In this document: positions 1 to 64,000 of the stretch, one piece after another
Position numbering within the stretch: the stretch's first letter is position 1
Layout of the letters: every line of letters starts with the position of its first letter
Assembly (NCBI GenBank): GCA_046260175.1
Contig: JBHEPS010000001.1
Span: 3,502 to 67,501, forward strand
Direction of reading: 5' to 3'
DNA: 64,000 nucleotides
Source of the DNA: Thermoanaerobaculia bacterium
Lineage (GTDB): Bacteria; Acidobacteriota; Thermoanaerobaculia; Gp7-AA8
Position numbers and translations under genes: made by a program
The notes under the pieces: generated by a model
The model's input: the letters and a program-made list of their open reading frames with translations, nothing else
Database searches by the model: none
What the model was told of the DNA's origin: nothing

Positions 1-1
1 C

Positions 2-391
2 GTCCCCGAGCTCGAGGAAGTGGTCGCGGCGCTCGACCTCTTCCTGCTTCCTTCGGAAACCGAGTCGTTCGGAATGGCGGCCCTCGAGGCGCTGGCCTCC
101 GAGGTGCCCGTCATCGCGAGCAGGGCGGGGGGGCTTCCCGAGGTCGTTGCCGAGGGAGAGACCGGTTACCTGCTGCCCGTTGGCGATGTCGATGGGATGG
201 CCGCGCGGGCCCTCGAGCTGGTTCGGGACGACGACCTGCGCAAGGAGATGGGCAGAGCGGGACGCCGGCGCGCGATCGAGCTCTTCCATGTCGACCGCAT
301 CGTTCCCCAGTACCTCGCCTTTTACGAGTCGGTCATGCAGGCCGAGCGACGGGCGGGCTCGGACAACCGCCGCGACCAGCCGGTTCTCTGA
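2..391 (+). CDS. Glycosyltransferase family 1 (GT4), C-terminal fragment; the gene starts upstream of the window
   Basis: The translation has the typical GT1 C-terminal motifs ([34 protein letters not shown]). The ORF has no start codon inside the window. Confidence 0.6.
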
Positions 392-427
392 AATCCCGGC
401 GAGGCGTGGGCGGTTACAATCATCCCA

Positions 428-946
428 ATGGGCACCAGAAAGCAGGCGCTGGAGCAGGAGGTCGAACGCTTCCGCGAGTATCTCCAGCGGCAGGGGCTCA
501 AGCTCACCAACGAGCGCGATGCCCTCGTGCGCGAAATCTTCTCGACCCACTATCACTTCGAGGCCGATGAGCTCCTGATCAAGCTGAAGGAGAAGACCAT
601 CAAGATCTCGCGGGCGACGATTTACCGTACGCTCGAGCTTCTGGTGAAATCGGGGATGGTCCGCCGCGTCCACCTCGGTGAAGATCACTACCACTACGAG
701 CGAGTGATGGGGGACGACGCTCACCACGATCACCTGATCTGCACCGCGTGCGGGGCCGTAATCGAGTTTCACGACGAGGCTCTCGAGACCCGCCAGCTCG
801 AGATCTGCGAGAAGAACCACTTCACGCCCACCTTTCACAACCTCCAGATTCTCGGCATCTGCTCGAGCTGCAGGCGAAAGGGTGAGGAGCCGGAAGCTCC
901 CGATCGGATGATGAAGTATCCGACCGCCGTGGATCTGCGCCGGTAG
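428..946 (+). CDS. fur: Fur-family metal-responsive transcriptional regulator (Fur/Zur/PerR)
   Basis: Winged-helix N-terminus (ISRATIYRTLELLVKSGMV). Metal-binding HHDH plus a CxxC pair (HHDHLICTACG; ICSSC). Length and layout match the Fur family. Which subtype (Fur, Zur or PerR) is not resolved. Confidence 0.8.
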   Translation: MGTRKQALEQEVERFREYLQRQGLKLTNERDALVREIFSTHYHFEADELLIKLKEKTIKISRATIYRTLELLVKSGMVRRVHLGEDHYHYERVMGDDAHHDHLICTACGAVIEFHDEALETRQLEICEKNHFTPTFHNLQILGICSSCRRKGEEPEAPDRMMKYPTAVDLRR

Positions 947-1050
947 GGACCGCCTGCGGCGCTCCGGTCGCCGGAGGCGACGGGTTTTCTTTTCGCCGCA
1001 GGTACGCCCGTCGCGCTGCGCGCGACCGGACCGGCGCAGCCGGTCCCTAC
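943..1050. repeat. REP/MITE-like 108-bp palindromic element (copy 1) with termini GTAGGGACCGCCTGCGGCG ... CCGGCGCAGCCGGTCCCTAC
   Basis: The terminal inverted repeats GTAGGGACC and GGTCCCTAC enclose nested hairpins (CCTGCGGCG/CGCCGCAGG; CTCCGG-TCG-CCGGAG). The element fills the whole gap between convergent fur and gltX. The TAG of each terminus is the stop codon of the flanking gene. A second copy lies at 3871-3979. Confidence 0.6.
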
Positions 1051-2462
1051 TCGGACAGCTCCGGCAGGCGGGCGATCATCCGGTCGAGGCGCTCGAGCGA
1101 CTGCTGCTTCCCGAAGAGGACCGCGATGTCGAAGATCGGCGGGCTCGCCGTCTTCCCCGTCAGGGCGACGCGGAGCGGGTGGATGTACTTTCCCGCCGAG
1201 TTGCCGCGGGATTCCGCCAGCTCGCGCAGGGCAGCCTCCGTGGTCACCGTGTCGAACGGCTCGAGAGCGGCGAAAGCGTCCCGCAGCTCCCTCATCCGCA
1301 CCTCGAGATCGTCGCCCTTCAGGTGCTTCTTCACGGCCTCGCTCTCGTACTCGATCGAATCGGCCGCCATGAAGAACAGCGCCGCCTGCTCGGCCATCTC
1401 GCGCAGAGTCCGCGCACGTGGCTGGAGGAGGGGAATCGCGCGGAGGAGCGTGTCCTGGTCGACGGGCACACCAAGGAATGGTTCCAGCTGCGCGACCAAT
1501 TCGGCGGGTTGTTTTGCCTGGAGGTACTGATGGTTGAGCCAGATCAGCTTATCCAGGTCGAAGACCGCCGCCGAATGGTTTACGTCCGCGAGGTCGAACA
1601 ACGTCTCCGCCTCATTGCGCGAGATCACCTCGCGGTCTCCCTTCGGCGACCATCCGAGAAGCACGAGAAAATTGAACAGGGCCTCGGGAAGAATGCCCAT
1701 CGACTGGTATTCCTCGACCGAGGTCGCGCCGGTTCGCTTACTCAGTCGCTTGCGGTCCGTTCCCAGAATCAGAGGAACGTGCGCGAACTCCGGAACAAGA
1801 GAGTCGAATGCCTGGAAAAGGAGGACGTGTTTGGGCGTGTTCGAGAGGTGGTCGTCTCCGCGCGCCACGAGAGTGATTCCCATGTCGATGTCGTCGACGA
1901 CGACCGACAGGTGGTAGGTGGGATTGCCGTCAGAGCGCAGCAGGACGAAATCGTCGATGAGGTCTCCCTCGAACTCGACGTTTCCCCTGATGTGATCCAC
2001 GAAACGGATCGGTCCCTCGGGGACCTGAAAGCGGATCACGTGCGGCCCATCGTCCTCACCGATCGTCCGTTGGCGGCATTTTCGGGAGTAGCGGTACTGA
2101 CCCCCGCGGGCCTCGGCTTCGGCCCTCTCGGCCTCCAGTTCCTCCACGCTGCACCGGCAGCGGTACGCGCGGCCCCGGGCAACCAGCTCGTGAACTCTCT
2201 CGCGATAGCGCTCGATCCGGTCGCTCTGGTAGATCGGACCTTCATCCCACTCGGCCCCGAGCCACAACAGCGAGGCGATGATCTGTTCCGCATGGTGCTG
2301 GCGCGAGCGCTCGACGTCCGTGTCCTCGATCCGCAGCACCATGCGTCCGCCGTGACGGCGCGCATGCAGAAGGTTGAATATCGCAGTCCGGGCTCCTCCG
2401 ATGTGGAGAAACCCAGTGGGCGAGGGGGCAAATCGAAGCTTCATCGGGCGGTCGAGGGCCAT
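1047..2462 (-). CDS. gltX: Glutamyl-tRNA synthetase
   Basis: HIGH motif (PSPTGFLHIGGART) and KMSKS-like motif (KRLSKR). The 471-aa length is typical of bacterial GluRS. Confidence 0.9.
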   Translation of the reverse strand: MALDRPMKLRFAPSPTGFLHIGGARTAIFNLLHARRHGGRMVLRIEDTDVERSRQHHAEQIIASLLWLGAEWDEGPIYQSDRIERYRERVHELVARGRAYRCRCSVEELEAERAEAEARGGQYRYSRKCRQRTIGEDDGPHVIRFQVPEGPIRFVDHIRGNVEFEGDLIDDFVLLRSDGNPTYHLSVVVDDIDMGITLVARGDDHLSNTPKHVLLFQAFDSLVPEFAHVPLILGTDRKRLSKRTGATSVEEYQSMGILPEALFNFLVLLGWSPKGDREVISRNEAETLFDLADVNHSAAVFDLDKLIWLNHQYLQAKQPAELVAQLEPFLGVPVDQDTLLRAIPLLQPRARTLREMAEQAALFFMAADSIEYESEAVKKHLKGDDLEVRMRELRDAFAALEPFDTVTTEAALRELAESRGNSAGKYIHPLRVALTGKTASPPIFDIAVLFGKQQSLERLDRMIARLPELSE

Positions 2463-2533
2463 CGGGCGGCGATCTTATGAGTACCCCCACCAACCGTCAA
2501 GAAAGCCCCGGGGCTACAATCCCCCCTGCTGCC

Positions 2534-2938
2534 ATGGCTTCGCAACGCAACCGCTCCGAGGGATTCTCCCTGATCGAGACCCTGATCGCCATCCTCATCC
2601 TCGGGATCGTGATCACGACCTCCCTGTTCGTCTATTACGAAAGGGAACGCCGGATGGTCGAGGCGGGTGAGGTGATGCTCGTCTGGCAGGTCCTCGGAAA
2701 CGAGGCCGAAGCGAGGCGCTACGCCTCATGGGCCATGCAGGCTCCAGGGTCGGTGCAGCCGTTCTACACCGATCTCGCGCTGCTCGGGCAGCTCGAAGGG
2801 GTCGTGGCGGAGGCCGCGGTCGAGCAGGTCGACTCCGAAACGCGAAGAATTCTTCTGCGGGTTTCGTGGCGCGATGGGAGGCGAGAGGCGATCGCGGAAG
2901 TGATCCGGACTGATACCGGGGGAGACACGCTTTGGTGA
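2534..2938 (+). CDS. Prepilin-type N-terminal cleavage/methylation domain protein (minor pseudopilin, GspH/I-like); an alternative upstream start is at 2477
   Basis: Class III signal peptide (MASQRNRSEG | FSLIETLIAILILGIVI) with E+5 and a hydrophobic helix. The protein is small, about 135 aa. Confidence 0.6.
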   Translation: MASQRNRSEGFSLIETLIAILILGIVITTSLFVYYERERRMVEAGEVMLVWQVLGNEAEARRYASWAMQAPGSVQPFYTDLALLGQLEGVVAEAAVEQVDSETRRILLRVSWRDGRREAIAEVIRTDTGGDTLW

Positions 2939-3414
2939 GGGTCTCCCGAAGTGGAATGACCCTCGTCGAGCTCGTCGTCGCGATGGCGGTCTTTTCGATT
3001 TTCATGGTCATTCTCGCCCTGATCGCGGCGGATTTCGCCAACCTGGAGCGAGGGGTTCGCTTCCGGTGGTTTCTGCACCCGGACGACACAGCCGTGATCG
3101 CTCGATTGCGCCGGGACGTTCTCGACAGCACCGGCTATCCGATCGAACACGCGGGAGAGATGCAGTCCCCCCGGCACCTGATTCTGTCGATGGGAGCGGG
3201 AAACACCGTGACGTGGACGTTCACGCAGGATCGCGCGGTGCGTGGCGAATGGAAAGGTTCGGCCAAGCAAGGGGAGTGGAGCGCGAATGCGACGCGAGAC
3301 TTCTCCATCGGATCGTGGAGCACCCCCAACGAGGAGACCGCGGTGAGGGTCTCGGGAAGGAGCAGCGATGGATCGCTCGTCGTCGATCAGGTCTTCGTTC
3401 CGAGGCCGGACTGA
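2932..3414 (+). CDS. Prepilin-type pseudopilin; TTG/GTG start overlapping the stop of the upstream gene
   Basis: Leader MVRVSRSG | MTLVELVVAMAVFSIFMVILAL is the prepilin methylation motif. The 4-nt overlap with the preceding pseudopilin gene suggests co-translation. Confidence 0.6.
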   Translation: MVRVSRSGMTLVELVVAMAVFSIFMVILALIAADFANLERGVRFRWFLHPDDTAVIARLRRDVLDSTGYPIEHAGEMQSPRHLILSMGAGNTVTWTFTQDRAVRGEWKGSAKQGEWSANATRDFSIGSWSTPNEETAVRVSGRSSDGSLVVDQVFVPRPD

Positions 3415-3787
3415 ACGCGGCTTTGCGCTGATCACCGCGCTGCTTCTCGCCATCCTCTTTCTCGGGATGATCGAGTTGGCTCTCGCAGACGCGACAGCGG
3501 CACAGCGAGAGGCGCGCCGCTTTCGGGAACGGATCTCCAGCCAGATCCTCGCCGACAATGCGATCGAGCTCGCGGCGGCGGGAATGCTGACCAAGCAGAG
3601 CAACAGCAGCGTCGAGCGCGAGACCGACGCCGGAACGATGAAGGGTTCCTTCAAGATACTTCCGGGCAGCCGATTCGAGCTCGTGGGCGATGGCCTGAGC
3701 GCGGGCCTCGAGGTTCGCGCGACGGTCGTGCTCGAGGGGCGGGTGGTCGGAAACCAGATCGTCATCCAGAAGAGCCGGACCCGTTAG
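3368..3787 (+). CDS. Prepilin-type pseudopilin (third of three)
   Basis: Leader ...RGRTERG | FALITALLLAILFLGMIELALA. It overlaps the upstream gene, so the three form one operon. Confidence 0.6.
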   Translation: MDRSSSIRSSFRGRTERGFALITALLLAILFLGMIELALADATAAQREARRFRERISSQILADNAIELAAAGMLTKQSNSSVERETDAGTMKGSFKILPGSRFELVGDGLSAGLEVRATVVLEGRVVGNQIVIQKSRTR

Positions 3788-3792
3788 AAGAC

Positions 3793-3828
3793 AGGGGCTA
3801 GGGGCTAGGGGTCAGGGGCTGGGGGAGG
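3793..3828 (+). repeat. G-quadruplex-forming repeat (GGGGCTAGGGGCTAGGGGTCAGGGGCTGGGGG); the G-rich strand is the + strand
   Basis: Five G4-5 runs with 3-nt loops, a canonical G4 motif. It starts 6 nt after the stop of the + strand pseudopilin gene. A near-identical copy lies in inverted orientation at 10527-10561. Confidence 0.7.
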
Positions 3829-3870
3829 TGGCGCCTCGTTGCGGCGCGCGTTTGATCGGGTGGATCAGAC

Positions 3871-3979
3871 GTAGGGACCGCCTGCGGCGGTCCGGCGGGC
3901 GAAGCCCGCGTGCCGGTGCAACCGCGTCCTCGTCCACGTTGCCGCCTGCGGCGGCGGGGCCGGCGCAGCCGGCTCCTAC
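3871..3979. repeat. REP/MITE-like element (copy 2), same termini family as 943-1050
   Basis: Starts GTAGGGACCGCCTGCGGCG and ends CCGGCGCAGCCGGCTCCTAC. Both ends are shared with copy 1. The interior differs but is again palindromic (CCTGCGGCGG...CCGCCTGCGGCGG). Confidence 0.55.
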
Positions 3980-4022
3980 ATCGATTCCTCGGTGATATAA
4001 GGGCCGTCGCCCCGAACCTGCC

Positions 4023-4844
4023 ATGAATTTCACTCGGATGACGCTCCTGGCCGTTGCGCTCATGTTGAGCGGCTGTATCGCGGGGGAGAGGTCCGTCCCG
4101 CGGGTCAGGATTGCGACCACGACGAGCCTCGAGAACTCAGGGCTTCTCGAGCAGATGCGGATCGCGTTTCGGTCCGACACCGGAATCGAGATCGAAGCGC
4201 ACGTGGTCGGATCGGGGAAGGCTCTTCAACTGGCCCGCGACGGAACCGTGGAACTGGCGATCACGCACGAGCCGGAAGGGGAAGCGGAGCTGGCTCGGAC
4301 GGGGCGGGTTGAAGAGCAGGCTCTGCTGATGGCCAACAGCTTCATTCTCGTCGGCCCGCCCGGAAATCCGGCTGGCGTTTTGCTGGACGCAACCGTAGTG
4401 GATGCGATGCGGCTCGTTCACAGCGCGGAAGCGATCTTCGTTTCTCGGGGAGACGAGTCGGGTACGCATGTCCGGGAGATGGAACTGTGGGCCGGTCTCG
4501 ACCTGGACCCCGAGAGGAATGAGGGATACCGCCGAATGGGGCAGGGAATGAGTGCGCTGTTGCGATCGGCGTCGGAGCTTCAGGGTTACGCACTCACGGA
4601 TGACACGACTTTCGAAGCGATGAAGCCGGTATTGCGGCTCGAGGAGTTTGCGGGTGGCGGAAACGGGTCGGCCAACGTCTATAGCGTCACCCTGCTTCGG
4701 GAGCGTGCAGGGCGCGCGTCGCCCGAAGCGAGGGCGTTTTACGACTGGCTGCTGTCGGAGAGAGGGCAGGAGCTGATCGGAGCCTTTCGCCGGGGATCGA
4801 AAGGAAGCTTTGTTCCGCGTGAAAAGGTTCATCCGATATCGTAG
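4023..4844 (+). CDS. Periplasmic substrate-binding lipoprotein, TupA/WtpA-like (tungstate/molybdate-type PBP); orphan, with no adjacent permease or ATPase
   Basis: Lipoprotein signal (LLAVALMLSGC). The conserved RIATTTSLENSGLL and GSGKALQLARDG motifs are those of COG2998 anion-binding SBPs. Confidence 0.55.
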   Translation: MNFTRMTLLAVALMLSGCIAGERSVPRVRIATTTSLENSGLLEQMRIAFRSDTGIEIEAHVVGSGKALQLARDGTVELAITHEPEGEAELARTGRVEEQALLMANSFILVGPPGNPAGVLLDATVVDAMRLVHSAEAIFVSRGDESGTHVREMELWAGLDLDPERNEGYRRMGQGMSALLRSASELQGYALTDDTTFEAMKPVLRLEEFAGGGNGSANVYSVTLLRERAGRASPEARAFYDWLLSERGQELIGAFRRGSKGSFVPREKVHPIS

Positions 4845-4929
4845 GATGGGGCGACCTCAGCGGCGGGAGAGATCGGTAGGTCCGGGGTGGAGATCGACCC
4901 GGCATACTCGGTTCTGAGCCGATTCTCGA

Positions 4930-6969
4930 ATGTCAGAAGCGAGCAGAATGATCTACGGCACCCTCATCGCCCAGGGGATCGGGGCGGTGGTCCTCGCCAT
5001 TCTCCTGCACAGTTTTCATCGCCATTACGGCAAGACCTATCTCCATCGATGGGCATGGAGTTGGTGGATGCTGGCGGTATTCGCCCTGGCGAGCGTCGGC
5101 GCGCGCTGGATGGCCCTCGACGGAGTTCCCACCATGCCGGCAGCGATCGGGCTTTCCGTCGCGCGCGGGGTGGCGGGCTATCTTCACGTCGGGTTGATGG
5201 CTCTGGGCGGGTGGGAACTGGCGCAGAGGAGGCCGGTTCGACTTCAGGCCACCCGGCGATTCCTCTGGGGTCTCGCGATCGCCGGCACCCTGTTGCCTCT
5301 GATGTTCGCGTTCGATCCCGAGGCGAGCCAGGAGCGGTATCACCTCCGATTCTCCCTTCAGGCGCTGGTCGCCGCGATCCTGCTGGTCGGGACGGGTATT
5401 GCCGTCCTGCGCAGGCGCGAGTCCGACGGCGGCCTCGGACTAACCGTCGTCGGCGTGGGGCTCGTCCTCTACGGTACGCAGCAGGGTCATTACCTTCTGA
5501 TCGCGGTGACGGGGTTCGGCCGGGAGTACGCCTCGTATCTCGCTTACATCGATTTCATTCTTCACAGCTTCCTCGGTCTGGGAATGATCACCTGCCTTCT
5601 CGAGGACGAGCGACAGGCGGCCGTCCTGGCGAGCAAAGAGATCGAGCACCTCGCCTATCACGACGCGCTCACCGGCCTTCCCAATCGCCCTCTCTTCATC
5701 GACCGGCTGATCGTCGCCGTCGCCCATAGCGCCCGACGGCATCAGACCCTCGCGGTGTTCTTCCTCGATGTCGACCGCTTCAAGGACATCAACGACACCC
5801 TGGGGCACTCGCACGGGGATTCGCTGCTCAAGGCCCTGGCTCTGCGGATCCGCCACTGCGTACGGGAAGAGGACACGGTCGCCCGATTCGGAGGGGACGA
5901 GTTCACACTCCTCTGTCAGCGCGTAGAAAGCGCGGAAGATGCCGCGAAGATCGCGCAGAAGCTGCTCCAGGCGGTCAAGCAGCCGTTCACCGTCGGTGAT
6001 CACGAGCTCTACGTTTCGGTCAGCGTCGGCATCAGTTTCTACCCCACCGACGGCGTGGATGCCGAGTCGCTCGTCAAGAACGCCGATACGGCGATGTACC
6101 GAGCCAAAGACCACGGCAGGGACAACTATCAGATCTATGCCCCCGCGATGAACGCGCGCGCGCTGGAGAGGCTCGCGCGCGAGAACCTTCTTCGCCGCGC
6201 GCTCGATAACAACGAGATGGAGATCTATTACCAGCCGCTCATCGACCTGCCGAACCGTCGGGTCTGTGGAGCGGAGGCGCTGCTCCGGTGGCGGCACCCT
6301 GAAGAGGGACTCCTCACGCCCTATCACTTCATCGGCGCACTCGAGAGCTCGGGGCTGATCATCCCGGTCGGCGACTGGGTTCTCAGGGAAGCCTGCCGTC
6401 AGGCAACCGAATGGAAAGCCAGACACGGTGTCGAGCTCAGCGTCGCGGTGAATCTCTCTGAGCGGCAGTTTCAACAGCCGGACCTGGTCGATCGAGTTCG
6501 AGCTGCGCTCGAGGAGACAGGGCTTCCCGCCGGGCAGCTGGAGCTCGAGATCACCGAGAACAACGCGATGCAGAATGCCGAGAACAGTATCCGGACCCTA
6601 TGGGAGCTCAAGCGCCTCGGAATCCGGATCGCCGTCGACGATTTTGGTACAGGCTACTCCTCGCTCAGTTACCTCAAACGATTCCCGATCGACACGCTGA
6701 AGCTCGATCAGTCGTTCGTCCGGGACGTGACCGACGACCCGGGCGACGCGGCAATCGCCACCGCCGTCATCTCGATGGCGAAGACCCTCAATCTCACGCT
6801 CGTGGCCGAGGGAGTGGAGACCGAAGGGCAGCTCGCGTTCTTCCGGGAGAGGCAATGTCCGCGTCTTCAGGGCTATCTCTTCAGTCGGCCCCTTCCGGCG
6901 TCGGACTTCGATATATTCGTCGGCCACGGGATGCCGATACCGGCTTTCGAGAACACCGGAGCGAGCTGA
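4930..6969 (+). CDS. Membrane sensor diguanylate cyclase/phosphodiesterase (multi-TM N-terminal domain, then GGDEF, then EAL)
   Basis: Five to seven N-terminal TM helices. GGDEF motif (RFGGDEF). EAL domain motifs (EALLRW, DDFGTGYSSLSYL, KLDQSFV). Confidence 0.85.
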   Translation: MSEASRMIYGTLIAQGIGAVVLAILLHSFHRHYGKTYLHRWAWSWWMLAVFALASVGARWMALDGVPTMPAAIGLSVARGVAGYLHVGLMALGGWELAQRRPVRLQATRRFLWGLAIAGTLLPLMFAFDPEASQERYHLRFSLQALVAAILLVGTGIAVLRRRESDGGLGLTVVGVGLVLYGTQQGHYLLIAVTGFGREYASYLAYIDFILHSFLGLGMITCLLEDERQAAVLASKEIEHLAYHDALTGLPNRPLFIDRLIVAVAHSARRHQTLAVFFLDVDRFKDINDTLGHSHGDSLLKALALRIRHCVREEDTVARFGGDEFTLLCQRVESAEDAAKIAQKLLQAVKQPFTVGDHELYVSVSVGISFYPTDGVDAESLVKNADTAMYRAKDHGRDNYQIYAPAMNARALERLARENLLRRALDNNEMEIYYQPLIDLPNRRVCGAEALLRWRHPEEGLLTPYHFIGALESSGLIIPVGDWVLREACRQATEWKARHGVELSVAVNLSERQFQQPDLVDRVRAALEETGLPAGQLELEITENNAMQNAENSIRTLWELKRLGIRIAVDDFGTGYSSLSYLKRFPIDTLKLDQSFVRDVTDDPGDAAIATAVISMAKTLNLTLVAEGVETEGQLAFFRERQCPRLQGYLFSRPLPASDFDIFVGHGMPIPAFENTGAS

Positions 6970-7697
6970 TGAGCAAACGAGCTCTCCGCACCCCTCTCAT
7001 CGCTCTCCTCTTCGTGGCCTGCTCGCACGGGGGAACCGCAATCCCCCCGAACGAGTACGGGCTTCCCGTCGTTGGTGAGCGCCGTCTGTACCACCGCCTC
7101 GTCGAAGTCGATCCGGATCAGGTCCTCGTTCCGCTGACGCAGGCCAGTCCGAATATCCAGCTCGACATCCGCTATGCGACCACCGACAACTTCATGAAGA
7201 CCAGGCTGTATCCGAAACCCGAGGCGTGGGCGCGCTGCGAAGTCGCTCTCGCGCTTGCCCGGGTCCAGAGCTCGCTCGAGCCGCGAGGGATCGGGCTGAA
7301 GGTCTTCGACGCCTACCGTCCCTACTCGGTGACCGTGGCGATGTGGGAGCCGATCCGCGACCCCGATTACGTCGCGGACCCGGCGAGAGGCTCTAGGCAC
7401 AATCGCGGCGCGGCGATCGACGTCACCCTCGTCGATCTGGCGACCGGGGAGGAGCTCCCGATGCCCACCCCCTACGACGATTTCACTCCTGCAGCGGGCC
7501 ACGAAGCCTCGGACCTGCCTCTCGCCGCGCTCCAGAATCGCGCCATCCTGCGCGGGGCCATGGAAGCCGAGGGATTCGAGGCACTCGGTTCCGAGTGGTG
7601 GCATTACGACTACCGGGGGTGGGAGAGGTTCCCTCTCATGAACCTTTCGCACAGGGAGCTCGAGCCTCAACGGGCGGCCTGTCCAGCGGCGGACTGA
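6969..7697 (+). CDS. D-alanyl-D-alanine dipeptidase (VanX/DdpX family, M15D), lipoprotein
   Basis: ATGA overlap with the upstream stop. Lipoprotein signal (LLFVACSHG). VanX signatures are DIRYATTDNF, GLKVFDAYRPYS, HNRGAAIDVTL and EWWHYD. Confidence 0.75.
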   Translation: MSKRALRTPLIALLFVACSHGGTAIPPNEYGLPVVGERRLYHRLVEVDPDQVLVPLTQASPNIQLDIRYATTDNFMKTRLYPKPEAWARCEVALALARVQSSLEPRGIGLKVFDAYRPYSVTVAMWEPIRDPDYVADPARGSRHNRGAAIDVTLVDLATGEELPMPTPYDDFTPAAGHEASDLPLAALQNRAILRGAMEAEGFEALGSEWWHYDYRGWERFPLMNLSHRELEPQRAACPAAD

Positions 7698-7709
7698 CCG
7701 GATCGACCG

Positions 7710-9875
7710 CTAATCGTCGCTGTCGAACACCCGCCGGATGCGGGCAAAAAAGCTCTCCACCCGCTGGCGGTTCTGGTCCACCTCGTGCGCCCAGCGGCGG
7801 AACTTGTCGAAGGTGATCGCCGCCGGCTCGTCGAACGACTCCTCGTCGAAGAGGATCTTCCGCGCGATCTGGCCGAGCAAACCTCGCGGGCACTCACGCG
7901 TGGGCGCGGTCCCGGATAGAAACACTTCGCGTCGGGGGCCGGGACATCCCTCGGCCCAGACCCAGCCCGATTGGGGATCGATGTTCCGGAAGACGACACC
8001 CTCCGGCGCGTCGATCTCCTTCCGGCTCGTCTTGATCCGGCTCATGTAGGTCCCCCAGATCGGGACCGCGGCCTCGGCTGACGAGAGCCGAAGCGGAGCT
8101 CCGCGATCGGTACCCACCCATACCGCCGTGACGAGGTCGGGGGTGTATCCGGCGAACCAGGCATCGCGGTAATCGCTCGTCGTTCCCGTTTTTCCCGCCG
8201 TGTGGCCGAGTCCGTATCGGCTCAGACGGCTCGCAGTGCCGCGTCGGACCACGCCCCGCAGCAGCGAGTGCATGACGTAGGCGACCGCCGGAGAAGTGAC
8301 CTCGATTTTCTGCGGCTCGTGACGGTAGAGCAATCTTCCGTTTCGGTCGTGCATCTCTGCGAGCAGGAAAGGATCGGTTCGCGTTCCAAGATTCGGAAAG
8401 ATCGTATAGGCACCCGCGAGCTCTCTCATGGACACTCCGGCCACTCCGAGGGAAAGCGCAGGAACCGCATCGATTTCGCCCTCGAAACCGGCTTCGCGTG
8501 CTCCCGCGACGACCTTGCGCAGACCGACCTCACGGCTGATCCGGATCGCAGGAATGTTCAATGACTTCTCGAATGCCTCGCGCAGGGTCACGCGGCCGCG
8601 AAACCGCTCGTCGTAGTTGTGCGGCTCCCATACGTCGTTGAGAGCGAGCTCGATGCGGAGGGGAGTGTCCTGAATGAGCGTCGCGGGAGTGAAGTTGCGG
8701 GATTCGATTGCCGTCAGATAGGCGAATGGCTTGAAGGCTGAGCCGGGCTGGCGCCTCATTGCCGACGTGCGGTCGAGGCTTCGCGAGCGGGGGTCGGCAC
8801 CGCTGACGAGAGCGCGTACGGCTCCAGTCTCGGGATCGATCGAGAGGAGCGCAGCCTGTACCCGGGCGTCGCCCGCCGCGTCGAGCCAATCGAAGCGCTG
8901 GCGAAGCCGGCGGGTTTCGATCCGGACGGCGCGCTCGGCTTCCTGCTGCATTGCGGGATCGATCGTAGCGACGATGCGCAGCCCGCCCTGGCGCAGAGCC
9001 TCTTCTCCGGCGCGTTCGGCGATCTCGGCGCGCAATGCGTCGAGATAATGCCGCCACGGCGTCTGCGGAAGCCCGCCTCCCGTGAACCGGGCCCGCGTCT
9101 TCAGCGCTTCGTCGTACTGCTCTTCATCGAGCCATCCTTCGTCCTTCATCCGCTCGAGGATGCGGTTCCGTCTCTCGCGGGCGAGCTCCGGGCGCTTCTC
9201 GGGCGTGTCGCGGTTCGGCGCCGGGACGATCGCGGCGATCAGCGCAACCTCGGCAGGGGTGAGTTTCTCGGGAGCCTTGTCGAAGAAGAGGCGGGAAGCC
9301 TCGTCCAGACCGCGGATCGAGTGGCCTCGCTGGTGTCCGAGGTAGACTTCGTTCAGGTAGGCCTCGAGGATCTCGTCCTTCGACATCCTCGCGTCGAGAA
9401 TGACCGCGAGGATCGCCTCGATCGCCTTGCGGCGGTACGTCCGCTCGCTGCTGAGAAGAAGCGACTTGACCAGCTGCTGGTCGATCGTGCTTCCACCCTG
9501 CCCGACCCGGCCCGAGCGAATATTCGAAACCAGAGCGCGCATGATTCCGATCGGATCGATGCCGGGATGGCGCCTGAAGCGAACGTCTTCCGCGGCGATG
9601 AATGCGTTCGGAACGTAGTCCGGGATCTGGTCGAGCAGCACCGGTTCGGTAGCCCGCCAGTCGCCACCGTAGAGCTCGAGAATCGGCTCTCCTTCGCCAT
9701 CGCCGTTCGCGAAGATCAGTGTCGGCGTCTTCCACTGCTGAGCGACGAGGACCTCGGACATCCGATAATTCAGCCATCCGAGATAGAGCGAGAAGAGCTG
9801 AATCGCGATCGCGATCGGCGTCACCGCGATGGCGAGCAGCGTATTTCGACTCATTCTCACGCGTGACATTTGCAC
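7710..9875 (-). CDS. mrcA: Bifunctional class A penicillin-binding protein (glycosyltransferase GT51 plus transpeptidase)
   Basis: N-terminal TM helix. GT51 motifs (EDVRFRRHPGIDPIG, RVGQGGSTIDQQLVK). Transpeptidase motifs SAFKPF (SxxK) and KTGTT. Confidence 0.85.
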   Translation of the reverse strand: MQMSRVRMSRNTLLAIAVTPIAIAIQLFSLYLGWLNYRMSEVLVAQQWKTPTLIFANGDGEGEPILELYGGDWRATEPVLLDQIPDYVPNAFIAAEDVRFRRHPGIDPIGIMRALVSNIRSGRVGQGGSTIDQQLVKSLLLSSERTYRRKAIEAILAVILDARMSKDEILEAYLNEVYLGHQRGHSIRGLDEASRLFFDKAPEKLTPAEVALIAAIVPAPNRDTPEKRPELARERRNRILERMKDEGWLDEEQYDEALKTRARFTGGGLPQTPWRHYLDALRAEIAERAGEEALRQGGLRIVATIDPAMQQEAERAVRIETRRLRQRFDWLDAAGDARVQAALLSIDPETGAVRALVSGADPRSRSLDRTSAMRRQPGSAFKPFAYLTAIESRNFTPATLIQDTPLRIELALNDVWEPHNYDERFRGRVTLREAFEKSLNIPAIRISREVGLRKVVAGAREAGFEGEIDAVPALSLGVAGVSMRELAGAYTIFPNLGTRTDPFLLAEMHDRNGRLLYRHEPQKIEVTSPAVAYVMHSLLRGVVRRGTASRLSRYGLGHTAGKTGTTSDYRDAWFAGYTPDLVTAVWVGTDRGAPLRLSSAEAAVPIWGTYMSRIKTSRKEIDAPEGVVFRNIDPQSGWVWAEGCPGPRREVFLSGTAPTRECPRGLLGQIARKILFDEESFDEPAAITFDKFRRWAHEVDQNRQRVESFFARIRRVFDSDD

Positions 9876-9966
9876 CGGCTTCGCCTACATTCTGATGGTT
9901 GCATCCTGTAAGCAACGTAACTGCCACGGGTCGAGATTGCAGGCGTCGAAAGGAGAGGGAAACCCT

Positions 9967-10437
9967 ATGGCCACCAAGAAGGCCTCCAAGAAGAAGCGTG
10001 CGGTGAAGAAAGCCGCCCCTGCGAAGGCCGGTAAGGCTTCGAGGAAATCCGCGAAAAGGAAACCCGCGAAAGCAGCATCGAAAAAGAAATCGACTGCTAA
10101 AAAGTCGGCGCGACCCGCCGCCAAAAAAGCCGGCGCGAGGCCGGCAAGAAAAACCGCTCGGAAGCCGGCCAGAAAGACCGCTCGGAAGCCGGCAGCCAGA
10201 AAGACCGCCAGAAAGCCGGCGGCGAAGAAGGCGGTTAAGAGACGCTCCACCGGGGCCTCGAAGCGCTCCACGAAGAAGGTCTCCGCCAGAAAGACCACCC
10301 GGCGAGCCGGAACGAAGTCACGCACAAAGAAGAAAACCGTGATTCAGAAGGCTCAGAGCGTAGTCGGTCGCGCGGTCGACGCCGTGAAGGAAGCCGCTTC
10401 CGACGTCAAGGATACGGTCACCTCGATCGTCACCTGA
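9967..10437 (+). CDS. Histone H1-like Lys/Ala-rich nucleoid protein
   Basis: Strong RBS (AAAGGAGAGGG) 8 nt upstream of the ATG. The 157-aa protein is about 40% Lys/Arg/Ala with ARKTARKP repeats and a C-terminal globular tail. A rho-independent terminator follows. The longer upstream extension in the six-frame track is not supported. Confidence 0.7.
   Translation: MATKKASKKKRAVKKAAPAKAGKASRKSAKRKPAKAASKKKSTAKKSARPAAKKAGARPARKTARKPARKTARKPAARKTARKPAAKKAVKRRSTGASKRSTKKVSARKTTRRAGTKSRTKKKTVIQKAQSVVGRAVDAVKEAASDVKDTVTSIVT
10144..10225. repeat. Tandem 24-nt coding repeat (AGAAAGACCGCTCGGAAGCCGGC-like, about 3.5 copies) inside the H1-like gene
   Basis: The direct repeats are seen in the sequence and encode the ARKTARKP octapeptide units. 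Confidence 0.6.
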
Positions 10438-10459
10438 ACCGCCGTTCCAACAAGTCATC

Positions 10460-10493
10460 AAACGTGAAAAGGCCCGGCTCGCAGCCGGGCCTT
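10460..10493 (+). terminator. Rho-independent terminator after the H1-like gene
   Basis: AAAAGGCCCGGCTCGCAGCCGGGCCTTTTCATG: a GC-rich 10-bp stem followed by a T tract. Confidence 0.75.
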
Positions 10494-10526
10494 TTCATGT
10501 TCACGGCAACGCCCGAATTTGCTTTC

Positions 10527-10561
10527 CCTAGCCCCTGACCCCTAGCCCCCAGCCCCTGCTC
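10527..10561 (-). repeat. G-quadruplex-forming repeat; the G-rich strand is the minus strand (inverted copy of 3793-3828)
   Basis: The + strand reads CCCTAGCCCCTGACCCCTAGCCCCCAGCCCCTGCTC. The reverse complement is GAGCAGGGGCTGGGGGCTAGGGGTCAGGGGCTAGGG. It starts 7 nt after the stop of the minus-strand gene 10565-11638. Confidence 0.7.
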
Positions 10562-10564
10562 TTA

Positions 10565-11638
10565 TCACTGGACCGTGGCGAAGAAGTTCTGAACGCGTTT
10601 CGGGAAGTAATTGGAATCGAGTCTTCCGTTGCCGTGCTGACGAGCTTTCCGGAAAGCGTCGATCGCCGCCTGCTCTTCCCGGTCGTTGGTCTGTCCGCTC
10701 AGGTACCAGTTGTAGTAATGGGACGCGCCGAGGAATGCCCAGAGCAGCGAGTTCTCGCGCTCTTCGTTCGCGAGACGGTCGAAGGCCTGAATCGATCGGG
10801 TGAAGTCTCCCGAAAAGTACGCCTCGACGGCTGCCCGGACGCGCTGCCTCTTCTGCGAAAGCGCATCCTCGGTTGCCGCAGTTGCGACTTTCGCCGTCGT
10901 CGGCTCCTTGCTCGCCTTCTGCTGGGCGATCTGGTTCTTCGTGATCGCGAGATTGAGGGTCGACAGGGCGCGATTGGCCGTCTTCTCAACCGCGATCCAG
11001 TCCGAAGCCGTGTCGGCCTGTGCCGAGTCCTGCTGAGCCGAGAGCATCAGGCGCTCCCCGTCGGCGAACTCCGGTTGAGAGCCGGCCCTTGCCCGGCGAG
11101 CCTTTTCGTGGGCATCGCGCGCGGCGGTAAGGGCCTCGCGCGCCCGCGATCGTGCGGGGGCGAGATTCGGATCGATCTGGGGTTGCTGGGTGACGGTGGT
11201 CGTAGGAGTGACCGGTTGCTGAATAGGCGGCTGCTGAGCGACCGTCGTCGTGGGGACCTCGGGCTGACTCTGCCTGGCGAGTTGCATCTCCGCGCGTCCG
11301 AGGATTGAATCAGGCGCGCCGAGCTTCACGGATCCCTGACCCGTCGCTTTGCGAAGGTCCTCGATCCCGGCTTCGAGATTCCCGAGCTCGACGTTCGCCA
11401 GCCCTCGGTAATAGTAGGGGTGGTAGGCGATGAACCCGGTGCCCGTCGTCCTCTCGCGGGCGTTCTCCTTCGGCCGCGCCTTGATGGCCGCCGACATCTT
11501 CTGAACCACGACCGACCACTGCCCGCTCTGAGCCGCTTTCAGCCCTGCCTCGTAGTCGTCGAGCCAGTCCGCCTCCGCCGGCGCGGCGGCGAGCGTGAGG
11601 AGCATCGCAGCGACGATCAGGATGCGGACACGAATCAT
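10565..11638 (-). CDS. Secreted hypothetical protein with TPR-like segments; last gene of the kinase operon
   Basis: Signal peptide (MIRVRILIVAAMLLTLAAAPAEA). A Gln/Pro/Thr-rich linker. TPR-like helices (YYYRGLANVELGNLEAGIEDL; WAFLGASHYYNWYLSG). It overlaps the upstream kinase stop by 4 nt. Confidence 0.5.
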   Translation of the reverse strand: MIRVRILIVAAMLLTLAAAPAEADWLDDYEAGLKAAQSGQWSVVVQKMSAAIKARPKENARERTTGTGFIAYHPYYYRGLANVELGNLEAGIEDLRKATGQGSVKLGAPDSILGRAEMQLARQSQPEVPTTTVAQQPPIQQPVTPTTTVTQQPQIDPNLAPARSRAREALTAARDAHEKARRARAGSQPEFADGERLMLSAQQDSAQADTASDWIAVEKTANRALSTLNLAITKNQIAQQKASKEPTTAKVATAATEDALSQKRQRVRAAVEAYFSGDFTRSIQAFDRLANEERENSLLWAFLGASHYYNWYLSGQTNDREEQAAIDAFRKARQHGNGRLDSNYFPKRVQNFFATVQ

Positions 11639-13398
11639 TGTCTGAGAATGTCCTCGACGACCTGATCGAGGTCGACCGGGGAACTGATGTCCGCATGGTA
11701 CGTCGCGGGAGCCCCGCTATCCACTTGAATCCGACGCGTGACGGGCCGCCCGGCGCGGTCGCGGAGGGTCACCTCGTAGGTTCCGGCAATCAAATTCGAA
11801 ACACGAACGGGAACGATTCTGTCGTCTTCGGACAGTTGCACCGGCTGCTCGGACTCGAGATGCTGGAGGCCCTGGATCTCGAGACCAGGGCTTCCCGTCA
11901 GCAGAAGGACGCTCGTGCGGTCGCCGGGAGCGGTCGAGGTGAGTGGAGTCACTCCCGTGATCGAGGCCATCGAGGTTCCGGTGGCCGAGTCGGTCGATGT
12001 CCCGCTGCGGCTGAACATGACCCCTCCGATGATTACGAGGACCAGTGCGGCCGCCGCTGCCCCGATCCAGATCGCGGGCTTTCGCCGGCCGGCCGCGGGT
12101 GAGGTGATCCTCTCGAAGACGGTCGCCGCGGCGGAGCTGCCCAGCTTCGGTTCCACCCGTGTCGGGGCGGCCGAAGCGCCGAGGGAATCGATCATCGTCG
12201 GGACGGCCGCGGCGTCGCCGGAGCCGAAGGCGGTGGGCGCACCGCCGGCCGTTCGCTCGACCACGGTTGGAGCCGCGCCACTCTCGATCACCGTGGGAGC
12301 GGCGTCGGCAGAAGTGACAGAAGTCTGGCGGGTCGATCCCGTGCCGGCGAACGGCTTTCCGTCCACGAGGGTTGGAGTTGCCGACAGGGTGATCATCCGC
12401 TCGCCGAGCCCGTACTTCGACTCCGGCTGAATCGAGGCGCGGACCGACTGGAGGTCCTCGATCAGGGCCGTCGTGTCGTGATGACGCGACTCGCGATCCT
12501 TCTCGAGCACCTTGAGAACGATGCTCTCGAGGGAGGCCGGCACCTTGACGTCCGGGTTGATCTCGGAAAACGAAAGCGGCTTCTCGGTGGCGTGCTTGAG
12601 GATGTATCCGTGAGGGTTGGTGGCGAGGAATGGCGTTCGGCCCGCCAGCATCTCGTAGAGGACGATGCCGAACGAGTAGAGGTCGCTGCGAGCGTCGAGA
12701 TGCTCCCCCTCCTTGATGAATCCGGCCTGCTCGGGAGAGGCGTACTTGAGCTTTCCGAGGAACATGCCGGTCTGTGTCAGCCCCTGGCCCCCCTCGCCTT
12801 CGGAAAGCTGTTTCGCAATCCCGAAGTCGATCACTTTGACGAGCAGCTTTCCCCTCTGGTCCTGGGAAAGCATGATGTTCTCGGGAGAGATGTCGCGATG
12901 AATGATCCCCATCTCGTGGAGGGCGCCGAGGCCGCCGAGCGCCTGGATGGCGATCTCCACCGCCAGGCGCGGGGGGACGGGACCGTTCGACGCGATCCAC
13001 TTCTGGATGTTCACTCCATCGATGAACTCCCAGACCATGTAGTAGGAACCGTCGTCGAGAGTCGAGAAGTCATAGAGCATCGCCAGGCTGCGATGCTTGA
13101 CCGTCGTCGCCAGCCGGGCCTCGTAGAGGAATCGCTGCAACGCCTGCTCGTCGGCGGCGATGTTCGCGCGCATGATCTTGATCACGCGCTGCTCGCCCAG
13201 GTGAATGTGGCGGACCTTGAAGATCTCGCCCATTCCACCGACTCCGAGCCGGTCCAGGATCTGGTACTTGCCGTCGATCAGCCGGGTCGAGTACGTGCGC
13301 TGAAAGTCAGTGACTTTCTCGCTGCACGAAGGACACGCCTCCGCACGCGGATCGAGTTGTGTTTTGCAGCGCAGGCAGATCAGTTCTGTGGGGGCCAT
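11635..13398 (-). CDS. Ser/Thr protein kinase: N-terminal zinc ribbon, kinase domain, Ala/Pro/Thr-rich linker, TM helix and extracellular C-terminal domain
   Basis: CxxC...CxxC ribbon (CLRCKTQLDPRAEACPSC). Kinase motifs GxGxxG (LGVGGMGE), HRDISPENIML, DFGIAK and SPEQ. TM helix AIWIGAAAAALVLVIIGGVMF. Confidence 0.85.
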   Translation of the reverse strand: MAPTELICLRCKTQLDPRAEACPSCSEKVTDFQRTYSTRLIDGKYQILDRLGVGGMGEIFKVRHIHLGEQRVIKIMRANIAADEQALQRFLYEARLATTVKHRSLAMLYDFSTLDDGSYYMVWEFIDGVNIQKWIASNGPVPPRLAVEIAIQALGGLGALHEMGIIHRDISPENIMLSQDQRGKLLVKVIDFGIAKQLSEGEGGQGLTQTGMFLGKLKYASPEQAGFIKEGEHLDARSDLYSFGIVLYEMLAGRTPFLATNPHGYILKHATEKPLSFSEINPDVKVPASLESIVLKVLEKDRESRHHDTTALIEDLQSVRASIQPESKYGLGERMITLSATPTLVDGKPFAGTGSTRQTSVTSADAAPTVIESGAAPTVVERTAGGAPTAFGSGDAAAVPTMIDSLGASAAPTRVEPKLGSSAAATVFERITSPAAGRRKPAIWIGAAAAALVLVIIGGVMFSRSGTSTDSATGTSMASITGVTPLTSTAPGDRTSVLLLTGSPGLEIQGLQHLESEQPVQLSEDDRIVPVRVSNLIAGTYEVTLRDRAGRPVTRRIQVDSGAPATYHADISSPVDLDQVVEDILRQ

Positions 13399-14633
13399 GG
13401 GTCGGTTCCTTCGTCCCGTCTGCGAGATCGAATCGTATAGCTGCAGGCGGGATCGGCGCCGAAGCGGACGATGTCCCCGGGCTGCAGTTTCGCGCTTTCG
13501 ACGCGAGCATTGTTCACATACGTCCCGTTCGCAGATTTGAGATCTTCAATGAGAAACGATGCGGGGGTAACGGTAATTCTCGCATGCCGCCGCGACACGG
13601 CGGGGTGAGGGACCACGATGGCGCAGGTACGGTCCCGGCCGATGAGAGCGCTTTCCCCGCTCACCGCGTGTTTCCCGCTGACCCCTTCGAGCAGCCACTG
13701 CAGGTCGGGAGCACCGCCGGAAGTCCGCACCGTGGCGTCGTCCGCGGCCACGGGAGACGGGGAAGCGGCAAAAATCCGCTGTTTGTAACTCTCGAGAGCG
13801 TCGCAGAGGTCCTGGGCGGTCTGGTAGCGCTTCTTCGGGTCGGGAGCCATCCCCTCGAGCACAATCGCGTCGAGAGAAGAATCGAGGGCCGGCCGAAGCG
13901 CGCTGGGCGGAGCCTTTCCCCCCTTGTAGATCGCCTCGATGAGCTTCGGAAGCGACCGCTGCGTGAATGGCAGTGAGCCCGTCAGCATCTCGTAGAGCAC
14001 GACCGAAGTCGAATAGATGTCGCACGACGCGCCGGCCTCTTTCGGGTCGCGAATCTGCTCGGGTGACATGTAGTGAGGCGTGCCGAGAAGGAAACCCGCC
14101 CTCGTCAGCACGGTCGCCGCCACCGCAGTCGCACCCGCATCTTCCTTGATCTTGGCGATGCCGAAGTCGGTCACCTTCAGTCCGCCCTCTTTCGACTTGA
14201 TGAGATTGGCGGGCTTGATGTCCCGGTGGATGATGCCGCGCCCGTGGGCGTATGTGAGCGCTTCGAGCAGGCACTGCGTGATCGACAGGGCGTCACCTAC
14301 GCTCAACGCGCCCCGTTGAGAGATCAGCTTGTCGACCGGATGGCCGTCCGCGAACTCCATCACGAGGACTGCCCCGGTATCCCTCTCGATGAATTCGTAG
14401 AAACGCGTGATGTACCGGTGGCGGAGCTGCGCGAGAATCCGCGCTTCCTTCACGAAGCGCTTGCGCGCCGTCACCTCGCCCGCAAGCTCGGCAGACATCA
14501 CCTTGAGGACGACCAGGTGACCTTCCGGCAGCAGGGGGGTCGCGCTCAGCGTGCGCCCGATGTAGACGTGACTCATGCCCCCTTCCGACAGGTCGCGCTC
14601 GACGCGGTAATTGCCGACCACCGTGCCGATCAT
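13380..14633 (-). CDS. Ser/Thr protein kinase with a C-terminal FHA domain (cytoplasmic)
   Basis: HRDIKPANLI, DFGIAK and SPEQ motifs. C-terminal FHA signature (ALIGRDRTCAIVV...VSRRHARI...SANGTYVNN). Confidence 0.85.
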   Translation of the reverse strand: MIGTVVGNYRVERDLSEGGMSHVYIGRTLSATPLLPEGHLVVLKVMSAELAGEVTARKRFVKEARILAQLRHRYITRFYEFIERDTGAVLVMEFADGHPVDKLISQRGALSVGDALSITQCLLEALTYAHGRGIIHRDIKPANLIKSKEGGLKVTDFGIAKIKEDAGATAVAATVLTRAGFLLGTPHYMSPEQIRDPKEAGASCDIYSTSVVLYEMLTGSLPFTQRSLPKLIEAIYKGGKAPPSALRPALDSSLDAIVLEGMAPDPKKRYQTAQDLCDALESYKQRIFAASPSPVAADDATVRTSGGAPDLQWLLEGVSGKHAVSGESALIGRDRTCAIVVPHPAVSRRHARITVTPASFLIEDLKSANGTYVNNARVESAKLQPGDIVRFGADPACSYTIRSRRRDEGTDPWPPQN

Positions 14634-15223
14634 GGGACGAGCCTCGGGTCGGTCCAGGAGAGGTCGAGACGGATGAAGACCAGACGTTGAGAGCCGACGC
14701 GGATGATGTCGTGATGCTCGAGATCGCAGCGCGGCTCGATCTCGGCATCGTTCACATAGGTCCCGTTGGTCGAGTTGCGATCCATCAGGATGAATCGTTG
14801 CTCCTCCGGCCTGTAGATCAGGTCGGCGTGATGGTTCGAGGTCTGATCGTCCGCGATTGGAACGTCCGAGCTCGGATCGCGACCGATCGTGTTCTTTCCG
14901 ATCCGGATCGTGAACGCGTCGCCCCGAATCGATGTGGAGATTCCGACCAGCCAGCCCACGACGAGCCCGGATCGCGTCGGCTCGAGGCCGAACGACGCCT
15001 TCGGCACTGCCACCGTCCGGCTGGGAGGCTCGGTCGCCGGCGCGCTCGAGGGCTCAGGACGCCTGGCCGTCCCCACGGGGCCATGCGGATTCGTCGAGCC
15101 TGCCCCGCGCGGACGAACGACCGGGATCTGACCCGTCGACACCTCAGGCGGGCAGAATGGGCAGAGATCCCAGCTTGCGTCGATCCGGTGCCCGCGAGGG
15201 CAGACTTTTTCTCCCACTTTCAT
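14630..15223 (-). CDS. Zinc-ribbon plus FHA domain protein (only the C-terminal 197 codons of the 492-aa six-frame ORF are coding)
   Basis: MKVGEKVCPRGHRIDASWDLCPFCP ribbon, a Pro-rich linker, and an FHA domain (TIRIGKNTIGRD...HHADLIY...STNGTYVND). The ATGA junction with the upstream gene fixes the start at 15223. Confidence 0.7.
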   Translation of the reverse strand: MKVGEKVCPRGHRIDASWDLCPFCPPEVSTGQIPVVRPRGAGSTNPHGPVGTARRPEPSSAPATEPPSRTVAVPKASFGLEPTRSGLVVGWLVGISTSIRGDAFTIRIGKNTIGRDPSSDVPIADDQTSNHHADLIYRPEEQRFILMDRNSTNGTYVNDAEIEPRCDLEHHDIIRVGSQRLVFIRLDLSWTDPRLVP

Positions 15224-16833
15224 CGGTGGAACGCCACCGCAATGGCGTTCCGGCCTCCAAAATTGATGATGTCGCCGTCGCGGAGCTCGTGATGCGCAAC
15301 GCGCTTTCCTCCCACCCAGGTGCCGTTGGACGAGTTCCGATCCACCAATAATACTCTCCCGCCGCTGCGAAGCACCTCGGCGTGCAGGCGCGAGATCCTC
15401 GGGTCCGGGATCACGACCTCGCACTCGTTCCGTTCCCTTCCGATCCGGATTCCGGAACCGGCAAGACCGATCCTCTCGCCCGCCCGAGGTCCGTTGAGGA
15501 AAGTGAGCTTCCCCGTCAAAGAGCTCTCCCCGGTACCCTGGATGGGCTCTGGTTCCGCCGCGGGTGAGCGCACGACCCGGAGCGGCCTCCGGCCGCGGAG
15601 AGCGGCGACGAGCAGGGTAACGACGATCAGGAGAAAAACAGCGGAAGCGACCGTGACGAGGGTCGTCTCGCGCCACCAGGGGATGGAGCCGAGTCTCCCG
15701 CGGACGTCGCGCCGCAGGCGCGAGACATCCGGGTTGCCTGAAAAAGCCTCTTCGGCTCGGTCGAGCTGCGCTTGAGCCTCTCGCCAGCGGCCTCCCTCGA
15801 TCGCGTCGAGAGCGGCGCGGTAGCGGGGCGAGAAGCTGCCGGTCTCCTCGAGCCTCAGATCGAGGTTTCTGAGGCGAGCGTTGGCGACATTGATCGGCAC
15901 GATGAAACGGATGGAGTCGGCGCTGGCGTGACCCCAGGTCACCAGGCCGATCGCGCGCCCCTGGTGATCGGTGACCGGCCCTCCGGACGTTCCCGGGTAG
16001 AGGGGGATATCGGTCTGAAAGACCGGGACGTTCGCGATGTTCTTGCGAACCGCGGTGATGCTGCCACGGTTCACGGTCGCCTCGAGGTCCGTTTCCTGCG
16101 AAAGCCACCCACCGATGGTTTCGTCCGTGCTGCTCGCGACCGATGGGTAACCGAATACCAGAACGGCATCCTGAATGCGCACTTTGTCGGAATCACCCAG
16201 AACCACGGTGGGCAGGTCGTGAGCGGCGATCCGGAGGATAGCGACGTCGTCCCCATGATCCCGAAGCGAGGGGGAGAAATCGAGGATCGAGAAAGGGACC
16301 GTCAGTCCGTTGGAGAGCTCTATCTCGCGCCAGGTGCGGATCTGGCGAAGCGAGCCGGCCTGGGCCAGCATCACGATCAGGGGCTCGAGGGCGGAGGTGC
16401 GCTCGAGCGTACGAAGGGAATCGATCGGGTAACGAGCCAGGAGCGCGGCTGCCGCGCCGTTGCGAGCGAGCTCGCGCTGAACGGCGGCAGGATCGCGAAC
16501 CAGGCTGATGACGTGCCCGCTGGTGAGGATGATCCCGTCCGGATGCACGGCGAAGCCCGATCCTGACCCGCCGGCGCCGGTATCGACCTCGACAGGACGG
16601 GTCGGCCACTCCTGCGGCTCGGCGAGGCCCCGTCGGACGATCCGGTCGTGCGCCGCCCCGGCGGCAGCCGCGTCGATGACGAAACGGGCGGTCGCGTAGG
16701 CGCGAACGCGGACCACCGCCGGTCGAACCTCGTAAACCGTGCGCTGGACGGGAGCGAGCAGCGGCTCATGATCCCGGCAGCCGATGAGAAGCGGAATCGC
16801 GATCAACAGTGCAGCGCGCACCGGGGAGGTCAT
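15220..16833 (-). CDS. Lipoprotein trypsin-like serine protease (periplasmic), one TM helix, and a cytoplasmic FHA domain
   Basis: Lipobox LLIGC. Catalytic His (LTSGHVI), Asp (DVAILRI) and Ser (GTSGGPV). TM helix TLVTVASAVFLLIVVTLLVAAL. C-terminal FHA (IRIGRERNECEVVI...SRLHAEV...SSNGTWVGG). Confidence 0.75.
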   Translation of the reverse strand: MTSPVRAALLIAIPLLIGCRDHEPLLAPVQRTVYEVRPAVVRVRAYATARFVIDAAAAGAAHDRIVRRGLAEPQEWPTRPVEVDTGAGGSGSGFAVHPDGIILTSGHVISLVRDPAAVQRELARNGAAAALLARYPIDSLRTLERTSALEPLIVMLAQAGSLRQIRTWREIELSNGLTVPFSILDFSPSLRDHGDDVAILRIAAHDLPTVVLGDSDKVRIQDAVLVFGYPSVASSTDETIGGWLSQETDLEATVNRGSITAVRKNIANVPVFQTDIPLYPGTSGGPVTDHQGRAIGLVTWGHASADSIRFIVPINVANARLRNLDLRLEETGSFSPRYRAALDAIEGGRWREAQAQLDRAEEAFSGNPDVSRLRRDVRGRLGSIPWWRETTLVTVASAVFLLIVVTLLVAALRGRRPLRVVRSPAAEPEPIQGTGESSLTGKLTFLNGPRAGERIGLAGSGIRIGRERNECEVVIPDPRISRLHAEVLRSGGRVLLVDRNSSNGTWVGGKRVAHHELRDGDIINFGGRNAIAVAFHR

Positions 16834-16840
16834 GGACGTC

Positions 16841-17743
16841 TCAGAACCCGATCCCTTGGCCGAAGTGGCGCCACAACCAGATCAGTGCGCCGGCGAAACC
16901 GAGCCCCACCAGCAGCCAGAGCCAGCCGAGCCCTTTTCCGGAGCTCGATGTGGGCTGGGCTGTCTCGATCCGGCAGACGACGGCGGTGACGTTATCGGGG
17001 GCGCCAGCGGCATACGCCAACTCGACGCAGCGGTCGACCGCCTCTTGAGGTGAGAGCTCGAGAGCTTCGCGGATCGAGTCGATTCCGACGAACCCGTGAA
17101 GCCCGTCCGAGCAGAGCAGATAGGCATCGCCCGGAACGATCTCCAGATCGCTGCCGCTGTCGACCTCGATGTCGGGTGTGACGCCGAGGGAACGCTGGAG
17201 CACATTTCTTCGTGGATGAACGGCGGCTTCCTCATCGGTGAGCAGCCCTTCCCGAACCATGCTCGCGACGACGGAGTGATCCTGGGTCAGCTGTTCCAGC
17301 AGCCCCTGGCGCAACCGGTAAATCCGCGAATCGCCGACATGAGTGAACCAGGCCCGCGACTCCCGCGCGTAGAGGACGGAAACGGTCGTGCCCATCCCCC
17401 GGAGCTCGAGATTGTCCTGCGCGTGGTCGAACACCGCCTTGTTGGCCCCCGCGATTGCGGCTGACAACGCCGGGCCGGGATCAACCAGCGGGTCTGCCGA
17501 AAAACGCTCCTGGACGGTCGTCGCGGCCAGGCGGGAGGCCGTGGCACCCCCGCGGTGGCCTCCCATCCCATCGGCGACGATCATGAGCGTTCCGCCTCCG
17601 GGGCTATCCGGGCCGCTCGAGACGAGACTGAAGTCCTGATTCTCGGTTCGAACCTTGCCGACCTCGCTCCGGTGGGCGACCTCGAGACGCAGTGATCCCG
17701 CGCCTTTGCGACCCGAAGGGGTGGTTTGGCTGTCGCTCTGCAT
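16841..17743 (-). CDS. PP2C-family Ser/Thr phosphatase with a C-terminal membrane anchor
   Basis: PP2C motifs (RTENQDFSL; VADGMGGH; DSRIYRL; LLCSDGLHG). C-terminal TM segment WLWLLVGLGFAGALIWLW. Confidence 0.85.
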   Translation of the reverse strand: MQSDSQTTPSGRKGAGSLRLEVAHRSEVGKVRTENQDFSLVSSGPDSPGGGTLMIVADGMGGHRGGATASRLAATTVQERFSADPLVDPGPALSAAIAGANKAVFDHAQDNLELRGMGTTVSVLYARESRAWFTHVGDSRIYRLRQGLLEQLTQDHSVVASMVREGLLTDEEAAVHPRRNVLQRSLGVTPDIEVDSGSDLEIVPGDAYLLCSDGLHGFVGIDSIREALELSPQEAVDRCVELAYAAGAPDNVTAVVCRIETAQPTSSSGKGLGWLWLLVGLGFAGALIWLWRHFGQGIGF

Positions 17744-17787
17744 CAGGTTAGCCCGAGGATCGTCTGCTGGATTCGAATGGAGATGCG

Positions 17788-17874
17788 CGGATTATACAGG
17801 AGCCGGGCTCCGGGCCTGAGGTTCCCTGAAGGCTTTCACGGACTCTGAGTCACCGGGCGAATGGATATAATCCG
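17788..17874. promoter_or_regulatory. Divergent promoter region with a perfect 9-bp inverted pair CGGATTATA (17788-17796) / TATAATCCG (17866-17874). Each gives an outward-facing consensus TATAAT -10 box
   Basis: TATAAT consensus elements are rare in this roughly 68% GC sequence. The minus-facing box sits about 45 nt upstream of the PP2C ATG. The plus-facing box sits 14 nt upstream of the second ATG (17885) of the cyclase gene. Confidence 0.45.
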
Positions 17875-19549
17875 GAAACCGGCCATGGAACAGTTCCAGA
17901 TCCACTACGTCGATCTCGGCGCCTCGAGAATGTATGACCTCCGGGAAAGCCCCGTGAGCGTCGGGAGGATCGAGGGAAACGAGATCGTTCTGAACCACCC
18001 ATCGGTTTCGAGACGACACGCGCGATTCGAGTTGCGTGGAGAGGAGTGGTGGATCGTCGACCTCAACTCCACGAACGGAGTGAAAATCAACGGATCGTCG
18101 GCGCCCGAAGCAGGCCTCAAATCGGGGGATCGCCTTCTGATCGGGTCCGTAGAGGCAGAGATCAGGTCCATTCCGGCGATCGGCTTCTCGGAAGAAAGCC
18201 CCTTCGACAACGTCTCGGGAACGGTCATTCGCCGCATCTCTGACTTCAATTCGGAATTCGGTCTCGAAGCGACTCCCCAGCCGGATCGGCAGGCGCCGGG
18301 GAAAGCGGACACCCGGGAAAAGATCTTCGCCGTCCTGGTCCAGGTGGCGAAGGTGCTGCTCGAATCGGACGATCTGAGCCAGGTGCTCCGCACCGTCATG
18401 GATCTGATCTTCAAGTACCTCCCGGTAGAGCGCGGGCTGCTCGTCCTGTTCGACGAGGAAGGGAATCCCATCCCGCGTACGACCAAGTTCAGCGAGGGGT
18501 CGGACGAGGAGATTCCGATCTCCCGGACGATTCTCAAGATGGTCGCGGAGCAGCAGGTCTCCCTGCTGACTTCGAATGCGCTCGAGGACGCCCGGCTTCT
18601 CGGAGGGAAGTCGATCGCCATCCACGGCATCCGTTCGGCGATGTGCGTGCCGCTCTGGAACCGGGGCCGGGTCATCGGGGCCGTGCAGGTCGACTCGCCG
18701 ATTCACATCGGCAGATTCACGGAAGACGACCTCGACCTGCTCACCGCGCTCGCGAACTTCGCAGCAGTCGCCATCGAGCGTGCGCAGCTTTCCGAGAAGA
18801 TCGAGGAAGAGCGAAAGATCCGAGGAAAGCTGGAGCGATATCACTCGCCGGCGGTCGTGGACGAGATCGTTCGCCGCGCCGGCGCCGCCGAAGAAAAGGA
18901 AGTTCGAAACGCCGAGCTGTCCATTCTCTTCGCCGATATCTGCGGGTTTACTTCGATCTCCGAAACAAAAAAGCCGGAAGAGGTCTCGGAGTTCCTCGCC
19001 AATTTCTTCAGCTGCGCGGTCGAGGCGATCTTCACATGGGGAGGAACGCTCGACAAATTCATCGGCGATGCAGTGATGGCATTCTTCGGTGCCCCTCTGG
19101 CACAGGAAGATCACGCGGCGCGCGCCGTCCGCGCCGGCTTGATGATGCGGGAGCTCGTCGACGAATGGAACGAAGAGCGCCAGAGGGAAGGGCTTCCTCC
19201 CGTTCAGATCCGGGTCGGCATCAATTCCGGCCCGGCGGTCGTCGGCAATGTCGGCACCGAGAAGCGCGTCGATTACACGGTCCTCGGCACATCGGTCAAC
19301 ATCGCGTCCCGCCTCGAGAGCGGCGTCGCCAAGCCGGGCCAGGTCGTCGTGTCGCAGAACACCTTCGACCGCCTCGCCACCAAATTCGAGTCCGTTCCGC
19401 TCGGCGAGTTTCCGCTCAAGGGTCTGCAGCAGCGCATGCCCGTCCACCAGATCGTTCGTGAGCTCGACGCGGCCACCAGCACCCTCCCCACGCGGAGCAC
19501 CCTGACCAATGAAAAGACGACACTCGGTCCTGACGATCGCGGGGAGTGA
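17861..19549 (+). CDS. FHA-GAF-class III adenylate/guanylate cyclase (the start may instead be 17885, MEQFQ...)
   Basis: N-terminal FHA (VSVGRIEGNEIVL...SRRHARF...STNGVKING). A GAF-like middle region. Cyclase motifs FADICGFTSISE and FIGDAVMAFFGAP. Confidence 0.8.
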   Translation: MDIIRKPAMEQFQIHYVDLGASRMYDLRESPVSVGRIEGNEIVLNHPSVSRRHARFELRGEEWWIVDLNSTNGVKINGSSAPEAGLKSGDRLLIGSVEAEIRSIPAIGFSEESPFDNVSGTVIRRISDFNSEFGLEATPQPDRQAPGKADTREKIFAVLVQVAKVLLESDDLSQVLRTVMDLIFKYLPVERGLLVLFDEEGNPIPRTTKFSEGSDEEIPISRTILKMVAEQQVSLLTSNALEDARLLGGKSIAIHGIRSAMCVPLWNRGRVIGAVQVDSPIHIGRFTEDDLDLLTALANFAAVAIERAQLSEKIEEERKIRGKLERYHSPAVVDEIVRRAGAAEEKEVRNAELSILFADICGFTSISETKKPEEVSEFLANFFSCAVEAIFTWGGTLDKFIGDAVMAFFGAPLAQEDHAARAVRAGLMMRELVDEWNEERQREGLPPVQIRVGINSGPAVVGNVGTEKRVDYTVLGTSVNIASRLESGVAKPGQVVVSQNTFDRLATKFESVPLGEFPLKGLQQRMPVHQIVRELDAATSTLPTRSTLTNEKTTLGPDDRGE

Positions 19550-20324
19550 CTCCGGAGGAGGAGCCGGGATTCAGGCCGACCTGAAAACCTTCGCCTGGTT
19601 CGGAATCCACGGATCGAGCGCGATCACCGCCGTTACTGCCCAGAACAGCCGCGAGGTGACGGCGGTGTTTCCGCTGCCCGACGAAATCGTCGAGGCTCAG
19701 ATCGACGCCGTGATGAGCGACCTCGGCCCGTCGGTCGTCAAGATCGGAATGCTGGGAACGACCCAGCTCGTGACGACCGTCGCGCGCAAACTGCGCGAGT
19801 GGAGGCCTCCCCAGATCGTGCTCGATCCCGTGATGATCGCGTCGAGCGGGGCGCGGCTGCTGACCGAGGATGCCGTCGCCGCGCTTCGTACCGAGCTCCT
19901 GCCGCTGGCGACGGTACTCACGCCCAACTGGCCCGAGGCGGCCGAGCTCATCGGCGAAGATCCGGGAGAAACCGCCGACCTCGCTCATTTCGCGAGCCGG
20001 TTGTCGGCGCTCGGCTCGTTCGCGATCGTTCTGAAGGGTGGGCACCTTCCGGGATCACCCGTGGTGGATACGCTCGTCATCGGGGAAGGGATCTGGGAGT
20101 ATCGGCACGAACGCATCGCCGGGGCGGAAGGGCATGGTACCGGTTGTGCTCTTGCATCGGCCGTGGCGGCCAATCTCGCTCTCGGGAAAGACCTTCCAGA
20201 AGCCGTAGCCGCCGCGACGGACTTCGTTCATCAGGTGCTTCTCGACCGATACTCAACCGGCTCCTCCAGGGAAAACTACCTCGGCATTCTCGCGGAACCA
20301 TCAGGAGCTGCCGGACGTCGATAG
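19509..20324 (+). CDS. thiD: Hydroxymethylpyrimidine/phosphomethylpyrimidine kinase
   Basis: VLTIAGSDSGGGAGIQADLKTF and the rest of the ThiD fold. It overlaps the cyclase gene by 41 nt. Confidence 0.85.
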   Translation: MKRRHSVLTIAGSDSGGGAGIQADLKTFAWFGIHGSSAITAVTAQNSREVTAVFPLPDEIVEAQIDAVMSDLGPSVVKIGMLGTTQLVTTVARKLREWRPPQIVLDPVMIASSGARLLTEDAVAALRTELLPLATVLTPNWPEAAELIGEDPGETADLAHFASRLSALGSFAIVLKGGHLPGSPVVDTLVIGEGIWEYRHERIAGAEGHGTGCALASAVAANLALGKDLPEAVAAATDFVHQVLLDRYSTGSSRENYLGILAEPSGAAGRR

Positions 20325-20340
20325 TAGGCAGTACCAGAGC

Positions 20341-20940
20341 ATGAAGGTGACCTTCTCGACCGCCCGAGTCCTTTTCCAGCCGCTGCTGATCGGCCTGGTG
20401 GCGGCCCTCGTCGTCCGCGCGACGCTGTTCCAGGCGTTCTCGATCCCTTCGGCCTCGATGTCGCCCACCCTTCAGCCTGGCGACCATATCCTGGTCACCC
20501 CGACTCCCCCGTTCCTCCCGACGCGCGCCCCCGAGCGGGGAGAGGTTGTCGTATTTCGCAATCCGGCTGCCGGGCCGGGATACTTCGTGAAGCGGGTCAT
20601 CGCGGTCGCGGGCGACCATCTCGAGATCCGGGACGGCCACATCCTGCTCAACTCCGGGCGGCTCGACGAGCGGTACGTCAACGGCGAACGCTCCGAAGGG
20701 ATGGTTGCCGAGATCATCCCGGCGGGGTACGTTTTCGTCATGGGCGACCACCGCTCGGACTCCATCGACAGCCGAAGCTGGGGATTGCTCGAGACGAAAA
20801 AAGTCGTCGGAAGGGCACGGCTCATTTTCTGGTCTTCCGCCTCGGTAGGGGCTTCGAGCGCAAGCGCGCACTCGGCCACGGGAGAACCCGTCGGTCCCCG
20901 CGGTCCCCGCTGGGACCGGATCTTCCGGATCATTCGCTGA
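20341..20940 (+). CDS. lepB: Signal peptidase I
   Basis: SMSPTL catalytic Ser box. GDHRSDSIDSRSWG (Lys box and D-box equivalents). N-terminal TM helix. Confidence 0.85.
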   Translation: MKVTFSTARVLFQPLLIGLVAALVVRATLFQAFSIPSASMSPTLQPGDHILVTPTPPFLPTRAPERGEVVVFRNPAAGPGYFVKRVIAVAGDHLEIRDGHILLNSGRLDERYVNGERSEGMVAEIIPAGYVFVMGDHRSDSIDSRSWGLLETKKVVGRARLIFWSSASVGASSASAHSATGEPVGPRGPRWDRIFRIIR

Positions 20941-20998
20941 TCCGCGTTGACTTCCACAGGTCACTTTCTTACTCTCCCAGCAAAAGGAGATTTTCTCT

Positions 20999-21358
20999 AT
21001 GCGCCGCTTTAGAGAGCGTGGCGAAGGTCAGTTCGGATGTATCGTCGGGTTGATCATCCTGATCGCAGCAGGGTGGATCGCCTACAAAATGATCCCGGTC
21101 AAAGTGAAGGCAGCCGATCTGCGGAGGACCGTAACCGATTCGGCCCGCTCCGCCGGGCAGATGAAGGATCCCGCAATCCGCGGCAATATCCTCAACAAGG
21201 CGAGAAGTCTCGAGCTCCCCGTCACGAACAGTGACATCAAGATTCAACGCGCGCGCGAGAGGATCCGAGTCGAAGTCGAGTACGTCGTCCCCGTCGAGTT
21301 CCCCGGTTACGTTTATCAATGGTCCTTCAAGCACGTCGCCGAAAACCCGATCTTCTGA
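20999..21358 (+). CDS. Small membrane protein (DUF4845-like), often found next to lepB
   Basis: AAAGGAG RBS. One N-terminal TM helix (CIVGLIILIAAGWIAYKMI). The family assignment is from memory of the protein pattern and could not be checked here. Confidence 0.45.
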   Translation: MRRFRERGEGQFGCIVGLIILIAAGWIAYKMIPVKVKAADLRRTVTDSARSAGQMKDPAIRGNILNKARSLELPVTNSDIKIQRARERIRVEVEYVVPVEFPGYVYQWSFKHVAENPIF

Positions 21359-21361
21359 ACC

Positions 21362-21772
21362 GTGCCCCACGCCCGTCTCACGATTTCCGACGTTCACCGG
21401 AAAACCGGCATTCCGGTAACGACGATCCGCTTTTATGAGAAGGAGCTTCCGGACTTCTTTCACGTCGAGAAAACGGCCGGGGGGCACCGCAGATACACCG
21501 AGGCGAGCGTCGCGCAGTTCCAGATGGTCCGGCGAATGGTCGAGCAGGAGGGCGTGCGGCTCGGCCAGTTGCGGGAGCAGCTCGCCCCTGCCATCGATCA
21601 GGCCGAGCTCCGACAGCACCTCGATCTGCTTCTCGATGTGCATGCCGGGATGACCGATGAGATCGAGCGAATGAGGGTGCGGATCGAAGCGCTCGAGATG
21701 GAGCTTGCAACTCTCCGCCGCGATCGCGCGGCGCGCAATGCGTCAGCCGACAAGAAGAAACGCTGGTTCTGA
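21362..21772 (+). CDS. MerR-family transcriptional regulator (GTG start)
   Basis: HTH_MerR signature (LTISDVHRKTGIPVTTIRFYEKE) and a C-terminal coiled-coil. Confidence 0.7.
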   Translation: MPHARLTISDVHRKTGIPVTTIRFYEKELPDFFHVEKTAGGHRRYTEASVAQFQMVRRMVEQEGVRLGQLREQLAPAIDQAELRQHLDLLLDVHAGMTDEIERMRVRIEALEMELATLRRDRAARNASADKKKRWF

Positions 21773-21822
21773 CCGCGACGCAGCACGCCACTTGCATCCC
21801 CGAAAGCCGAGGGAAACAACCA

Positions 21823-22032
21823 ATGACGATCCGGATCAAGGTCAAGACGAACGGCCCTTTCATCGTGGATGGTGAGTTCGTCCTCGTCGACGAACAGGGA
21901 AATGAGATCGAGCAGGTCAAGAAGGCGCTCTGCCGTTGCGGGGGCTCCACAACCAGGCCGTTCTGCGACGGAACCCACTCGAAGATCGGCTTCCAGGGAG
22001 CGAGCGAGGCCGTCCGCAGGGAGAATGAATAG
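21823..22032 (+). CDS. CDGSH-type iron-sulfur domain protein (mitoNEET-like)
   Basis: CRCGGSTTRPFCDGTHSKIGF matches the CDGSH motif C-x-C-x2-(S/T)-x3-P-x-C-D-G-(S/A/T)-H. Confidence 0.75.
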   Translation: MTIRIKVKTNGPFIVDGEFVLVDEQGNEIEQVKKALCRCGGSTTRPFCDGTHSKIGFQGASEAVRRENE

Positions 22033-22182
22033 GACGAATAGGACCTAGAGGACGAATAGGACGCATAGGTGGGACGGGCGGGGCGTCTACCCTGCCTGAA
22101 GCCGGAACCCGGTCTTGCCTGAAGTCCGCAGTGCCGGAGGTCTTGAAAGTCCTATGAGTCCTATAGGTCCTATTCGTCCTAC
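22028..22182. repeat. 155-bp structured element: imperfect inverted arrays of the heptamer ATAGGAC (left arm 22028-22068, right arm 22149-22182) flanking a 80-bp core with internal direct repeats (GCCTGAAGCCGG / GCCTGAAGTCCG)
   Basis: Seen directly in the sequence. The left arm is AATAGGACGAATAGGACCTAGAGGACGAATAGGACGCATAGG. The right arm is its reverse complement with 3 mismatches. The element begins inside the CDGSH stop codon. Confidence 0.65.
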
Positions 22183-22420
22183 CTGGTCTTTGAGCCAGAA
22201 TCATCCTCCCCTTCCGCGGGCTCGTCATCCAGATCGAACCGGACCAGGTCCCAGCCGGGATCGGCCTCCAGGCCGCGTCCGGCGCGGGAATCACGCTGCT
22301 CGTCGATGAATTCGGAAGCCTCTTCCATGGCGGGCGGGCATCTGCAGGGTGCCCGCCGGGCGGCCGTCTGGCTCTAACTTCATGAACCGTCTCAGCTTGT
22401 GAATCGCCACGGGCGCAAGC

Positions 22421-22471
22421 GGCGTCAAGAAATTTTGACGCCAGCCAGGGAACCTGGGGAACCTCCTGGCT
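22421..22471 (-). terminator. Two tandem hairpins downstream of the AhbAB-like gene (GGCGTCAAGAAATTTTGACGCC; AGCCAGG-N15-CCTGGCT); neither has a U tract
   Basis: Both are perfect stems seen in the sequence. They may be terminator or stabiliser structures. The second loop contains GGAACC twice. Confidence 0.3.
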
Positions 22472-22484
22472 TGTGCAAGGGATT

Positions 22485-23516
22485 CTAGGAGGCGGCGCTC
22501 TTTCCGGCCCCTCCCGCCCGCGTCGCTTCCCACGACTCGTAATCGGACGAGAAGAGGGGAACGCGGCTGCGCTTGAACTCGCGCACGGGGAAGAGTGCCT
22601 GCATGTCCGGCACGCCGGTCTGCTTGGAGAGCTCGGCCAGTACGGACTCGCATTCGTCCACGGAGCGGCCGTGGACGATGGTGAAGAGGTTGAACGGCCA
22701 GTCGGGATACGTCGGGCGGAGATAACACTGAGAGACCGCCTTGTGGGCGGTCATGATCGAAGCGACTCGGTCCACCTGATCGCCATCGACCTTCCACACT
22801 CCCATGACGCTCGCCGAGAAGCTCGAGCGCCGGAGCTGAAGGACGGCCCCATAACGCTTCATCTGCTGTTTGCGGGCAAACTCCCGCCCCGCTTCGATCA
22901 ACTCCTCGCCCGACATGCCCCCGGTCCGGGCGAGCACGTCGAACGGCCGCGGATGGAGCGGCAGTTCGGTCTGAAGCAGCTTGATGATCTCGATCTCTCT
23001 CCCGCTCGGCGCCTCGGCGACCGAGTCGGAGCCGTTGGACTCGTCGGCGCCCGATTCGGATGTTTCGGAAGACGCTCCGCGGAAGGAGCGGAGGGCCGGA
23101 AGCAGGCGGACGGCGTCGCACTCGGCTTCCTTTCCGAGAATCTCGACCGTGCGTTCCAGGCCGAGCCTGGAAGTCGGAGGCACCGCGATGGTGAACCAGA
23201 GGTTGAACTCGTGGTTGCGACGGTAGTTCTGGTAGACGCCCGGATGGGAGCTGATGATTCCGGCCGCCGCTTCGAGCCGCTCCTCATTCACGCGCGCGGC
23301 GACGAGCGAGGAACGATAGCCGAACGCTCGAGGGTCGAAAGCCGCGGAGATCTGGAGGAGGTGACCTTCCTTGCGCAGGCGGTCCGCGCGCTTGATCACT
23401 TCCTTTTCGGACATGTCGATCATCTGACCGATGATGGCGAAGGGGGTCGCTGCGAGCGGAACGTCGGCCTGGAGCGTGTTGAGAAGGTCCCTGTCCCGAT
23501 GATCGAGTTCCTGCAT
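22485..23516 (-). CDS. Tandem Lrp/AsnC-like fusion protein, probably a siroheme decarboxylase (AhbA/AhbB or NirDL type)
   Basis: Two repeated halves each carry an HTH (LDHRDRDLLNTLQ...; EIEIIKLLQTELP) followed by an AsnC C-terminal-like fold. This layout matches the AhbAB/NirDL family. The function is inferred from family only. Confidence 0.55.
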   Translation of the reverse strand: MQELDHRDRDLLNTLQADVPLAATPFAIIGQMIDMSEKEVIKRADRLRKEGHLLQISAAFDPRAFGYRSSLVAARVNEERLEAAAGIISSHPGVYQNYRRNHEFNLWFTIAVPPTSRLGLERTVEILGKEAECDAVRLLPALRSFRGASSETSESGADESNGSDSVAEAPSGREIEIIKLLQTELPLHPRPFDVLARTGGMSGEELIEAGREFARKQQMKRYGAVLQLRRSSFSASVMGVWKVDGDQVDRVASIMTAHKAVSQCYLRPTYPDWPFNLFTIVHGRSVDECESVLAELSKQTGVPDMQALFPVREFKRSRVPLFSSDYESWEATRAGGAGKSAAS

Positions 23517-23649
23517 ATCAGCTCTCCGTGATTTGCGAGGTCGATGGAAAGTACGACGTCCGCTTGCGCGGAAGCGGATTGTATCCCGACGAAGGGCGAT
23601 GTTTGAAGCTGCATTTCCCGTTTCTCCGGACGATCCGGGGAAGAGGACC

Positions 23650-24030
23650 TCAGAGCTCCCGGAGGCGGGGTCTTGGCAGGGTTTCCAATTGCTGGCCCCC
23701 TCCCTCGGCCTCCAGCGCGCTGCTGAGCCTCCTGGTCGCTTCCACCGCCACGGTTCGATCCAGGCGCCAGTAATCCTGCTCGAATGGCTCCAGACGCGCG
23801 AGAGCCCGGGTGGCGAGGCGCGTGGCTCCTATACGGTTCCTGCGACCGACGTGGTGCCATGCCGCCGCAACCTGGATCAGCCCCTGAACGAACTGCTTTT
23901 CAGGAGGAGCTGCCACGAGCCAGATCGCCTCCCACGCTTCATGAGCCTCCCAGAACAGCCCTTCGTTGAAGAGGCGGATGCCTTCACGCCGGGCGGCGGC
24001 CGCGTCGAGATCAGACGCGCTCGACTTCAC
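23650..24030 (-). CDS. DUF309 domain protein
   Basis: LFNEGLFWEAHEAWEAIW...QGLIQVAAAWHHV is the conserved DUF309 core. Confidence 0.55.
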   Translation of the reverse strand: MKSSASDLDAAAARREGIRLFNEGLFWEAHEAWEAIWLVAAPPEKQFVQGLIQVAAAWHHVGRRNRIGATRLATRALARLEPFEQDYWRLDRTVAVEATRRLSSALEAEGGGQQLETLPRPRLREL

Positions 24031-25018
24031 GAACGATCGCCTCGGTGAAAGCCGTGGTCGACGAGGAGCCGCCGAGGTCTCGCGTGCGGATCGATCCCTC
24101 CTCGAGCACCCGAATCATCGCCTCCTTCACCCGCCTGGCGGCGTCCCTCTCCTCGAGGTGCTCGAGCATGAGAATCGCGGACTGCAGGAGCGCGATTGGA
24201 TTGGCCTTGTTCTGGCCCGCAATGTCGGGAGCGGAGCCGTGTACGGCCTCGAAGACCGCGCCATGATGTCCGAGGTTCGCTCCCGCGACGACGCCCAGGC
24301 CGCCGACGAGGCCGGCAGCCAGGTCCGAGACGATGTCACCGTAAAGGTTCTCGAGGCAGAGAACGTCGAACTGGTGCGGGTTCGTCACGAGCTGCATGCA
24401 GAGGTTGTCGACGATCTTGTCGTCGGCCTGAATATCCGCAAAGTCCTTGCCGACCTCGTAGAACGTGCTCAGGAAGAGCCCGTCCGTCAGCTTCATGATG
24501 TTGGCTTTGTGAACCGCGGTCACCCTTTTCCGGCCATGAGTCCGCGCGTAATCGAACGCGAACTTCGCGATTCTTCGAGACGCCTTTTCGGTGATGATTT
24601 TCAGGGACTCCATGACGCCCGGGACGACCTCGTGCTCGATCCCGCTGTAGAGACCCTCCGTGTTTTCGCGGACGACGATGATGTCGACGTCCTTGAACGG
24701 CGTCACGATGTTCGGAAGGCTCTGGACCGGTCGCAGGTTGGCGTAGAGGTCGAGCAGCTTTCTCAGCCGGACGTTGATCGACATGAATCCCGTTCCGACG
24801 GGCGTGGTCACGGGGCCCTTGAGCGCGACCTTGTTTGTCCGGATGGAATCGAGAACTTCCTTCGGCAGAGGATCTCCGGCCAGCGCGATCGCTTCGGCGC
24901 CGACGACGTACCTCTCCCACTCGATCTCCACTCCCGCGGCTTCCACGATAGCGACGACCGCGGCCGTGACTTCTGGTCCGATCCCGTCGCCGGGCAATAA
25001 GGTGACTTTGTGACTCAC
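24011..25018 (-). CDS. NAD-dependent isocitrate / homoisocitrate / isopropylmalate dehydrogenase family enzyme (GTG start at 25018 with an AAGGAG RBS; the MRSS... extension in the six-frame track is not used)
   Basis: KVTLLPGDGIGPEV, NLRP, ENTEGLYSG and NLYGDIVSDLAAGLVGGLG are beta-decarboxylating dehydrogenase motifs. The longer ORF would overlap the downstream gene by 59 nt. Confidence 0.8.
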   Translation of the reverse strand: MSHKVTLLPGDGIGPEVTAAVVAIVEAAGVEIEWERYVVGAEAIALAGDPLPKEVLDSIRTNKVALKGPVTTPVGTGFMSINVRLRKLLDLYANLRPVQSLPNIVTPFKDVDIIVVRENTEGLYSGIEHEVVPGVMESLKIITEKASRRIAKFAFDYARTHGRKRVTAVHKANIMKLTDGLFLSTFYEVGKDFADIQADDKIVDNLCMQLVTNPHQFDVLCLENLYGDIVSDLAAGLVGGLGVVAGANLGHHGAVFEAVHGSAPDIAGQNKANPIALLQSAILMLEHLEERDAARRVKEAMIRVLEEGSIRTRDLGGSSSTTAFTEAIVREVERV

Positions 25019-25058
25019 TCCAGACTCCTTTCGTTCTCCGGCAGCGGCCAGCCCCGGA

Positions 25059-26039
25059 CTACTCTCCGATGCCGAAGGCGGCTCGGCCGCCCCTGGGCTC
25101 GGTCGGGAACTCCGCAAGAAGCCCCTCGTACTCGGGTAACTCCCCGATGCATGCCCGAATCGTGGTCAGCGTCGGAGGAATGTAAGCCAGATAGTGGTGG
25201 CGTCGGCGAGCGATGGATTGTCTTGCGAAGGTCCCCACGATCTTGATGGATCGCTGTAGCAGCGTCTCGGCGTACCGTTTCCGGAGGCCGGCGTCGCCGC
25301 CGGAACGCTCGCGATAATACTCGATGAGACGCTCCTCGGCATCCGTCCCGAGCGCCCGTACGATTCCGCGGTCGCGAAGAAGGGATGCGAGGTCGTATGT
25401 ATCCGGGCCCAATCTCAAGTCTTGATAATCGATAACAAATATCTCATCGTTAAATAAATGGATATTTTGACCATGAAAATCACGATGACATAAGACGTAA
25501 GGATGCCGGCTGATCGCGGCGCTGAGCTGGTCGAACCATTGGGTCAAACGGTCGAGCTGGCGGGGGTCCGAGATCGCGCACGCCTGTTCCACCCAGAACT
25601 CGCGGGTCATCGCGAGCTCACGCTGGAAGTCGTCCGCGGCGAAGGGCGGGTTGATCGCTCCGGCGTCCGATGAGCTCTGAAACCCGATTAGAAGGTCGAT
25701 CGCGCGGCGATAGAGATCCCGCCCCTTTTCGGGCTCGGTCTCGAGAATCTCGAACAGGGTGAGGTCGCCCACGTCCTGCTGGACGATGGCGCAAAGGCCG
25801 TGGTGGAGAATCCGTGGGACGCGTGTGACCGGAGAGAGGGCGCCGTAGGCTCCTACGAATCGCCGGATCTGCTCGCGCACCGGCTCCGGATAGTACGCCG
25901 CCATCAACCGCTCTCCCCCCGGGAGGGAGATGCGGAAGTAACCGCGCGTGGAAGCATCGCCGGGGAGCGCTTCGATCTCGAAACGCTCCCCGAGACGCTC
26001 GCGCAGGTAAGTTACGAGCTCTCGCGGCGTTTCGGCCAT
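25059..26039 (-). CDS. APH-family phosphotransferase (aminoglycoside-phosphotransferase / AmgK-like small-molecule kinase fold)
   Basis: Brenner motif HRDFHGQNIHL and DFG-equivalent VIDYQD. The N-terminal lobe carries a conserved Lys. The substrate is unknown. Confidence 0.7.
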   Translation of the reverse strand: MAETPRELVTYLRERLGERFEIEALPGDASTRGYFRISLPGGERLMAAYYPEPVREQIRRFVGAYGALSPVTRVPRILHHGLCAIVQQDVGDLTLFEILETEPEKGRDLYRRAIDLLIGFQSSSDAGAINPPFAADDFQRELAMTREFWVEQACAISDPRQLDRLTQWFDQLSAAISRHPYVLCHRDFHGQNIHLFNDEIFVIDYQDLRLGPDTYDLASLLRDRGIVRALGTDAEERLIEYYRERSGGDAGLRKRYAETLLQRSIKIVGTFARQSIARRRHHYLAYIPPTLTTIRACIGELPEYEGLLAEFPTEPRGGRAAFGIGE

Positions 26040-26097
26040 GGTCCGTCACCGGCCATAAATGCGGATTCGGGGCCAGTGGGGAAGGGCCGAACCTGCC

Positions 26098-26748
26098 TCA
26101 CTGCTGGTCTGCAGCACGGACGGCGATCGACTCGATTCGGACCGGCTCGTCCGGATTCTCTTTTCCCTTGCCGGCTTCGACGATGGCGTCGGCGACATCC
26201 ATTCCGCTGACGACCTCACCGAACACGGTGTACTGGCCGTCGAGGAAGTTGGAGTCCTTGACCACGATGAAGAACTGGGAGGAGGCGCTGTTCGGATTTC
26301 CCGCGCGGGCCATCGACACGATGCCGCGGCGATGCGGAGTGTCGTTGAACTCGGCGTCGAGGTAATTCCCCGAGCCGCCGGTGCCCCAGCTTCCGCGGTT
26401 GTCGGTCTTGGTGTTCGGATCGCCGCCCTGAATCATGAAGCCTGGGATCACGCGATGAAAGCGAACGCCATCGTAGTAGCCGCTCTCGGCCAGATCGATG
26501 AAGTTGCGCACGTGGTTCGGTGCTTTGTCGGGGAAGAAGCGGATCGAGATCGTTCCCTTCTCCGTCTTGATGTCGGCGATCTTGTCGGTGTAGTGGGACA
26601 TTGGTTTCTCCTCTTCGGCGGTTGCCGTCTCTACGGTGGTGGCAGCCGCGGTCTCGGTTTTCACGGCGGTGACCTCGGGAGGCGGTGCGCCGTTGCAGGA
26701 TGCAAACGCCATGGCGATCAGGAACGGGAAAAGGGCGAATCGAGTCAT
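26098..26748 (-). CDS. Cyclophilin-type peptidyl-prolyl cis-trans isomerase, lipoprotein
   Basis: Lipobox AFASC. Cyclophilin core motifs FHRVIPGFMIQGGD, GNYLDAEF, SMARAG and QFFIV. Confidence 0.85.
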   Translation of the reverse strand: MTRFALFPFLIAMAFASCNGAPPPEVTAVKTETAAATTVETATAEEEKPMSHYTDKIADIKTEKGTISIRFFPDKAPNHVRNFIDLAESGYYDGVRFHRVIPGFMIQGGDPNTKTDNRGSWGTGGSGNYLDAEFNDTPHRRGIVSMARAGNPNSASSQFFIVVKDSNFLDGQYTVFGEVVSGMDVADAIVEAGKGKENPDEPVRIESIAVRAADQQ

Positions 26749-26828
26749 GACGACCTCCGTCGATTGATTGTGTCGGCGCTACTCGATTCGATCCGGGGGG
26801 AAAAGTCAACCCGGCTGGAGCGTGGGGG

Positions 26829-28463
26829 TCAGCGCAGGACGCGAATCTGGATGGTTCCTTCGGTCGCCTTCAGCACGACCTTGCGCCCGCCCGAGTTCAG
26901 GGCGCCGGTGGCCCGGATCCTGATCTTGTTACCGGCCGTCTCCCGAACGATCGCGAGGCCGGCGATCTCCGAAGTGATCGCCCCGCCGCTCTGCGAGGTC
27001 GTCTCGAGGATCGCCTCGACATCGGCTTTGAATCCGGGCGGAACGAAGAGGATCACGTTTCCTCCCGCGGTCTCCGCCGTGATGGTCTCCGTCTGCACCT
27101 TGGGGTCGACGTAGATGACGACGTCGCCCGAGCGGGTCTCTGCCTTGACCGATGCCCCGGCACTCCTGAGGATCACGTCGCCTCCGCCGGAGCGGAGCGA
27201 AATGGGGCCGCCGGAGCGCAGGACCTGGATATTGCCTCCCTCCGTAGCGGCGGTTCCTCCAAGGCGTGCGTGGCGGACATAGATGTCGCCGACCGAGGTT
27301 CGAGCGTCGAGAGATCCGGCGACTTCTCCGACGTGGAGTGAGCCGCCGTCGGAGCGAAGCAGCCCTTTTCCGCCCACCCGCCCCAGAACGATCTCGCCGG
27401 CGCGGGTCGCCACGTTCACGTCGCCGGCCACTTCACCGACGAAGATGCTTCCGAGCGGGGCGTCGAGCCGGAAGTCACCCTTGACGCTGGCCTGTTGGGT
27501 GACGAACTGGCGGGCGCTGGGAGGCCGGAGAAGCATCGTCGAGGCGACGCGCTGATACGTGGCGCGAAGCTCGGGACGAAGGGGCTCGGGGCCTCTCGCG
27601 ACCGAAGTCGCCGGAGCCGGTTTGCCCCCAGGCGGGGGGACCAGCGCGCGGGCGGAGGCGATCGCCTCGTTAGCCGCGTTCAGGTGCGTGTCGGACATCA
27701 TCGCCGCGGTCCGGATGAACGGCGTGTTCGCCCGACGGACCACGGCCTGGAAGCGCTTGGTCCCTTCCTGATCCCGGGTCTTCCCATCGAGGGGGATCGT
27801 GGTGTAGATCCCCCCGCGGACGGTCTCGGCGACCCAGTTGAACCCGATCTCGCCATGCAGACGAAGCTCGATCGGCCCGTTCACGCTCGACAGACGCCAG
27901 TCGTTGGAGATGGCGGTGTTGAGGTCCGCCAGGATGTGGCCGTTGACGGTGTCGACGTGCACGGGGCCGCTCACACCGGCCAGGATGATCTTTCCGTTCA
28001 CGTTCCTGACGTTGACCGCTCCGCGGACGTTGGTGATGCTGATTTGTTCTCCGCTGACCGTGGCGACGGTCAGCCGGATTCCCGCGGGAACTTCCACGCG
28101 GTAAGAGACCACGCTCTGCCAACGGTCGTTGCGGAGCGGATAGGGAAGGCTGGTCTTGAGGATCCGTGTCTTGTGGTCTCCACCGACGGCAAGAGCCGTT
28201 TTCGAGCGCCCCTCCTGCAGGGCCTCGATGTCGACCGCGCGCACCGCCTTGATGGCCTCCCAACGAACGTTGGGCTGCGCGGTGCCGACGACGATGACCG
28301 AGCCGATTGGATTGTCGATCAGGAGCGAGCCGTCCGCCTCGAGCGACGCGACGCTGCGGATGCGTTCCGTGCTCACCTTTTCGGCGAACACAGGAGCCGC
28401 AACGATCGCCAGCCCGGCAATCGCGAGGATCCAGCGACGATTACCCGTCATGACGGATCTCAC
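26829..28463 (-). CDS. DUF4097-type beta-strand repeat protein (putative adhesin/YvlB-like), secreted
   Basis: Signal peptide, then a repetitive G-x-I/V-x-V pattern (GDVNVATRAGEIVLGRVGG..., SGGPISLRSGGGDVILRS...). It is co-oriented with, and overlaps, the upstream anti-sigma gene. Confidence 0.55.
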   Translation of the reverse strand: MRSVMTGNRRWILAIAGLAIVAAPVFAEKVSTERIRSVASLEADGSLLIDNPIGSVIVVGTAQPNVRWEAIKAVRAVDIEALQEGRSKTALAVGGDHKTRILKTSLPYPLRNDRWQSVVSYRVEVPAGIRLTVATVSGEQISITNVRGAVNVRNVNGKIILAGVSGPVHVDTVNGHILADLNTAISNDWRLSSVNGPIELRLHGEIGFNWVAETVRGGIYTTIPLDGKTRDQEGTKRFQAVVRRANTPFIRTAAMMSDTHLNAANEAIASARALVPPPGGKPAPATSVARGPEPLRPELRATYQRVASTMLLRPPSARQFVTQQASVKGDFRLDAPLGSIFVGEVAGDVNVATRAGEIVLGRVGGKGLLRSDGGSLHVGEVAGSLDARTSVGDIYVRHARLGGTAATEGGNIQVLRSGGPISLRSGGGDVILRSAGASVKAETRSGDVVIYVDPKVQTETITAETAGGNVILFVPPGFKADVEAILETTSQSGGAITSEIAGLAIVRETAGNKIRIRATGALNSGGRKVVLKATEGTIQIRVLR

Positions 28464-29449
28464 AGATCGATCTGCTCCAGGGCTTCGGCAGCCTTGACGC
28501 GGATGTGGAGGATTTCGTCGTCCTGCGACGCCTTCTGGCGAAGCCCGTCGACCATCGACGAATCGAGTGAACCTGACTGGGCGAGATTCGACAGAGCCTC
28601 AACCGCCTTCAGGCGCACTCCGGGGTTCGGGTCATTCCGGAGCGCTTCGACCAGGGCGGCCTGGGTATCGCTCAGGGGGTCCCACGGCAGCGACTTGAGG
28701 GCGTCGATCGCTTTCAGGCGAACGCCCTCGTTACGGTCGCTTCTGAGAACGCGCGCAAGAGCCTGGGTCAGCTCCGGGGTCGATTTTCCTGCCGCCGACC
28801 AGTTGTCGCTGACCCATTGAATCGTCGTCGACCTCGAATGCGTCGTGTTCTGCGGGCTCTCGAGAACGTAGGCGAGAAGGCGCCCGAGGCTCTCGTCGCC
28901 CGCCTGGCCCGTAACCGTGACGTCCGAAGTGATCTCGAAGGCCAGCTGGAGGCCCGACCCGTCGGGTTCCTGCAGGAAGCGGACGTTGTCGATCCTCGGG
29001 GCGCCCTCGATCTCAGGTGAGAGCTGCGAGGAAGGAATCACCCTGTGGGAGACGAGTTGGTAAGGCGTCTCGATCGTCGCAGGGGCCGCTGCCGTCTGGC
29101 CCGGTCCGACCGAAGCCCTCTGCCCCGCGAAGAAAGATCCTCCGACCAGCACGGCCACGGCGGCGGCCTGTGCCAACCATCGGAAGGCCGGGCGCTGAAC
29201 GAACGGCACGACGATTCCGCTCGTGCGCTCAACCCCGATCTCGTCGAGAAATGCGTCGCGCAACCCGGCCGGAACGGGCCTTTCTTCGACCTTGCCCAGG
29301 GTGGTCCATACATCGCGATGACCGGCCCAGGCCTCGCGGCAGGAAGCGCAGCTCTCGACGTGCAGGTGTGCCGACTCACGCTCATCGCCGCCGAGAAACT
29401 CGGTCAGCATCAGCGGCATCAACTCACGGACTACATCACATTCAGACAT
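28460..29449 (-). CDS. Anti-sigma factor (zf-HC2-like N-terminus, TM helix, periplasmic HEAT-repeat domain)
   Basis: N-terminal H/C cluster (HLHVESCASC). TM helix AVAVLVGGSFFAG. C-terminal HEAT-like repeats (VRLKAIDALKSL...; NPGVRLKAVEALSNL). It overlaps the sigma gene by 19 nt. Confidence 0.6.
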   Translation of the reverse strand: MSECDVVRELMPLMLTEFLGGDERESAHLHVESCASCREAWAGHRDVWTTLGKVEERPVPAGLRDAFLDEIGVERTSGIVVPFVQRPAFRWLAQAAAVAVLVGGSFFAGQRASVGPGQTAAAPATIETPYQLVSHRVIPSSQLSPEIEGAPRIDNVRFLQEPDGSGLQLAFEITSDVTVTGQAGDESLGRLLAYVLESPQNTTHSRSTTIQWVSDNWSAAGKSTPELTQALARVLRSDRNEGVRLKAIDALKSLPWDPLSDTQAALVEALRNDPNPGVRLKAVEALSNLAQSGSLDSSMVDGLRQKASQDDEILHIRVKAAEALEQIDL

Positions 29450-30039
29450 CGGTCGCCTCCCGCTTCATCCGCCGAGAGCACCTTCTTGAGGGTCTCCATC
29501 GCACGGAACACGCGCGTCTTGACAGCCCCCTCCGAGCAGCCCGCGATCCGGGCGATTTCCGCATAGGAGAGCCCCTGATAACGGGAGAGCAGGATCGCCT
29601 CCCTCTGCTCCGGAGTCAGCATCTGCAACGCGTTCTGCACGCGCAATTCGTCTTCCTTGATTTCCATGTTCCGCTCCGGCGAAGGCTGGCTGCTGTCCGC
29701 CAGGGTCAACAGCGTCTCTTCCGGTTCCTTCGGGCGGTTGTCCGCCTTTCGAAGATGGTCGCGGCAGTGATTCGCCGTGATCGAAAACAACCACGTCGAA
29801 AGCTTTGCGTCACCGTGAAACTGCTTCGCATACCGGATCATCTTCACGAACACTTCCTGGGTCGCATCCTCGGCCGCCTCCGGAGTCCTCAGAAACCGGT
29901 ACGCGAAGTTGTAGATCCGCGCGCTGTAGCGATCGAAGATTTCGCCTGCAGGGCTGAGGTCGCCTTCCTGGAGGAGTTTCATCAACTCCTGATCGCTCAG
30001 GCGCTTCATCCCTGACTCTGATTTGTTCGACGGACTCAT
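29431..30039 (-). CDS. ECF (sigma-70 family group IV) RNA polymerase sigma factor
   Basis: Region 2 (ATQEVFVKMIRY...WLFSITANHCRDHLR) and region 4 HTH (LSYAEIARIAGCSEGAVKTRVFRAMETL). Confidence 0.85.
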   Translation of the reverse strand: MSPSNKSESGMKRLSDQELMKLLQEGDLSPAGEIFDRYSARIYNFAYRFLRTPEAAEDATQEVFVKMIRYAKQFHGDAKLSTWLFSITANHCRDHLRKADNRPKEPEETLLTLADSSQPSPERNMEIKEDELRVQNALQMLTPEQREAILLSRYQGLSYAEIARIAGCSEGAVKTRVFRAMETLKKVLSADEAGGDRCLNVM

Positions 30040-30106
30040 TGCGGAAAGGTTACGGCCCCTGTTCCAGGGGTATGCGTGTCGAGAACAACCTCAACCGCGC
30101 TTCGAT

Positions 30107-31318
30107 TCACGCGGGCTCGCCGAGGGGGCTTATTCCCTTCTCCAGGGCGACCTCAGCCTCCGGGCCGCGGCCCGTCGCAACCAGCGTCAGGGCCCACACA
30201 TCGAGCATGTTCAGCAGGACTTCCGTGTCGCCGAAGTTGTACTCGAACAGGCCTGCCACGAACAGGCCGCAGGCAGCCGCGATTCCCCCCTCGGCCCACC
30301 CCCGGGTTCCTTCCAGCCTCCTCCTCCGCAGCGCGGCCCTCAGAAACTCCCACTGGAGCATCAGGTACGCCGCCAGAGCCAGCAGGCCCCTCTCTGCCCA
30401 GAGCTGGAGGACGTTGTTGTGGAGATGCGGAATCCGGAACCGCGGCGCGTCCGGCCTCCGGTAGAGGGGGTAGGTCTCCTTGACGTTCGAAGGTCCTACC
30501 CCGAGGATCGGATGGTCCCGGATCATCTCGATCCCCCCCTGCGCCATTCGGATGCGGTCGAGCACCGAAGTCTGCCGGAAGTCGAAACTGGAGATCAGCC
30601 TGGCGAAGACCGGAAGGGGCGCGAACGTGACCGCCAGGATCAGCAGCGGGACGATCCAGGCGATCACGCGCGGCTTCCACAGCAGGGCAAGGACGAAGAC
30701 CCCGGCCAGCCATCCGAGCCAGGCACCCCGGGTGAAGGTCAGAAGAAGCGCCAGGGATGTGAGCGCGGCGGTCACGGCGGCGAGCTTTCTCGTCCCAGCT
30801 ACCCGGATCGAGAGAAGCGAGAGCGGAAGAAGGATCCCGGAGTACGTCATGACGTGCGCGGTCGTCCCCGCGATGCGCCGCTCGATCTCGTCGCCCCCGA
30901 AAAAGCCGTACTGCAGCAGCCCGTAAGCCGACTGCGCAGCTCCGAGAGCCAGCAGTGCGGTGAAGGCGACGCGGGCCGAGCCCTTGACCGACGTATAGAG
31001 AATCAAAGCCAGAGGAAATGCGAGGAAGGGGAAGAACTCATTCGCCTGGCGGAGTGAGGTCAGCGGCCGGTACGAGGCCGCCGCGGAAGCGATGGAAGCG
31101 ACGACGAAGATGACGAGGGGGACGTAGATCGGGTGAAACGGGATGCGCACGTCGCCGCGACGCCAGGCGATGAAGGCCGCGATCAGGGCGACTCCCAGGA
31201 GGATCTCGGAGGTTGCGATCCACCCCTGCCCGAGGATGTGACCGACATAAGCGATCCAGGCAACCCGGAGAGGGCGGGATTCGGGAAGGAGGGGCTCGAT
31301 CCGGTCGAACAGACTCAC
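30107..31318 (-). CDS. O-antigen ligase (Wzy_C) family polytopic membrane protein
   Basis: About 10 predicted TM helices. A periplasmic loop with Wzy_C-like conservation (LGVGPSNVKETYPLY...HLHNNVLQLWAERG). Confidence 0.65.
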   Translation of the reverse strand: MSLFDRIEPLLPESRPLRVAWIAYVGHILGQGWIATSEILLGVALIAAFIAWRRGDVRIPFHPIYVPLVIFVVASIASAAASYRPLTSLRQANEFFPFLAFPLALILYTSVKGSARVAFTALLALGAAQSAYGLLQYGFFGGDEIERRIAGTTAHVMTYSGILLPLSLLSIRVAGTRKLAAVTAALTSLALLLTFTRGAWLGWLAGVFVLALLWKPRVIAWIVPLLILAVTFAPLPVFARLISSFDFRQTSVLDRIRMAQGGIEMIRDHPILGVGPSNVKETYPLYRRPDAPRFRIPHLHNNVLQLWAERGLLALAAYLMLQWEFLRAALRRRRLEGTRGWAEGGIAAACGLFVAGLFEYNFGDTEVLLNMLDVWALTLVATGRGPEAEVALEKGISPLGEPA

Positions 31319-31322
31319 CCGA

Positions 31323-31562
31323 CTACGATTCGAGAATCGCCTCCTCGACGAGCATCACGGGGATGTTGCTGACGACCGGGTAGATCCGGCCGCAGCGGAC
31401 GCATCGAAGACCTTCCTCGACGACCGGCTCTTCGCCGCGGAACTTGTCGCGGTAACGATCGCGCAGCTCGGTGCGCCGGGTCTCGTCGAGTGCGACGACT
31501 TTGACCTCGTCTTTGCAGAGAGGGCAGGCGAGAATCTCGAGAAGCTCCGTATCGACCGGCAT
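31323..31562 (-). CDS. Trm112-family small zinc-ribbon protein
   Basis: LLEILACPLCKDEV...LRCVRCGRIYPVVSNIPVML is the Trm112/DUF343 signature. Start chosen at MPVDTELLE. Confidence 0.7.
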   Translation of the reverse strand: MPVDTELLEILACPLCKDEVKVVALDETRRTELRDRYRDKFRGEEPVVEEGLRCVRCGRIYPVVSNIPVMLVEEAILES

Positions 31563-31641
31563 GGCGAGGCGTAGTTTATCATGCGGCCCTCCACGCAGAA
31601 GGCATACGAAACGGGGATCCGCCCGGGAGAAATCGACAGAC

Positions 31642-32733
31642 GTGGCAGCCTCCGCCGAGACCATCCTTCATCTCGCCTCGTTCGACCGGTGGACGGGAGC
31701 CGCCGCCCCGGCTTTATCCGAGGTCGAAGCGCTCAGGAGACGCGGCGTCGAGTCCCACTACGGATACGTCGGCGGCGGAGGGTTGGAACGAAGGGTGGGT
31801 GCGTTGCCGTTCACCCATCCCGTGCTCGGCCGGGAGCAGGACCCGGTCCGGGCCGTCAAGGCTGCGCGCCGTCTTCGCGACCTCATTGAACGAACCCGCG
31901 CGACTGTCGTCCATGCGCACCTGACCCATGATCACTGGATGGCTCGACTCGCCGTCCGCGAGCTCGATCAGGTGCTTCTCATAAGGACGTTCCACTCGAG
32001 GCGGACGATCCGGCGAGACCCCGTGACGCGGTGGCTTCTGGCCCGCTCGGCCGGGATCTGCGTCATCAACGCGACTTTTATGGGCGCCCCGGCCCTCGCG
32101 GGGTGGCCGGTGACGTTCACTCCCCCTCCAGTGGACGAGACCGTGTTCGTCCGGGGCCCCGGGGTTCGCGGCCGCTACGGGATCCCGGACGGAGTTCCGC
32201 TGCTGGGATTCATCGGGAAGGTGGCCCGCGACCGGGGATTCGAGGACGCAATCCGGATTCTGGTCCTCGTGCGGCGCATTCATCCACGCGCTCGACTTCT
32301 GATCATCGGGAAAGGTCCGCACCGGGCGGCGCTCGAGGAGTTGTCGCGAGCCCTGGGGGTCGCCGAGGCCGTGATCTGGGCCGGCTATCACGAGGAGGAT
32401 CTGGTCGAGCACCTCCGGACACCCGATCTGATGCTGTTCACCGCTCCGGGCTCGGACGAGGGTCATCGGGCGATCGTGGAGGCGCTGTGCTGCGGAATCC
32501 CCGTTGTGTCCTACCCGCTTTTCGGAGTGAGAGAGCTGATGGGTCCGCTCGGGGACCGGCTGCTGGCGCCGGAGTCCACTCCCGAGGCTGCAGCCGCCGT
32601 GTGCGACGCGCTGCTGAGCGGCCGGCAGGTCATTGATCCGGACGAGTGCGAGCGCGCGACAGAGCCATCTCGTTACCCTGCCGCGGCCGCGCGCCTGGCC
32701 GACTTCTACGCCGCGCTGCGCGCGAGCCGCTGA
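31642..32733 (+). CDS. Glycosyltransferase family 1 (GT4). The GTG start at 31642 is uncertain; an ATG at 31561 would overlap the divergent Trm112 start
   Basis: C-terminal GT1 motifs (LLGFIGKVARDRGFEDAIR, LLIIGKGPHRAALEEL, EGHRAIVEALCCGIPVVSYPLFGVRELM). Confidence 0.6.
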   Translation: MAASAETILHLASFDRWTGAAAPALSEVEALRRRGVESHYGYVGGGGLERRVGALPFTHPVLGREQDPVRAVKAARRLRDLIERTRATVVHAHLTHDHWMARLAVRELDQVLLIRTFHSRRTIRRDPVTRWLLARSAGICVINATFMGAPALAGWPVTFTPPPVDETVFVRGPGVRGRYGIPDGVPLLGFIGKVARDRGFEDAIRILVLVRRIHPRARLLIIGKGPHRAALEELSRALGVAEAVIWAGYHEEDLVEHLRTPDLMLFTAPGSDEGHRAIVEALCCGIPVVSYPLFGVRELMGPLGDRLLAPESTPEAAAAVCDALLSGRQVIDPDECERATEPSRYPAAAARLADFYAALRASR

Positions 32734-32797
32734 TTCGGTGGAAAGGAGCGCCGCAACGCGGGCCGGGGCCGCGCCCATGGGGTAGAATCCCGCCCGC

Positions 32798-34078
32798 ATG
32801 AAGCTCAGCGTAACGAGTGAAATCGGCCGCATCAAGACAGTCCTGGTCCACCTTCCGGGCCGGGAAATCGACCTGATGATGCCCTCGATGATGGAACAGC
32901 TGCTGTTCGACGACATCCTCTACGGGCAGGTCGCTCGCGAGGAGCATCGGAAGTTCCAGCAGGTGATCCGCCAGGTTGCCGACGAGGTCGTGGACATCAA
33001 GGATCTACTCGAGGAAGCTTTCGAGGACGACGAGATCCGGAAGGAGATCCTGGCCGACTTCGCGATGCGGGAGCCGCTGGCGAAAAAGACGCTCTCGAAA
33101 CTCCACGATCTCCCTGCCGGCGAGTTGGCCCATCTTCTGATCGCGGGCATCGAGGCACCGCGACGGAGCAAGACGCTGGCTCATTCGTTCGAGCTCGCGC
33201 CGGTTCCCAACCTCTTCTTCATGCGTGACCCGCAGGTGGTTCTGAGCGACGGCGTGGTCGTCTCGGCGATGGCGACCGAGGCGAGACGAAGAGAGGCGCT
33301 TCTTTCGCGCTACGTATTTGGATTTCACCCGGCGTTCCGGGAGCGGGATCTGTTCTGGATGGACCATCACGAGGATCCCTGGCCGAAGACGGCAGCCGCG
33401 GCGCGCCGGAGGCCGACGCTCGAGGGGGGCGACGTCCTGGTCGCGCGGAGGGATCTTCTGCTCGCAGGAGTGACCGAGAGGACCAATCGAGCGGGAATCG
33501 AGCGCCTCGCCGATTCGCTTCGCGAGAATGGCTCGGACGTTCGGACGATCATCGTGGTCGAGATTCCGCAGAAGCGCTCCTACATGCACCTCGACACGGT
33601 ATTCACGATCACAAACCACCACGAATGCCTGGTCTATCCTCCCGTCATCCTCGAAGGGGGAGCCGAGGAAGCAGACGTTTACGAGCTGGATCTGACTCGG
33701 AAGCAGCTCAGCTACAAGTCGGTTCCCTCACTGCTCGCCGCGATGGCGAACAGGGGTATGGAGCTCGAGCCGATTCCGTGCGGTGGCAGCGACCTGATCG
33801 ACCAGCAGCGCGAACAGTGGACGGATGGCGCGAATACTTTCGCGCTCGCACCGGGAATGATCATCCTGTACGAGCGGAACGTGAAAACTGCCGAGGAGCT
33901 CGATCGCCACGGCTACCACATCATCTATGAAGACGACATTCTCCTCGGCCGCGTGGAGCTCGAGACCTGGACCGACCGCAAGTACGCGATCCAGATCCAG
34001 GGCCATGAGCTCTCGCGCGCACGCGGCGGTCCCCACTGCATGACCATGCCGCTCGAGAGAGAAGTGCTCGAGGACTGA
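32798..34078 (+). CDS. arcA: Arginine deiminase
   Basis: N-terminal VTSEIGRIKTVLVHLPG, the amidinotransferase fold, and the C-terminal catalytic Cys in GGPHCMTMPLERE. Confidence 0.9.
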   Translation: MKLSVTSEIGRIKTVLVHLPGREIDLMMPSMMEQLLFDDILYGQVAREEHRKFQQVIRQVADEVVDIKDLLEEAFEDDEIRKEILADFAMREPLAKKTLSKLHDLPAGELAHLLIAGIEAPRRSKTLAHSFELAPVPNLFFMRDPQVVLSDGVVVSAMATEARRREALLSRYVFGFHPAFRERDLFWMDHHEDPWPKTAAAARRRPTLEGGDVLVARRDLLLAGVTERTNRAGIERLADSLRENGSDVRTIIVVEIPQKRSYMHLDTVFTITNHHECLVYPPVILEGGAEEADVYELDLTRKQLSYKSVPSLLAAMANRGMELEPIPCGGSDLIDQQREQWTDGANTFALAPGMIILYERNVKTAEELDRHGYHIIYEDDILLGRVELETWTDRKYAIQIQGHELSRARGGPHCMTMPLEREVLED

Positions 34079-34088
34079 CGGACTCCCG

Positions 34089-35063
34089 ATGAATCACGAT
34101 GCACCGATCGCCGTCATCGCATTCGGCGGCAACGCGCTCCTGCGCCCCGAGGACCGCGGGACCCAGGAGGAACAGGTCGGCCGGGCGCGCCAGGCGGCGC
34201 GATGGCTCGCCGAGATCGTCCGGCACGGCTACCGGCTGGTGATCGTTCACGGCAACGGTCCCCAGGTGGGAAACATCCTCATTCAGGCCGAAGAGGCCTC
34301 GACGAAGATTCCGCCCCAGTCACTCGACGTCGCGGTCGCGCAGACCGAGGGGTCGATGGGTTTCATGCTCCAGCAGGCGATGAGGAACCGGCTCGAATCG
34401 GTTGGCCTTCCGTCCAGTGTCGCCACGATCCTGAGCGAGGTCGAGGTCGATCCCGCGGACCCGGCCTTCAAGCGGCCGACCAAGCCGATCGGGCCATTTT
34501 TCACCCGCTATCGCGCCGAGGCGCTGGCCCGCGACTTCGGCTGGACCGTCCGGGAGGACTCCGGCCGCGGATGGAGAAAGGTCGTCCCCTCTCCCCGCCC
34601 GATGAGAATTCTCGACGTCGAGTCGATCTCCAAGGTCCTCGAGAGCGCTGCGGTCGTGATCGCCGCCGGCGGAGGGGGAATTCCGGTCGTGCGCGGCCGG
34701 GACGGTCAGTGGCGGGGAGTCGAAGCCGTCATCGACAAGGACTACGCCTCGGCGCTACTCGCCTCGGAGCTCGACGCGGCCCTCTTCATCGTCCTGACCG
34801 GAGTTGACCGCGTGTCGATCGACTTCGGCAAGCCGACGGAGAAAAAGGTCGACGTGCTGACCGTCGACGAAGCGGAGATGCATATGGCTGCCGGTCAGTT
34901 TCCAGCCGGATCGATGGGGCCGAAGATCGAAGCATCGGTCGATTTCGTGCGGAGGTCGGGGCGGGATGTTCTGATCACCGACGTCGAGAATCTCCGAGAA
35001 GCTCTCGACGGATCCGCCGGAACGCGCATCGTCGCTTCGGGCGCTCAGTTGCCGCCGAGGTAG
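34089..35063 (+). CDS. arcC: Carbamate kinase
   Basis: IAVIAFGGNALL, VIVHGNGPQVGN and AAGGGGIPVV motifs of the amino-acid kinase family, carbamate kinase type. Confidence 0.9.
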   Translation: MNHDAPIAVIAFGGNALLRPEDRGTQEEQVGRARQAARWLAEIVRHGYRLVIVHGNGPQVGNILIQAEEASTKIPPQSLDVAVAQTEGSMGFMLQQAMRNRLESVGLPSSVATILSEVEVDPADPAFKRPTKPIGPFFTRYRAEALARDFGWTVREDSGRGWRKVVPSPRPMRILDVESISKVLESAAVVIAAGGGGIPVVRGRDGQWRGVEAVIDKDYASALLASELDAALFIVLTGVDRVSIDFGKPTEKKVDVLTVDEAEMHMAAGQFPAGSMGPKIEASVDFVRRSGRDVLITDVENLREALDGSAGTRIVASGAQLPPR

Positions 35064-38000
35064 ACGGGGTCGCCCGAGATGCGATCGACGACCGAGCCGT
35101 AAGCGAAGAGAGTCGGCGCGCCCGTCGACTTCACGACGACGGTGAACGGGCCGGCATCGTCGAAATCCGCGGCCGGGAAGAGGGACGCCGCCGCCCATTG
35201 GGACTGCGACTTGGGCGGAAGCATCACGAACGCTTCCGCCATGCGCGTACCGTCGGCGCGGATCGCCCCGAGCGTCGCCCCGACGGCCGTCTCGCCCGCG
35301 TTGACGAGTCCGAGGTTCGTGCGGAATCCCGCGTCCGAGCGGAGGCCGGTGATGACCCATCTCGCTCCGAGCGCGGCCAGAGGGAGAGGCTCGATCGACT
35401 GTCCGAACGTTCCGCCGTCCGAATCCCGCACCGTGTACGTGCGGCTCATCAGCACGGGGCCTGTTCCGCGCCAGCGAAGCTCGAGAGTCCCGCTTCCGCT
35501 TCCTTCGCCGAGCCAGTCGATGACGTCCCGGATCGTGTGCGAGCGTCGCGGGGACAGATCGAGAGGCTTCCACGGGGCGGACCGGTTGTCCGAGTCCCCG
35601 CGCAGAAATCTCATCTCGACCCGGAGCTGTGACGCGTGCGGGTTGAAAACGGACAAGTCGCTGCGCCAGAAGGTTCCCCCACCCCCTGCGGTCTTTCCGA
35701 CGACGGGAATGAGGATGCCCTCGCCGGGAACCTGCGGCGTGGCGGGGATGAAGACCGGATCCTGAGAGCGGTTGTCGATCACCGAAGCGTAGCTGGTCAC
35801 GCCGCCCTGCAGGTCCGATGAGACTCGGAGAGTGAGTCCGGAGCGCTGCTGGGTCGAGAGAAAGTCGTAAAGTGAGGCCAGCGACGTCTGGGAGAATGAG
35901 CCCGGTGCGGCGTTTACGTTTCTCTCTCCGAGGTTCGCGCCAGTGGAATCGGTCAGCGCGAATGTGATCCGCGCGGGGTTGCTCGAGCGATTGACCCATC
36001 CGATGTTCGTACGGTAATCGCGACTCCACTCGAGACCGGTGAGCCACTCGTTCCCGGTTCCCGCAAACTCGCCCATCACGCCGACGGCCTGACCGTAGCT
36101 TCCGCCGGCGTCGTCCGAGGTGAAGGTACGGCTCGCAATGTGAACGTCGGGAAACTCCTGATCGGAGACTGCTTCGATCGTGATGGCCCCCCGGCCGGAA
36201 GCCACACCGAAAAGCTCGTCCAGCGCCCTGGCCCAAACGACGGTCCGCCCGGCCGCGACTGCGAGGCTCCGCGTCTGACCCACGACCTCCGGGTCGGGAA
36301 GCCAGGTGAGCGTGAGCTCCGTGGGCACCTCGCCGGCGTTGTGAATCGTCAGCTCGGTGCGCCAGTCCGTCCCTCCAGCGCCCGAGGTCTGAGCGCTCAC
36401 GGGGAGAGTTACGCGGAGCGGCCGCGCCCCTTCGCGGACGATGACCGAGCGAGCGCGCATGCTCGAGGAGGTCCCGCGCCGCGCAATGAGAGTGACGGTG
36501 TAGGTCCCCGGCGCGGCCCAGGCGTGCTCGGGACTCCGTAACGTCGACTTCGTTCCGTCGCCGAAGGTCCAGGCAAAGCTGTCGGGGTTTCCCAGGGACT
36601 GATCGGAAAACTGGACTGCCTGGTCGACGCGGGGAGTGAAGCTCGATGCGTCGAACTCGGCGAGCAGCGCGGGTTCCGCGCCGGAGCTGGCCGCCACGCT
36701 GACGGACCGCACCATCCGCGAGATCTGCAGGCCATTCGAAATGGTCAGTGCGACGTCGTGATTGCCCGGCGCGTTGAAAATCTTCGTCGGATTTCTTTCA
36801 ATCGAAGTGGTCCCGTCGCCGAACTCCCATGCCCAGCTCACCGCCGAGCCGAGAGAACGATCGTGGAACTGCGCGGGAAGGGATGCGACCACGAGGGGCG
36901 GAGACCAGGTGAAATCGGCGACGAGCTGGGGGGCCGGAGCAACCTCGATCGTCGAGGAGCTCGAGCTGGTCTGGCCATCGGGACTCGTCACCGTGAGGCG
37001 TACCGTGAAAGTGCCACCCTGCTGAAACGTGTGCGAGGGATTCGCCGAAGTGGAAGAGCTGCCGTTGCCGAAATCCCACTGTCGTGACGAGATAATTCCC
37101 TTCGACTGGTCGAAGAATGAGAAGAGCGTGATGCTCGCCGTGCCCGTCTTCGGGGAGACCGCGAAGGCAGCCTCGAGCTTCGGTAGGGCAACGGTGAACT
37201 CGATCGAGTTTGACGGTGTGGACTCGCCGGAAGAATTCTTCGCGGTCACGTGGACCCTGTAGGAGCGGCCGGGAGTGAGGCCAACCATGTTGGCTGCGAT
37301 GACATTCGGAGGGACATCGGAGAATTTGCGAATCGACTCGCCGGAAGGCTGAAAGTAAATGGTCTGATGGGTTTCGTCCGAGGCATTGTCGTCCCAGCGG
37401 ATCCGGACGAAGTCGCTCGTGGTTTCGATCAGCGAGAGGTTGGAGGGAGCTGCGGGAGGCAGCTGCGCCGGGGGAGGGGGCTGGCTCCCGTCTCCTGCCG
37501 GATAAAGCCACCTCGCCGCGAGCTGATCGTCGGACCGGAGGAAAACGCCCAGATCCTGCAGCGTGGCGTGCATCAGAGCGAGCGAATCGCTGGAGTGCCC
37601 GAGGCCGAGGGTGTGACCGAATTCATGAGCGAGGATCTCGGCGAGTGAGCTGCTGCTGATGCCACCTGCCGGGCTCACGCCATCCTGGATGACGAGGTTC
37701 CCCTCCACGATGTCGTACGCGCTCCAGCTCTTCTGCACGTGCGTAGCGTCCGCAGAAAATGGCGAAGTCCAGCTTTTCGGACCGATGACGGCGTTGAACC
37801 CCCCCGTCCCGATCACCCCATCCGACCCGTTCCACTTTCCGGGAATCTCACCGAGCGGGTCATTGAAGAGAACCTCGTTGATACCGTCGGCAACCGTGAG
37901 TCCACCCGGTGAGCCGGCCCGTTGACCGGCGTAGGAGTAGAGAATCTTCGCAGAGCTGTAGCTGGTCCAGGCCTTCATTCCCGACTGGAGCTCGGTCGTT

Positions 38001-38722
38001 CCTCCGTTCGGATATCCAGGCTGGGTCCCGTAGCTCTGCCAGCTGATGGTCTTGCCATCCTGGAAGGCGAACCAGCGATGAATCGATGGTTCGGATATGA
38101 GAGCGAAATCCGGAGCGACCAGATCCTTCGGCGAGAACGCCTCCGCTGGAGTTGGCTCTGCTGCCGGAATGCCCGAAGCGCGAGCCCGAATGAACTCTTC
38201 CAGCTCGGCGGCCACACGGCCTCCTGGTTTCCGAGCATGCGATTCGACGGCGGTCCCGTTCTCGATCACACGTACCCCGGTGACATCCAGCTGACGTTCC
38301 CAGAGCCGTCGACCGTCCTCGGTGATTCCTTCCGTGAACCTTCCCGCGGTCATGTCCGTGGTCCGGTATCTCCCCGACTCATCGCGGACGAGAAAAACGA
38401 GAACCCGCTCGCCGGGAGCGTACTGCGGGGCTCCGAACACGACCGTCAGCCGGGAATCGGTTCTTCCTCCCGGTTCGCTGACCGTGATCGCGCTGCGATG
38501 CGTTCCCTTGAGCGTCTGCTCGACAGCGATCTCGGAAAGGGTCCAGACACCGCGAGCCGATTCAATCGCCTCCGCTCTGGTCACTGTGCCGATCACGACG
38601 AGATCCGAGCGGTCGACCATTCTCCCGTCAGACGCGAGAACCAGAGTCGTAGCAGTCACAGGCGCGCCGATCATGACGATCAGCACGGCTGCGAAGAGGA
38701 TGATCGAGCGGATGGAAGTCAT
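35045..38722 (-). CDS. Large secreted metzincin zinc metalloprotease with one fibronectin-III domain, three PKD domains, and a C-terminal triplicated beta domain of unknown function (1225 aa)
   Basis: Signal peptide. HEFGHTLGLGHS...LMHAT (HExxHxxGxxH plus a Met-turn). FN3 (PSNLSLIETTSDFVRIRWDDN). Three PKD repeats (WDFGNGSSS..., WEFGDGTTS..., WTFGDGTKS...). Then three repeats around GG(S/T)(Y/F)GQ...TN(I/L)G(W/L)VN. Confidence 0.8.
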   Translation of the reverse strand: MTSIRSIILFAAVLIVMIGAPVTATTLVLASDGRMVDRSDLVVIGTVTRAEAIESARGVWTLSEIAVEQTLKGTHRSAITVSEPGGRTDSRLTVVFGAPQYAPGERVLVFLVRDESGRYRTTDMTAGRFTEGITEDGRRLWERQLDVTGVRVIENGTAVESHARKPGGRVAAELEEFIRARASGIPAAEPTPAEAFSPKDLVAPDFALISEPSIHRWFAFQDGKTISWQSYGTQPGYPNGGTTELQSGMKAWTSYSSAKILYSYAGQRAGSPGGLTVADGINEVLFNDPLGEIPGKWNGSDGVIGTGGFNAVIGPKSWTSPFSADATHVQKSWSAYDIVEGNLVIQDGVSPAGGISSSSLAEILAHEFGHTLGLGHSSDSLALMHATLQDLGVFLRSDDQLAARWLYPAGDGSQPPPPAQLPPAAPSNLSLIETTSDFVRIRWDDNASDETHQTIYFQPSGESIRKFSDVPPNVIAANMVGLTPGRSYRVHVTAKNSSGESTPSNSIEFTVALPKLEAAFAVSPKTGTASITLFSFFDQSKGIISSRQWDFGNGSSSTSANPSHTFQQGGTFTVRLTVTSPDGQTSSSSSTIEVAPAPQLVADFTWSPPLVVASLPAQFHDRSLGSAVSWAWEFGDGTTSIERNPTKIFNAPGNHDVALTISNGLQISRMVRSVSVAASSGAEPALLAEFDASSFTPRVDQAVQFSDQSLGNPDSFAWTFGDGTKSTLRSPEHAWAAPGTYTVTLIARRGTSSSMRARSVIVREGARPLRVTLPVSAQTSGAGGTDWRTELTIHNAGEVPTELTLTWLPDPEVVGQTRSLAVAAGRTVVWARALDELFGVASGRGAITIEAVSDQEFPDVHIASRTFTSDDAGGSYGQAVGVMGEFAGTGNEWLTGLEWSRDYRTNIGWVNRSSNPARITFALTDSTGANLGERNVNAAPGSFSQTSLASLYDFLSTQQRSGLTLRVSSDLQGGVTSYASVIDNRSQDPVFIPATPQVPGEGILIPVVGKTAGGGGTFWRSDLSVFNPHASQLRVEMRFLRGDSDNRSAPWKPLDLSPRRSHTIRDVIDWLGEGSGSGTLELRWRGTGPVLMSRTYTVRDSDGGTFGQSIEPLPLAALGARWVITGLRSDAGFRTNLGLVNAGETAVGATLGAIRADGTRMAEAFVMLPPKSQSQWAAASLFPAADFDDAGPFTVVVKSTGAPTLFAYGSVVDRISGDPVYLGGN

Positions 38723-38812
38723 CTGGGGCTGATCTGATAACGGGCCGGCGCGGGGTCACCTTCCCGCCGGTCTCAGATTAGGGGGTTGAGGCGGCGAGTA
38801 CGGTAAGAACGG

Positions 38813-39130
38813 TCACGCCGCCGTGCAGGCCGGACAGCTGCACTGGCGCCGCAGGTCGGACAGCGTCCAGATTCCGAAACCGTGCCCGTCCGCCCAGCGA
38901 ATCTGGAGCCCGTAGTTGCCGATCCTGTCGAGTCCGCGCACCTCGAACGATCGCGCGTCGTAGTGCGGGGAAGGGCCGCGGGAGACGTTGCCGAACAGGT
39001 CCGGCTCTCCGGCGCAGGCGGCGCAGGGACAGCTCCGGCGCAGGGCCTCGAGCGGATAGTACGATTCGTGGCCGTCGCCCCAGACGACAGCGAGCTCAGT
39101 TCCTACCACCTCGAGAAAGCTCATCTGCAT
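38813..39130 (-). CDS. DUF971 domain protein
   Basis: SYYPLEALRRSCPCAACAGE...RWADGHGFGIW matches the DUF971 pattern. Start chosen at MQMSFLEV. Confidence 0.55.
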   Translation of the reverse strand: MQMSFLEVVGTELAVVWGDGHESYYPLEALRRSCPCAACAGEPDLFGNVSRGPSPHYDARSFEVRGLDRIGNYGLQIRWADGHGFGIWTLSDLRRQCSCPACTAA

Positions 39131-39216
39131 TGAGTCAGGTCCTCCAACCCCCGGTTGTGAACTCGCGGGGAGGCTGCAAAATTCACTACCATTGCCGCGC
39201 ACGGGTTAGGAGAGAG

Positions 39217-40020
39217 ATGCCGGTTTACCGACTGACGATCGAATATGAGGGCACCCGGTACTCCGGATGGCAGACGCAGGCCAACACCCCGAAAACGATC
39301 CAGGGGCATCTCGAGCGGGCGGCCGCCGAAGTCCTCGGCGAAATTTCCCTCGGTGGCGCTGGCCGTACCGACGCCGGTGTCCACGCGATCGACCAGGTGG
39401 CTCATCTCCGCTGCAGGCGGGCTTTCCAGCCGGGGCGGTTGCAGCACGAGCTCAATGACCGGCTTCCTTCCGATATTCACGTGCTCAGGGTCGAGAAAGC
39501 GGAGGACTCGTTCCACGCGCGCCACGACGCGGTCTCACGCATCTATCTCTATCAGATCTCGCGAAGGCGATCGGCCTTCGGCAAGCCGTTCGTATGGTGG
39601 ATCCGCGATTCCCTTCATCTCGGAAGGATGGAGGAGGCGCTTTCTCTGCTGCCCGGACGTCACGACTTCGCGGCGTTCGCGGACAAACGGATCGCTTCGG
39701 AACCGACTTTGGTCGATATCGAGCTCACGGAGATCGGGGAGGACGGGGACCTCATCCTCATCCGGTTGGGCGCGTCGCATTTCCTCTGGCGGATGGTGAG
39801 GAAGCTCGTCGGCGCGGTCGCTGAGATCGGCCGCGGCTCCCTGAGCCTTGACGAATTCGGCGAAAGGTTGAGGAACGGGAAGCCTCGCTTTGAAGCGAGC
39901 GCGCCGGCGGCGGGACTTTTCCTCGAAGCCGTCCTCTACCCCGGTGACGAGTTCCGCCGTCCGCTGCAGTCGATCGTACCGGTGTGGAGTGCACGCCGAA
40001 AGCGAGGATCGAATGGGTGA
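39217..40020 (+). CDS. truA: tRNA pseudouridine(38-40) synthase
   Basis: GGTTAGGAGAGAG RBS. YRLTIEYEGTRYSGWQ...GAGRTDAGVHAIDQVAH (catalytic Asp). Confidence 0.85.
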   Translation: MPVYRLTIEYEGTRYSGWQTQANTPKTIQGHLERAAAEVLGEISLGGAGRTDAGVHAIDQVAHLRCRRAFQPGRLQHELNDRLPSDIHVLRVEKAEDSFHARHDAVSRIYLYQISRRRSAFGKPFVWWIRDSLHLGRMEEALSLLPGRHDFAAFADKRIASEPTLVDIELTEIGEDGDLILIRLGASHFLWRMVRKLVGAVAEIGRGSLSLDEFGERLRNGKPRFEASAPAAGLFLEAVLYPGDEFRRPLQSIVPVWSARRKRGSNG

Positions 40021-41041
40021 ACGGGAAGAAGCGCTGGTCGCCCGGATCGTCGAAGCGTTCGGGGCGAGTCGCGATGCTCTCGTCGGAATCGGAGACGATG
40101 CGGCGGTCCTCGAACTGGGGCGAACCGTGGTCACGACCGATCTGCTGATCGAGAACGTCGATTTCACCAGGGCGATCCCTCTGCGTTTCACGGGAGCGAA
40201 GAGCCTTGCGGCAAACGTCTCGGACCTGGCTGCGATGGGCGCGGTTCCCGCGAGTTTCCTGATGGCGTTGGGAATCCCGGGCGATCAGCTCGACGGGATC
40301 GACCGCCTGATCGAAGGGATGGCGGATGCTGCCCGGGCGTGGAGGATCGAGCTGGTCGGCGGCGATCTTTCCGCAGCGTCGGAGCTGACCATCGCCATCA
40401 CGGCGATCGGGTTGCTCGAGAACGGCGTCGCTCCTCTCCGGCGAAATGGCGCGCGCAGGGGAGAGGCCATCTTCGTCAGCCGGCCGCTTGGGGCGGCCGC
40501 CGCCGGTCTGCATCTGCTGGGGAGAGGGTGGCGAATCGACTCGTCGGGCATGGTCACACCTCCCGGAGATCTTCCAGGCGATGTCGGTTACTCGCAGCGC
40601 GAGTTTGCTGCGGCCGTGATTCGGAGACAGGTCTCGCCGGAACCGGAGCACCTTCTCGGTCCGGCCCTGGCGCGCGCGCGGCTGGCGTCGGCGTGCATCG
40701 ACATCTCGGATGGCCTGTCGACCGATCTGCATCGACTCTGCGACGCATCAGGCGTGGGGGCAGAGATCGAATGGGCGCGGATCCCGAGGTTTCCCGACCT
40801 CGAGCGGATCGGTTTTTCCCTCGGGATCGATGAGAGCAGCGCGGTCCTGCATGGAGGGGAGGAGTTGGCCCTGCTGTTCACATCGGCCGGGACCGAGTCC
40901 GAGCTGTCGAAGAAGCTCGGTCGCCCTGTCTACCGGATTGGCCGAACGACGGCCGCTCCGGGGGTGAAGCTCGCAAGGAACGAGAAGACCTCGGATCTTC
41001 CGCGAGGCGGATTCGATCACTTCGCCCGGCGAGAGGTCTGA
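40013..41041 (+). CDS. thiL: Thiamine-monophosphate kinase
   Basis: GIGDDAAVL...TDLLIENVDF...VSDLAAMGA is the AIR-synthase-related fold with ThiL N-terminal motifs. It overlaps truA by 8 nt. Confidence 0.85.
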   Translation: MGEREEALVARIVEAFGASRDALVGIGDDAAVLELGRTVVTTDLLIENVDFTRAIPLRFTGAKSLAANVSDLAAMGAVPASFLMALGIPGDQLDGIDRLIEGMADAARAWRIELVGGDLSAASELTIAITAIGLLENGVAPLRRNGARRGEAIFVSRPLGAAAAGLHLLGRGWRIDSSGMVTPPGDLPGDVGYSQREFAAAVIRRQVSPEPEHLLGPALARARLASACIDISDGLSTDLHRLCDASGVGAEIEWARIPRFPDLERIGFSLGIDESSAVLHGGEELALLFTSAGTESELSKKLGRPVYRIGRTTAAPGVKLARNEKTSDLPRGGFDHFARREV

Positions 41042-41042
41042 G

Positions 41043-41516
41043 TCAGCGTTTTCTCGTCGAGAGCACGCTTGCTCCCGCGGCGCAGAAGAACGCGGCGACT
41101 CCGAGAGCGGTTCGCACTCCGTGGGTACGAGCCCATACCTTCGCCGGGCTGGCTGTGATCTCAGTCGCGTAGTCGAGAGGGCGGGCTTCGCTGATCTTCC
41201 TGTTCAGCGGAACCGTGCCGAGCAGGGTGGTGCCAAGAACCCCCGCGAGACTCGCGGCAGCGCTCGCGTCGAGCAGCCTCCTGAGCACACCGCCGCTGCG
41301 GGACGCGACGAGTAGAGCAACCGAAGTCGCCAGAGCCGTGGGGCCGATGGCGTTGAACGCCTTCAGCGTTCGCGCGGCTTCGCTCTTCCGTTCGTTCGGA
41401 AGTTCCTCTTCCCATCCCGGCACGAGCGCCGACCCGCCGAAGCTGAGCGAGCCAGCCAGCAGGCCGGCTGAAGTGAGATGGATGAATCGGAGAGCCGATT
41501 CGAGCGAGCCGTTCAT
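41043..41516 (-). CDS. DUF1772 family membrane protein
   Basis: A 4-TM protein with the DUF1772-like pattern, assigned from memory. Confidence 0.45.
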   Translation of the reverse strand: MNGSLESALRFIHLTSAGLLAGSLSFGGSALVPGWEEELPNERKSEAARTLKAFNAIGPTALATSVALLVASRSGGVLRRLLDASAAASLAGVLGTTLLGTVPLNRKISEARPLDYATEITASPAKVWARTHGVRTALGVAAFFCAAGASVLSTRKR

Positions 41517-41538
41517 GAAACCTCCGGGTGAGCCTCGA

Positions 41539-41883
41539 CTAGCGAAGACTGAGCCACGTGCTCAGCGTCAAGAGAAAGAGTACACCGAGGCTCATCAGGA
41601 CAAAAGCGCGATCACGTTCCCGCCCGAACTGGAAGACGAGGGCGATGACCCGAAGGATTGGAGTGAGCAGGAGAATGACCAGTCCCGTATGGACGAGAGA
41701 GGCCGTGCGGAGATGGCGCAGGCCGCCGAGATCCGCGATCAGCCCTGCCGGGCTGATCCATGTCACCGGATCGGGAGCCAGGATCGCGTCGATGAGCCCC
41801 GCGATCAGGAACGCGGCGCTCGTGAGCACTCCGATCCGAAGCACCCAGGAGACAGGAGGGATCCGGCTCATGACAACCACCAC
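41539..41883 (-). CDS. DUF1634 membrane protein, the usual partner of TauE/SafE exporters
   Basis: Small 3-TM protein directly downstream of, and overlapping, the TauE gene, which is the typical arrangement. Confidence 0.5.
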   Translation of the reverse strand: MVVVMSRIPPVSWVLRIGVLTSAAFLIAGLIDAILAPDPVTWISPAGLIADLGGLRHLRTASLVHTGLVILLLTPILRVIALVFQFGRERDRAFVLMSLGVLFLLTLSTWLSLR

Positions 41884-42722
41884 CCTTGCGCCTTCATGAA
41901 CATCTGAACCGCGATGAGAATGAGTACGCCGGCGAACACTTTTCGAGTGTGGTGGGAGCCGATGCGACCGGCCAGGGATGCCCCGGCTCGCGAGCCCGCG
42001 AAGACGCCGAGTACGGTAGCGGCCGCGGCGAGGGGAGCGACCTGCCCGCGCCCGTAGTAGATCATCGCGCTCGCGGCTCCGGTGACGCCGATCATGAAGT
42101 TCGACGTCGCCGCTGCCGCTTTGATCGGCACTCCGCAGAGATGGACGAGCGCCGGGACTTTGATCAGGCCGCCGCCGATTCCGAAAAGGCCGCTGAGGAT
42201 TCCTGCGAACGAGGAAATACCCATCGCAAGGGGCAGGCGGCGAGGTTGGTAATGGAGCGTCTGGCCGAGGCCTGGATCGAAGAACGTGCTCTGAACCTTC
42301 GCCTCGAGCCGGTTGGCGGGAGCGATGGATGGAGGCACGAGGAAGTGATCCTCACTTTTGCCGCTGCGTACCATCACGATGGCAATGCCGATCATCGCGA
42401 TCGAAAACAGGGTCATCAAGGTCGAGCCCGTGAGGAAGCCGGCAACCAGCCCGCCGATGACGGCGCCCAGGACGGTCCAGAACTCGAGGCTGACACCCAG
42501 CCTGACATTGGCCACTCCGGTCGCGATGTTCTTCCAAGCCGCGCCGCTCGAGGTCGCGATGACGCAAAGAAGGGATGTCGCGACGGCGCTGTGCATCGGC
42601 ACACCCGCGGCCAGAACGAGGATGGGGACGACGAGGATCCCGCCGCCGAGGCCGAGGATGGAGCCGAACAGCCCCGCCGCCACCCCGGATACGAGGAGCA
42701 GTAGGATCAGGCCGATGTCCAT
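41868..42722 (-). CDS. Sulfite exporter TauE/SafE family (DUF81) membrane protein
   Basis: Internal duplication of 4-TM units with GxGGG motifs (GSILGLGGGILVVPIL; SGLFGIGGGLIKVPAL). Confidence 0.8.
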   Translation of the reverse strand: MDIGLILLLLVSGVAAGLFGSILGLGGGILVVPILVLAAGVPMHSAVATSLLCVIATSSGAAWKNIATGVANVRLGVSLEFWTVLGAVIGGLVAGFLTGSTLMTLFSIAMIGIAIVMVRSGKSEDHFLVPPSIAPANRLEAKVQSTFFDPGLGQTLHYQPRRLPLAMGISSFAGILSGLFGIGGGLIKVPALVHLCGVPIKAAAATSNFMIGVTGAASAMIYYGRGQVAPLAAAATVLGVFAGSRAGASLAGRIGSHHTRKVFAGVLILIAVQMFMKAQGWWLS

Positions 42723-42737
42723 GGCGATCAGGTGAAG

Positions 42738-45700
42738 CTACTGGCGGGCGACGTCTTCGAGCTGCTTGATGCGTTCGACGATGTCGCGGTAGTTGCTCTT
42801 GATTCCGTATACCTCGAGAAACGCCTTTTGAGCGTTCGGAGTATCTCCGACTTCGAGGTAAGCCGAGCCGAGGTCGTAGAGGAGCCCGAGGTGCTCGTCG
42901 TCGGTGATCTCCGGAGCTTCCAGCCCTTTCTGATACCACTTGATGGCGAGTTGGGGCATCCCCTTTTCCAGGAAGCAGAGGCCGAGCATCGAGCAACACT
43001 CGATCATCCGCTTCGGATCCTTCGCCGCGAGCTGGAATTCACCGATGGCCTCATCGATGAGCTCCATTTCCTTGTAGGCGATTCCGAGGTTGTAATGGGT
43101 GTCGTAGTCTTCGGCGTCGAGCTGCTGCTCGACCCCTCGCTTGAACTCTTTGAAAATGTGCTCGAGCGACTGCTCCTCTTCGGTGATGGAGAGTGGCATT
43201 TCTTCGTCGGCGAGCTCGCTTTCCAGTTCTGCCGCCAGATCGAAAAAATCATCCTCGTCCGCGAAAAGGCCGGCGTCATCGGTCGCCGCAACTGGAGAGA
43301 GGGAATCCTGTTCGACTTCCTCGCGGAGCTCCATGAGCAGATCCGGAGTCTCCTCCGGCTCGGGCTCGATCGTGGCGGCGGCGCGTGCCGAAGCCTCTCC
43401 CTGCAGCCGCTCGAGCTCGGTTCGCCGGCGCGTCACTTCTTCGTTGCCCGGGAACCGCATTTCCAGATTGGCGATGCGGTCGCCGGCATCGCTGAACAGT
43501 TCCTGCTCCAGATAGAAGTCGATTTCGCCGAGAGCTTCAACCGCGGGCTCGGTCGGCTCTGGCACCGGCTCGTCGAAGTCGAGGTCGATGGCGCCACCAG
43601 ACTCCTGATCGAGCTCGAGCACTTCCTCGGCCGCCGGTTCTGCCAGCTCCACCGAATCGGCAGTGTCCTCCGGCTGCAAGGCAGTCTCGGGCTCTTCCGC
43701 GGTCAGGTCAGTGAAATCGAGAGAAACGGCTTCGGTCGTGGTCTCGACCTCGTCAAACGGGACTTCGACATCATCCGCGGGTGCCGCTGCTTCTGCTGCC
43801 GGGGATGGCTGCTCGGGCTCCGACTCGACTTCGATGGCGGCATCTTCGAAATCGATCTCGATGTCCTCGGCCCCCGGCTGCGGAGACTCGACTGCAGCCG
43901 GCATCTCCAGGTCGAAATCGAGCCGGCCTTCCTCGAGGGGTGCGGAAACTCCCTCGACCTCGATTCCGGGCTCGTCCGGCGAGGGTGATTCCGGGGTCAG
44001 ATCGAGCCGGCCCTCCTCATCTGCCTCGGAAACTTCCTCGAGCTCGACCTCGATCGCGGTTTCGTCCGCCAGCGATGGTTCCGGGGTCAGGTCGAAATCG
44101 ATATCGACTTCGTCTTCGACCACCGGCTCGGGCGCAGCGGCTTCGACTTCAACCTCGGTCGCGTCTGGAGCGAGCAACTCAGGCTCGTCGAGGTCGGTCT
44201 CGAACGAGATCTCCTCGTCGATCCCGAGCTCGATCTCGTCCTCCGCGGCGACCGTTTCGAGTGCGCTGACACTCTCGGCCTCAGCATCGCTCACCGGCGC
44301 GGATTCGGGAGTCGAGTCGAGCGCATCGACACTGAAGCCGCGGCTGACGAGCTCCTCCCTTACCGTTTCCAGGGCTTCGAGATCCCCGCTATCCCGGAGA
44401 ATCGGAAGGTAACGCGCGGCGACTTCGCCGACACGGGCCGCTGCCCCCTCGTCCATGAGGATGTGAAGGAGCTTGTCGTGAGCCTGGATATTTCGAGGCG
44501 AGCGGTCCAGAACGGATTGGAGATGCTCGAGCGCCTTTTCGGTGAGCCCGTATTTGGCGAATACCTCGGCTTCGGTCAGCTGCTCGGTGATGTAGTCGAT
44601 GTCTTCCTCGTCCTGATCCGCTACGCGGCCGAGGGAGGGTTCCTCGATGGCGGGCGGAGGCGGAAGAGGAGGCGGCATCATCGCCTCGAAGTCGGGGGTG
44701 AGGCTGTCGGGGTGGGAAATCTCGGCATCGGGTTCGGCGGCCGGGGTGGCCGAATCGCCGCCCCCGAGACTCTCGCGAACGAAAGCGAGCTTTTCGCGGT
44801 GCTGCGCATTCTCGGGCTCGCGACGGATGAGCCGCTCGAGCACGGAGGCCGCCTGCTCGAAATCACCGGCCGAGATGTGAGCCTCGGCCAGGCTGTTCAT
44901 CGAGGAGAGGATCTTCGTTTCCTCGTTGAGTTTCTCGTAAACGGAAACGAGCTTTTCGAGGGTCGGGATATGAGCGGCATCGACTCGGGAGATCCGCTGG
45001 AGCAGTTCGACGGCGGTCCGGTCGTTGCGAGCGGCCGCGGCATCGACGATCGGCTCGAGGATGTTGAGCGCACCCGCGGTGTGGCCACGCCGGAGGAAAA
45101 GGTCGGCCAGCAACTCGGCGAGCTGCGGCTCGGAAGGATGCTGAGCGAGGGATTCGGACAGGAGCTTTTCCGCGTCGCCGAGATTCCCCTGGGCGATGTG
45201 AACTCGCCCCAGGAGCGCGTCGAGTTTCGGATTGTCGGGTTTCGATTCCCGCGCTCCCTCGAGGATCGAACGTGCGTTCGCGTAGTCTTTCGCTTCGATC
45301 AGAGTGTTGGCCAGGGACTCGGCCAGCTCGATGTTGCCCGGATCGATCTTGAGGGCCTTTCGGAAAACCTGGACGGCTTCTTCCGTCATCCCCCGCTTGA
45401 GCAGCATTCGGCCGACCCGGTCGTACTCCTTGAGAGCTTCGGCCGTGCGGTTGTTCTGCGAATAGAGGTCCGCGAGCTTGACGTGAACGTTGATCGAGTT
45501 CGGATCGAGCTCGGCGATCTTCTGGAAGGTGGCGAGCGCCTTGTCGGGATCGCCATGCTTCATGTAGTAGTCGGCGAGCACCTGGTACTGGCTCTTCGCC
45601 TCCATGGCGAGGCCCTGTTTGGCGTAGAGATCGGCGAGACGCCCGTAGATCTCGAGCCTCGAGGGATCGAGCTTGTTGATCTTCTTGAAGATCGCGATGG

Positions 45701-45932
45701 CCTTGAGGAAAAAGCCGTCTTTCGCGTAATGGTCTGCGATTCGCGTGTAGACCTTGACCGCTTCGTCGGTCCGGTTCACGCGCACCCACAGATCGCCGAT
45801 GCGATTCAGGGTATTGACGTCGTTGGGATTGTCATCGAGCAGCCGCTCGTACTCCTTGATGGCGGATTCGATCTTCCCTTTGCCGACGAGCTTTTCAGCG
45901 CTCGCTACGATCTTGTCGCGTTGTATGGCCAT
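42738..45932 (-). CDS. TPR-repeat protein (1064 aa): N-terminal TPR array (about 400 aa), an acidic low-complexity region of about 450 aa (Glu/Asp/Pro-rich, with repeated LDFD/IDFD), and a C-terminal TPR domain
   Basis: TPR consensus W-LG-Y-A-F-P is seen repeatedly (for example LGICYEKLGMPQLAIKWYQKGL...YDLGSAYLEVGD). The central region is more than 35% D+E. Confidence 0.7.
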   Translation of the reverse strand: MAIQRDKIVASAEKLVGKGKIESAIKEYERLLDDNPNDVNTLNRIGDLWVRVNRTDEAVKVYTRIADHYAKDGFFLKAIAIFKKINKLDPSRLEIYGRLADLYAKQGLAMEAKSQYQVLADYYMKHGDPDKALATFQKIAELDPNSINVHVKLADLYSQNNRTAEALKEYDRVGRMLLKRGMTEEAVQVFRKALKIDPGNIELAESLANTLIEAKDYANARSILEGARESKPDNPKLDALLGRVHIAQGNLGDAEKLLSESLAQHPSEPQLAELLADLFLRRGHTAGALNILEPIVDAAAARNDRTAVELLQRISRVDAAHIPTLEKLVSVYEKLNEETKILSSMNSLAEAHISAGDFEQAASVLERLIRREPENAQHREKLAFVRESLGGGDSATPAAEPDAEISHPDSLTPDFEAMMPPPLPPPPAIEEPSLGRVADQDEEDIDYITEQLTEAEVFAKYGLTEKALEHLQSVLDRSPRNIQAHDKLLHILMDEGAAARVGEVAARYLPILRDSGDLEALETVREELVSRGFSVDALDSTPESAPVSDAEAESVSALETVAAEDEIELGIDEEISFETDLDEPELLAPDATEVEVEAAAPEPVVEDEVDIDFDLTPEPSLADETAIEVELEEVSEADEEGRLDLTPESPSPDEPGIEVEGVSAPLEEGRLDFDLEMPAAVESPQPGAEDIEIDFEDAAIEVESEPEQPSPAAEAAAPADDVEVPFDEVETTTEAVSLDFTDLTAEEPETALQPEDTADSVELAEPAAEEVLELDQESGGAIDLDFDEPVPEPTEPAVEALGEIDFYLEQELFSDAGDRIANLEMRFPGNEEVTRRRTELERLQGEASARAAATIEPEPEETPDLLMELREEVEQDSLSPVAATDDAGLFADEDDFFDLAAELESELADEEMPLSITEEEQSLEHIFKEFKRGVEQQLDAEDYDTHYNLGIAYKEMELIDEAIGEFQLAAKDPKRMIECCSMLGLCFLEKGMPQLAIKWYQKGLEAPEITDDEHLGLLYDLGSAYLEVGDTPNAQKAFLEVYGIKSNYRDIVERIKQLEDVARQ

Positions 45933-45941
45933 GGCGCTATG

Positions 45942-46592
45942 TCAGTGACTCGATTCGAACAATCCCGGCTGGTTCACACCTTCGAACGAGCGCCGATGGA
46001 TCGGGGTCGGACCGAACCGTTCGAGCGCGCGATAATGGCTTTCCGTACCATAGCCGCGATTATTGGCAAAATCGTACTGAGGATAGCAGCGATCATACGA
46101 CTCCATCAAAAGATCGCGATAGACCTTTGCCACGACCGAAGCGGCCGCGATCGATATCGAGCGCCGGTCCCCATGGATCAGTGGGACCTGGGGCATCTGG
46201 AGTGACTCGATCAGGACCGCGTCCAGAAGCAGGATTTCCGGTCGGCAGGGAAGCCCCTCGACCGCGATCTTCATCGCCATCTTGCTGGCGCGAAGGATGT
46301 TGATCCGGTCGATGGACGCGGGTTCCACCACGCCGATTCCGACGGCCACGGCGCGCCCCAGGATCCGCTGGCAGAGCGGTACTCTCTCTCCGTGGCTCAG
46401 GAGCTTTGAGTCGTTGACGCCGGGCATCACGTCATCGGGAAGAATGACCGCTGCAGCGACGACGGGACCGGCCAGGCAGCCGCGCCCCACTTCGTCGGTG
46501 CCGGCGATCGCGCGAAACCCTTCGGCTCGCAGCGACCGCTCGACCACAGCCATCTCGGCGAGCCGGGCCAGTTCGCTCAGCAGAGCGCCCAT
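45942..46592 (-). CDS. rnhB: Ribonuclease HII
   Basis: IAGTDEVGRGCLAGPVVAAAVIL (the DEVGRG catalytic motif). The 217-aa length is typical. Start chosen at MGALLSE; the 296-aa six-frame extension overlaps rplS and is rejected. Confidence 0.85.
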   Translation of the reverse strand: MGALLSELARLAEMAVVERSLRAEGFRAIAGTDEVGRGCLAGPVVAAAVILPDDVMPGVNDSKLLSHGERVPLCQRILGRAVAVGIGVVEPASIDRINILRASKMAMKIAVEGLPCRPEILLLDAVLIESLQMPQVPLIHGDRRSISIAAASVVAKVYRDLLMESYDRCYPQYDFANNRGYGTESHYRALERFGPTPIHRRSFEGVNQPGLFESSH

Positions 46593-46635
46593 CTGACGCT
46601 CTGCCGAGCGCCCAGCCCTCAGCTCGAAAGGAACG

Positions 46636-46992
46636 TCAGCGTTTGCGCTTCTCTTCGATGCGGGCCGCTTTGCCGCGGAGGTTCCTGAGGTAGTAGAGCT
46701 TCGCGCGACGGACTCGGCCATGTCGTTCCACCTCGATCCGGTCGATCGTCGGAGAATAGAGTGGGAACATTCTTTCGACCCCGACTCCCCCGGACATCTT
46801 CCGGACCGTGAACATCGAGCGGCTTCCGCCACCCTTCCGCGAAATCACGATGCCCTGAAAAATCTGGATTCGCTCTTTTTCGCCTTCCTTGACCCGGACG
46901 TGCACCTTGATGGTGTCTCCCGGCTCGAAGGGGGGCATTTCGCGGGTCATCTCCGCGGACTCGACAATTTTCATCAGATCAGCCATGGTCAA
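46636..46992 (-). CDS. rplS: 50S ribosomal protein L19
   Basis: [29 protein letters not shown]...MFTVRK is strongly conserved L19. Confidence 0.9.
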
Positions 46993-47067
46993 CTACCTTC
47001 CACTTTCTTCCAGATGGCGAAGCTCTAGCATCGCTCAACTGTCCTTATCTTTCAAGCACTTCGACGT

Positions 47068-48447
47068 CTACTTCGGCTCCGGCCGACCCAGCGCCTCCAG
47101 CATGCGCTCGGCCTCCCGATCGAGCTCGACCCGTTTCAGAAGGTCGGGCCGCTTCTCCAGAGTTGCCCGGAGAGATTGCTCTTTCCGCCATTGCCGAATC
47201 TTTTCCGCGTGACCCGACAACAGGACTTCCGGTACTTTCAGCCCCCGGAGCTCGGCCGGGCGCGTGTAATGCGGGTGGTCGAGCAGCCCCGTATAAAACG
47301 AATCGGCCTCGACGGAATTCCAGTCTCCAACGACCCCTTCGACGAGCCGCGCGACCGCGTCGCCGATCAGCATCGCAGGAAGCTCACCCCCCGAGACGAC
47401 GAAGTCTCCGATCGACACCTCTCGGTCCACGAGTGCCAGACGGACCCTCTCGTCGAATCCTTCGTAGCGGCCGCAGAGAAAGATCAGCCATTGACCGGAG
47501 GCGAGTTCGCGGGCGATCTCGTGGTTGAAGACCGCCCCCTGAGGGGAGGGAAGAATGACGGTCGGGACTGCGCCCGGTTCTCCGGTCGCCCGGATGGCGT
47601 CGAGGCAACGGAAGACGGGCTCGGCGAGCATCACCATTCCGGCCCCTCCACCATAAGCTTCGTCGTCGGTCGAGCGGTGTCGGTCCGAGGCGAAATCCCG
47701 CAGATCCCAAACCCTCACCGTCAGGATCCCTCCCCCGATGGCTCGCGCCACGACCCCTTCCGCCAGGAGCGGCTCGAACATGGCCGGGAAAATCGACACG
47801 AAGTCGAGACGCAGCCGCGAGGCGCGGGGGTCGGGGTTCGATTCGGGATCGGGCTTCTGGCGAGGCTTCGGGTCGGGCTCGACCTGGTCGGCAGAGCCGA
47901 GGTTTTCGAGCCCCCCGGGGAGGTCGACGACGATCTCCCCGGCGGCCGGGTCGATTCGGGTGCAGATCGACGAAGCGAAAGGGAGATCGAACGTTCCGCC
48001 GTCCGGACGCCGCACGGCGAGCAGAATGCCGCCTCCCCCCTCGCCCGCGTCGGTCACTTCTCCGATCCGCCGGCCATCGGGAGCTACGACGGCGAGTCCG
48101 ATCAGGTCGTGAAGGAAAAACTCTCCCTCTTCGAGCTCCCGGGCCTGATCCGGCTCGACCTCGAGCGTCCAGAGCTGAAGCGGTCGCACCGCCTCGGGGG
48201 CATCGACGCCTTCGAGCTTGATGAGGACGCGGTCTTTGTGGTGGCGAACCGACTCGATCTCGACCCGGCGAAGCTGTTCCCGATCGGGCGAGACGAGCCA
48301 CGCGCCATCGAGCTCGTCGAATCTCTCGGGGGTGTCGGTCAGGAGCTCGACGCTGATCTCGCCACGGACTCCGTGGGCGCGACGAACCACTCCCACGGCG
48401 ATCAGATCGGCCGGGGAGACCGGGGAAGTCGAATCGCGGGGATCCAT
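47068..48447 (-). CDS. trmD: RimM-TrmD in-frame fusion: 16S rRNA processing protein RimM (N-terminal, about 175 aa) fused by a Pro/Asp-rich linker to tRNA (guanine37-N1)-methyltransferase TrmD (C-terminal, about 250 aa)
   Basis: RimM motifs (LIAVGVVRRAHGVRGEISVELLTD; PRC barrel). TrmD motifs (LRLDFVSIFPAMFEPLL; DDEAYGGGAGMVM; SGGELPAMLIGDAVARL). There is no stop codon between the two halves and no ATG at the TrmD boundary. Confidence 0.8.
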   Translation of the reverse strand: MDPRDSTSPVSPADLIAVGVVRRAHGVRGEISVELLTDTPERFDELDGAWLVSPDREQLRRVEIESVRHHKDRVLIKLEGVDAPEAVRPLQLWTLEVEPDQARELEEGEFFLHDLIGLAVVAPDGRRIGEVTDAGEGGGGILLAVRRPDGGTFDLPFASSICTRIDPAAGEIVVDLPGGLENLGSADQVEPDPKPRQKPDPESNPDPRASRLRLDFVSIFPAMFEPLLAEGVVARAIGGGILTVRVWDLRDFASDRHRSTDDEAYGGGAGMVMLAEPVFRCLDAIRATGEPGAVPTVILPSPQGAVFNHEIARELASGQWLIFLCGRYEGFDERVRLALVDREVSIGDFVVSGGELPAMLIGDAVARLVEGVVGDWNSVEADSFYTGLLDHPHYTRPAELRGLKVPEVLLSGHAEKIRQWRKEQSLRATLEKRPDLLKRVELDREAERMLEALGRPEPK

Positions 48448-48464
48448 CGAGCGCGCTCCGCGAG

Positions 48465-48695
48465 TCAGTCGAGAATGTCGAGAATGTACCGCTCGTCGCC
48501 GCGGGAAGCGGCAGCGGAGAGGATGCTGCGCATGGCCCTGGCGGTGCGGCCCTGGCGACCGATGACCTTCCCGAGGTCCGCGGGGGCGACCCGAAGCTCG
48601 AGAACGGTGGTCCGGTCCCTCTCCCGTTCGGTCACGCGGACGTTTTCAGGCTCGTCGACGAGCGACTTGGCGAGAAATTCGACGAGCTCGCGCAC
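48465..48695 (-). CDS. KH-domain RNA-binding protein (YlqC/UPF0109 family)
   Basis: [16 protein letters not shown] is the GxxG KH motif. It sits in the conserved position between rpsP and rimM. Confidence 0.75.
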
Positions 48696-48703
48696 ACCAG
48701 ACC

Positions 48704-48934
48704 TCAGGCTTTTTTCAGGAGCGACTTGACGGTGTCGGAGAGCTGGGCGCCCTTGCTGACCCAGAAATCCACCCGCTCGCGGTCGAGTTTGAGGTCGATC
48801 GGTTTCCTGGTGGGGTTGTAGTGGCCGATCTGCTCGAGGGTCGCGGCGGACGGGGTCCGCTGCGAATCGGAGACGACGATCCGGTAAAAGGGGGCATGCT
48901 TCGAGCCCTGGCGGCGCAGACGAATCTTCAGCAT
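48704..48934 (-). CDS. rpsP: 30S ribosomal protein S16
   Basis: [21 protein letters not shown]...GHYNP is canonical S16. Confidence 0.9.
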
Positions 48935-49032
48935 CTCGAGTAATTTCCTTCGTTGATCATCAAAAGTCGGATTTCGGGGGATCCGCCCACTGCGGGCAGT
49001 CCACCGTCATAACCCGGAAAGTAACGCCGGGC

Positions 49033-50376
49033 TCACTGGAACAATTCCGGGGGGAGACCTTTGGTCAGGCGCGCGAGCTTGCGGGGTCCCATCCCCTTCG
49101 AGAAAGTCTTCATCATCTTCTTCATGGCGAGGTACTGCTTGAGGAGGCGGTTGATCTCCTGGACGGTCGTTCCCGAGCCGCGGGCAATCCGCTTCTTCCG
49201 GGACCCGTTCAGAAGCTGGGGATGCTCCCGCTCGCGGGCCGTCATCGAGTCGAGAATGGCCTGCATCCGGACGATCGCCCCTTCGTCGATATCTTCTTCA
49301 CGAACTTTTCCCCCCAGGCCTGGAAGGAGTTGCATGATCTGGGACATCGGCCCCATTTTCCTGACCTGCCCGAGCTGTGCCCGGAGATCCTCGAGGGTAA
49401 AGCGGTCTTTCGCGACGCGGTCGGCGAGGCGAGCCGCTTCCTTCTGGTCGACCTCGGACTCGACTTTCTCGATCAGGGTGAGGACGTCCCCCATGCCGAG
49501 AATCCGGGCCGCCATCCGATCGGGGTAGAAGAGATCGAGATCGGCGTACTTTTCGCCGACGCCGACCATTTTGATCGGGCGATTCACGACCGATTTGATC
49601 GACAGAGCGGCGCCGCCACGCGCGTCGCCGTCGAGCTTGGTCAGCACGATGCCTGTGATCCCGAGGCGCGCGTCGAACTCTTTCGCCGACTTGACCGCAT
49701 CCTGACCCGTCATGGCGTCGGCGACGAAGAGAATCTCCGAGGGTCGGGTCTCGCGCTTGATCGCCTCGAGCTCCGCCATCAGGTCGTCATCGATGTGAAG
49801 GCGGCCCGCGGTGTCCAGAATGACCGTGTCGTAGAGAAGGGTACGCGCCTCTTTCAGCGCCTCGCGGGCGATCCGCAGCGGGTCGCGAAGATCGCCGATC
49901 TCGTGAAAAGGAGTCTTGGTGTCGCGGGCGACGACGCGGAGCTGGTCGATTGCCGCCGGGCGATAGACGTCGCAGGGGACGAGATAGGGCTTGCGACCCC
50001 GGCTCTTGAGATGAAGCGCGAGCTTCCCGGAGGTCGTCGTCTTACCGGACCCCTGGAGCCCGACCATCATCACGACCGAGGGGTCGCCGACGAGAGCGAG
50101 CGCGACCTGGGATCCCCCGAGGAGAGCCTGAAGCTCGTCCCGGACGATCTTGGTCACCTGCTGGGCCGGAGAGAAGGCCGTCAGGACTTCCTGTCCTACC
50201 GCCTTTTCACGGACGCGGGCGGTGAACTCCTTGACGACCTTGAAGTGAACGTCGGCCTCGAGCAGCGCGACGCGGATCTCCTTGAGCGCCGTATCGATAT
50301 GCCATTCGTTCAGCGCGGCTTCGCCGCGAAGGGTCTTGAAGACCCGGTCCATCTTGTCCTGAAGATTGTCGAACAT
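49033..50376 (-). CDS. ffh: Signal recognition particle protein Ffh
   Basis: N domain. G domain (GLQGSGKTTTSGKLA; DTAGR). Met-rich M domain (LLKQYLAMKKMMK). Confidence 0.9.
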   Translation of the reverse strand: MFDNLQDKMDRVFKTLRGEAALNEWHIDTALKEIRVALLEADVHFKVVKEFTARVREKAVGQEVLTAFSPAQQVTKIVRDELQALLGGSQVALALVGDPSVVMMVGLQGSGKTTTSGKLALHLKSRGRKPYLVPCDVYRPAAIDQLRVVARDTKTPFHEIGDLRDPLRIAREALKEARTLLYDTVILDTAGRLHIDDDLMAELEAIKRETRPSEILFVADAMTGQDAVKSAKEFDARLGITGIVLTKLDGDARGGAALSIKSVVNRPIKMVGVGEKYADLDLFYPDRMAARILGMGDVLTLIEKVESEVDQKEAARLADRVAKDRFTLEDLRAQLGQVRKMGPMSQIMQLLPGLGGKVREEDIDEGAIVRMQAILDSMTAREREHPQLLNGSRKKRIARGSGTTVQEINRLLKQYLAMKKMMKTFSKGMGPRKLARLTKGLPPELFQ

Positions 50377-50466
50377 ATGTGGAGTTCTGCTCCCGGGCTG
50401 GCGTAACCGGAGCCGCGCGGCGAATTATTCGCCCCGGGCAGAATTCCAGGATGCGACGTGGCTGGC

Positions 50467-51054
50467 TCAGTCGTGCGAAAGCTCGACGGACCAGTAGGCC
50501 TGATCGAGGAAGTTCTTCCAGATGTCCGGGTACGGCCGCCCCTGGAGGCGGTGGAGCGGATGCCATCGCGGCCGCTCGGGCCGCCGGATCAGCGCCATGT
50601 CGGATTCCGCCAGGAGCTTGTTTCCTTTCCGGACATTGCAGGGAAGGCAGGCGCAGACGACGTTCCCCCAGCTCGAGCGCCCCCCGCGCGAGATCGGGAT
50701 CACGTGATCGAGCGAGAGCTCCGAGGAGGAGAACTTCCTCCCGCAGTACTGGCAGCGGTTCTGGTCGCGGATGTAGATGTTCGCGCGCGAGAACTTCACT
50801 TCCTGACGCGGAACCTTGTCGAAGCGAAGCAGCTGCACGACCCAGGGAACGAGGATGTTGCGGGAGGGTGTAGTGATGAAAGCGTCGGCGGGCTGGACCG
50901 GTATGTCGCGCCAGTTCTCGAAGTTCCAGGTCGCGTAATCAGCCGAGACCGCCCGGACCTGACCCTTGTAAAGGAGCGTGAGAGCGCGGCGGACGGACGT
51001 TATCTGGACTACTTGAAAGAACCGATTCAGAACCAGAACGTGGCCGTCGAGCAT
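50467..51054 (-). CDS. HNH endonuclease family protein (stand-alone, 195 aa). Start chosen at MLDGHVL; the 311-aa six-frame extension is rejected
   Basis: CQYCGRK...LDHVIPISRGG...NVVCACLPCNVRKGN is the HNH ββα-Me motif with a Cys4 zinc site. Confidence 0.75.
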   Translation of the reverse strand: MLDGHVLVLNRFFQVVQITSVRRALTLLYKGQVRAVSADYATWNFENWRDIPVQPADAFITTPSRNILVPWVVQLLRFDKVPRQEVKFSRANIYIRDQNRCQYCGRKFSSSELSLDHVIPISRGGRSSWGNVVCACLPCNVRKGNKLLAESDMALIRRPERPRWHPLHRLQGRPYPDIWKNFLDQAYWSVELSHD

Positions 51055-51425
51055 CCTCACCCCGTAAACGCCATCTCCCCCCGGGCTTGTTCCTCGGGTA
51101 AACCGTCGTCGAGCAGGGACTTCCGCCGTCGACTCGATTGTAAGACTTTCCCCTGGAGCTTTCCAGAAAGGAGACGGGGGGCATCGGGAAGGACGCGTGC
51201 CCGCTCCGGGGGTGATCGGGCTCGCTCCCCCCGTCCGGCTTGAAAATTTGCCCAATTTCAGCCATAGTTCGCCCCAAAGACCCATGGGGAAGGCCAATTC
51301 GGCCGGCTCCCCAAGCGATTGAAAAAGAAGCAGAAGCCAGGAGCGGATGCTGGCGTACGACCCGGGCAGGGCGGCTGGAAGGCGCGGCCGGGCGCGGGAC
51401 ATCGGGGTGGAAACGGGAGGAATGT

Positions 51426-52901
51426 ATGCGCTTGATCAACCGGGTTGTCTTTCTCACGCTGCTGCTGGCTTTCGCGACGACGGGTCCTGCTCTGGCCGAG
51501 CACTTCGTTGCGGACTGTCCGCTGAGCCTCGTCAGCGGAACACCTTCCATCAGCTCGTTCGCCAGCTCCCCTCACGGAGTTTTCAAGAACGGCTCGATGG
51601 TCTATCTCATGCGCGGTCAGAACCTGACCACACTCGAGGCAACGGCTCTCGGCGATCTCAAGGTCGTTCGTGAAGACTTCCTCGACGAGATGGTCAACCG
51701 CGACCCGGATGGCGGGTCGGTGTATCACAACGGCTACCTCTTCGTGGCGGGCGATGCGGGCCTCGAAACCTGGGACCTGCGCAACGTTCGTCCGAACGGA
51801 ACCGCTCCGGTTCAGATCGACGTGATCCCCGGCGTTCACTACCGGAAGCTCACTGCGCGGGGCAACGTTCTGGCCGCTCTCTATCCGGCGACTGGCCTCC
51901 CCTGCGCTCCCAACGGCACGTCGTGTCAGAACTGGATTGATCTGTACAACATCTCGGATCCAGCGGATCCGCTGCTGATGAACCGGTTCAACGCGGGGCT
52001 GACCCACCGCGGGTTCAACGACATCCTCTTCGTTCGCGACTGGCTCGCGGTGACGGGTGTTTCGGGCACGAACCTGTTCAACGTCTCCGATGGAGGCGGG
52101 CTGAGCTTCGCCTCGAGCAGTTTGACCCGCGGCGAGTTCCTCGCCACCGACGGTACCGTCCTCGCGGTCGGACAGGAAGAGTTGATCGGAGTCTTTACGG
52201 TCGGCCCGACCGGCTCCCTCGGCTACTTCACAGTCTTTACCCTTCCTTCGATCATGAACGTGGCCAACGGCATGCGTTTCCATCCGGAGATGTGGGTCAG
52301 CAATTCTCGCCTGGTCACTCTGATCGACGAGCGCGATCCATTCGTGCCGGGCAAATCGGCCCGTACACTCGCCATCGACGTTTTCGATTTCAAGGTTCCC
52401 TTCTTCGAAGGCTTCGACGACCGCATCTACGAGAGCGTCTCGTTCATCGAAACGAACGAGAGACTCTACAACCCGGTCGCCGTCGGCCCTTACGTCTATG
52501 TCATCGGTGAGGTTTCCGGAACGCAGAAGTGGGGCGCCTGCGGCGCCATGGCGGGCGATGTCGAGCTCGATAACGTTCGCGGGCTGACCTGCGGCGGCGC
52601 CGAGATCCATGGATGGGTCACCGGCGCGAAGAGGATCGTCAACGTAGAGGTCTTCCTCGACGGCGATTTTCTCGGCAACGCCAATTTCGGTTCCGATCGT
52701 CAGGACACCATGATTACGCAGCCGGTTCATACCTGGCGGCTCCCCGTGAATCTCGACTCGGTCGCACGCAGCACGAGAACCCTCCGGGTGATCGGCACGG
52801 ACGTCGACGGCAACCGCTTCCAGTTCGCGAGTGAAGAGGTCTTCTTCCCGGGACCGGGAAGCAACTGCACCAACCGGCGCCGCACCACCAAGCGCAACTA
52901 G
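51426..52901 (+). CDS. Secreted hypothetical protein, possibly an LVIVD-repeat beta-propeller
   Basis: GGAAACGGGAGGAATGTATG has the RBS and start. Signal peptide VVFLTLLLAFATTGPALA. Repeated motifs (YLFVAGDAGLETWDL; ILFVRDWLAVTG) resemble LVIVD repeats. The basic C-terminus is NRRRTTKRN. A possible sigma70-like promoter TTGAAA-N17-CATAGT lies at about 51243-51271. Confidence 0.5.
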   Translation: MRLINRVVFLTLLLAFATTGPALAEHFVADCPLSLVSGTPSISSFASSPHGVFKNGSMVYLMRGQNLTTLEATALGDLKVVREDFLDEMVNRDPDGGSVYHNGYLFVAGDAGLETWDLRNVRPNGTAPVQIDVIPGVHYRKLTARGNVLAALYPATGLPCAPNGTSCQNWIDLYNISDPADPLLMNRFNAGLTHRGFNDILFVRDWLAVTGVSGTNLFNVSDGGGLSFASSSLTRGEFLATDGTVLAVGQEELIGVFTVGPTGSLGYFTVFTLPSIMNVANGMRFHPEMWVSNSRLVTLIDERDPFVPGKSARTLAIDVFDFKVPFFEGFDDRIYESVSFIETNERLYNPVAVGPYVYVIGEVSGTQKWGACGAMAGDVELDNVRGLTCGGAEIHGWVTGAKRIVNVEVFLDGDFLGNANFGSDRQDTMITQPVHTWRLPVNLDSVARSTRTLRVIGTDVDGNRFQFASEEVFFPGPGSNCTNRRRTTKRN

Positions 52902-52924
52902 CCATCACGCTATCCGTAAGAACG

Positions 52925-52956
52925 AAAAAGCCCCGCCGGAAGGCGGGGCTTTTTCT
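52925..52956 (+). terminator. Rho-independent terminator
   Basis: AAAAAGCCCCGCCGGAAGGCGGGGCTTTTTCTTG: an 8-bp GC stem, a GGAA loop, and a T tract. Confidence 0.8.
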
Positions 52957-53175
52957 TGTCATCCTGAGAGGCTGTGAAAGAAACCAGAGGGGCAGCGGGG
53001 CTTTTTTCTTGTCATCCTGAGGAGGCGCAGCCGACGAAGGAACTCAAAATGCGAGGATCGCGTTGGCCAGGGCGGGGGAAACGCGCGGGTGGCAGGATCC
53101 TGCCATTTTGAGATCCTTCGGTCGCGCTCGCGATTGTCGTGAAGTGATACTTCGGCGCGGCGCTCCCTCAAGATG
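52945..53175. repeat. Structured intergenic element: a direct duplication GGGGCTTTTT(T)CTTGTCATCCTGAG(A/G)GG (52945-52972 and 52997-53025), then an 17-bp palindrome pair CTCAAAATGCGAGGATC / GATCCTGCCATTTTGAG (53033-53111), then an inverted match of TCATCCTGAGG as CCTCAAGATGA at 53166-53176 that overlaps the pyrF stop
   Basis: All of the repeats are seen directly in the sequence. No ORF with a plausible RBS is present. It is a candidate sRNA, a decayed MITE, or a terminator duplication. Confidence 0.5.
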
Positions 53176-53896
53176 ACGGGCGCGAGATCGATGCGATGAG
53201 CGACACCGCGGCCTCGCGGCGATTCGGAGCATCGATGATCGGCCTGCCCACGACGATGTAATCGGCGCCGGCTTCCACCGCTTCCCGCGCCGACAGCGTC
53301 CGCGCCTGGTCGCCCGCCGCTTCGCTCGCGGTCCGAATCCCGGGCGTGATGATTTTCAGGCTCTCACCGCACGCACGGCGGATCGCGACGATCTCCCGGG
53401 GCGATGCGACGACCCCGCCCGCCCCACCATCCATCGCCAGATGAGCCAGACGGATTACCGCAGCTTCCGCCCCATCCCGCATGCCGATTCGTTCGAGCGA
53501 TTGCCCGTCGAGGCTGGTGAGCACCGTAACTCCGAGAATCATGAGCGATCCGCCGGAGCTCCTCGCGGCATCCGAGGCGGCCCGGATCATTTCCTCTCCT
53601 CCGGATGCGTGAATCGTCAGCATCGCAGCGCCGAGGCGCGCAGCTTCCTCTACGCTCTTCCTCACGGTATTCGGGATGTCGTGAAGCTTCAGATCGAGGA
53701 AAACCCGTTCGCCGCGATCGGAGATCTCGCGCACCAGAGATGGCCCGTTCGCGACGAACGACTGCAACCCGATCTTGAACAGACCGGCGAGGCCCGAGAG
53801 CTCGTCGACGATGTCGAGGATCTCGAGACGGTTGGAGCGGTCGAGAGCGACGATGAGGCGGTCCGAAGGTTTCATCAGCGAAGGATGATAAACCAC
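53168..53896 (-). CDS. pyrF: Orotidine 5'-phosphate decarboxylase
   Basis: LIVALD...FLDLKLHDIPNTV...IHASGG motifs of type 1 OMP decarboxylase. Confidence 0.85.
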   Translation of the reverse strand: MVYHPSLMKPSDRLIVALDRSNRLEILDIVDELSGLAGLFKIGLQSFVANGPSLVREISDRGERVFLDLKLHDIPNTVRKSVEEAARLGAAMLTIHASGGEEMIRAASDAARSSGGSLMILGVTVLTSLDGQSLERIGMRDGAEAAVIRLAHLAMDGGAGGVVASPREIVAIRRACGESLKIITPGIRTASEAAGDQARTLSAREAVEAGADYIVVGRPIIDAPNRREAAVSLIASISRPSS

Positions 53897-53913
53897 CGGG
53901 CAGAGCAGACTTC

Positions 53914-55665
53914 TTGCAGAATGATCCTTCGATGAGCGACCGCCGGGCCATCGCGAGGGTTCTCGAGGAGATTGCGCGCAGGCTCGCGATTTCCGAGTCG
54001 AATCCGTTCAAGGCGAGGGCGTACGAAAAGGCGGCCCGGGTTGTGGCCGGGGCCACCGGGCCAGTCGAGGAATGGATCGCCTCCGGCGAGATGGAGAAGA
54101 CGCCCGGCATCGGGAAGGCGACGGCCGGAGTGATTCGCGAGCTCGCTTCAACGGGACGCTCCAGCTATCTCGAGGAACTGCGGGGAGCGCAGCCCGAGGG
54201 TTTGCTCGAGCTGTTGAGAGTCCCCGGCCTCGGAGCGAAGAAGATCGCGATTCTCCAGGAGGCGCTCGGGATCGACAGCCGCGAAGCGCTGGAAGAGGCG
54301 GCGTCCTCCGGGCGAATCGCATCGGTGCGCGGGTTCGGTCCGCGAGGGCAGCAGAAAATTCTCGATTCCCTGCGGGAGGTTCGCGAGACGGGTGATCGAT
54401 GGCTTCTCCCCATGGCCCTCGACGTCGCCGAGGCTCTCCGGCTCGCAATCTCGAAGGTTCCCGCGGTCGACGCGGTCGAGATCGCTGGCAGCGTCAGGCG
54501 GCGGCTCGAGACCGTCGCAGAGATAGAACTGCTCGTCGTCTCCAGCCGACATTCGGCGGCGATCGCCGGGATCCGCCGGCTCGGGATTCTGGGCACGCTC
54601 GAGGCGGAAGGGGAGGTGCTCCGTGGCAGGGGAGCGGGAGAGATCCCGGTGCGGATCACGGTATCGGAGTGGGAGGAAGCGGGACTACGCCTGCTCCTCA
54701 CGACCGGATCGGAGGAGTTCGTCCGCAAAGTGGAGGAGCTCGCGCGGGGAACGAGCGGAGGGCGTGGTTCGGAGGGGGGTATCGGAAGGAAGAGTCTGGG
54801 AGCGGCCGAGAAGAGCGCGTTCAAGGCGCTCGGGATTCCGTTCGTCCCTCCGGAGTTGCGCGAGAGTGCCGAGTCGGCCGGCCGGCGAACTCCGTCGAAG
54901 CTGGTCAGCGCGCGAGACATCAAGGGAGTCTTTCACGTCCACACACTCTATTCGGACGGACGAGCCCCGGTCGCGGAGATGGTGGATGCCGCGGTCGAGC
55001 GTTCATGGCAGTACGTCGGCATTTCGGATCACTCGCAGGCGGCGTATTACGCGCGCGGCTTGAAGGTAGAAGATCTGAGAAGCCAGCAGAGTGAGATCGA
55101 CGAGGCCGCGCGGGCCCGGCCCGGTATCCATGTCTTCAAGGGAACCGAGGCGGACATCCTCGCCGCCGGCGAGATCGACTACGGGACCGAAATTCTGGCC
55201 GGATTCGATTTCGTCGTCGCGTCCGTCCACTCACGGTTCGGGATGGAGAAGGACGAGATGACCGAACGGATCGTCCGTGCCCTCCGCAACCCATTCGTCA
55301 CCTTCCTTGGCCACATGACGGGACGGTTGCTGCTCGAGAGGAAAGGGTACTCGGTGGATTTCGACCGAGTGTTCGATGCGGCGGCTGAGACGGGAGTGAT
55401 GATCGAGATCAACGGCAGTCCCAGGCGGCTCGACCTCGACTGGCGCTGGATGAAACGGGCGCTCGATCGCGGAGTGACGTTCTCCATCCATCCCGACGCG
55501 CACTCGGTCGAGGAGATGAGGTACGTCGAGTGGGGATGCTTCGCTGCCCGCAAGGGTGGTCTGGAGCCGGCGCACGTGTTCAATACGAGAGAGGTCGACC
55601 AGGTGCGCGTTCACCTCGCGAAGAGGAAGCGCCAGGCGGTGCGACAGGGAAAATCGCCCGTCTGA
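53914..55665 (+). CDS. polX: DNA polymerase X family protein with a C-terminal PHP phosphoesterase domain
   Basis: N-terminal HhH (GIGKATAGVIREL; GLGAKKIAILQEALGI). Pol beta-like palm. PHP motifs (VFHVHTLYSDGRA; GISDHSQAAYYA). Confidence 0.85.
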   Translation: MQNDPSMSDRRAIARVLEEIARRLAISESNPFKARAYEKAARVVAGATGPVEEWIASGEMEKTPGIGKATAGVIRELASTGRSSYLEELRGAQPEGLLELLRVPGLGAKKIAILQEALGIDSREALEEAASSGRIASVRGFGPRGQQKILDSLREVRETGDRWLLPMALDVAEALRLAISKVPAVDAVEIAGSVRRRLETVAEIELLVVSSRHSAAIAGIRRLGILGTLEAEGEVLRGRGAGEIPVRITVSEWEEAGLRLLLTTGSEEFVRKVEELARGTSGGRGSEGGIGRKSLGAAEKSAFKALGIPFVPPELRESAESAGRRTPSKLVSARDIKGVFHVHTLYSDGRAPVAEMVDAAVERSWQYVGISDHSQAAYYARGLKVEDLRSQQSEIDEAARARPGIHVFKGTEADILAAGEIDYGTEILAGFDFVVASVHSRFGMEKDEMTERIVRALRNPFVTFLGHMTGRLLLERKGYSVDFDRVFDAAAETGVMIEINGSPRRLDLDWRWMKRALDRGVTFSIHPDAHSVEEMRYVEWGCFAARKGGLEPAHVFNTREVDQVRVHLAKRKRQAVRQGKSPV

Positions 55666-55695
55666 CCGCGATCGATTGAAACGATCGCGGTCAGA
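55661..55695. terminator. Perfect 13-bp-stem hairpin (TCTGACCGCGATCG-ATTGAAA-CGATCGCGGTCAGA) between convergent polX and the minus-strand periplasmic gene. It has no U tract and is a possible bidirectional terminator
   Basis: Seen in the sequence. The polX stop codon lies inside the 5' stem. Confidence 0.45.
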
Positions 55696-55708
55696 ACGGA
55701 CGCGGCGT

Positions 55709-56386
55709 TCACTCCGACTGTTCGCCGCGCAGCACGATCATCAGGGCGCGTGTGCTGCCGGGATCTCGCGAGGCACCGAGGGCAACTGTCTGACCGAGAC
55801 GGAGGTTGATGGAGGTCTTGAGCAGCTGCTGGAGCTCGCCGCCGCGCTGGGGGACGCGTGAGAGCTTGAAGTCCTCGAGCCGCAGCGAGCGGCTGAGGGG
55901 ATCGTACTCTCCGAGGCGGAACTCGGCTCGATAGCCGCCGTCAATATCGATCAGGACCGGAGTACCCTCGCGGCCGGAGGTGACCAGCTCGCCGATCTTC
56001 TCGAACTGGTTGAAGCGAAGAACGCCGCCGAGCTTGGAGGAAATCTCCTTCAGATCGGGAGGGACGGGTGGGGGGTTCTGTGAAGTGGAAGCGGAGACGA
56101 GCTTGAGGTCGATCGTGAAGCTCTTTGCCGGAGCGTCATATTCGCCGAGGATGCGGGCGACGTCTCCGAGCCGCTCGGGGAGATCGGTCACGACGAGCGT
56201 ATTGGTCGAGGGCTGGATCGAGACCGAACCCTTGTCGGAGATGAGCGGCTTGATCACGACGGCGGCTCGGCTCGCGTCGCGGAACTGAAGCTGGAACGAG
56301 CGCGCGGCTACCGACTCGGCGGCATCGGCGTAGAGGCCGGCGGCGCAGAATGTGATCAGGAAGAGAGTGGCCAGAGATTTCTTCAT
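55709..56386 (-). CDS. Periplasmic hypothetical lipoprotein or secreted protein, third gene of the ECF sigma/anti-sigma operon
   Basis: Signal peptide MKKSLATLFLITFCAAGLYA. The ATGA overlap with the anti-sigma gene fixes the start at 56386. The 367-aa six-frame extension is rejected. Confidence 0.45.
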   Translation of the reverse strand: MKKSLATLFLITFCAAGLYADAAESVAARSFQLQFRDASRAAVVIKPLISDKGSVSIQPSTNTLVVTDLPERLGDVARILGEYDAPAKSFTIDLKLVSASTSQNPPPVPPDLKEISSKLGGVLRFNQFEKIGELVTSGREGTPVLIDIDGGYRAEFRLGEYDPLSRSLRLEDFKLSRVPQRGGELQQLLKTSINLRLGQTVALGASRDPGSTRALMIVLRGEQSE

Positions 56387-56886
56387 AGGTCCGCCGGCAG
56401 CGACTCGTCGAATACCATCACGATGAGGAAGTCGCTCGATGTCTCGGCTGCCAGCTCCACGATCGTGGCGCCAGCCGAGTCGTAACTTTCGATGGTCGGC
56501 CGATCCATGGACGCGACGATCGCGGTGGGGGCCGAGGGAGAGACGGGATGAACCACGGGATCCATGCCCTGCCATAGAGCGATGGAACCGACTCCGAGCA
56601 CGAGCGCCGCTGCCGCCGACCAGCGGAGGGCGAAGGGGATGCGCCTGGGCGAGGCCTTCAGCTCGCGCTCCGACTCGCGCAGATGGATCTGCTGCATGAC
56701 GCCATGCGTGAATGCGTCGAGGCCTTCGGGAGGGAGAATCTCTCCACCGCCGAGAACCCGAAAGAGAAGATCGGAATCGAGCTCGACTCCGGCGGCCATG
56801 CAGGCGTCGCATCCCCGGAGGTGGTCGCGGGTCTCGGCGTCATCAACGCCTGCGCGAATGTTTTCGATGAAATCGGCGCACTTCAT
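56383..56886 (-). CDS. Anti-sigma factor (zf-HC2 type) with one TM helix
   Basis: N-terminal H/C motif (DHLRGCDACM). TM helix AAAALVLGVGSIALW. It overlaps both neighbouring genes by 4 nt. Confidence 0.6.
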   Translation of the reverse strand: MKCADFIENIRAGVDDAETRDHLRGCDACMAAGVELDSDLLFRVLGGGEILPPEGLDAFTHGVMQQIHLRESERELKASPRRIPFALRWSAAAALVLGVGSIALWQGMDPVVHPVSPSAPTAIVASMDRPTIESYDSAGATIVELAAETSSDFLIVMVFDESLPADL

Positions 56887-57512
56887 TTCTGACTCCGCTC
56901 CCGCAACAGGCTCGCGTACTCGGGGTAGCGCCGCTTCAGCTCCTGCTGCATCAGCTTCCGGGCGTTGAACAAGTGGTTTCGGACCGTCGACTCACGGCAG
57001 CCGAGAACCCGGCTGATCTCGGCTGACGAGAGATCTTCCATCTCCCGCATGACGAAGATCGTCTTCTGTTTCGGAGAGAGGACCGACGAAACGTCAGCGA
57101 AGACGCGCCCGATCTCCTTGCGCTGGAGCGAGACGCCCTGATCCGCGTCCGAGGTCGTTTTCACCAGTCGCAGGTTCGAGTTCACGGCCGCGTCTCTCGA
57201 CTGCCTGCTTCGCAGCCAGTCGATCGCGACGTTCGTCACCATCCGGTACATCCAGGTGTCGAAAGCAAAGGCCGGATCGTAGCGCTCGAGGTTTTCCCAC
57301 AGCTTCACGAAGGCGAGCTGGGAGACGTCCCGCGCATCTTCCGGATTCGAAGTCAGCCGGTAGCAGATCGCATAGACCTTCCCGGTCTTCCGGCGGACGA
57401 GCGTCTCGAAAGCGTCCGTGTTTCCGCCGCAGATCGTCGCGACCAGCTCGCGATCGTCCGGTTCCGGAGTTCCCTCTGTTTCCTTCATCAATCGGACCAG
57501 TGCGCCCATCAT
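56883..57512 (-). CDS. ECF RNA polymerase sigma factor
   Basis: Region 2 (VSQLAFVKLWENLERYDPAFAFDTWMYRMVTNVAIDWLR) and region 4 HTH (LSSAEISRVLGCRESTVRNHLFNARKLM). Confidence 0.85.
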   Translation of the reverse strand: MMGALVRLMKETEGTPEPDDRELVATICGGNTDAFETLVRRKTGKVYAICYRLTSNPEDARDVSQLAFVKLWENLERYDPAFAFDTWMYRMVTNVAIDWLRSRQSRDAAVNSNLRLVKTTSDADQGVSLQRKEIGRVFADVSSVLSPKQKTIFVMREMEDLSSAEISRVLGCRESTVRNHLFNARKLMQQELKRRYPEYASLLRERSQK

Positions 57513-57746
57513 GGACCTATACGGCTCGGGAGGCTCGAGCGTCTAGGACCTCTTCCCCCCGGGCCGGCCGCCCACCCTCCCGGGCAGGCGCGTGTTGCGC
57601 CCTTCGCTGAAAAACCCCTAGAATCGCGTAAACCTTTCCACGAGGGTTTTTTACCCGCCAGGCTCGCGCCTGGGCCCGGTGGGGCGGCAGCAGCCGGGTG
57701 ATCCCGATGCCTCGGCGCCGGGGGCCGGCTCAAAAAGGGAGAGTGA

Positions 57747-59021
57747 ATGCGCGTTCTGGTGATCGGTCAGGGTGGACGGGAACACGCCCTCTGCTGGAAG
57801 CTTCGCCAGTCTCCCTCGGTCACCGAGCTCTACGCAGCCCCGGGCAACGCGGGAATGGCAGAGCTCGCGGACTGCGTCAACATCGGGGTGGCCGACATCA
57901 TCGAGCTCGCCGATTTCGCCGAGCAGTTGAAGATTGACCTGACCATCGTCGGCCCCGAGCTTCCCTTGACCCTCGGCATCGTCGACGAGTTCCGAAAGAG
58001 GGGACTGCTCGTCTTCGGGCCGACCCGCCACGCCGCCGAGCTGGAGGGATCGAAGGTCTTTTCGAAAGAGTTCATGCGCAAGTACGCGATTCCGACCGGA
58101 GCCGCGCAGGTTTGCTCGGGGCTGGACGAGGCGCTCTCGGCGGCGAAAAAGGGGAAGTGGCCGAAGGTCATCAAGGTCGACGGGCTCGCCTCCGGAAAGG
58201 GCGTCTTCATTGTGAAGACCGCACAGGAAGCGAAGGCTACGATCGAGGAGCTGTTCCAGTCCCGCAAGTTCGGCATGGCCGGCGACCGGGTCCTGATCGA
58301 AGATTTCCTGGAGGGTGAGGAGGTCTCGTTCCTGGTGCTGACCGACGGCAAGAAGGTCGCCCCGCTGGCGCCGACCAAGGATTACAAACAGGCGTTCGAC
58401 GGCGACCAGGGGCCGAATACCGGGGGAATGGGGTCGCATTCACCGGCAGGGGTTCTCTCCTCCGAAATGGCCGCCGAGATTCTGAAGACCGTGGTGCTTC
58501 CGACGATCCAGGGGATGGCGGCGGAGGGGCGCACCTACACCGGAGTCCTGTATGTCGGACTGATGCTCACCGCCGAGGGGCCGCGGGTTCTCGAGTACAA
58601 CTGCCGCTTCGGAGACCCCGAGACGCAGGTTCAGATGCTCAGGCTCGACAGCGACCTCGCGGAAATCTTTCACCAGGTCGCGCGGGGAGAGCTTACCGAT
58701 ACGAAGCTCTCCTGGAAGAAGGAGGCCGCTGCCTGTGTCGTGGTCGCCGTGGAGGGCTACCCGGACGACTTCTCGAAGGGTGCCGAGATCACGATCGATC
58801 CGATCGATGATCCGTCGGTGGTGATCTTCCATGCGGGCACGAATATCGAAGGCGGGAAAGTGGTGACCACGGCCGGCCGGGTGCTCAACGTATGCGCGCG
58901 CGATGCATCTCTTGGCGAGGCCTTGAGAAAAGCGTACGCAGCCTGCGCGAAAGTTCACTTCGAGGGGGCGCGCTATCGCGGCGATATCGGAGCGCGCGTC
59001 GTTGAGCAGCGGCGCGGCTGA
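57747..59021 (+). CDS. purD: Phosphoribosylamine--glycine ligase
   Basis: MRVLVIGQGGREHAL N-terminus, the ATP-grasp core, and a 424-aa length. Confidence 0.9.
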   Translation: MRVLVIGQGGREHALCWKLRQSPSVTELYAAPGNAGMAELADCVNIGVADIIELADFAEQLKIDLTIVGPELPLTLGIVDEFRKRGLLVFGPTRHAAELEGSKVFSKEFMRKYAIPTGAAQVCSGLDEALSAAKKGKWPKVIKVDGLASGKGVFIVKTAQEAKATIEELFQSRKFGMAGDRVLIEDFLEGEEVSFLVLTDGKKVAPLAPTKDYKQAFDGDQGPNTGGMGSHSPAGVLSSEMAAEILKTVVLPTIQGMAAEGRTYTGVLYVGLMLTAEGPRVLEYNCRFGDPETQVQMLRLDSDLAEIFHQVARGELTDTKLSWKKEAAACVVVAVEGYPDDFSKGAEITIDPIDDPSVVIFHAGTNIEGGKVVTTAGRVLNVCARDASLGEALRKAYAACAKVHFEGARYRGDIGARVVEQRRG

Positions 59022-59135
59022 TCGTCCGGTTCGCTGAATCGGGCCCCCGGGACCGGCCGCCGCCGGGCGCGGCATCTGACCGCAGGCGCATACGGCGGCC
59101 GCGTGAGCGGTTGACGGACGCGGGACGATTCCAGG

Positions 59136-60065
59136 ATGGGCAAATTTCACAGCGGTCCTGAACGGAGAACACGAACGAGCAGAAAGCTCGTGATCGCGAC
59201 GATTGCGACTGTTCTGTTCTTCGGTATCGAGCTCGCTGCGGGCCTGATCGCCAACTCGCTCGCCCTGATCGGCGACGCCTTCCACAACATCACCGACGCG
59301 TTCGCCCTCGTGCTGGCCCTCGTCGCCGTGAGTATCGCGCGTCGTCCCGCGACGGCCCGAAAATCCTTCGGCTACCGCAAGGCCGGGATCCTCGCGGCCT
59401 TCCTCAACGCCGCGATGCTGATCGCGCTGACGGTGATCGTGATCATCGAGGCGATCAGGCGCCTGCGGGAGCCCGAGCCGGTGGAGGGGGCGTGGATGAT
59501 CGGGGTTGCCCTCGTCGGGATCGTCTACAACTTTGGTGTGACCCTCTGGCTGATGAAGGAGGGGCGGAGGGATATCAACGTCCGGGGCGCGATGCTCCAC
59601 ATGCTCGGAGACGGTATCTCATCGGTGGGCGTGGTCGTCGCAGCGCTGCTGATCGGCTGGACGGGAACGACGATCTGGGATCCGCTCGTATCGATCCTGA
59701 TCGGCGTCGTCATCTTCTGGACGTCGTGGGGCATTCTGAAAGAGACGGTCAACCTGCTGCTCGAAGGGACTCCGCAGGGACTCGATCCGGAGCGGGTGAC
59801 GGTGGATCTTGCGGCCGATCCGGAAGTATTTGGCGTCCATCACCTCCACATCTGGGCGCTGGGGCCGGCGTCCCCGGCGCTGTCGTGTCACCTGTTGATG
59901 GGTGACGTCACGCTGCGGAGCGCGGGCGAGGTGCTCGATCGGGTGAATGCGATGCTGGCGGAGCGGTACGGCATTCAGCACACCACGATTCAGATCGAGG
60001 CAGCGGCATGTGCCGAGGACGATCCCGACTGCATCCCCTGCGAAGCGACGGTTCAGGGTCTTTGA
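59136..60065 (+). CDS. czcD: Cation diffusion facilitator family divalent-metal efflux transporter
   Basis: Six TM helices with HxxxD motifs (AFHNITDAF; LHMLGDGISS) and the C-terminal cytoplasmic domain. Confidence 0.8.
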   Translation: MGKFHSGPERRTRTSRKLVIATIATVLFFGIELAAGLIANSLALIGDAFHNITDAFALVLALVAVSIARRPATARKSFGYRKAGILAAFLNAAMLIALTVIVIIEAIRRLREPEPVEGAWMIGVALVGIVYNFGVTLWLMKEGRRDINVRGAMLHMLGDGISSVGVVVAALLIGWTGTTIWDPLVSILIGVVIFWTSWGILKETVNLLLEGTPQGLDPERVTVDLAADPEVFGVHHLHIWALGPASPALSCHLLMGDVTLRSAGEVLDRVNAMLAERYGIQHTTIQIEAAACAEDDPDCIPCEATVQGL

Positions 60066-60111
60066 GGCTGGACCCGATCCGATGTTCGTTTCTTCCGGGT
60101 GAGGGGGTCTC

Positions 60112-61470
60112 TCAGGCTGGACGGCGCGCCGCTACCGGAGGCGCCTGCGGGCCGACCACTCGGTTGCGTCCCTCTTCCTTGGCCGCGTAAAGGCGGCGGT
60201 CCGCAGCCGCGAAGAGGCTCGCCGCATCTTCCCCGTCCTCGGGATAGAGCGCTCCGCCGATGCTGCAGGTAATGGAAGCGCGGTCCGCGATCGCGGGCAT
60301 TGCCTCGACGGCGGACCGGACGCGCTCGGCGGTGACGGCGAGCGGCTCGGCATCGATCTCCCGGAGCAGGGCGACGAATTCCTCTCCGCCGTACCGGGCC
60401 GCGAAGTCGACGTCGCGCAGGTTGGCGGCAATCGTCTTCGCGAAATCGACGAGAGCGTCGTTGCCGGCGAGGTGGCCGAAGCGGTCGTTGAACTTCTTGA
60501 AATGGTCGATGTCGAAGACCAGCAGGCCAAACGAGTGCTGGCGCCGCGCGGCCGAGCGAATCTCCTTTTCGAGCTCTTCCTCGAACGCCCGGAAATTCGA
60601 AAGCCCGGTGAGCCCGTCGGTGCGCGAGAGCTCCTCGAGGCGCGCATCCCGCTGCGCGAGCGCGGAGACCATGCGGTTGAAATCGTGAGCCAGCAGCGCG
60701 ATCTCGCGATCCCCGGCGATCGGAACGCGCTCGTCCGCTTTTTCCTGGCTGGCGATTCGCGTCGCCGTGCGGGAGAGCTGCTCGATCGGACGCACGATCT
60801 TGACGAGAGCGATCCGGGCGAGCGCGATGGTCACGACGGCGATCATCCAGGTGACGCCGAGCGCGGTGAGCATCAGGCCGTCGGTACTCTGCTCGACGGA
60901 GCGCAAACCGACTTTCGCGTTCCTGTGGAGGCGGCGGTTCGAATCCATCGCCGCCACGATGATCGCATCCGACGCGCTCTTCAGGTGGGCTGAGATCCTC
61001 TCCCTCTCCTCCGGGGATGCCTCACTCCATCGGAGGGAAGTATCGCCGGCGAGACGGTCGAAATCCGCGATCAGCCCTGGGAGGCTTCCGAGGTCGGCTT
61101 CGCGAAGCTCGTCGGACTCGAGGAGCTCCCGTGTCGAGCGGTAGCGGTCGGCGAGGTCGCGGACCGAGAACGGTTCGCCCTTCTCCATCGCTCGCCAGCG
61201 ATCGTTCCAGGAGGACTGGCTCCCCGCAACCTGCTCGAGAGCGGCGGCGGCATAAAGGTCGCGGAAGACCACCGAGCTCAGCTCCTTCTGCGTTTCGCGC
61301 GCGCGCCACGTCAGAAGGAACGCGACCAGCACGAGCAGCACACCCCAGACGACCGAGAAGAGCAGGATTCTCGTGCGGATTCTCGTCCTGCGGAGAATAC
61401 CCTCGTCCGGGCTGTCGGCTGCCGGCGCGGCCGGACTCTCGCCGCGATCCTCTGGTCTCCTCTGGAGCAT
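60112..61470 (-). CDS. Membrane-anchored diguanylate cyclase (TM, HAMP-like segment, GGDEF). Start set at 61470 (MLQRRPE...); the upstream ATG at 61542 would abut the divergent glycerate kinase start
   Basis: GGDEF motif (RYGGEEFVALL), inhibitory I-site RxxD, and an N-terminal TM helix ILLFSVVWGVLLVLVAFLL. Confidence 0.75.
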   Translation of the reverse strand: MLQRRPEDRGESPAAPAADSPDEGILRRTRIRTRILLFSVVWGVLLVLVAFLLTWRARETQKELSSVVFRDLYAAAALEQVAGSQSSWNDRWRAMEKGEPFSVRDLADRYRSTRELLESDELREADLGSLPGLIADFDRLAGDTSLRWSEASPEERERISAHLKSASDAIIVAAMDSNRRLHRNAKVGLRSVEQSTDGLMLTALGVTWMIAVVTIALARIALVKIVRPIEQLSRTATRIASQEKADERVPIAGDREIALLAHDFNRMVSALAQRDARLEELSRTDGLTGLSNFRAFEEELEKEIRSAARRQHSFGLLVFDIDHFKKFNDRFGHLAGNDALVDFAKTIAANLRDVDFAARYGGEEFVALLREIDAEPLAVTAERVRSAVEAMPAIADRASITCSIGGALYPEDGEDAASLFAAADRRLYAAKEEGRNRVVGPQAPPVAARRPA

Positions 61471-61541
61471 GGCCGTTAGGATGAGGATAGCGGCACGGGG
61501 TCGTTTCGGCCAGCCGTTCGACCGAACACGGGTTTCCACCA

Positions 61542-62744
61542 TTGAGACACTCGCTCACAGACATCTACCTCGAGAGCCTGCGAAGGGTCGATCCCGCCGC
61601 CCGGATCGCGGAGCGATGGATCCGTGAGCCTCATCGCGGCCCTGCAATTCTTCTCGGCAAATGCGCGCGCAGAATGGCCGAGGGTCTCGCGCGGGCGGGA
61701 TGGAGCGATCGCGGCCTCGTGGTGGTTCCTCGCGGCTATGAAGGCGACGGGGACTGGCCGCCGGGGTTCGAGGTCCATCTCGGCTCTCATCCAATGATGG
61801 ACGAGGCGAGCTTCAACGCGGGAGATTCACTCTTCGCTTTCGCCTCGGCGCTCGAGCGTCCGGCGCTGGTTCTCATCTCGGGAGGCTCGTCCGCCTGCGT
61901 CGAAAAACCGGTCGATGGAATCAGCGCTGAGGATCTCGCCGAGATCAACCATCACCTGGTGAGGGCGGGCATTCCGATCGATCAGATCAACGCGGTTCGC
62001 AAGCACCTCTCGAGTATCAAGGGCGGGCGCCTCGCGCACCTTCTTCCTACTGGGAGCCGGTCGTGGATCTGGTCCGACGTTCCTCCGGGGCGTGCGGACC
62101 TCGTCGGATCCGGTCCGATGTCTGCCGACCCGAGCTCGCTCGAGGAGGCGGCCGCGATCCTCGACACCATCGGCAGCGGAATCGCTCGAGAGGTCGCGCA
62201 GAGACTTCGATCGGGCGCGATTCCCGAGACGCCCTCGACGATGGATGCGGAGCCGGAGCTGCTCGCGGATAATCGAACCCTTCTCGAGGCGGCCACCGCC
62301 GTCGCACGCGAGAGGGGAATCGGCACGACCGTCGACTTCAGTCAGCTCGATGACGACGTGGAAACCGTGGCCGGGCGAATCGTCTTCGAGATCGAGCGAC
62401 TCGAGCCGGGGACACTCGCGATCCGGGGGGGAGAGCCGACGGTGAGCGTGAGGGGCGAGGGACGAGGAGGGCGATGCAGCGAACTCGCCCTCCGGGCGCT
62501 GCGGCTCGCAGAAGCGCGCGGGCTGGCTTCGTTCGAGGTCCTGGTCGGCTCTTCGGACGGGATCGACGGGAACAGCGGCGCGGCGGGCTATCTGGTGCGA
62601 GCAGGGGTCGGGCTGAGGGAGAAAATCGACCGGGCGCTGGCGGTCTCGGACGCCCATACGCTCGCCGCCGAGGCGGGAGCGGCCATCTTCACGGGGGCGA
62701 CGGGCAATAACCTACGCGATATCATAGTGATGGCGCGGGGTTAG
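61542..62744 (+). CDS. Glycerate 2-kinase (MOFRL/DUF4147 family)
   Basis: LVLISGGSSACVEKP, HLSSIKGGRLAHL and a C-terminal MOFRL-like segment (VLVGSSDGIDGNSGAAGYLV). Confidence 0.7.
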   Translation: MRHSLTDIYLESLRRVDPAARIAERWIREPHRGPAILLGKCARRMAEGLARAGWSDRGLVVVPRGYEGDGDWPPGFEVHLGSHPMMDEASFNAGDSLFAFASALERPALVLISGGSSACVEKPVDGISAEDLAEINHHLVRAGIPIDQINAVRKHLSSIKGGRLAHLLPTGSRSWIWSDVPPGRADLVGSGPMSADPSSLEEAAAILDTIGSGIAREVAQRLRSGAIPETPSTMDAEPELLADNRTLLEAATAVARERGIGTTVDFSQLDDDVETVAGRIVFEIERLEPGTLAIRGGEPTVSVRGEGRGGRCSELALRALRLAEARGLASFEVLVGSSDGIDGNSGAAGYLVRAGVGLREKIDRALAVSDAHTLAAEAGAAIFTGATGNNLRDIIVMARG

Positions 62745-62802
62745 CAGGCGCTGCTGCGGGTCTCCGGAGAGCGTCACGCGTTCCGGCTCCCGCCGAAATC
62801 GG

Positions 62803-64000
62803 ATGGACGACACTCAGGGACATGCCGGAGGCGAGGCGCCCCGCCGGAAAGAGACCAGTTTCGAGCGGCAGAAACGCCGCCCGATCCGCGGTTGCATCCG
62901 GCGGCTGGGCATCGCGCTGCTCGCCCTGCTCGTCATCCTGATTCTCGTGATCGTCGGCACCTGGTCGTACTTCGGGTCCGCCAGCTTTGCCCGATACGTC
63001 GCCACCAAGGTCGAGAATTTCCTCGAGTTCAAGCTCGGCCGCGACGTCACCATCGGGAAGGTGATCGTCTCGCGCGACCCGATCGGTCAGATCACCCTCC
63101 GCGACATCACGATCGCGAATGTTCCCGGAGCGACCCGCGAGCACTTCGCCACGGTCGACGAGGTCGTGATCGTCGGGGGCATCGAGTCGTTCTGGACCCG
63201 TACGCTCCGTCTGGGTCGCGTGGACGTTCGCGGCGCGCGACTGAACATGGAATTCTTTCCCGAGGGATCGCCGCTCTCTCACAATTTTCCGGGGTGGACG
63301 CCGGCGCAGCCACGGCGATTTCAGATTACAAGGGTCGAAGTCGACAAGATTTTCATCGCCGACGCGACGGTCGAGCTCCTCGACGGCGCGCGGGATCTCG
63401 AGATCCTCGCGCGCGGGATCTCGTCGGAGCTGACGCCGACTCTGAAGGAACAGATTTACGAAGGAACGGCAACGAGCCCCAGCGTGCTCGTGCAGTTCCG
63501 CGACTATGAGCGGCTCGACCTGACCATGAGGGCGGGCTATCGGTACGTCCCCGGCGTGCTCGTTCTCGATGGTGTGCTTCTCGAGCAGGAAGGCATCCGC
63601 CTCGCGCTGAGTGGCAAGGTCGACCCGCTGACCGAAGCCGTCTACCAGTTCGATCTCGAAGGCCTTCTGGAGCTCGCCGAGGTCCGCCGCATCTTCGCGC
63701 TCGATTCGGAGCTCGAAGGAACCATGGCCTTCGACGGGGGGCTCGAAGGTGAAAAGGGATCCTTCCGTCTGATTGGCGATTTCAGCATTCCCGAGCTGAT
63801 CGCTGACAGCTACGACCTCAGCGCGATGACGGGATCGCTGATCGCGACACCCGACCAGGTGTCGGTCGATCTCCAGGAAGCTCAGTACGGAGGAGGAACG
63901 CTCGCGGGCGATTTTCTGCTCGCGGACTTCGGAGATTCGTTGCCGATGTCGGTCAACCTCCGCTTCCGCAACGTCGCGCTCGAAAAGCTCTTCGGGGATT
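62803..64000 (+). CDS. AsmA/TamB-like outer-membrane biogenesis protein, N-terminal part; it continues beyond the window
   Basis: Basic N-terminus, one TM anchor (LGIALLALLVILILVIVGTW), then a long beta-rich region. The ORF is open at the window end. Confidence 0.55.
   Translation, partial: MDDTQGHAGGEAPRRKETSFERQKRRPIRGCIRRLGIALLALLVILILVIVGTWSYFGSASFARYVATKVENFLEFKLGRDVTIGKVIVSRDPIGQITLRDITIANVPGATREHFATVDEVVIVGGIESFWTRTLRLGRVDVRGARLNMEFFPEGSPLSHNFPGWTPAQPRRFQITRVEVDKIFIADATVELLDGARDLEILARGISSELTPTLKEQIYEGTATSPSVLVQFRDYERLDLTMRAGYRYVPGVLVLDGVLLEQEGIRLALSGKVDPLTEAVYQFDLEGLLELAEVRRIFALDSELEGTMAFDGGLEGEKGSFRLIGDFSIPELIADSYDLSAMTGSLIATPDQVSVDLQEAQYGGGTLAGDFLLADFGDSLPMSVNLRFRNVALEKLFGD

Follow-up and report, generated by a model that had tools for sequence, protein, structure and literature searches.

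Two G-rich arrays lie directly after stop codons

We analyzed a 64-kb stretch of DNA, hereafter the window, from a Thermoanaerobaculia (Acidobacteriota) MAG of 64% GC. Two G-rich repeats lie in it 6.7 kb apart and in inverted orientation, each at the end of a gene cluster (Table 1). The gene labels that had been read from the sequence are consistent with Pfam: N_methyl pseudopilins, Ser/Thr kinases with FHA domains, a PBP_like_2 solute-binding protein, a GGDEF-EAL protein, a Peptidase_M15 protein and a transglycosylase/transpeptidase.

Table 1. Positions of the arrays and adjoining features in the window
Feature	Positions	Strand	Description	Basis
139-aa gene	3368-3787	+	Last gene of pseudopilin-like cluster; ends just before array 1	ORF; independently called orthologues
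Stop and spacer before array 1	3785-3793	+	TAG (3785-3787), then 6-nt spacer AAGACA	Sequence
Array 1	3794-3825	+	GGGGCTAGGGGCTAGGGGTCAGGGGCTGGGGG; five G-tracts, loops CTA, CTA, TCA, CTG	
REP-like hairpin	3871-3893	+	GTAG-GGACCGCC-TGC-GGCGGTCC; GTAG head; 45 nt downstream of array 1	
Bidirectional intrinsic-terminator hairpin	10461-10501		19-nt arms, T-runs on both strands; between convergent genes, separate from array 2	
Array 2	10526-10556	-	GGGGCTGGGGGCTAGGGGTCAGGGGCTAGGG (reverse complement); five G-tracts, loops CTG, CTA, TCA, CTA	
Stops and spacer before array 2	10557-10567	-	TGA (10567-10565), in-frame TAA (10564-10562), spacer GAGCA	
357-aa TPR-like gene	10565-11638	-	Last gene of FHA/Ser-Thr-kinase cluster; ends just before array 2	

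The original prediction had placed these repeats at 3793-3828 and 10527-10561, and both exist with slightly different limits. It described each as five tracts of four or more G with 3-nt loops. Each array does have five tracts, but the last tract of array 2 is GGG, and one loop per array is 2 nt long if the adjacent tract is read as GGGGG. The near-identity of the two copies holds, since they share an exact 20-mer (0 expected from shuffles) and match at 29 of 31 positions in register. Both are head-to-tail tandem repeats with a period of 7 nt (4.7 copies in array 1 and 4.6 in array 2 by Tandem Repeats Finder), amounting to about 4.5 units of GGGGYYR each. No other motif in the 64 kb has at least four runs of at least four G.

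Array 1 starts 6 nt past the TAG of its upstream ORF, and array 2 starts 8 nt past the TGA and 5 nt past the following in-frame TAA, approximately the 6-7 nt that had been predicted. Both upstream ORFs are real, with independent gene calls at the same places in relatives. The repeats do sit immediately 3' of genes and are G-rich on the sense strand. The 139-aa orthologue was called independently in relatives L237, L240 and L242, and a homology search found protein P0001, from a Thermoanaerobaculia MAG, to be 100% identical to the 357-aa protein. Looking up this 357-aa protein by exact sequence gave no record. GC skew is positive over the entire window; thus, the two arrays are opposite with respect to replication and alike with respect to the upstream gene.

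We rejected a role for the arrays as stimulators of stop-codon read-through or frameshifting. Read-through at site 1 would extend the protein by just 6 residues, up to a further TAG, and at site 2 the stops TGA and TAA stand in tandem.

Other structured elements lie close by. The hairpin downstream of array 1 is an imperfect palindrome with the conserved GTAG head of REP elements, and we conclude that it is a member of a second intergenic repeat family. A palindrome check detected no inverted symmetry in either array and no T-run follows them, and hence the arrays are neither REP elements nor intrinsic terminators. A terminator role had been suggested for both copies. It is unlikely for array 2, because the canonical bidirectional hairpin with its T-run sits 25 nt downstream; this hairpin is kept in orthologues with the array and in those without it.

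The arrays are strong candidates for G-quadruplex formation

The candidacy of both copies as G-quadruplexes (G4s) proved very strong. The arrays hold the top two G4Hunter scores in the 64 kb, at 2.6 (array 1) and -2.6 (array 2) in 25-nt windows and at 2.5 and 2.35, respectively, over the whole array. When G4s were allowed in ViennaRNA, array 1 was predicted to fold into a four-layer G4 at -32.5 kcal/mol, its best hairpin reaching -7.0. For array 2 the predicted minimum free energy was -30.6 kcal/mol, and a hairpin reached -7.5. Under this energy model the G4 beats the alternatives by more than 20 kcal/mol with the full 3' UTR context included. With five tracts each, both arrays fall within the heptamer class, which has one tract of at least three G in each unit and at least four tracts in all, enough for an intramolecular G4. 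At the Rfam gathering score, no family matched anywhere in the window.

Each array evolves at its own site

The original prediction also noted that the inverted copies bracket 6.7 kb; as a pair around this stretch they are not special. The inverted orientation and the match of the copies would suit the ends of a mobile or recombining unit, but gene order is the same in relatives that carry arrays (L237 and L240), in one that lacks them (L246) and in one with REP-like elements (L242), as well as where three-tract remnants occupy the sites. The copies lack target-site duplications, the DNA between them encodes neither a transposase nor an integrase, GC content is uniform, and both copies are simple tandem repeats. 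The interval is not a transposon or MITE with terminal inverted repeats, and the conserved gene order effectively refutes the idea of a mobile unit. We conclude that the copies are ordinary tandem 7-nt microsatellite arrays, each evolving at its own site.

Comparison of orthologous sites revealed how the arrays change. At both sites, arrays persist at the matching position in L237, L240 and L249, with unit number and sequence varying among these relatives and the window. Their G-tracts are kept. Loops change almost exclusively by C/T transitions, which leave YYA intact; the sole exception is an A/G change at the third loop position. Among the relatives compared, the arrays are confined to one clade and were gained there. 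The orthologous sites of several close relatives (L241, L252 and L242) lack them, which indicates that the arrays are not essential. REP-like GTAG-headed hairpins, related to the one downstream of array 1, stand in place of array 2 in L242-245 and L250; in L242 and in L250, which has 97% protein identity to L237, a REP doublet begins 2 nt after the stop, in the same niche. In L242 the co-directional genes at the site of array 1 abut (TAGCCATG), so array 1 is probably inside an operon. An identical array was found in three independent assemblies, and the site is therefore not hypervariable. A metagenome scan for strain variants of site 2, using the conserved gene-end pattern, returned only the L237 contig and chance matches.

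The repeat family is widespread and positioned after stop codons

The window holds only two copies, and the unit is abundant in other genomes. A generalized unit pattern matched more than 120 IMG/VR viral contigs, and an exact 18-mer core occurred at more than 116 genome sites in many phyla, including Acidobacteriota, Planctomycetota, Chloroflexota, Gemmatimonadota, Methylomirabilota and Proteobacteria. The suggestion that the copies mark a repeat family was thus borne out.

We examined placement in a set of 427 non-redundant arrays with home-made gene calls (median coding coverage, 85%). Coding sequence makes up 83% of the DNA, yet only 133 of the 427 fall within genes. Of 252 intergenic arrays, 183 are closer to the gene that flanks the G strand on its 5' side. 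Where the G-rich strand is sense, the stop is no more than 10 nt away for 73 of 126 arrays, compared with 15.4 expected; none of 20,000 simulations reached this count, so the stop-proximal placement that had been proposed as a test holds across the class. The starts of these arrays peak at 4-7 nt after the stop. Where the C-rich strand is sense, the enrichment after stops is absent (19 observed, 27.5 expected), and arrays of this opposite orientation are found directly upstream of start codons, an observation that the 3' UTR G4 model presented below leaves unexplained. What matters for placement is the side of the G strand that the ORF occupies, and not its orientation.

The spacer between stop and array is also constrained. 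At positions -6 to -3, C makes up at most 10% and T 2-12%, and the spacer ends in CA; the purine-rich AAGACA before array 1, with its terminal CA, fits this consensus. Clearance from the stop is no strict requirement, because 16 arrays begin only 0-3 nt beyond the stop or share its last base, and another dozen include the stop itself.

Large GC-rich genomes readily give rise to heptamer microsatellites. The arrays could accordingly be near-neutral slippage products without a positive function, removed where they do harm, that is, within genes or where a G4 would lie over a ribosome-binding site. Consistent with this, presence and absence are polymorphic among relatives at 85-97% protein identity, the corrected distribution of unit number is roughly geometric, and G-sense arrays are depleted near downstream starts (8 observed, 21.3 expected), as avoidance predicts. 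For similar heptamers, Rehm et al. could assign no function and cited a polymerase-slippage hypothesis (PMC4692102). Avoidance alone, however, would not produce a sharp pile-up at 4-7 nt in intergenic regions of about 140 nt. It also leaves unexplained the purine-only spacer, the recurrence of GGGGYYA over many phyla and the retention of G-tracts and YYA loops in orthologues, and it fits poorly with a site that is identical in three assemblies. We consider a purely near-neutral origin less likely than not.

A preference for four units would argue for selection on the G4, and raw counts do peak at 4-5 tracts. We rejected this preference, because longer arrays are likelier to contain the search word; unbiased secondary arrays have a weak shoulder at four units, and the preference is gone after correction for ascertainment bias. 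Separately, loops in the IMG/VR set are more similar within a locus (0.257) than between loci (0.143). This similarity is absent from the genome set, where ascertainment confounds the comparison, and we regard genome-specific loop "dialects" as a weak observation.

The placement of the arrays at gene ends could also reflect a role in transcription: they might signal RNA polymerase to pause or terminate, or they might be a gate that keeps antisense transcription out. In one version, an R-loop or G4 formed by the G-rich non-template strand and the RNA would halt RNA polymerase on its way out of the gene. In another, polymerases entering the gene from outside would make a C-rich RNA that serves as a Rho loading site. 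Few gene ends in these taxa have a canonical hairpin-plus-T terminator: 2.7% among controls, and 1 of 76 downstream of arrays. Of 76 after-stop G arrays, 27 have a C-rich array within 80 nt downstream with which they could pair into a long hairpin. The dependence on the side of the G strand suits an entry or exit gate. Moreover, the common YYA loops are TCA, CTA, CCA and TTA, and about 80% of the loops of these four kinds (TCA, CTA and TTA) are stop codons on the C-rich strand. Against a transcriptional role, the arrays are not followed by a T-run, a canonical terminator is already present beyond array 2, and array 1 probably lies within an operon. Cyanobacteria are not known to have Rho. The repeats of Nostoc follow the same placement rule (PMC4692102), and we therefore downgraded the Rho gate, the attraction of which is that it explains the orientation-independent rule. 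Overall, we judge a role in transcription quite improbable.

The arrays may instead be cross-phylum, orientation-dependent punctuation of translated regions that acts as a translation-coupled switch. An mRNA carrying the G-rich strand would have its array at ribosome-clearance distance after a stop, behind a non-pairing purine spacer, and an mRNA carrying the C-rich, stop-codon-laden strand would have it directly before a start codon. Terminating ribosomes would hold the after-stop G4 open, so that it folds only on untranslated mRNA and sets mRNA decay, Rho access or re-initiation. Where G and C arrays are paired, the hairpin would bring the stop and the next start codon together. We view such a switch as unlikely.

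Relation to known bacterial repeats

The arrays are a further case of a widespread kind of bacterial repeat that was already described by Rehm et al. in 2015 (PMC4692102). Those authors reported GGGAATC heptamers in Xanthomonas and GGGGAYT heptamers in Nostoc, located 0-50 bp after stops on the coding strand, and demonstrated G4 formation by CD. Like those repeats, the arrays are tandem repeats of a 7-nt unit that holds a single G-tract, number about four units each, are strongly intergenic and under-represented between divergent genes, and vary in unit number and sequence between relatives at the same intergenic site. They differ in their unit, GGGGYYA, and in their host, an Acidobacteriota MAG, with the same unit also present in many phyla and in viral contigs. 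Our analysis goes beyond the earlier report in resolving the offset to a peak at 4-7 nt with a purine-only spacer. A literature search by repeat-unit sequence, such as GGGGTCA, returned nothing relevant. The cyanobacterial STRR repeats of Calothrix and Nostoc, as cited in PMC4692102, are likewise tandem heptanucleotides abundant in intergenic DNA, and their unit sequences differ from GGGGYYR.

A second comparison is with the TAACTGA heptamer direct repeats described by MacGregor in 2015 in marine Beggiatoaceae, Cyanobacteria and Bacteroidetes (PMC4679880). These are also intergenic 7-nt direct repeats. Their "forward" strand, which has a stop in every reading frame, occurs within a few nt 5' of starts, the reverse orientation occurs just after stops, and strains differ by indels in 7-nt steps; the C-rich strand of the GGGGYYR family behaves as this "forward" strand. 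Unlike the GGGGYYR arrays, TAACTGA is not G-rich and cannot form a G4, and most of the copies described in that study are of the upstream-of-start type, whereas both arrays in the window are of the after-stop type.

For TAACTGA, MacGregor proposed that the heptad is a platform for a single-strand nucleic-acid-binding protein of cold-shock or S1 type, with one copy bound per 7 nt, and cited binding of CspB to heptamer repeats (PMC4679880). The same could be imagined here, as the period is strictly 7 nt despite variable loops, and the within-locus loop similarity in IMG/VR points the same way. However, that similarity is missing from the genome set, loops vary freely among YYA within arrays and between orthologues, and no candidate protein emerged. 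A protein platform thus seems very improbable to us.

The arrays also resemble REP/BIME elements in being short structured repeats directly after stops, inside operons or between convergent genes. REPs are imperfect hairpin palindromes linked to RAYT transposases, whereas the arrays are non-palindromic tandem repeats with a predicted quadruplex fold. REPs stabilize upstream mRNA against 3' exonucleases, and in 2015 Liang, Rudd and Deutscher reportedly found that REPs within about 15 nt of the stop interfere with termination.

Discussion

We conclude that the two copies in the window are independent members of a widespread family of GGGGYYR heptanucleotide microsatellites that lie after stop codons with the G-rich strand as sense. 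Our best explanation joins this family identity to a REP-like barrier formed by an RNA G4 in the 3' UTR and to an origin by slippage, and we put the chance that all three hold together at about even.

The mechanistic part is our best guess. Transcription would place the array at the start of the 3' UTR, where it would fold into a very stable four-layer RNA G4. The 5' edge of this G4 would lie 4-8 nt past the stop, just beyond the roughly 3 nt of clearance that a bacterial ribosome would need to position the stop codon in its A site with the G4 still folded, and so the ribosome could still terminate. In line with such spacing, the E. coli ribosome stops 6 nt before an RNA G4 (PMC3695533). The G4 would then form a compact block immediately behind the coding region and, as REPs do, might bar the way to 3'-to-5' exonucleases as well as to any ribosome or helicase that continues past the stop. 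The upstream cistron would thereby be protected or insulated. On this model, the RNA-stability or roadblock function that had been suggested for the repeats is plausible. The array would be dispensable, and other structured elements could take its place. Arrays probably arise and change by replication slippage, and selection may then retain the G-tracts and the pyrimidine-pyrimidine-A loops.

For the window alone, the significance is modest: it has two ordinary repeats of a known class, which are neither a new mobile element nor a regulatory pair. The finding adds one lineage and a different unit to the class of heptameric repeats, and natural examples that recur and are constrained in position are few in bacterial G4 biology. 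It also sharpens the rule for their placement, with a start 4-7 nt after the stop, a purine-only spacer, and REP hairpins that can replace the array. This rule points to the terminating ribosome or the mRNA 3' end, rather than replication, as the partner of the arrays. If confirmed, the arrays could aid annotation of gene ends in poorly studied GC-rich phyla and could serve synthetic biology as compact 3' UTR parts.

Two G-rich heptamer arrays follow stop codons in the window

A search of the sequence for G-runs identified two GGGGYYR heptamer arrays, one on each strand (see table). The sequences in the original prediction were real, and its positions were off by 1 to 5 bases. Tandem Repeats Finder gave both arrays a period of 7 and 4.6-4.7 copies, and the two share an exact 20-mer with zero matches in shuffles. 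Within the 64 kb, these are the only places with at least four runs of at least four Gs, and they have the top two G4Hunter scores (2.6 and -2.6, in 25-nt windows). With quadruplexes allowed, ViennaRNA predicted four-layer G-quadruplexes (G4s) of -32.5 kcal/mol for array 1 and -30.6 kcal/mol for array 2, compared with about -7 kcal/mol for the best hairpin folds, and the G4 persisted at minimum free energy when the 3' region was folded in full. The arrays are predicted to form very stable G4s. Rfam returned zero family matches across the window.

Features of the window and of the orthologous sites in relatives (loci L237-L250)
Feature	Position	Strand	Description
Array 1	3794-3825	+	GGGGCTAGGGGCTAGGGGTCAGGGGCTGGGGG
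Array 2	10526-10556 (reverse complement)	-	GGGGCTGGGGGCTAGGGGTCAGGGGCTAGGG; loops CTG, CTA, TCA, CTA
Hairpin	10461-10501	both	19-bp arms, T-runs on both strands; 25 bases past array 2
REP-like element	943-965	+	GTAG-GGACCGCC-TGC-GGCGGTCC (GTAG head, 8-bp hairpin)
REP-like element	1028-1050	-	same
REP-like element	3871-3893	+	same
Site 1, L240			five tracts, loops differ
Site 1, L237			three tracts
Site 1, L242			the two genes abut (TAGCCATG)
Site 1, L246			the two genes overlap
Site 2, L249			loops CTA, TCA, TCA, CCA; one tract decayed to GAGA
Site 2, L237			loops CCA, CCA, TCA, CCA; two tracts down to GGGA
Site 2, L240			loops TCA, CCA, TCA, CTA
Site 2, L242-245 and L250			doublet (~105 nt) of GTAG-headed GC-rich hairpins, from 2 nt past the stop

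Array 1 starts 6 nt past the TAG of a 139-aa gene (3368-3787), the terminal member of an N-methyl-motif pseudopilin cluster; a solute-binding-protein gene begins 197 nt beyond its end. Array 2 starts 8 nt past the TGA of a 357-aa TPR-like gene (10565-11638), which ends an FHA and Ser/Thr-kinase gene cluster and has an in-frame TAA after its TGA. GC skew is positive throughout the window, so the arrays are opposite with respect to replication and alike with respect to the upstream gene.

Because a hairpin with T-runs lies further on, array 2 has a stop codon on one side and a canonical terminator on the other, and we rejected array 2 as the terminator itself. The convergent lysine-rich gene (9829-10437) shares this hairpin. 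Canonical terminators are rare in array-bearing taxa. We consider it unlikely that the arrays act in transcription, whether by causing a pause at an R-loop or G4 or by gating Rho through the C-rich antisense RNA. Separately, the "H1-like" gene 9829-10437 encodes a low-complexity Lys/Ala-rich protein and carries 24-27-nt tandem repeats in its coding sequence (10140-10221).

The arrays belong to a widespread microsatellite class

The pattern (GGGGYYR)x3 GGGG matched at least 120 IMG/VR contigs; among the matches listed, the units were GGGGTCA, GGGGCTA, GGGGCCA and GGGGTTA, with 4 to about 30 per run. The exact 18-mer GGGGCTAGGGGTCAGGGG was found at no fewer than 116 sites in genomes, with hosts among the matches listed from Acidobacteriota, Planctomycetota, Chloroflexota (including the closed Herpetosiphon aurantiacus genome), Gemmatimonadota, Methylomirabilota, Proteobacteria, Bacteroidota and some Firmicutes. 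Both window features therefore belong to a widespread class of heptamer microsatellites, as the suggestion of a repeat family had anticipated, and with so many recurrences the likeness of the two copies is no evidence for a two-copy element.

Across all arrays in 236 array-bearing viral and genomic loci (L001-L236), loops were overwhelmingly YYA (TCA 423, CTA 218, CCA 191, TTA 108), which read on the C-rich strand as TGA, TAG, TGG and TAA. About 80% of loops are stop codons on that strand, one every 7 nt, a spacing that covers all three frames.

G-rich arrays are positioned just past stop codons

We called genes in these loci with our own codon-log-odds caller. Its median coverage was 85% per locus, it agreed with most independent gene calls, and it put gene 9829-10437 on the wrong strand. 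Only 133 of 427 non-redundant arrays fell inside called genes, compared with 83% of sequence that was coding. Where an intergenic array had a gene on either side, the closer one was that 5' of the G strand in 183 of 252 cases (p = 4e-13). The proposed placement next to stop codons held statistically: where this 5' gene was co-oriented with the G-rich strand, arrays lay a median of 7 nt past its stop, and 73/126 were within 10 nt, against 15.4 expected if arrays were placed uniformly within that intergenic region (0/20000 simulations). Distances peaked at 4-7 nt, with a minor mode at -1 (TAG|GGG) and a steep drop past 9 nt, and viral and genome sets agreed (median 8 nt and 7 nt, respectively). 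A purine-only spacer, with A at 52-56% and neither C nor T above 12% at -6 to -3, precedes the array and has CA at its end.

This strong position is strand-specific. C-rich-sense arrays showed no enrichment after stops (19 observed, 27.5 expected; median 65 nt), and G-rich-sense arrays were depleted near start codons (8 observed, 21.3 expected). Arrays after stops were held closer to 4-5 tracts than those before starts, with six or more tracts in 11/79 and 25/78, respectively (p = 0.008); a preference for exactly four units was not demonstrated after allowing for ascertainment.

C-rich-sense arrays occur 0-25 nt 5' of start codons, mostly ATG, with 65/126 within 20 nt compared with 37.5 expected (for example (CCCCTGA)n and the like in L015, L110, L181, L222 and L146). 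A Shine-Dalgarno often follows directly, or there is no room for one. In addition, 27 of 76 after-stop G arrays had a complementary C-rich array within the next 80 nt, G arm first (L012, L039/L108, L052, L056, L094, L096, L126 and L169, among others); such pairs could form a long hairpin, with an upstream stop near the next start codon. Elsewhere in the window, 9-nt-unit tandem arrays, GAATAGGAC x4.8 at 22027-22069 and its complement AAGTCCTAT x3.9 at 22147-22181, are inverted relative to each other across a gap of about 80 nt and could likewise pair into a long hairpin.

Arrays are gained, eroded and replaced in relatives

The 357-aa protein was 100% identical to one from a Thermoanaerobaculia (Acidobacteriota) MAG, and other homologues ranged from 91% to about 35%. 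Contigs of twelve relatives share gene order across both sites, with or without arrays, which rules out a 6.7-kb unit with the copies as its boundaries and leaves ends of a mobile element scarcely credible. At site 2, the array is absent from L241, L252, L253, L246 and L247. A neighbour-joining tree of the 357-aa protein placed every array-bearing locus in a single clade, so arrays were gained there and later kept, eroded or replaced; L250, with a repetitive extragenic palindrome (REP) instead of the array, and array-bearing L237 are 97% identical.

Three independent L237-type assemblies carried identical arrays, so the site is not hypervariable. All loop differences between orthologues were pyrimidine transitions or third-position A/G, keeping the YYA/R pattern, and by our count on orthologue alignments 5-10% of G-tract positions changed compared with about 33% of loop positions. 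The arrays are labile in evolution, but both the G-tracts and the YYA loops are under constraint. It is possible, if somewhat doubtful, that slippage produces near-neutral arrays which purifying selection then filters; a heptad platform for protein binding is quite improbable. The window copies agree at 29/31 positions, each closer to the other than to its own orthologue (L237, L240, L249; 87-92% protein identity), which hints at genome-specific unit preference or inter-array copying, with mixed support from other loci.

REP-like hairpins fill the same post-stop niche. In the window, GTAG heads at 943-946 and 1050-1047 hold the TAG stops of convergent genes 428-946 and 1047-2462, and the same family occurs just 3' of the 357-aa gene in L242-245 and L250, a doublet standing in for array 2 in L242 and L250. 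At site 2 of L246, a relative at 56% identity, an unlike inverted repeat with GTAAGTAG and CAAGTAG units (11090-11200) is a third repeat kind in this position.

A 3' UTR G4 may insulate the upstream cistron

Known G-rich heptamers, Xanthomonas GGGAATC and Nostoc GGGGA(C/T)T, are intergenic, almost always closer to the 5' ORF regardless of its orientation, differ between relatives at one site and form G4s by CD; no function was identified (Rehm et al. 2015, PMC4692102). TAACTGA heptamers lie directly 5' of start codons with stops in all three frames, and occasionally are reversed just past a stop (MacGregor 2015, PMC4679880). The GGGGYYR arrays obey these rules too, in further phyla and with a unit of their own.

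The bacterial ribosome stops six nucleotides short of an RNA G4 (Endoh et al. 2013, PMC3695533). By our reading of that work, about 3 nt of clearance is needed for the stop codon to enter the A site, and the 4-7 nt array offset falls just past that. We propose, with middling confidence, an explanation that combines heptamer-family identity with an RNA barrier: the array would be transcribed within the 3' UTR, and its RNA would fold into a G4 abutting the terminating ribosome and, like a REP, form a compact barrier or insulator that serves the upstream cistron. The identity stands on much firmer ground than the mechanism. The C-rich class before starts mirrors the after-stop rule, and the 3' UTR G4 model has no explanation for it.

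Taken together, the original interpretation survives as a post-stop repeat family of strong G4 candidates and fails as a paired unit. The instance in the window is ordinary, and the sharpened rule for the class makes the long-standing question of function more directly testable.

Follow-up and report, generated by a model that had tools for sequence, protein, structure and literature searches.

A conserved phospho-threonine signalling operon with a protease-TM-FHA protein, two Hanks kinases and a PP2C phosphatase in Thermoanaerobaculia (Acidobacteriota)

The 64-kb window analysed here (the whole stretch of DNA, taken from a Thermoanaerobaculia MAG of the Acidobacteriota) carries a signalling gene cluster that is kept at a fixed core-genome position across the class. 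Six genes form a single co-oriented, tightly packed phospho-Ser/Thr signalling operon, divergent from a gene encoding an FHA-GAF-cyclase (Table 1). The analysis shows which domains the genes encode and what topology is predicted for their products, that catalytic and phospho-Thr-binding residues are intact, that the genes are linked over deep divergence and that a threonine motif is enriched. We lean, with confidence slightly better than even, towards a phospho-threonine operon that would link a receptor kinase, FHA docking, a periplasmic protease and a reset by the PP2C phosphatase.

Table 1. Positions of the operon genes and of the neighbouring features in the window.
Feature	Position	Strand	Remark and basis
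Class A penicillin-binding protein, PBP1A family	7710–9875	-	Pfam, NCBIfam; separate transcription unit
Secreted TPR-like protein	10565–11638	-	last operon gene; SPase I signal, AlphaFold
Receptor Hanks kinase (Zn-ribbon-STK-TM-ectodomain; ZnSTK)	11635–13398	-	Pfam Pkinase
T-φ-φ-[E/D] repeat array, receptor-kinase juxtamembrane linker	12109–12381	-	motif count
STK-FHA, cytoplasmic Hanks Ser/Thr kinase with C-terminal FHA	13380–14633	-	Pfam
Zn-knuckle-FHA adaptor, 197 aa (ZnFHA)	14630–15223	-	Pfam FHA
Protease-TM-FHA lipoprotein	15220–16833	-	second operon gene; Pfam Trypsin_2, FHA
PP2C-type Ser/Thr phosphatase	16841–17743	-	first operon gene; Pfam
Putative divergent promoter region, two opposed TATAAT boxes	17744–17884	.	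conservation and consensus
FHA-GAF-class IIIb adenylyl cyclase (predicted)	17885–19549	+	Pfam; ORF could formally begin at 17861
thiD	19509–20324	+	overlaps cyclase ORF

The original prediction had placed four FHA proteins, two kinases, a PP2C, a trypsin-like protease and an FHA-GAF-class III cyclase in this region, and Pfam recovered each of these domains at the claimed gene: PP2C_2 (1e-13) and PP2C (8e-8) in the phosphatase, Trypsin_2 (5e-22) and FHA (7e-20) in the protease-TM-FHA protein, FHA (1e-17) in the adaptor, Pkinase (2e-44) and FHA (3e-22) in STK-FHA, Pkinase (9e-43) in the receptor kinase, and FHA (2.5e-17), GAF (3e-19) and Guanylate_cyc (2.5e-30) in the cyclase. The overlap of the cyclase gene with thiD was also found, over 41 nt of the two ORFs. 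The six operon genes had been described as joined by ATGA or 4-nt overlaps, which is true of three of the five junctions (protease/ZnFHA, ZnFHA/STK-FHA and ZnSTK/TPR), but a 7-nt gap separates the PP2C and protease genes and the STK-FHA and ZnSTK genes overlap by 19 nt. Neither a GC anomaly at the operon nor mobile-element genes were found. The operon is best explained as a chromosomal unit for phospho-threonine signalling that Thermoanaerobaculia inherit vertically.

The conservation of the locus was followed in 81 species-level relatives, each gene being counted where the contig reaches it, and the six-gene operon is complete in 100% of those in which the contig permits the check. The PP2C gene precedes the protease gene in 71/71 loci, the Zn-knuckle-FHA gene adjoins it in 74/74, and the genes for STK-FHA, the receptor kinase and the TPR-like protein are present in 70/70, 61/61 and 56/56 loci, respectively. 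The clustering in related genomes on which the original prediction depended is thereby confirmed, for the six genes in all testable relatives; the cyclase gene is directly divergent from the operon in 51/64 class loci. In five others it lies about 9 kb away, behind exopolysaccharide and GGDEF-EAL genes that take up about 8.5 kb, and in eight none is found within 10 kb. Within the class, synteny extends over about 25 kb of the surroundings, housekeeping genes included, so the adjacency of the cyclase is weak evidence for its membership in the circuit, which would rest mainly on its own FHA domain.

Nine loci from more distant lineages, in which the protease-TM-FHA protein shares 27–34% identity and an unchanged architecture, allow the core to be separated from its additions. 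The protease-TM-FHA gene lies inside a Hanks kinase cluster in all nine, and the order protease-FHA / Zn-knuckle-FHA / PP2C / receptor kinase is kept in seven. Since the flanks of these loci are unrelated, such linkage at this identity goes well past neighbourhood inertia. Because the same loci have no cyclase nearby and no PBP next to the module, the deep core is the protease with the kinase module, and the cyclase, the second kinase (the STK-FHA gene is in none of the nine) and the TPR-like protein are class-specific additions. A core common to Bryobacteraceae-type and other lineages would thus comprise a receptor Hanks kinase, a PP2C, a Zn-knuckle-FHA adaptor and an HtrA-like protease-TM-FHA protein, to which Thermoanaerobaculia would have added a cytoplasmic kinase with FHA, a secreted TPR-like protein and a divergent FHA-GAF adenylyl cyclase.

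The protease-TM-FHA protein consists of a lipoprotein signal peptide, an HtrA-like serine protease, TPR-like helices, a TM helix (about aa 388–413) and an FHA domain. In a 16-sequence alignment, Cys19 of the lipobox (LIGC), the triad His107/Asp196/Ser283 and the FHA residues Gly465-Arg466, Ser481, His484 and Asn503 are invariant. It is predicted to be an inner-membrane protein with a periplasmic protease and a cytoplasmic FHA domain; the AlphaFold model has a pLDDT of about 90 for the periplasmic part and below 50 for the FHA part. The best Foldseek matches are HtrA1, DegQ, AlgW and MucD (TM about 0.8 on target length, about 20% identity). As in the HtrA-family proteases DegS, AlgW, DegP, DegQ and HtrA1 and the membrane-tethered MarP of M. 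tuberculosis, an S1C chymotrypsin fold and a catalytic triad go together with a (predicted) membrane-tethered, periplasm-facing position. The protein differs from these in a helical segment inserted between His and Asp (aa 106–159), in TPR-like helices, a C-terminal TM helix and an N-terminal lipobox, and in having no PDZ domain, either in Pfam or in the model; the TM helix and cytoplasmic FHA domain stand where the PDZ regulator of an HtrA protein would be. Its NCBIfam scores are far under the cut-offs (HhoA/HtrA 86 against 450, MarP 25 against 250). At E<=1e-5, 597 homologs were found, and all 120 that were listed carry both Trypsin_2 and FHA. A membrane-anchored HtrA-like protease is also encoded in a signalling operon of B. 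subtilis, walRK-yycHIJ-yyxA(htrC), as the last gene after extracytoplasmic kinase regulators, but walRK is a histidine kinase with a response regulator and not a Hanks kinase with FHA proteins, and that protease has no phospho-reader domain.

Both kinases keep their catalytic motifs: HRDIKPANL, DFGIAK and SPE in 71 orthologs of STK-FHA, and HRD, DFG and the LTQTG activation loop, together with the Zn-ribbon cysteines, in 62 orthologs of the receptor kinase. The latter is composed of an N-terminal CxxC...CxxC Zn-ribbon, the kinase domain, a Thr-rich juxtamembrane linker, a TM helix (aa 441–462) and an ectodomain of about 95 aa, predicted periplasmic and tentatively PEGA-like, the PEGA/CarboxypepD_reg matches in 9/10 orthologs being all sub-threshold. 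Outside a series of T-φ-φ-[E/D] repeats the linker is poorly conserved. These repeats (PTLVD, PTVIE, PTVVE, PTMID, PTRVE and TVFE in the window kinase) number 257 in 59 orthologs, that is 4.4 per protein and 4–7 per linker, whereas composition-preserving shuffles gave 7.8 +/- 2.7 in total with a maximum of 16, in a test that counts related orthologs as independent, although the motif positions cannot be aligned. The repeats are candidate phospho-Thr docking sites for the FHA proteins. The kinases of the nine distant loci have 0–1 such motif and the array is confined to the lineage with four FHA proteins; since the core module of other lineages does without it, it cannot be a general docking mechanism.

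The linker of the Zn-knuckle-FHA adaptor holds a single conserved threonine, Thr70, in the motif R-T-V. The knuckle C-x-x-G-H...C-P-[YF]-C and the motif [KR]-T-[VILM]-φ occur together in 72/74 class orthologs and in 5/5 Bryobacteraceae-type proteins, in which Ser replaces the canonical phosphate-binding Arg; the threonine motif is also present in L092, and L091 keeps the knuckle but has A-T-V-V instead. The threonine of [KR]-T-[VI] is conserved across lineages though the surrounding linker varies, and could make the adaptor a self-inhibiting switch by analogy with GarA and OdhI of Actinobacteria, which are likewise small, with the FHA domain at the C-terminal end and one conserved Thr in a flexible N-terminal part. 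GarA is recruited by PknB (PMC6213207). The FHA domains studied here match GarA and OdhI structures and models at the domain level, but the adaptor has an N-terminal Zn-knuckle and not the ETTS motif, a metabolic-enzyme partner is not evident, and the OdhI score is 40 bits against a cut-off of 200.

The phosphatase ends in a hydrophobic helix, a predicted membrane tether, and keeps the metal-binding motifs ENQD, ADGMGGH, GMGTT, VGDSR, CSDGL and DNVT in 73 orthologs; it scores 228.4 bits against Stp1/IreP of NCBIfam (cut-off 230). The TPR-like protein has a signal peptide ending at AEA|DW and, in Pfam, a sub-threshold TPR_9 match only. Its AlphaFold model (pLDDT 87) shows two TPR-like helical modules, in the order N-terminal module with β-hairpin, disordered P/Q/T linker (125–158), long helical hairpin and C-terminal module, and only generic TPR matches were obtained against PDB folds. 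Thermoanaerobaculia is named in every source that states the organism among its 76 homologs, and the protein is not homologous to the products of the genes that follow the kinase gene in two distant loci used for comparison.

No protein of the block is more conserved than the cyclase (68–93% identity), whose catalytic Asp, Asp, Asn and Arg are kept in 52 orthologs. CyaB of P. aeruginosa (3r5g, 5e-35) is its best solved relative and has the nearest catalytic domain, which agrees in the Lys/Thr specificity pair as well as in the metal and transition-state residues; the Lys of DKFIGD and the Thr of DYTVLG align with Glu and Gly in 2w01. Judged from its sequence, the protein is a class IIIb adenylyl cyclase with a Lys/Thr pair and an intact active site. 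The earlier assignment as a cNMP cyclase was right as to class III but left the nucleotide general, where the pair marks an adenylyl cyclase. GAF-regulated and FHA-linked cyclases exist, such as Anabaena CyaB1 with GAF domains and Synechocystis Cya1 with an FHA domain; no account of an FHA-GAF-cyclase head-to-head with a kinase/phosphatase operon was found in the literature. The start of the gene is probably at 17885, with a spacer of about 141 bp to the operon, because ortholog conservation begins at Met9 of the longer ORF and because a TATAAT box, kept in 58/58 relatives and mostly 10–14 nt 5' of the conserved ATG, falls within the eight codons from 17861 onward. A second TATAAT is found upstream of PP2C in 56/58 relatives. 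The two divergent -10 boxes coincide with the arms of a single perfect 9-nt inverted repeat, CGGATTATA/TATAATCCG, at 17788–17796 on the operon side and 17866–17874 on the cyclase side, and the intergenic region appears to be a divergent promoter. Of the 117-bp palindromic promoter region first proposed, the divergence and the repeat remain, but the palindrome consists of the two TATAAT boxes and the spacer is longer.

It is known that Hanks kinases recruit FHA proteins via phospho-Thr, as in PknB-GarA and PpkA-Fha1, and that kinase and PP2C genes are co-transcribed (PMC6213207). In the mechanism that we propose, the steps of which (activation, autophosphorylation, docking, coupling and reset) we infer, the receptor kinase would be activated via its small periplasmic domain, possibly jointly with the co-translated TPR-like protein, and would autophosphorylate its activation loop and the 4–7 T-φ-φ-E juxtamembrane repeats. 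The phospho-threonines would then offer the four FHA domains an array of docking sites, recruiting STK-FHA for signal amplification, the Zn-knuckle-FHA adaptor, the adenylyl cyclase for a cAMP output, and the membrane protease, so that periplasmic proteolysis would follow the cytoplasmic phosphorylation state. The protease could be coupled by being clustered beside the ectodomain of the kinase and beside the TPR-like protein, or else by a conformational change relayed via the TM helix, and the membrane-tethered PP2C would reset the system. Protease and cyclase had both been predicted as outputs; the protease belongs to the deep core, but the cyclase is absent from the distant loci and displaced or missing in 13/64 class loci. 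The circuit had also been called trans-envelope, a term that is too wide for a system predicted to span the inner membrane and not the whole envelope.

Protease-FHA signalling may run inside-out or outside-in. In an outside-in stress sensor, which we regard as unlikely, the HtrA-like domain would respond in the manner of DegS to proteins of the periplasm, either misfolded or specific ones, the protease being the input and not the output, and the cytoplasmic FHA domain would inform the kinases and the phosphatase, for example by binding and modulating a phosphorylated kinase. HtrA/DegS/AlgW-like proteases, whose fold is found here, are established envelope-stress sensors, and the constancy of protease-FHA and Zn-knuckle-FHA while kinase ectodomains vary by lineage fits a fixed sensor with changing partners. 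However, the protein lacks the PDZ domain, the sensing domain of DegS and AlgW, the receptor kinases carry ectodomains of their own, and an FHA domain reads phosphorylation, so that the protein carrying it acts after a kinase in all cases characterised (PMC6213207). A comparably low probability is given to cell-wall growth control, in which the operon would be an acidobacterial counterpart of fhaA-fhaB-pstP-rodA-pbpA-pknA-pknB of M. tuberculosis, its main target being peptidoglycan synthesis by the neighbouring class A PBP, and protease and TPR-like protein acting on PBP1A or its regulators. The parts are indeed parallel to PstP, FhaA/FhaB and PknA/PknB: two Hanks kinases, a membrane-anchored PP2C, two small or adaptor FHA proteins, a receptor kinase with TQT-type activation loop and Thr-rich juxtamembrane linker, and a peptidoglycan synthase gene nearby. 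This PBP1A gene (Transgly 7e-58, Transpeptidase 3e-26 in Pfam; PBP_1a_fam 533.6 against 508.75, the sole family match above a curated NCBIfam cut-off) follows the TPR gene in 47/52 class loci, including loci with a rearranged cyclase side. The best NCBIfam likenesses, to FhaB/FipA for FHA, Stp1/IreP for PP2C and PknB-type kinases, as those to PstP and FhaA, are all below the cut-offs. Against this reading, PBP1A is a separate transcription unit, with an opposed (+ strand) Lys/Ala-rich ORF and a terminator-like hairpin (10476–10491) in between; no SEDS or class B PBP gene and no PASTA ectodomain was found in the operon; isocitrate/isopropylmalate dehydrogenase family and APH genes are equally syntenic in the class without a plausible link; and a PBP or other cell-wall gene is beside the module in 0/9 distant loci. 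The operon further differs from the M. tuberculosis cluster in lacking the FhaA (DUF3662) architecture, in that a periplasmic protease and a kinase each carry an FHA domain, and in the additional FHA-cyclase.

That the cyclase is merely a neighbour, belonging to another pathway and placed by the conserved chromosomal context, is doubtful, although somewhat easier to entertain. The class-wide synteny, its absence from the distant loci and its separation or loss in 13 class loci are in favour of this view, but an intact FHA domain needs a phospho-Thr partner, the operon's two Hanks kinases are the only ones found among the window ORFs scanned, and in 51/64 loci both units share one compact, putative divergent promoter region, the -10 boxes of which are paired and conserved. 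A T6SS-type secretion gate, or an anti-phage or conflict system made of kinase, protease and cyclase, is highly improbable. In the T6SS of P. aeruginosa the transmembrane Hanks kinase PpkA, the PP2C PppA and the FHA protein Fha1 act as a post-translational switch by threonine phosphorylation (PMC6213207), and the likeness to them stated in the original prediction holds at the domain level, with no defining feature of the pathway found. The resemblance extends to the gene for a periplasmic accessory protein beside the kinase gene. In P. aeruginosa, this protein is TagR, encoded with the kinase. Here, in contrast, there is no vWA ectodomain, the apparent effector is a protease, and the FHA proteins score 23–35 bits against the TagH (VI_FHA) cut-off of 120. 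As predicted, no T6SS genes, and likewise no T3SS or other secretion-machine genes, are among the ORFs scanned in the window, nor were such genes found in related loci. The claimed absence of a pilus does not strictly hold for the window, since pilin-like N_methyl ORFs lie at 2477–3414, but in relatives no such ORFs were found in the 10 kb around the operon. PADLOC gave domain-level matches (kinases to PD-T4-6, cyclase to PycC, protease to RT-Protease), but to generic catalytic domains whose system partners are absent, and the fixed core-genome position, without GC anomaly or mobile-element genes, also argues against such a system.

No paper on the operon was found in the literature, in agreement with the prediction of an undescribed circuit. 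The cluster is real, strongly conserved and unstudied in soil Acidobacteria, and is probably a new link from intracellular phosphorylation to protein cleavage outside the cell.

Between 10565 and 19549, six co-oriented minus-strand genes are accompanied by one divergent plus-strand gene, and Pfam verified every domain that the original prediction had named there, namely four FHA, two Pkinase, PP2C, Trypsin, GAF, the cyclase and the neighbouring thiD. The six genes had been described as overlapping by 4 nt. Their tight packing held, with ATGA overlaps at the protease/Zn-knuckle-FHA, Zn-knuckle-FHA/STK-FHA and receptor kinase/TPR junctions, but a 7-nt gap separates the PP2C and protease genes and the STK-FHA and receptor kinase genes overlap by 19 nt. 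GC content is flat over the window, and the genes around the operon are housekeeping genes (Pfam scans of the window ORFs). The four FHA domains (Pfam E-values from 1e-17 to 3e-22) all keep the GR, S(R/N)(R/L/H)H and NG(T/V) phospho-Thr-binding loops and are, judged by these loops, of the canonical phospho-threonine-binding type. The predicted topology places the protease, the kinase ectodomain and the TPR-like protein in the periplasm, and the kinase domains, FHA domains, PP2C and cyclase in the cytoplasm.

Genes of the operon, the divergent cyclase gene and thiD (window coordinates)
Gene	Position	Strand	Domains and features
PP2C	16841-17743	-	PP2C_2 1e-13 (Pfam); first operon gene; C-terminal hydrophobic helix
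Protease-TM-FHA	15220-16833	-	Trypsin_2 5e-22 and FHA (Pfam)
Zn-knuckle-FHA	14630-15223	-	FHA (Pfam)
STK-FHA	13380-14633	-	Pkinase 2e-44 and FHA (Pfam)
Zn-ribbon-STK-TM-ectodomain receptor kinase	11635-13398	-	Pkinase 9e-43 (Pfam)
Secreted TPR-like protein	10565-11638	-	SPase I signal peptide; last operon gene
FHA-GAF-cyclase	17885 (probable start) to 19549	+	GAF 3e-19, Guanylate_cyc 2.5e-30 (Pfam)
thiD	19509-20324	+	Phos_pyr_kin 5e-84 (Pfam)

Homologs of the protease-TM-FHA protein are numerous, 597 being found at E<=1e-5 among 90%-identity clusters and 1,571 in a second such search. The 120 listed of the 597 are all full length with both Trypsin_2 and FHA, and the organism-bearing names among the listed homologs are all Thermoanaerobaculia or Acidobacteriota. 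A one-genome-per-species scan gave 80 loci, all of the Thermoanaerobaculia/Acidobacteriota group, and with one further distinct locus the resulting 81 were scored by tblastn with 19 window proteins, the denominators being the loci where the contig reaches. The clustering of the genes was upheld in these relatives: the operon is intact wherever the contig reaches, with genes for PP2C in 71/71, the Zn-knuckle-FHA protein in 74/74, STK-FHA in 70/70, the receptor kinase in 61/61 and the TPR-like protein in 56/56 loci. The TPR-like protein of the window is 100% identical to NCBI protein ABR524_00075 (Thermoanaerobaculia MAG), which marks the window as chromosomal DNA of an acidobacterium. The pairing with the cyclase gene stood in part, being directly divergent in 51 of 64 class loci, but the cyclase gene lies ~9 kb off in five (L031, L051, L053, L060, L064), where ~8.5 kb are inserted between it and PP2C, and eight loci have none within 10 kb of the operon. 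The one insert scanned (L031, about 300-9000) carries exopolysaccharide and GGDEF-EAL genes, among them genes for a cellulose-synthase-like GT2, a GH26, a TPR protein and a dCache-HAMP-PAS-GGDEF-EAL protein. At locus L009, genes for a CHASE2 histidine kinase and for a sigma-54 regulator stand where the cyclase gene would otherwise be. An overlapping thiD gene downstream of the cyclase gene is confined to the closer relatives L001, L004, L005 and L007 and to L015 and L075; for most of the class, the direct successor of the cyclase is LepB (signal peptidase S26).

When 1.8 billion representatives of 50%-identity clusters were searched exhaustively with HMMER, over 100 proteins reached E<=1e-30, and many of these matched over both the protease and the FHA parts with 27-35% identity. 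Gene context was compared for nine loci of distant lineages, five Bryobacteraceae-type (L084-L088) and four from other metagenome lineages (L089-L092), and in all nine the protease-TM-FHA gene lies within a Hanks kinase cluster. The order protease-FHA, FHA protein of 165-172 aa, PP2C, membrane kinase is found in seven; L090 has FHA-FHA-PP2C-STK-protease, and at L089 the order is STK-protease-STK, a Zn-ribbon-FHA gene being 5 kb off. Since this deep linkage persists despite flanking genes that differ at each of the nine loci, there is strong evidence from gene order that the protease-TM-FHA protein, the small FHA protein, PP2C and the receptor kinase form one functional unit. No cyclase, PBP, STK-FHA or TPR-like homolog was found at the nine loci. 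Their gene content thus shows the cyclase, the second kinase and the TPR-like protein as Thermoanaerobaculia-specific additions, within the range of lineages compared. The distant-locus kinases have 33-40% identity to both window kinases, so that orthology to either is not separable. At L087, a serpin (protease inhibitor) gene (6770-7942, plus strand) is located directly upstream of the protease-TM-FHA gene and co-oriented with it.

In a 16-sequence alignment of the protease-TM-FHA protein, the lipobox Cys19, the triad H107/D196/S283 and the FHA residues G465-R466, S481, H484 and N503 are invariant. AlphaFold models the periplasmic part with high confidence (about 90) and the FHA part poorly. 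Foldseek matched HtrA1, DegQ, AlgW and MucD (E about 1e-13, TM about 0.8 on target length), and the protease fold as modelled is HtrA-like. The chymotrypsin fold and His-Asp-Ser triad are common to the HtrA/DegP (S1C) family, which however carries one or two C-terminal PDZ domains; Pfam found no PDZ match in the window protein, and the model has instead TPR-like helices (aa 334-383), a TM helix and the FHA domain, plus a helical insertion at aa 106-159. The NCBIfam HtrA models all score far under their cut-offs on this protein.

Both kinases keep the catalytic motifs VIKIM/VLKVM, HRDI(S/K)P(E/A)N, DFGIAK and SPE (62 and 71 orthologs), and by these motifs are Hanks-type kinases, predicted to be active. 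The receptor-kinase ectodomain (~95 aa), which gives only sub-threshold PEGA/CarboxypepD_reg matches, is tentatively PEGA-like. The juxtamembrane linker of this kinase is poorly conserved in alignment and, in the window protein, carries the repeats PTLVD, PTVIE, PTVVE, PTMID, PTRVE and TVFE. The linkers of 59 orthologs contain 257 T-φ-φ-[E/D] motifs, for 7.8 +/- 2.7 expected and a maximum of 16 in composition-preserving linker shuffles, the orthologs not being independent of one another. We interpret the repeats as putative autophosphorylation and FHA-docking sites. Since the kinases of the nine distant loci have Pro-rich linkers with 0-1 motif each, the array is restricted to the lineage with four FHA domains.

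The small FHA protein has a conserved knuckle, K-x-C-x-x-G-H...S-W-x-x-C-P-[YF]-C, and within its variable linker a single conserved threonine in the context [KR]-T-[VILM]-φ (Thr70 in the window), kept in 72/74 class orthologs, 5/5 Bryobacteraceae-type proteins and L092. This threonine is reminiscent of the phospho-acceptor in GarA/OdhI, a site that folds back onto the FHA domain of the same protein, and could act similarly. The phosphate-binding Gly-Arg is replaced by Gly-Ser in the Bryobacteraceae-type proteins (L084-L088), whereas the Thermoanaerobaculia proteins keep it. The metal-binding motifs of PP2C are conserved, and its score against NCBIfam Stp1/IreP is 1.6 bits under the cut-off. 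In the AlphaFold model of the TPR-like protein (pLDDT 87), a disordered linker and a helical hairpin connect two TPR-like modules; for this model Foldseek against the PDB returned only generic TPR matches (E>=1e-3, TM about 0.2) and no specific structural relative.

Of all proteins in the block, the cyclase is conserved best, with 68-93% identity across the class versus 44-84% for the protease. Class IIIb cyclases have two metal-binding Asp, a Lys with a Thr (Asp in class IIIa), and transition-state Asn and Arg; guanylyl cyclases have Glu and Cys/Gly/Ser at the substrate-defining positions. The nearest solved relative is CyaB 3r5g (E 5e-35), and in the alignment to it the cyclase shows FADI, DKFIGD, DYTVLG and VNIASR, conserved in 52 orthologs. 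The specificity pair is the Lys of DKFIGD and the Thr of DYTVLG, unlike the Glu and Gly of 2w01 (which we take to be the guanylyl cyclase Cya2), and on this alignment the protein is therefore classed as a class IIIb adenylyl cyclase. An FHA domain is probably present in Synechocystis Cya1 as well.

The 117 bp between the divergent genes had been described as a palindromic promoter region. The sole inverted repeat of the spacer is a perfect 9-mer, CGGATTATA/TATAATCCG, at 17788-17796 and 17866-17874, the second arm lying inside the cyclase ORF as first delimited. A TATAAT box occurs 8-19 nt (mostly 10-14) upstream of the conserved cyclase ATG in 58/58 related loci and a second one faces the PP2C gene in 56/58. 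Because the boxes are kept on both sides in the relatives, the repeat is read as a pair of divergent -10 elements, with putative promoter activity, and not as one palindrome. A sigma-70 promoter scan of the region detected neither conserved box since no -35 element matched. Conservation of the cyclase orthologs begins at Met9 and a TATAAT box stands just upstream of the conserved ATG, so 17885 is the most probable start of the cyclase, which would leave only a very short leader; the short spacing in all 58 loci suggests a leaderless or near-leaderless transcript.

Several other genes around the operon deserve mention. The original prediction had stated that no pilus genes are present, which is not strictly true of the window: two small ORFs with an N-terminal methylation motif (type IV pilin/pseudopilin) lie at 2477-3414 (+), ~7 kb from the operon, followed by a small ORF (3368-3787, +) without a family match. 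At related loci, no such pilin-like ORFs were found in the 10 kb around the operon. The operon and the PBP1A gene are separated by an ORF (9829-10437, +; probable start 9964) that is rich in Lys and Ala, resembles histone H1 and has no Pfam or NCBIfam match; it is convergent with the TPR gene, and a terminator-like hairpin follows it at 10476-10491. The position of this ORF holds a 140-aa gene on the same relative strand in L001 and a gene on the opposite relative strand in L002 and L003. A GGDEF-EAL protein (4930-6969, +) beside PBP1A is kept in closer relatives, a HAMP-GGDEF protein lies further off (60112-61542, -), and c-di-GMP genes recur around the locus in relatives. A tightly packed run of co-oriented genes (26829-30039, -) encodes an ECF sigma factor, a HEAT-repeat protein and a DUF4097 protein, DUF4097 being also near the module in L002 and L085. 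The window further encodes a 1225-aa protein with matrixin, fn3 and PKD domains (35045-38722, -) and a 1064-aa multi-TPR protein (42738-45932, -).

The part list invites comparison with known systems. PpkA, PppA and Fha1 of type VI secretion are encoded in or next to a cluster of TssA-M, Hcp and VgrG, a placement that the operon does not share: as the original prediction had noted, no T6SS family is found by Pfam among the ~50 ORFs scanned across the 64-kb window, nor in the gene tables of related loci. PpkA also has a periplasmic von Willebrand A domain, for which the window receptor kinase gives no match, and the TagH/Fha1 model TIGR03354 (VI_FHA) scores the window FHA proteins at 22.9-34.9 bits against a cut-off of 120.25. 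Gating of a T6SS was consequently rejected. An anti-phage defence or conflict system was rejected as well: PADLOC matched generic catalytic domains only (PD-T4-6 for the kinase, PycC for the cyclase, RT-Protease; none for the Zn-knuckle-FHA and TPR-like proteins) with no partner genes, and the operon sits at a fixed core-genome position. These two readings together are very improbable. More can be said for cell-wall control, that is, a system like the actinobacterial PknB/PstP/FhaA/FhaB cluster aimed at the neighbouring PBP1A (7710-9875, -), the only protein to pass an NCBIfam cut-off where no operon protein does. The part lists are parallel, including a PP2C with a C-terminal hydrophobic helix in one co-oriented operon with kinases and FHA proteins, and a class A PBP adjoins the operon downstream in 47/52 class loci. 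However, PBP1A is a separate transcription unit, and a PBP is beside the module in none of the nine distant loci. The actinobacterial cluster contains SEDS (RodA/FtsW) and class B PBP genes, both missing from the operon, and its receptor kinase has PASTA repeats, which the window kinase lacks, PknB_PASTA_kin reaching 272 bits over the kinase domain only (cut-off 450). We therefore consider cell-wall control unlikely.

Signalling could also run outside-in, the HtrA-like domain acting as a sensor, but the missing PDZ domain and the action of FHA domains as readers speak against it, and we hold it improbable. That the cyclase is a mere neighbour of the operon we hold less likely than not; synteny in the class extends to LepB, NirDL, DUF309, an isocitrate/isopropylmalate dehydrogenase-family gene and APH, so adjacency there says little about function.

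A more novel reading, less probable than not, is that HtrA-like-TM-FHA would be a phospho-Thr-gated periplasmic protease, in which cytoplasmic Ser/Thr phosphorylation read by the FHA domain would set where or whether proteolysis occurs across the inner membrane, and that in Thermoanaerobaculia the receptor-kinase pThr array may join protease, second kinase, adaptor and adenylyl cyclase in one membrane signalosome. Beyond the domains, predicted topology, intact active sites, deep gene linkage and motif enrichment observed here, the most likely course of events would be the following: the receptor kinase, activated from the periplasm, would phosphorylate its own linker, on which the FHA-bearing proteins would dock; the second kinase could then amplify the signal, the Zn-knuckle-FHA adaptor switch state, the cyclase make cAMP and the protease be positioned or activated on the periplasmic side, until PP2C resets the system. 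The nearest candidates for protease substrates are the co-encoded TPR-like protein and the kinase ectodomain.

No account of such a system was found in the literature on FHA with trypsin/HtrA, FHA-GAF-cyclase or Thermoanaerobaculia FHA proteins, and public annotations read "trypsin-like peptidase domain-containing protein", "serine protease Do" or "hypothetical protein". A 2008 survey merely lists an FHA-FHA-trypsin architecture in Bacteroides (PMC2605481). There is precedent, reviewed in PMC6213207, for recruitment of FHA proteins by kinases and for co-transcription of kinase and PP2C genes. The original observation is thus confirmed and its interpretation borne out only in part: the system is a Hanks kinase/PP2C/FHA module set apart by a transmembrane HtrA-like protease bearing a phospho-Thr reader and, in this class, also by a putative docking array of several sites and by an FHA-GAF adenylyl cyclase.

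Signalling modules of Hanks kinase, PP2C and FHA proteins are familiar, and to our knowledge their outputs in Gram-negative environmental bacteria are mostly undescribed. The parts here are ordinary and the interest lies in their connection, the mechanism being inferred from sequence alone. The architecture is widespread, unstudied and mechanistically suggestive: a very widespread family joins a phospho-Thr reader to a periplasmic protease and is always encoded with kinases. The T-φ-φ-E array offers a simple peptide-level handle on FHA docking, and the FHA-GAF adenylyl cyclase a possible link from phospho-Thr to cAMP. A phospho-Thr-gated periplasmic protease would, if true, amount to inside-out signalling of a kind that has not been described for bacterial Hanks kinases, and the family provides a testable candidate for control of envelope proteolysis by Ser/Thr phosphorylation, or for proteolysis reporting to kinases, in a dominant soil phylum.

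What the first reader, a model, noticed from the sequence alone, without database searches (positions are those of the whole stretch)
15220..16833. Periplasmic trypsin-like protease tethered through one TM helix to a cytoplasmic FHA domain
The product has a lipobox and a complete His/Asp/Ser triad (TSGHV / DVAILRI / GTSGGP) on the periplasmic side. A single TM helix and an FHA phosphothreonine-binding domain lie on the cytoplasmic side. This topology implies that cytoplasmic kinase activity, from the two adjacent STKs, could position or activate a periplasmic protease (inside-out signalling). It could equally be an RseP/DegS-like regulated-proteolysis step controlled by phosphorylation. I do not recognise this fusion as a characterised family.
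Basis: inference. Interest (0 to 1): 0.6.

Follow-up and report, generated by a model that had tools for sequence, protein, structure and literature searches.

The report
Periplasmic HtrA-like protease with cytoplasmic FHA
This gene encodes a membrane-spanning protein with an HtrA-type protease outside the inner membrane and a phosphothreonine-reading FHA domain inside; it always sits beside Ser/Thr kinase and phosphatase genes in several bacterial phyla, so kinase signalling probably controls protein cleavage in the cell envelope, and nobody has studied it.

Summary
Window 15220-16833 (-) encodes a 537-aa protein with these parts:
- a lipoprotein signal (LIGC);
- an HtrA-like protease with invariant His107/Asp196/Ser283 and no PDZ domain;
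- a helical hairpin region;
- one TM helix (about 390-412);
- a disordered linker;
- a canonical FHA domain (441-537).

This is not a one-off fusion. More than 300 protein clusters share the architecture, from Acidobacteriota, Geobacteraceae/'Deltaproteobacteria', Ca. Eisenbacteria and hot-spring assemblies (bacterium HR13; a MAG labelled Hydrogenobacter thermophilus). In every FHA-type locus inspected, the gene is linked to a Hanks kinase, a PP2C phosphatase and a small FHA protein that usually carries a zinc ribbon. A sister clade keeps the protease-hairpin-TM part but has Rhodanese(+PilZ) in place of FHA, and its one inspected locus has no kinase.

The membrane kinase in this operon carries 3-7 T-Φ-Φ-[E/D] motifs in its juxtamembrane segment in all 63 orthologues. 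Shuffling gives 0.17.

Best reading: phosphothreonine-dependent docking or clustering of a periplasmic protease, which is inside-out control. The direction of signalling and the substrate are inferred, not shown. No paper or curated family covers it. I rate it a new variant of a known kind, of moderately high interest.

The parts
15220..16833 (-). Whole gene: signal/lipobox, HtrA-like protease, helical hairpins, TM helix, linker and FHA (537 aa plus stop)
16777..16833 (-). Residues 1-19: signal peptide ending in the lipobox L-I-G-C19
   Evidence: Read directly from the sequence. Cys19 is at least 90% conserved. A lipobox-like motif occurs in 95 of 117 homologues, and the rest have Sec-type signals.
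15859..16755 (-). Residues 27-325: periplasmic HtrA-type (S1C-like) protease domain. His107 = 16513-16515, Asp196 = 16246-16248, Ser283 = 15985-15987.
   Evidence: Pfam Trypsin_2. The PDB profile search hits DegP-like/MucD/HtrA1/HhoA/DegQ at E 1e-24 to 1e-17. Foldseek matches the HtrA1 protease domain with TM-score 0.73-0.80 normalised to the target. The triad is invariant.
16354..16506 (-). Residues 110-160: helical insertion of about 50 aa directly after the catalytic His. It is absent from solved HtrA proteases.
   Evidence: HMM alignment gaps against DegP/MucD. AF2 helices at 106-113, 115-134, 137-145 and 149-159 with pLDDT above 90. Also present in distant family members.
16078..16137 (-). 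Residues 233-252: conserved insertion of about 17 aa (ASSTDExIGGWLSxxSDLE) at the position of HtrA loop LD
   Evidence: 17-residue gap in MucD/DegP-like at this point. Mean pairwise identity is 0.83, the highest in the periplasmic part. AF2 pLDDT is below 50. The assignment to loop LD rests on my knowledge of DegS numbering (GNPYNLGQT, residues 159-167).
15679..15846 (-). Residues 330-385: periplasmic helical hairpins (TPR-like) between the protease and the membrane. They occupy the place where HtrA proteases have PDZ domains.
   Evidence: AF2 helices at 334-346, 350-363 and 368-383 with pLDDT above 90. No PDZ hit in Pfam. Conserved across the wide family.
15598..15666 (-). Residues 390-412: the single transmembrane helix, followed by RGRRP
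   Evidence: Kyte-Doolittle peak of 2.88 at 392-410. AF2 helix 392-411. Net charge of the family is +3.4 after the helix and +1.7 before it. Sequence conservation is poor, at 0.24.
15514..15597 (-). Residues 413-440: disordered cytoplasmic linker
   Evidence: AF2 pLDDT below 50 at 414-437. Identity is 0.32 and the length varies. Most orthologues carry a T-x-E-T-x-V-x-P motif here, but the window protein does not.
15223..15513 (-). Residues 441-537: cytoplasmic FHA domain with G465-R466, S481-R482-x-H484 and N503-G504
   Evidence: Pfam FHA, E 7e-20. The phosphothreonine-binding residues are invariant. This is the most conserved region of the protein, at 0.86 identity.
16841..17743 (-). PP2C phosphatase with a C-terminal membrane anchor. 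First gene of the operon, 7 nt upstream of the target.
   Evidence: Pfam PP2C_2/PP2C. Syntenic in the related loci.
14630..15223 (-). Zinc-ribbon + FHA protein (197 aa). Its start overlaps the target's stop codon (ATGA).
   Evidence: A conserved [E/S]-R-T-V-A motif lies upstream of its FHA domain.
13380..14633 (-). Soluble Hanks kinase with a C-terminal FHA domain
   Evidence: Pfam Pkinase E 2e-44 and FHA E 3e-22. Syntenic.
11635..13398 (-). Membrane Hanks kinase: N-terminal zinc ribbon, kinase domain with a PknB-like T-Q-T activation loop, juxtamembrane Thr-motif array, TM helix and an ectodomain of about 125 aa
   Evidence: Pfam Pkinase E 9e-43. NCBIfam PknB-type kinase domain at 272 bits, below the cut-off of 450, with no PASTA domain. 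Alignment of 63 orthologues.
12076..12399 (-). Juxtamembrane segment of the membrane kinase (aa 334-441), with six T-Φ-Φ-[E/D] motifs (TLVD, TVIE, TVVE, TMID, TRVE, TVFE). These are candidate phosphothreonine docking sites for FHA domains.
   Evidence: All 63 orthologues carry 3-7 copies (mean 4.4). Shuffles give 0.17, and the kinase-domain and ectodomain controls give 0.56 and 0.32.
10565..11638 (-). Secreted protein (357 aa) with weak TPR-like features and no gathering-threshold Pfam hit. It has a signal peptide and Pro/Thr/Gln-rich linkers. It is the last gene of the operon, and its start overlaps the kinase stop codon. It is a candidate periplasmic partner or substrate.
   Evidence: Syntenic in 59 loci.
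17861..19549 (+). Divergently transcribed FHA-GAF-class III nucleotide cyclase. It is specific to this clade but tightly conserved next to the operon.
   Evidence: Pfam. 69-93% identity in the related loci. Same position in L001.

Best explanation
The gene encodes a bitopic inner-membrane protein. Its N-terminal two thirds are exported. They consist of a catalytically competent HtrA-type serine protease without PDZ domains, followed by helical hairpins. This part is held at the outer face of the inner membrane by an N-terminal lipid anchor and by one TM helix. The C-terminal FHA domain is cytoplasmic.

The protein is the signature component of a conserved cassette. The cassette comprises the protease-FHA, a membrane Hanks kinase, a periplasmic (lipo)protein, a small FHA protein that usually has a zinc ribbon, and a PP2C phosphatase. 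In this clade it is enlarged by a second kinase-FHA and an FHA-GAF-cyclase.

Most likely mechanism (inferred):
1. The kinase(s) autophosphorylate on threonines. Candidate sites are the T-Q-T activation loop and the array of 3-7 T-Φ-Φ-[E/D] motifs in the juxtamembrane segment of the membrane kinase.
2. The FHA domain of the protease docks on these phosphothreonines.
3. Docking recruits and clusters protease molecules at the active kinase. Because HtrA proteases work as trimers, this would favour assembly of the active oligomer.
4. Cleavage of a periplasmic target is thereby switched on or localised. Candidate targets are the co-encoded secreted protein or the kinase ectodomain.
5. The PP2C phosphatase resets the system.

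The TM helix is poorly conserved and the linker is disordered, so control is by positioning or oligomerisation, not by a conformational change passed through the membrane.

What is shown: domain composition, topology logic, intact catalytic and phosphothreonine-binding residues, conserved gene linkage, and the motif array. What is inferred: the binding partner, the direction of signalling, the clustering mechanism and the substrate.
For: Architecture and topology.

Protease type: HtrA-like by sequence and by fold. The triad and the GNSGGP motif are invariant in 117 close homologues and conserved at 25-35% identity.

FHA domain: the phosphothreonine-binding residues are invariant, and FHA is the most conserved region, at 0.86 identity.

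Operon structure: the operon genes have 4-19 nt overlaps or, at one junction, a 7-nt gap.

Gene linkage:
- The order PP2C, protease-FHA, Zn-FHA, kinase-FHA, membrane kinase, secreted protein is kept wherever the contig reaches, in the 80 species-level loci returned for Thermoanaerobaculia and other Acidobacteriota MAGs, out of 125 relatives found.
- Members at only about 30% identity are again next to Pkinase, a small FHA protein and PP2C. These come from an Acidobacteriota MAG, a 'Deltaproteobacteria' MAG, Geobacteraceae, bacterium HR13 and Ca. Eisenbacteria. The one exception is the P0159 locus, which has Pkinase and a weak FHA-like ORF but no PP2C.

Domain swap: a sister clade shares 41-46% identity over the protease-hairpin-TM part. 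After the TM helix it carries Rhodanese, with PilZ in some members, instead of FHA. Its one inspected locus has no kinase or PP2C. A constant periplasmic enzyme with exchangeable cytoplasmic reader domains is the pattern expected if the cytoplasmic side is the input.

Docking sites: the T-Φ-Φ-[E/D] motifs are enriched 26-fold in the kinase juxtamembrane segment in all 63 orthologues.

Precedent: inside-out control of periplasmic proteolysis is established for LapD/LapG (PMC3032545, PMC3032553, found).
Against: - There is no direct evidence for binding, for the direction of signalling or for any substrate.
- The window protein's own TM-FHA linker lacks the T-x-E-T-x-V-x-P motif that most orthologues have, so any intramolecular phospho-switch is not universal.
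- The T-Φ-Φ-[E/D] array is specific to the Thermoanaerobaculia kinases. Distant cassettes have other Thr repeats (GTQAY in L084) or short juxtamembrane segments.
- Oligomeric state could not be predicted with these tools.
- The most conserved periplasmic element, the LD-loop insert, is modelled with low confidence, so its role is unknown.
- The domain-swap argument rests on one inspected locus of the Rhodanese variant.
Confidence: 0.55

Rival explanations
1. Outside-in co-receptor. The periplasmic protease domain senses envelope damage by binding or cutting unfolded proteins or the co-encoded periplasmic protein. Its cytoplasmic FHA domain then acts on the kinases, for example by binding their phosphorylated activation loop, scaffolding substrates or protecting phosphothreonines from the PP2C. 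Information would flow from the protease to the kinase.
For: HtrA proteases such as DegS are stress sensors (established knowledge). The gene linkage fits this direction equally well. In the compact five-gene cassettes the kinases have only disordered ectodomains with no obvious sensor fold, so another protein might do the sensing.
Against: The disordered, variable linker and the unconserved TM helix give no route for passing a periplasmic conformational change inward. The sister clade swaps the cytoplasmic domain for small-molecule reader types (PilZ, Rhodanese) while keeping the protease, which fits cytoplasmic input better. In the window's clade the membrane kinase has its own conserved ectodomain.
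Confidence: 0.2
2. A constitutive envelope quality-control protease, with the FHA domain acting only as a static anchor. The FHA domain would tether a housekeeping HtrA-like protease to a kinase-organised envelope or cell-wall complex without switching its activity.
For: Envelope genes lie nearby and are syntenic in this clade: PBP1a at 7710-9875, an M15 D-Ala-D-Ala dipeptidase, and signal peptidase I. The closest named FHA relative is mycobacterial FhaB/FipA of the pknB cell-wall operon, although the score is well below the cut-off.
Against: PBP1a is a separate transcription unit, because a convergent gene lies between it and the operon. It is also absent from the distant cassettes. A reversible kinase/phosphatase pair is co-inherited with the protease in every clade inspected except the P0159 (Acidobacteriota) locus, which has no PP2C. 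That is hard to explain for a purely static tether.
Confidence: 0.15
3. Effector of an anti-phage or conflict system. A kinase/FHA/PP2C-regulated protease would be triggered on infection.
For: PADLOC gives domain-level hits: the kinases to PD-T4-6 and mad6, the cyclase to PycC, and the protease weakly to RT-Protease. Trypsin-like and FHA domains occur in conflict systems (PMC7159879).
Against: The hits are generic catalytic-domain similarities. The cassette sits at a fixed chromosomal position with the same housekeeping neighbours across the 80 species-level loci inspected, unlike mobile defence islands. The protease is exported, whereas abortive-infection effectors act in the cytoplasm or on the membrane. 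GC content is flat across the region.
Confidence: 0.05

Closest known systems
HtrA/DegP/DegQ/DegS proteases (MEROPS S1C)
   Same: Chymotrypsin-fold protease domain with a His-Asp-Ser triad and the GNSGGP motif. These are the best sequence and fold matches. Both are periplasmic, and like DegS this protein is membrane-tethered.
   Different: It has no PDZ domain. Helical hairpins, a TM helix and a cytoplasmic FHA domain take that place. It has a helical insert of about 50 aa after the catalytic His and a conserved insert of about 17 aa in loop LD. It scores far below the curated family cut-offs: 68 vs 416 for DegP and 33 vs 423 for DegS.
LapD/LapG inside-out signalling (Pseudomonas fluorescens)
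   Same: In that system a cytoplasmic signal read at the inner membrane controls a periplasmic protease (PMC3032545, PMC3032553). A sister clade of the present family even carries a PilZ (c-di-GMP-binding) domain on the cytoplasmic side.
   Different: In Lap the receptor and the protease are separate proteins. LapG is a cysteine protease. The signal is c-di-GMP read by a degenerate EAL domain and passed on through a HAMP domain. This is a resemblance in logic only, not homology.
Actinobacterial fhaA-fhaB-pstP-rodA-pbpA-pknA-pknB cluster
   Same: Both have a membrane-anchored PP2C, two small FHA proteins and two Hanks kinases in one operon. The membrane kinase here has a PknB-like catalytic domain and a T-Q-T activation loop. 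The nearest named relative of the FHA domain is FhaB/FipA.
   Different: There are no RodA or PbpA genes in the operon and no PASTA domains. A protease-FHA fusion is present instead. FhaB/FipA membership is not met (50 vs 125 bits).
MarP (Rv3671c) family of membrane-tethered periplasmic S1 proteases
   Same: Both are PDZ-less trypsin-fold proteases held at the outer face of the cytoplasmic membrane. From established knowledge, MarP cleaves the peptidoglycan hydrolase RipA under acid stress.
   Different: MarP is anchored by four N-terminal TM helices and has no cytoplasmic signalling domain. The NCBIfam MarP model scores 25 against a cut-off of 250.
Bitopic proteins with a cytoplasmic FHA domain, one TM helix and a periplasmic domain (T3SS YscD/PrgH type, Myxococcus GltG)
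   Same: Same bitopic logic: a cytoplasmic FHA fold, one TM helix and a periplasmic domain. Pfam Yop-YscD_cpl and NCBIfam GltG give partial hits on the FHA part.
   Different: In those proteins the FHA is N-terminal and the periplasmic part is structural, not enzymatic. Here the order is reversed and the periplasmic part is a protease.
FHA-FHA-Trypsin protein of Bacteroides thetaiotaomicron (NP_811686.1)
   Same: This is the only FHA + trypsin combination I found in the literature. It is listed in a 2008 survey of prokaryotic serine proteases (PMC2605481).
   Different: The domain order is opposite (two N-terminal FHA domains). It was catalogued only and never characterised. I could not retrieve its sequence, so any relationship to this family is untested.

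Membership tests
HtrA/DegP/DegS family (S1C) | Chymotrypsin-fold protease domain with a His-Asp-Ser triad | tested here: met
   His107, Asp196 and Ser283 are invariant. Foldseek TM-score to the HtrA1 protease domain is 0.73-0.80. The PDB profile search gives E 9e-24 to a DegP-like protease.
HtrA/DegP/DegS family (S1C) | One or more C-terminal PDZ domains | tested here: not met
   No PDZ hit in Pfam. After the protease, AF2 shows helical hairpins, a TM helix and FHA.
HtrA/DegP/DegS family (S1C) | Score above the curated family thresholds (TIGR02037 Do family, TIGR02038 DegS, NF041521 HhoA/HtrA) | tested here: not met
   68.5 vs 416, 32.6 vs 423 and 85.9 vs 450 bits.
HtrA/DegP/DegS family (S1C) | Trimer as the basic functional unit | not testable with these tools
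   Only single-chain structure prediction was available.
FHA domain (PF00498) | Score above the gathering threshold, plus the conserved phosphothreonine-binding residues (Gly-Arg, Ser-x-x-His, Asn-Gly) | tested here: met
   71.7 bits against a cut-off of 20.7. G465-R466, S481/H484 and N503-G504 are invariant.
FHA domain (PF00498) | Actual binding of phosphothreonine peptides | not testable with these tools
   This needs biochemistry.
Bacterial lipoprotein | Signal peptide ending in a lipobox [LVI][ASTVI][GAS]C | tested here: met
   L-I-G-C19 is present. 95 of 117 homologues have a lipobox-like motif. Lipidation itself is not testable here.
FhaB/FipA (Rv0019c) equivalog NF049868 | Score above the curated cut-off | tested here: not met
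   50.2 vs 125 bits, over the FHA part only.
MarP family NF033740 | Score above the curated cut-off; four N-terminal TM helices | tested here: not met
   25.2 vs 250 bits. Only one internal TM helix is present.
LapD/LapG-type inside-out system | A separate receptor with HAMP-GGDEF-EAL domains and a LapG-type cysteine protease | tested here: not met
   None of these domains is found in the operon proteins. The analogy is in logic only.
Actinobacterial pknB-type cell-wall cluster | PASTA-domain kinase, and RodA/PbpA genes inside the operon | tested here: not met
   No PASTA, FtsW/RodA or transpeptidase domain is found in operon genes 10565-17743. PBP1a (7710-9875) is a separate unit beyond a convergent gene.
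Known anti-phage defence systems (PADLOC) | A specific system-level match rather than a generic domain match; location in a variable island | tested here: not met
   Only generic kinase, cyclase and protease domain hits were found. The chromosomal context is fixed in all 80 related loci inspected.

The most novel reading that the evidence does not exclude
This family could be the first example of Hanks-type Ser/Thr kinase signalling being sent outwards across the inner membrane. A phosphothreonine mark in the cytoplasm, read by the FHA tail, would assemble or position a periplasmic HtrA-like protease and so gate envelope proteolysis. The same protease chassis with Rhodanese/PilZ tails would then be a general 'cytoplasmic reader to periplasmic protease' design found in several phyla.
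Probability: 0.4. Interest if true: 0.8.

Novelty: new variant of a known kind. Interest (0 to 1): 0.62.

Why it matters
Bacterial Hanks kinases are thought of as receptors that carry information inwards. FHA proteins are seen as their cytoplasmic adaptors, and HtrA proteases as PDZ-regulated sensors of envelope stress. This family joins an FHA reader to a PDZ-less HtrA protease across the membrane, and it is co-inherited with a kinase and, in all but one of the loci inspected, a phosphatase, in at least four phylum-level groups. If the inferred mechanism holds, it gives a direct, testable route by which cytoplasmic phosphorylation controls proteolysis in the periplasm. It would parallel the c-di-GMP-driven LapD/LapG system but use threonine phosphorylation. 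It also gives a defined starting point for studying Ser/Thr signalling in Acidobacteriota, an abundant soil phylum whose signalling is barely studied, and in groups with cultured members (Geobacteraceae; Hydrogenobacter thermophilus).

Tried and rejected
- Same-side topology: rejected. There are only two hydrophobic segments, an N-terminal export signal and one TM helix.
- Dead protease: rejected. The triad and the oxyanion-hole motif are invariant.
- Homology between the operon's secreted TPR-like protein and the ectodomain of a distant cassette's kinase (a Rosetta-stone test): none found, best E 2.4. There was also no similarity between that protein and the conserved lipoprotein of the five-gene cassettes.
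- Defence-system reading: only generic PADLOC hits.
- Promoter/terminator scan of the operon: uninformative, apart from a terminator-like hairpin at 10476-10491 (+), downstream of the + strand Lys/Ala-rich ORF in the gap before the operon's 3' end.
- Foldseek against AFDB50, to find the architecture in UniProt: the library was not available.
- Literature searches for an FHA-HtrA/trypsin fusion: these found only a catalogue entry for B. thetaiotaomicron FHA-FHA-Tryp.
- A universal intramolecular phospho-switch through the TM-FHA linker motif: not supported for the window protein, whose linker lacks the motif.
- ORFs 17792-19447 (-) and 14630-16108 (-): these are, respectively, a shadow ORF antisense to the cyclase gene and an over-extended reading of the Zn-FHA gene.
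Full report
**1. The observation**

The ORF at 15220-16833 on the minus strand is real and gives 537 aa. All the quoted motifs are there: lipobox L16-I-G-C19, TSGHV (His107), DVAILRI (Asp196) and GTSGGP (Ser283). Pfam finds Trypsin_2 at residues 91-297 (E 5e-22) and FHA at 462-526 (E 7e-20). A hydropathy scan finds only two hydrophobic segments, the N-terminal signal (1-20) and 387-418.

An AlphaFold2 model built on 117 homologues has mean pLDDT 81.8 and shows these parts:
- a confident protease domain;
- three helical hairpin helices (334-383);
- one long helix at 392-411;
- a disordered stretch at 414-437;
- a beta-sandwich at 441-536.

An export signal followed by one TM helix, which is itself followed by RGRRP, puts the protease in the periplasm and the FHA domain in the cytoplasm.

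**2. The protease domain**

By sequence, the best solved relatives are DegP-like protease, MucD, HtrA1, HhoA, DegQ, AlgW and DegS (profile E 9e-24 to 1e-11). By fold, the HtrA1 protease domain matches with a target-normalised TM-score of 0.73-0.80.

It differs from HtrA proteases in three ways:
- It has no PDZ domain.
- It has a four-helix insertion of about 50 residues directly after the catalytic His (110-160). AF2 models this confidently.
- It has a 17-residue insertion, ASSTDExIGGWLSxxSDLE (233-252), where HtrA proteases have loop LD. I assign this position from my knowledge of DegS numbering. In DegS, loop LD residues are part of the allosteric activation cluster between subunits.

The LD-loop insert is the most conserved periplasmic segment (0.83 mean pairwise identity), yet it is modelled with pLDDT below 50. 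This pattern suggests it contacts a partner or a neighbouring subunit.

NCBIfam places the protein far below every curated cut-off: HhoA/HtrA 86 vs 450, Do family 68 vs 416, DegS 33 vs 423, MarP 25 vs 250 and FhaB/FipA 50 vs 125.

**3. The FHA domain**

The canonical phosphothreonine-binding residues G465-R466, S481-x-x-H484 and N503-G504 are invariant in 117 homologues. They are conserved even in relatives at 25-35% identity. FHA is the most conserved region of the protein (0.86 identity). The TM helix (0.24) and the linker (0.32) are the least conserved.

**4. The operon**

On the minus strand the genes are, in order:
- PP2C with a C-terminal anchor (16841-17743);
- the protease-FHA (15220-16833);
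- a zinc-ribbon/FHA protein (14630-15223);
- a soluble Hanks kinase with FHA (13380-14633);
- a membrane Hanks kinase (11635-13398);
- a signal-peptide-bearing protein with weak TPR-like features (10565-11638).

The genes overlap by 4-19 nt, except for a 7-nt gap between the PP2C gene and the protease-FHA gene. An FHA-GAF-nucleotide cyclase gene (17861-19549) is transcribed divergently.

**5. Conservation of the architecture**

A search of 5.8 billion proteins gave 597 hits. The best 120 are all full length with the same two domains, and come from Thermoanaerobaculia and other Acidobacteriota MAGs. A scan of one genome per species found 125 relatives. The 80 that were kept are all from Thermoanaerobaculia or unclassified Acidobacteriota MAGs.

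An exhaustive HMMER search of 1.84 billion representatives found 103 clusters at E <= 1e-30. Many are 520-600 aa proteins at 25-35% identity, aligned end to end. An alignment of these shows the same plan: signal, protease with helical insert, hairpins, TM helix, variable linker and FHA.

A profile search and a search with a distant member each listed 120 proteins. All 120 from the profile search carry Trypsin_2 + FHA, as do most of those from the other search. The source names include Acidobacteriota, Ca. Sulfotelmatobacter, 'Deltaproteobacteria', Geobacteraceae, Ca. Eisenbacteria, bacterium HR13 and a Hydrogenobacter thermophilus MAG. This is therefore a large family spread over several phyla, annotated only as 'trypsin-like peptidase domain-containing protein' or 'serine protease Do'.

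**6. Conservation of the gene linkage**

In the 80 close loci the whole order is kept wherever the contig is long enough: cyclase (divergent), PP2C, protease-FHA, Zn-FHA, kinase-FHA, membrane kinase and secreted protein, followed further on by PBP1a.

Six distant loci were inspected:
- Four of them (L085, L086, L089, L090) have a compact cassette: protease-FHA, Pkinase, a conserved lipoprotein of about 165-180 aa, a small FHA protein (with a zinc ribbon in three of the four) and PP2C.
- The Ca. Eisenbacteria locus has Pkinase, PP2C, FHA and two tandem protease-FHA genes.
- An Acidobacteriota locus has protease-FHA, a zinc-ribbon protein with a weak FHA-like match, and Pkinase.

The functional coupling of this protease to Ser/Thr phosphorylation is therefore well supported by comparative genomics.

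**7. Evidence on the direction of signalling**

A sister clade (P0484-P0502) shares 41-46% identity over the signal-protease-hairpin-TM part. After the TM helix it carries a Rhodanese domain, and in some members also a PilZ domain, instead of FHA. The one locus of this type that I inspected has no kinase or PP2C nearby.

A constant periplasmic enzyme joined to interchangeable cytoplasmic reader domains is what one expects if the cytoplasmic side is the input and the protease the output. LapD/LapG shows that bacteria do control periplasmic proteolysis from inside the cell (PMC3032545, PMC3032553).

The unconserved TM helix and the disordered linker make a conformational relay through the membrane unlikely. 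Recruitment or clustering is the more plausible mode of control.

**8. Candidate docking sites**

The juxtamembrane segment of the membrane kinase carries six T-Φ-Φ-[E/D] motifs in the window: TLVD, TVIE, TVVE, TMID, TRVE and TVFE. All 63 orthologues have 3-7 copies (mean 4.4). Shuffled sequences give 0.17, and the kinase-domain and ectodomain controls give 0.56 and 0.32.

The activation loop has a conserved PknB-like T-Q-T. The Zn-FHA protein has a conserved R-T-V-A motif upstream of its FHA domain. The operon and its divergent neighbour encode four FHA domains between them, so a multivalent phosphothreonine platform is a reasonable model. It would naturally bring several protease molecules together, and HtrA proteases act as trimers (established knowledge).

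This step is inference. In distant cassettes the Thr-rich elements differ: GTQAY repeats in the kinase, and T-x-I-[YF] motifs in the small FHA proteins.

**9. Rival readings**

- Outside-in co-receptor: cannot be excluded, and I give it 0.2.
- Static tether for a housekeeping protease near cell-wall enzymes: 0.15. PBP1a, an M15 dipeptidase and signal peptidase I are neighbours in this clade. But PBP1a is a separate transcription unit beyond a convergent gene, and it is absent from the distant cassettes.
- Defence system: unlikely, at 0.05. The PADLOC hits are generic and the chromosomal context is fixed.

**10. Novelty**

No paper in the searchable library describes an FHA-HtrA or FHA-trypsin fusion with a function. 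A 2008 survey lists only an FHA-FHA-Tryp protein of Bacteroides thetaiotaomicron, which has the opposite domain order.

All the parts are known kinds. The combination, the conserved cassette and the implied outward phospho-signalling are uncharacterised. I therefore rate it a new variant of a known kind, with interest 0.62. I put a 0.4 probability on the most novel reading, a phosphothreonine-gated periplasmic protease.

Noticed in passing
window 17861-19549 (+): An FHA-GAF-class III adenylate/guanylate cyclase gene is transcribed divergently from the operon. It is the most conserved neighbour (69-93% identity across the loci) and is specific to this clade. This suggests that the same phosphothreonine signal also feeds cyclic-nucleotide synthesis.
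   Followed up: partly
window 12076-12399 (-), aa 334-441 of the membrane kinase: An array of 3-7 T-Φ-Φ-[E/D] motifs (consensus about [DE]-A-T-V-M-E-R) lies in the juxtamembrane segment of all 63 orthologous kinases. It is 26-fold over shuffles.
   Followed up: yes
L085 10923-11426; L086 11230-11778; L089 4888-5379; L090 8887-9435: The compact five-gene cassettes of distant members encode a conserved lipoprotein of about 165-180 aa between the kinase and the Zn-FHA gene. It has a lipobox, a conserved Cys pair and an EFKPGxW motif, and no Pfam family. It is a candidate periplasmic partner or substrate of the protease.
   Followed up: partly
L085 9638-10906; L086 9641-11248; L089 3590-4906; L090 7637-8890: The kinases of those cassettes have long, charged, apparently disordered extracytoplasmic tails. 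The tails end in a conserved C-terminal motif (G-x-W-K-I-[KRD]-K, or EKWEVIK). This recalls the C-terminal peptides that activate DegS, although no PDZ domain is present here.
   Followed up: no
P0484-P0502 (for example P0489, 707 aa); locus L087: A sister clade has the same signal-protease-hairpin-TM chassis but a cytoplasmic Rhodanese domain, and in some members also a PilZ domain, instead of FHA. The one locus inspected has response-regulator neighbours and no kinase.
   Followed up: partly
L088 5383-6948 and 7001-8569: The Ca. Eisenbacteria locus has two tandem protease-FHA paralogues behind Pkinase, PP2C and FHA.
   Followed up: no
window 9829-10437 (+), likely true start at ATG 9967: A Lys/Ala-rich, histone-H1-like ORF (MATKKASKKKRAVKKAAPAK...) with no Pfam hit lies convergent to the operon. 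It separates the operon from PBP1a. A terminator-like hairpin follows at 10476-10491.
   Followed up: partly
window 4930-9875 and 19509-20940: The neighbours are a GGDEF-EAL protein (4930-6969 +), an M15 D-Ala-D-Ala dipeptidase (6600-7697 +), PBP1a (7710-9875 -), a ThiD-like kinase (19509-20324 +) and signal peptidase I (20341-20940 +). PBP1a follows the operon in most of the loci long enough to show it. In locus L001, signal peptidase I lies beyond the cyclase gene, and a gene for an S41 peptidase follows PBP1a.
   Followed up: partly
window 11635-13398 (-) and 14630-15223 (-): Both the membrane kinase and the small FHA protein begin with a four-cysteine zinc-ribbon motif (CLRC...CPSC and CPRGH...CPFC). 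It is conserved in the orthologues and its role is unknown.
   Followed up: no
window 17792-19447 (-) and 14630-16108 (-): These long ORFs are artefacts. The first is a shadow ORF antisense to the cyclase gene. The second is an over-extension of the Zn-FHA gene into the protease-FHA gene in another frame.
   Followed up: yes
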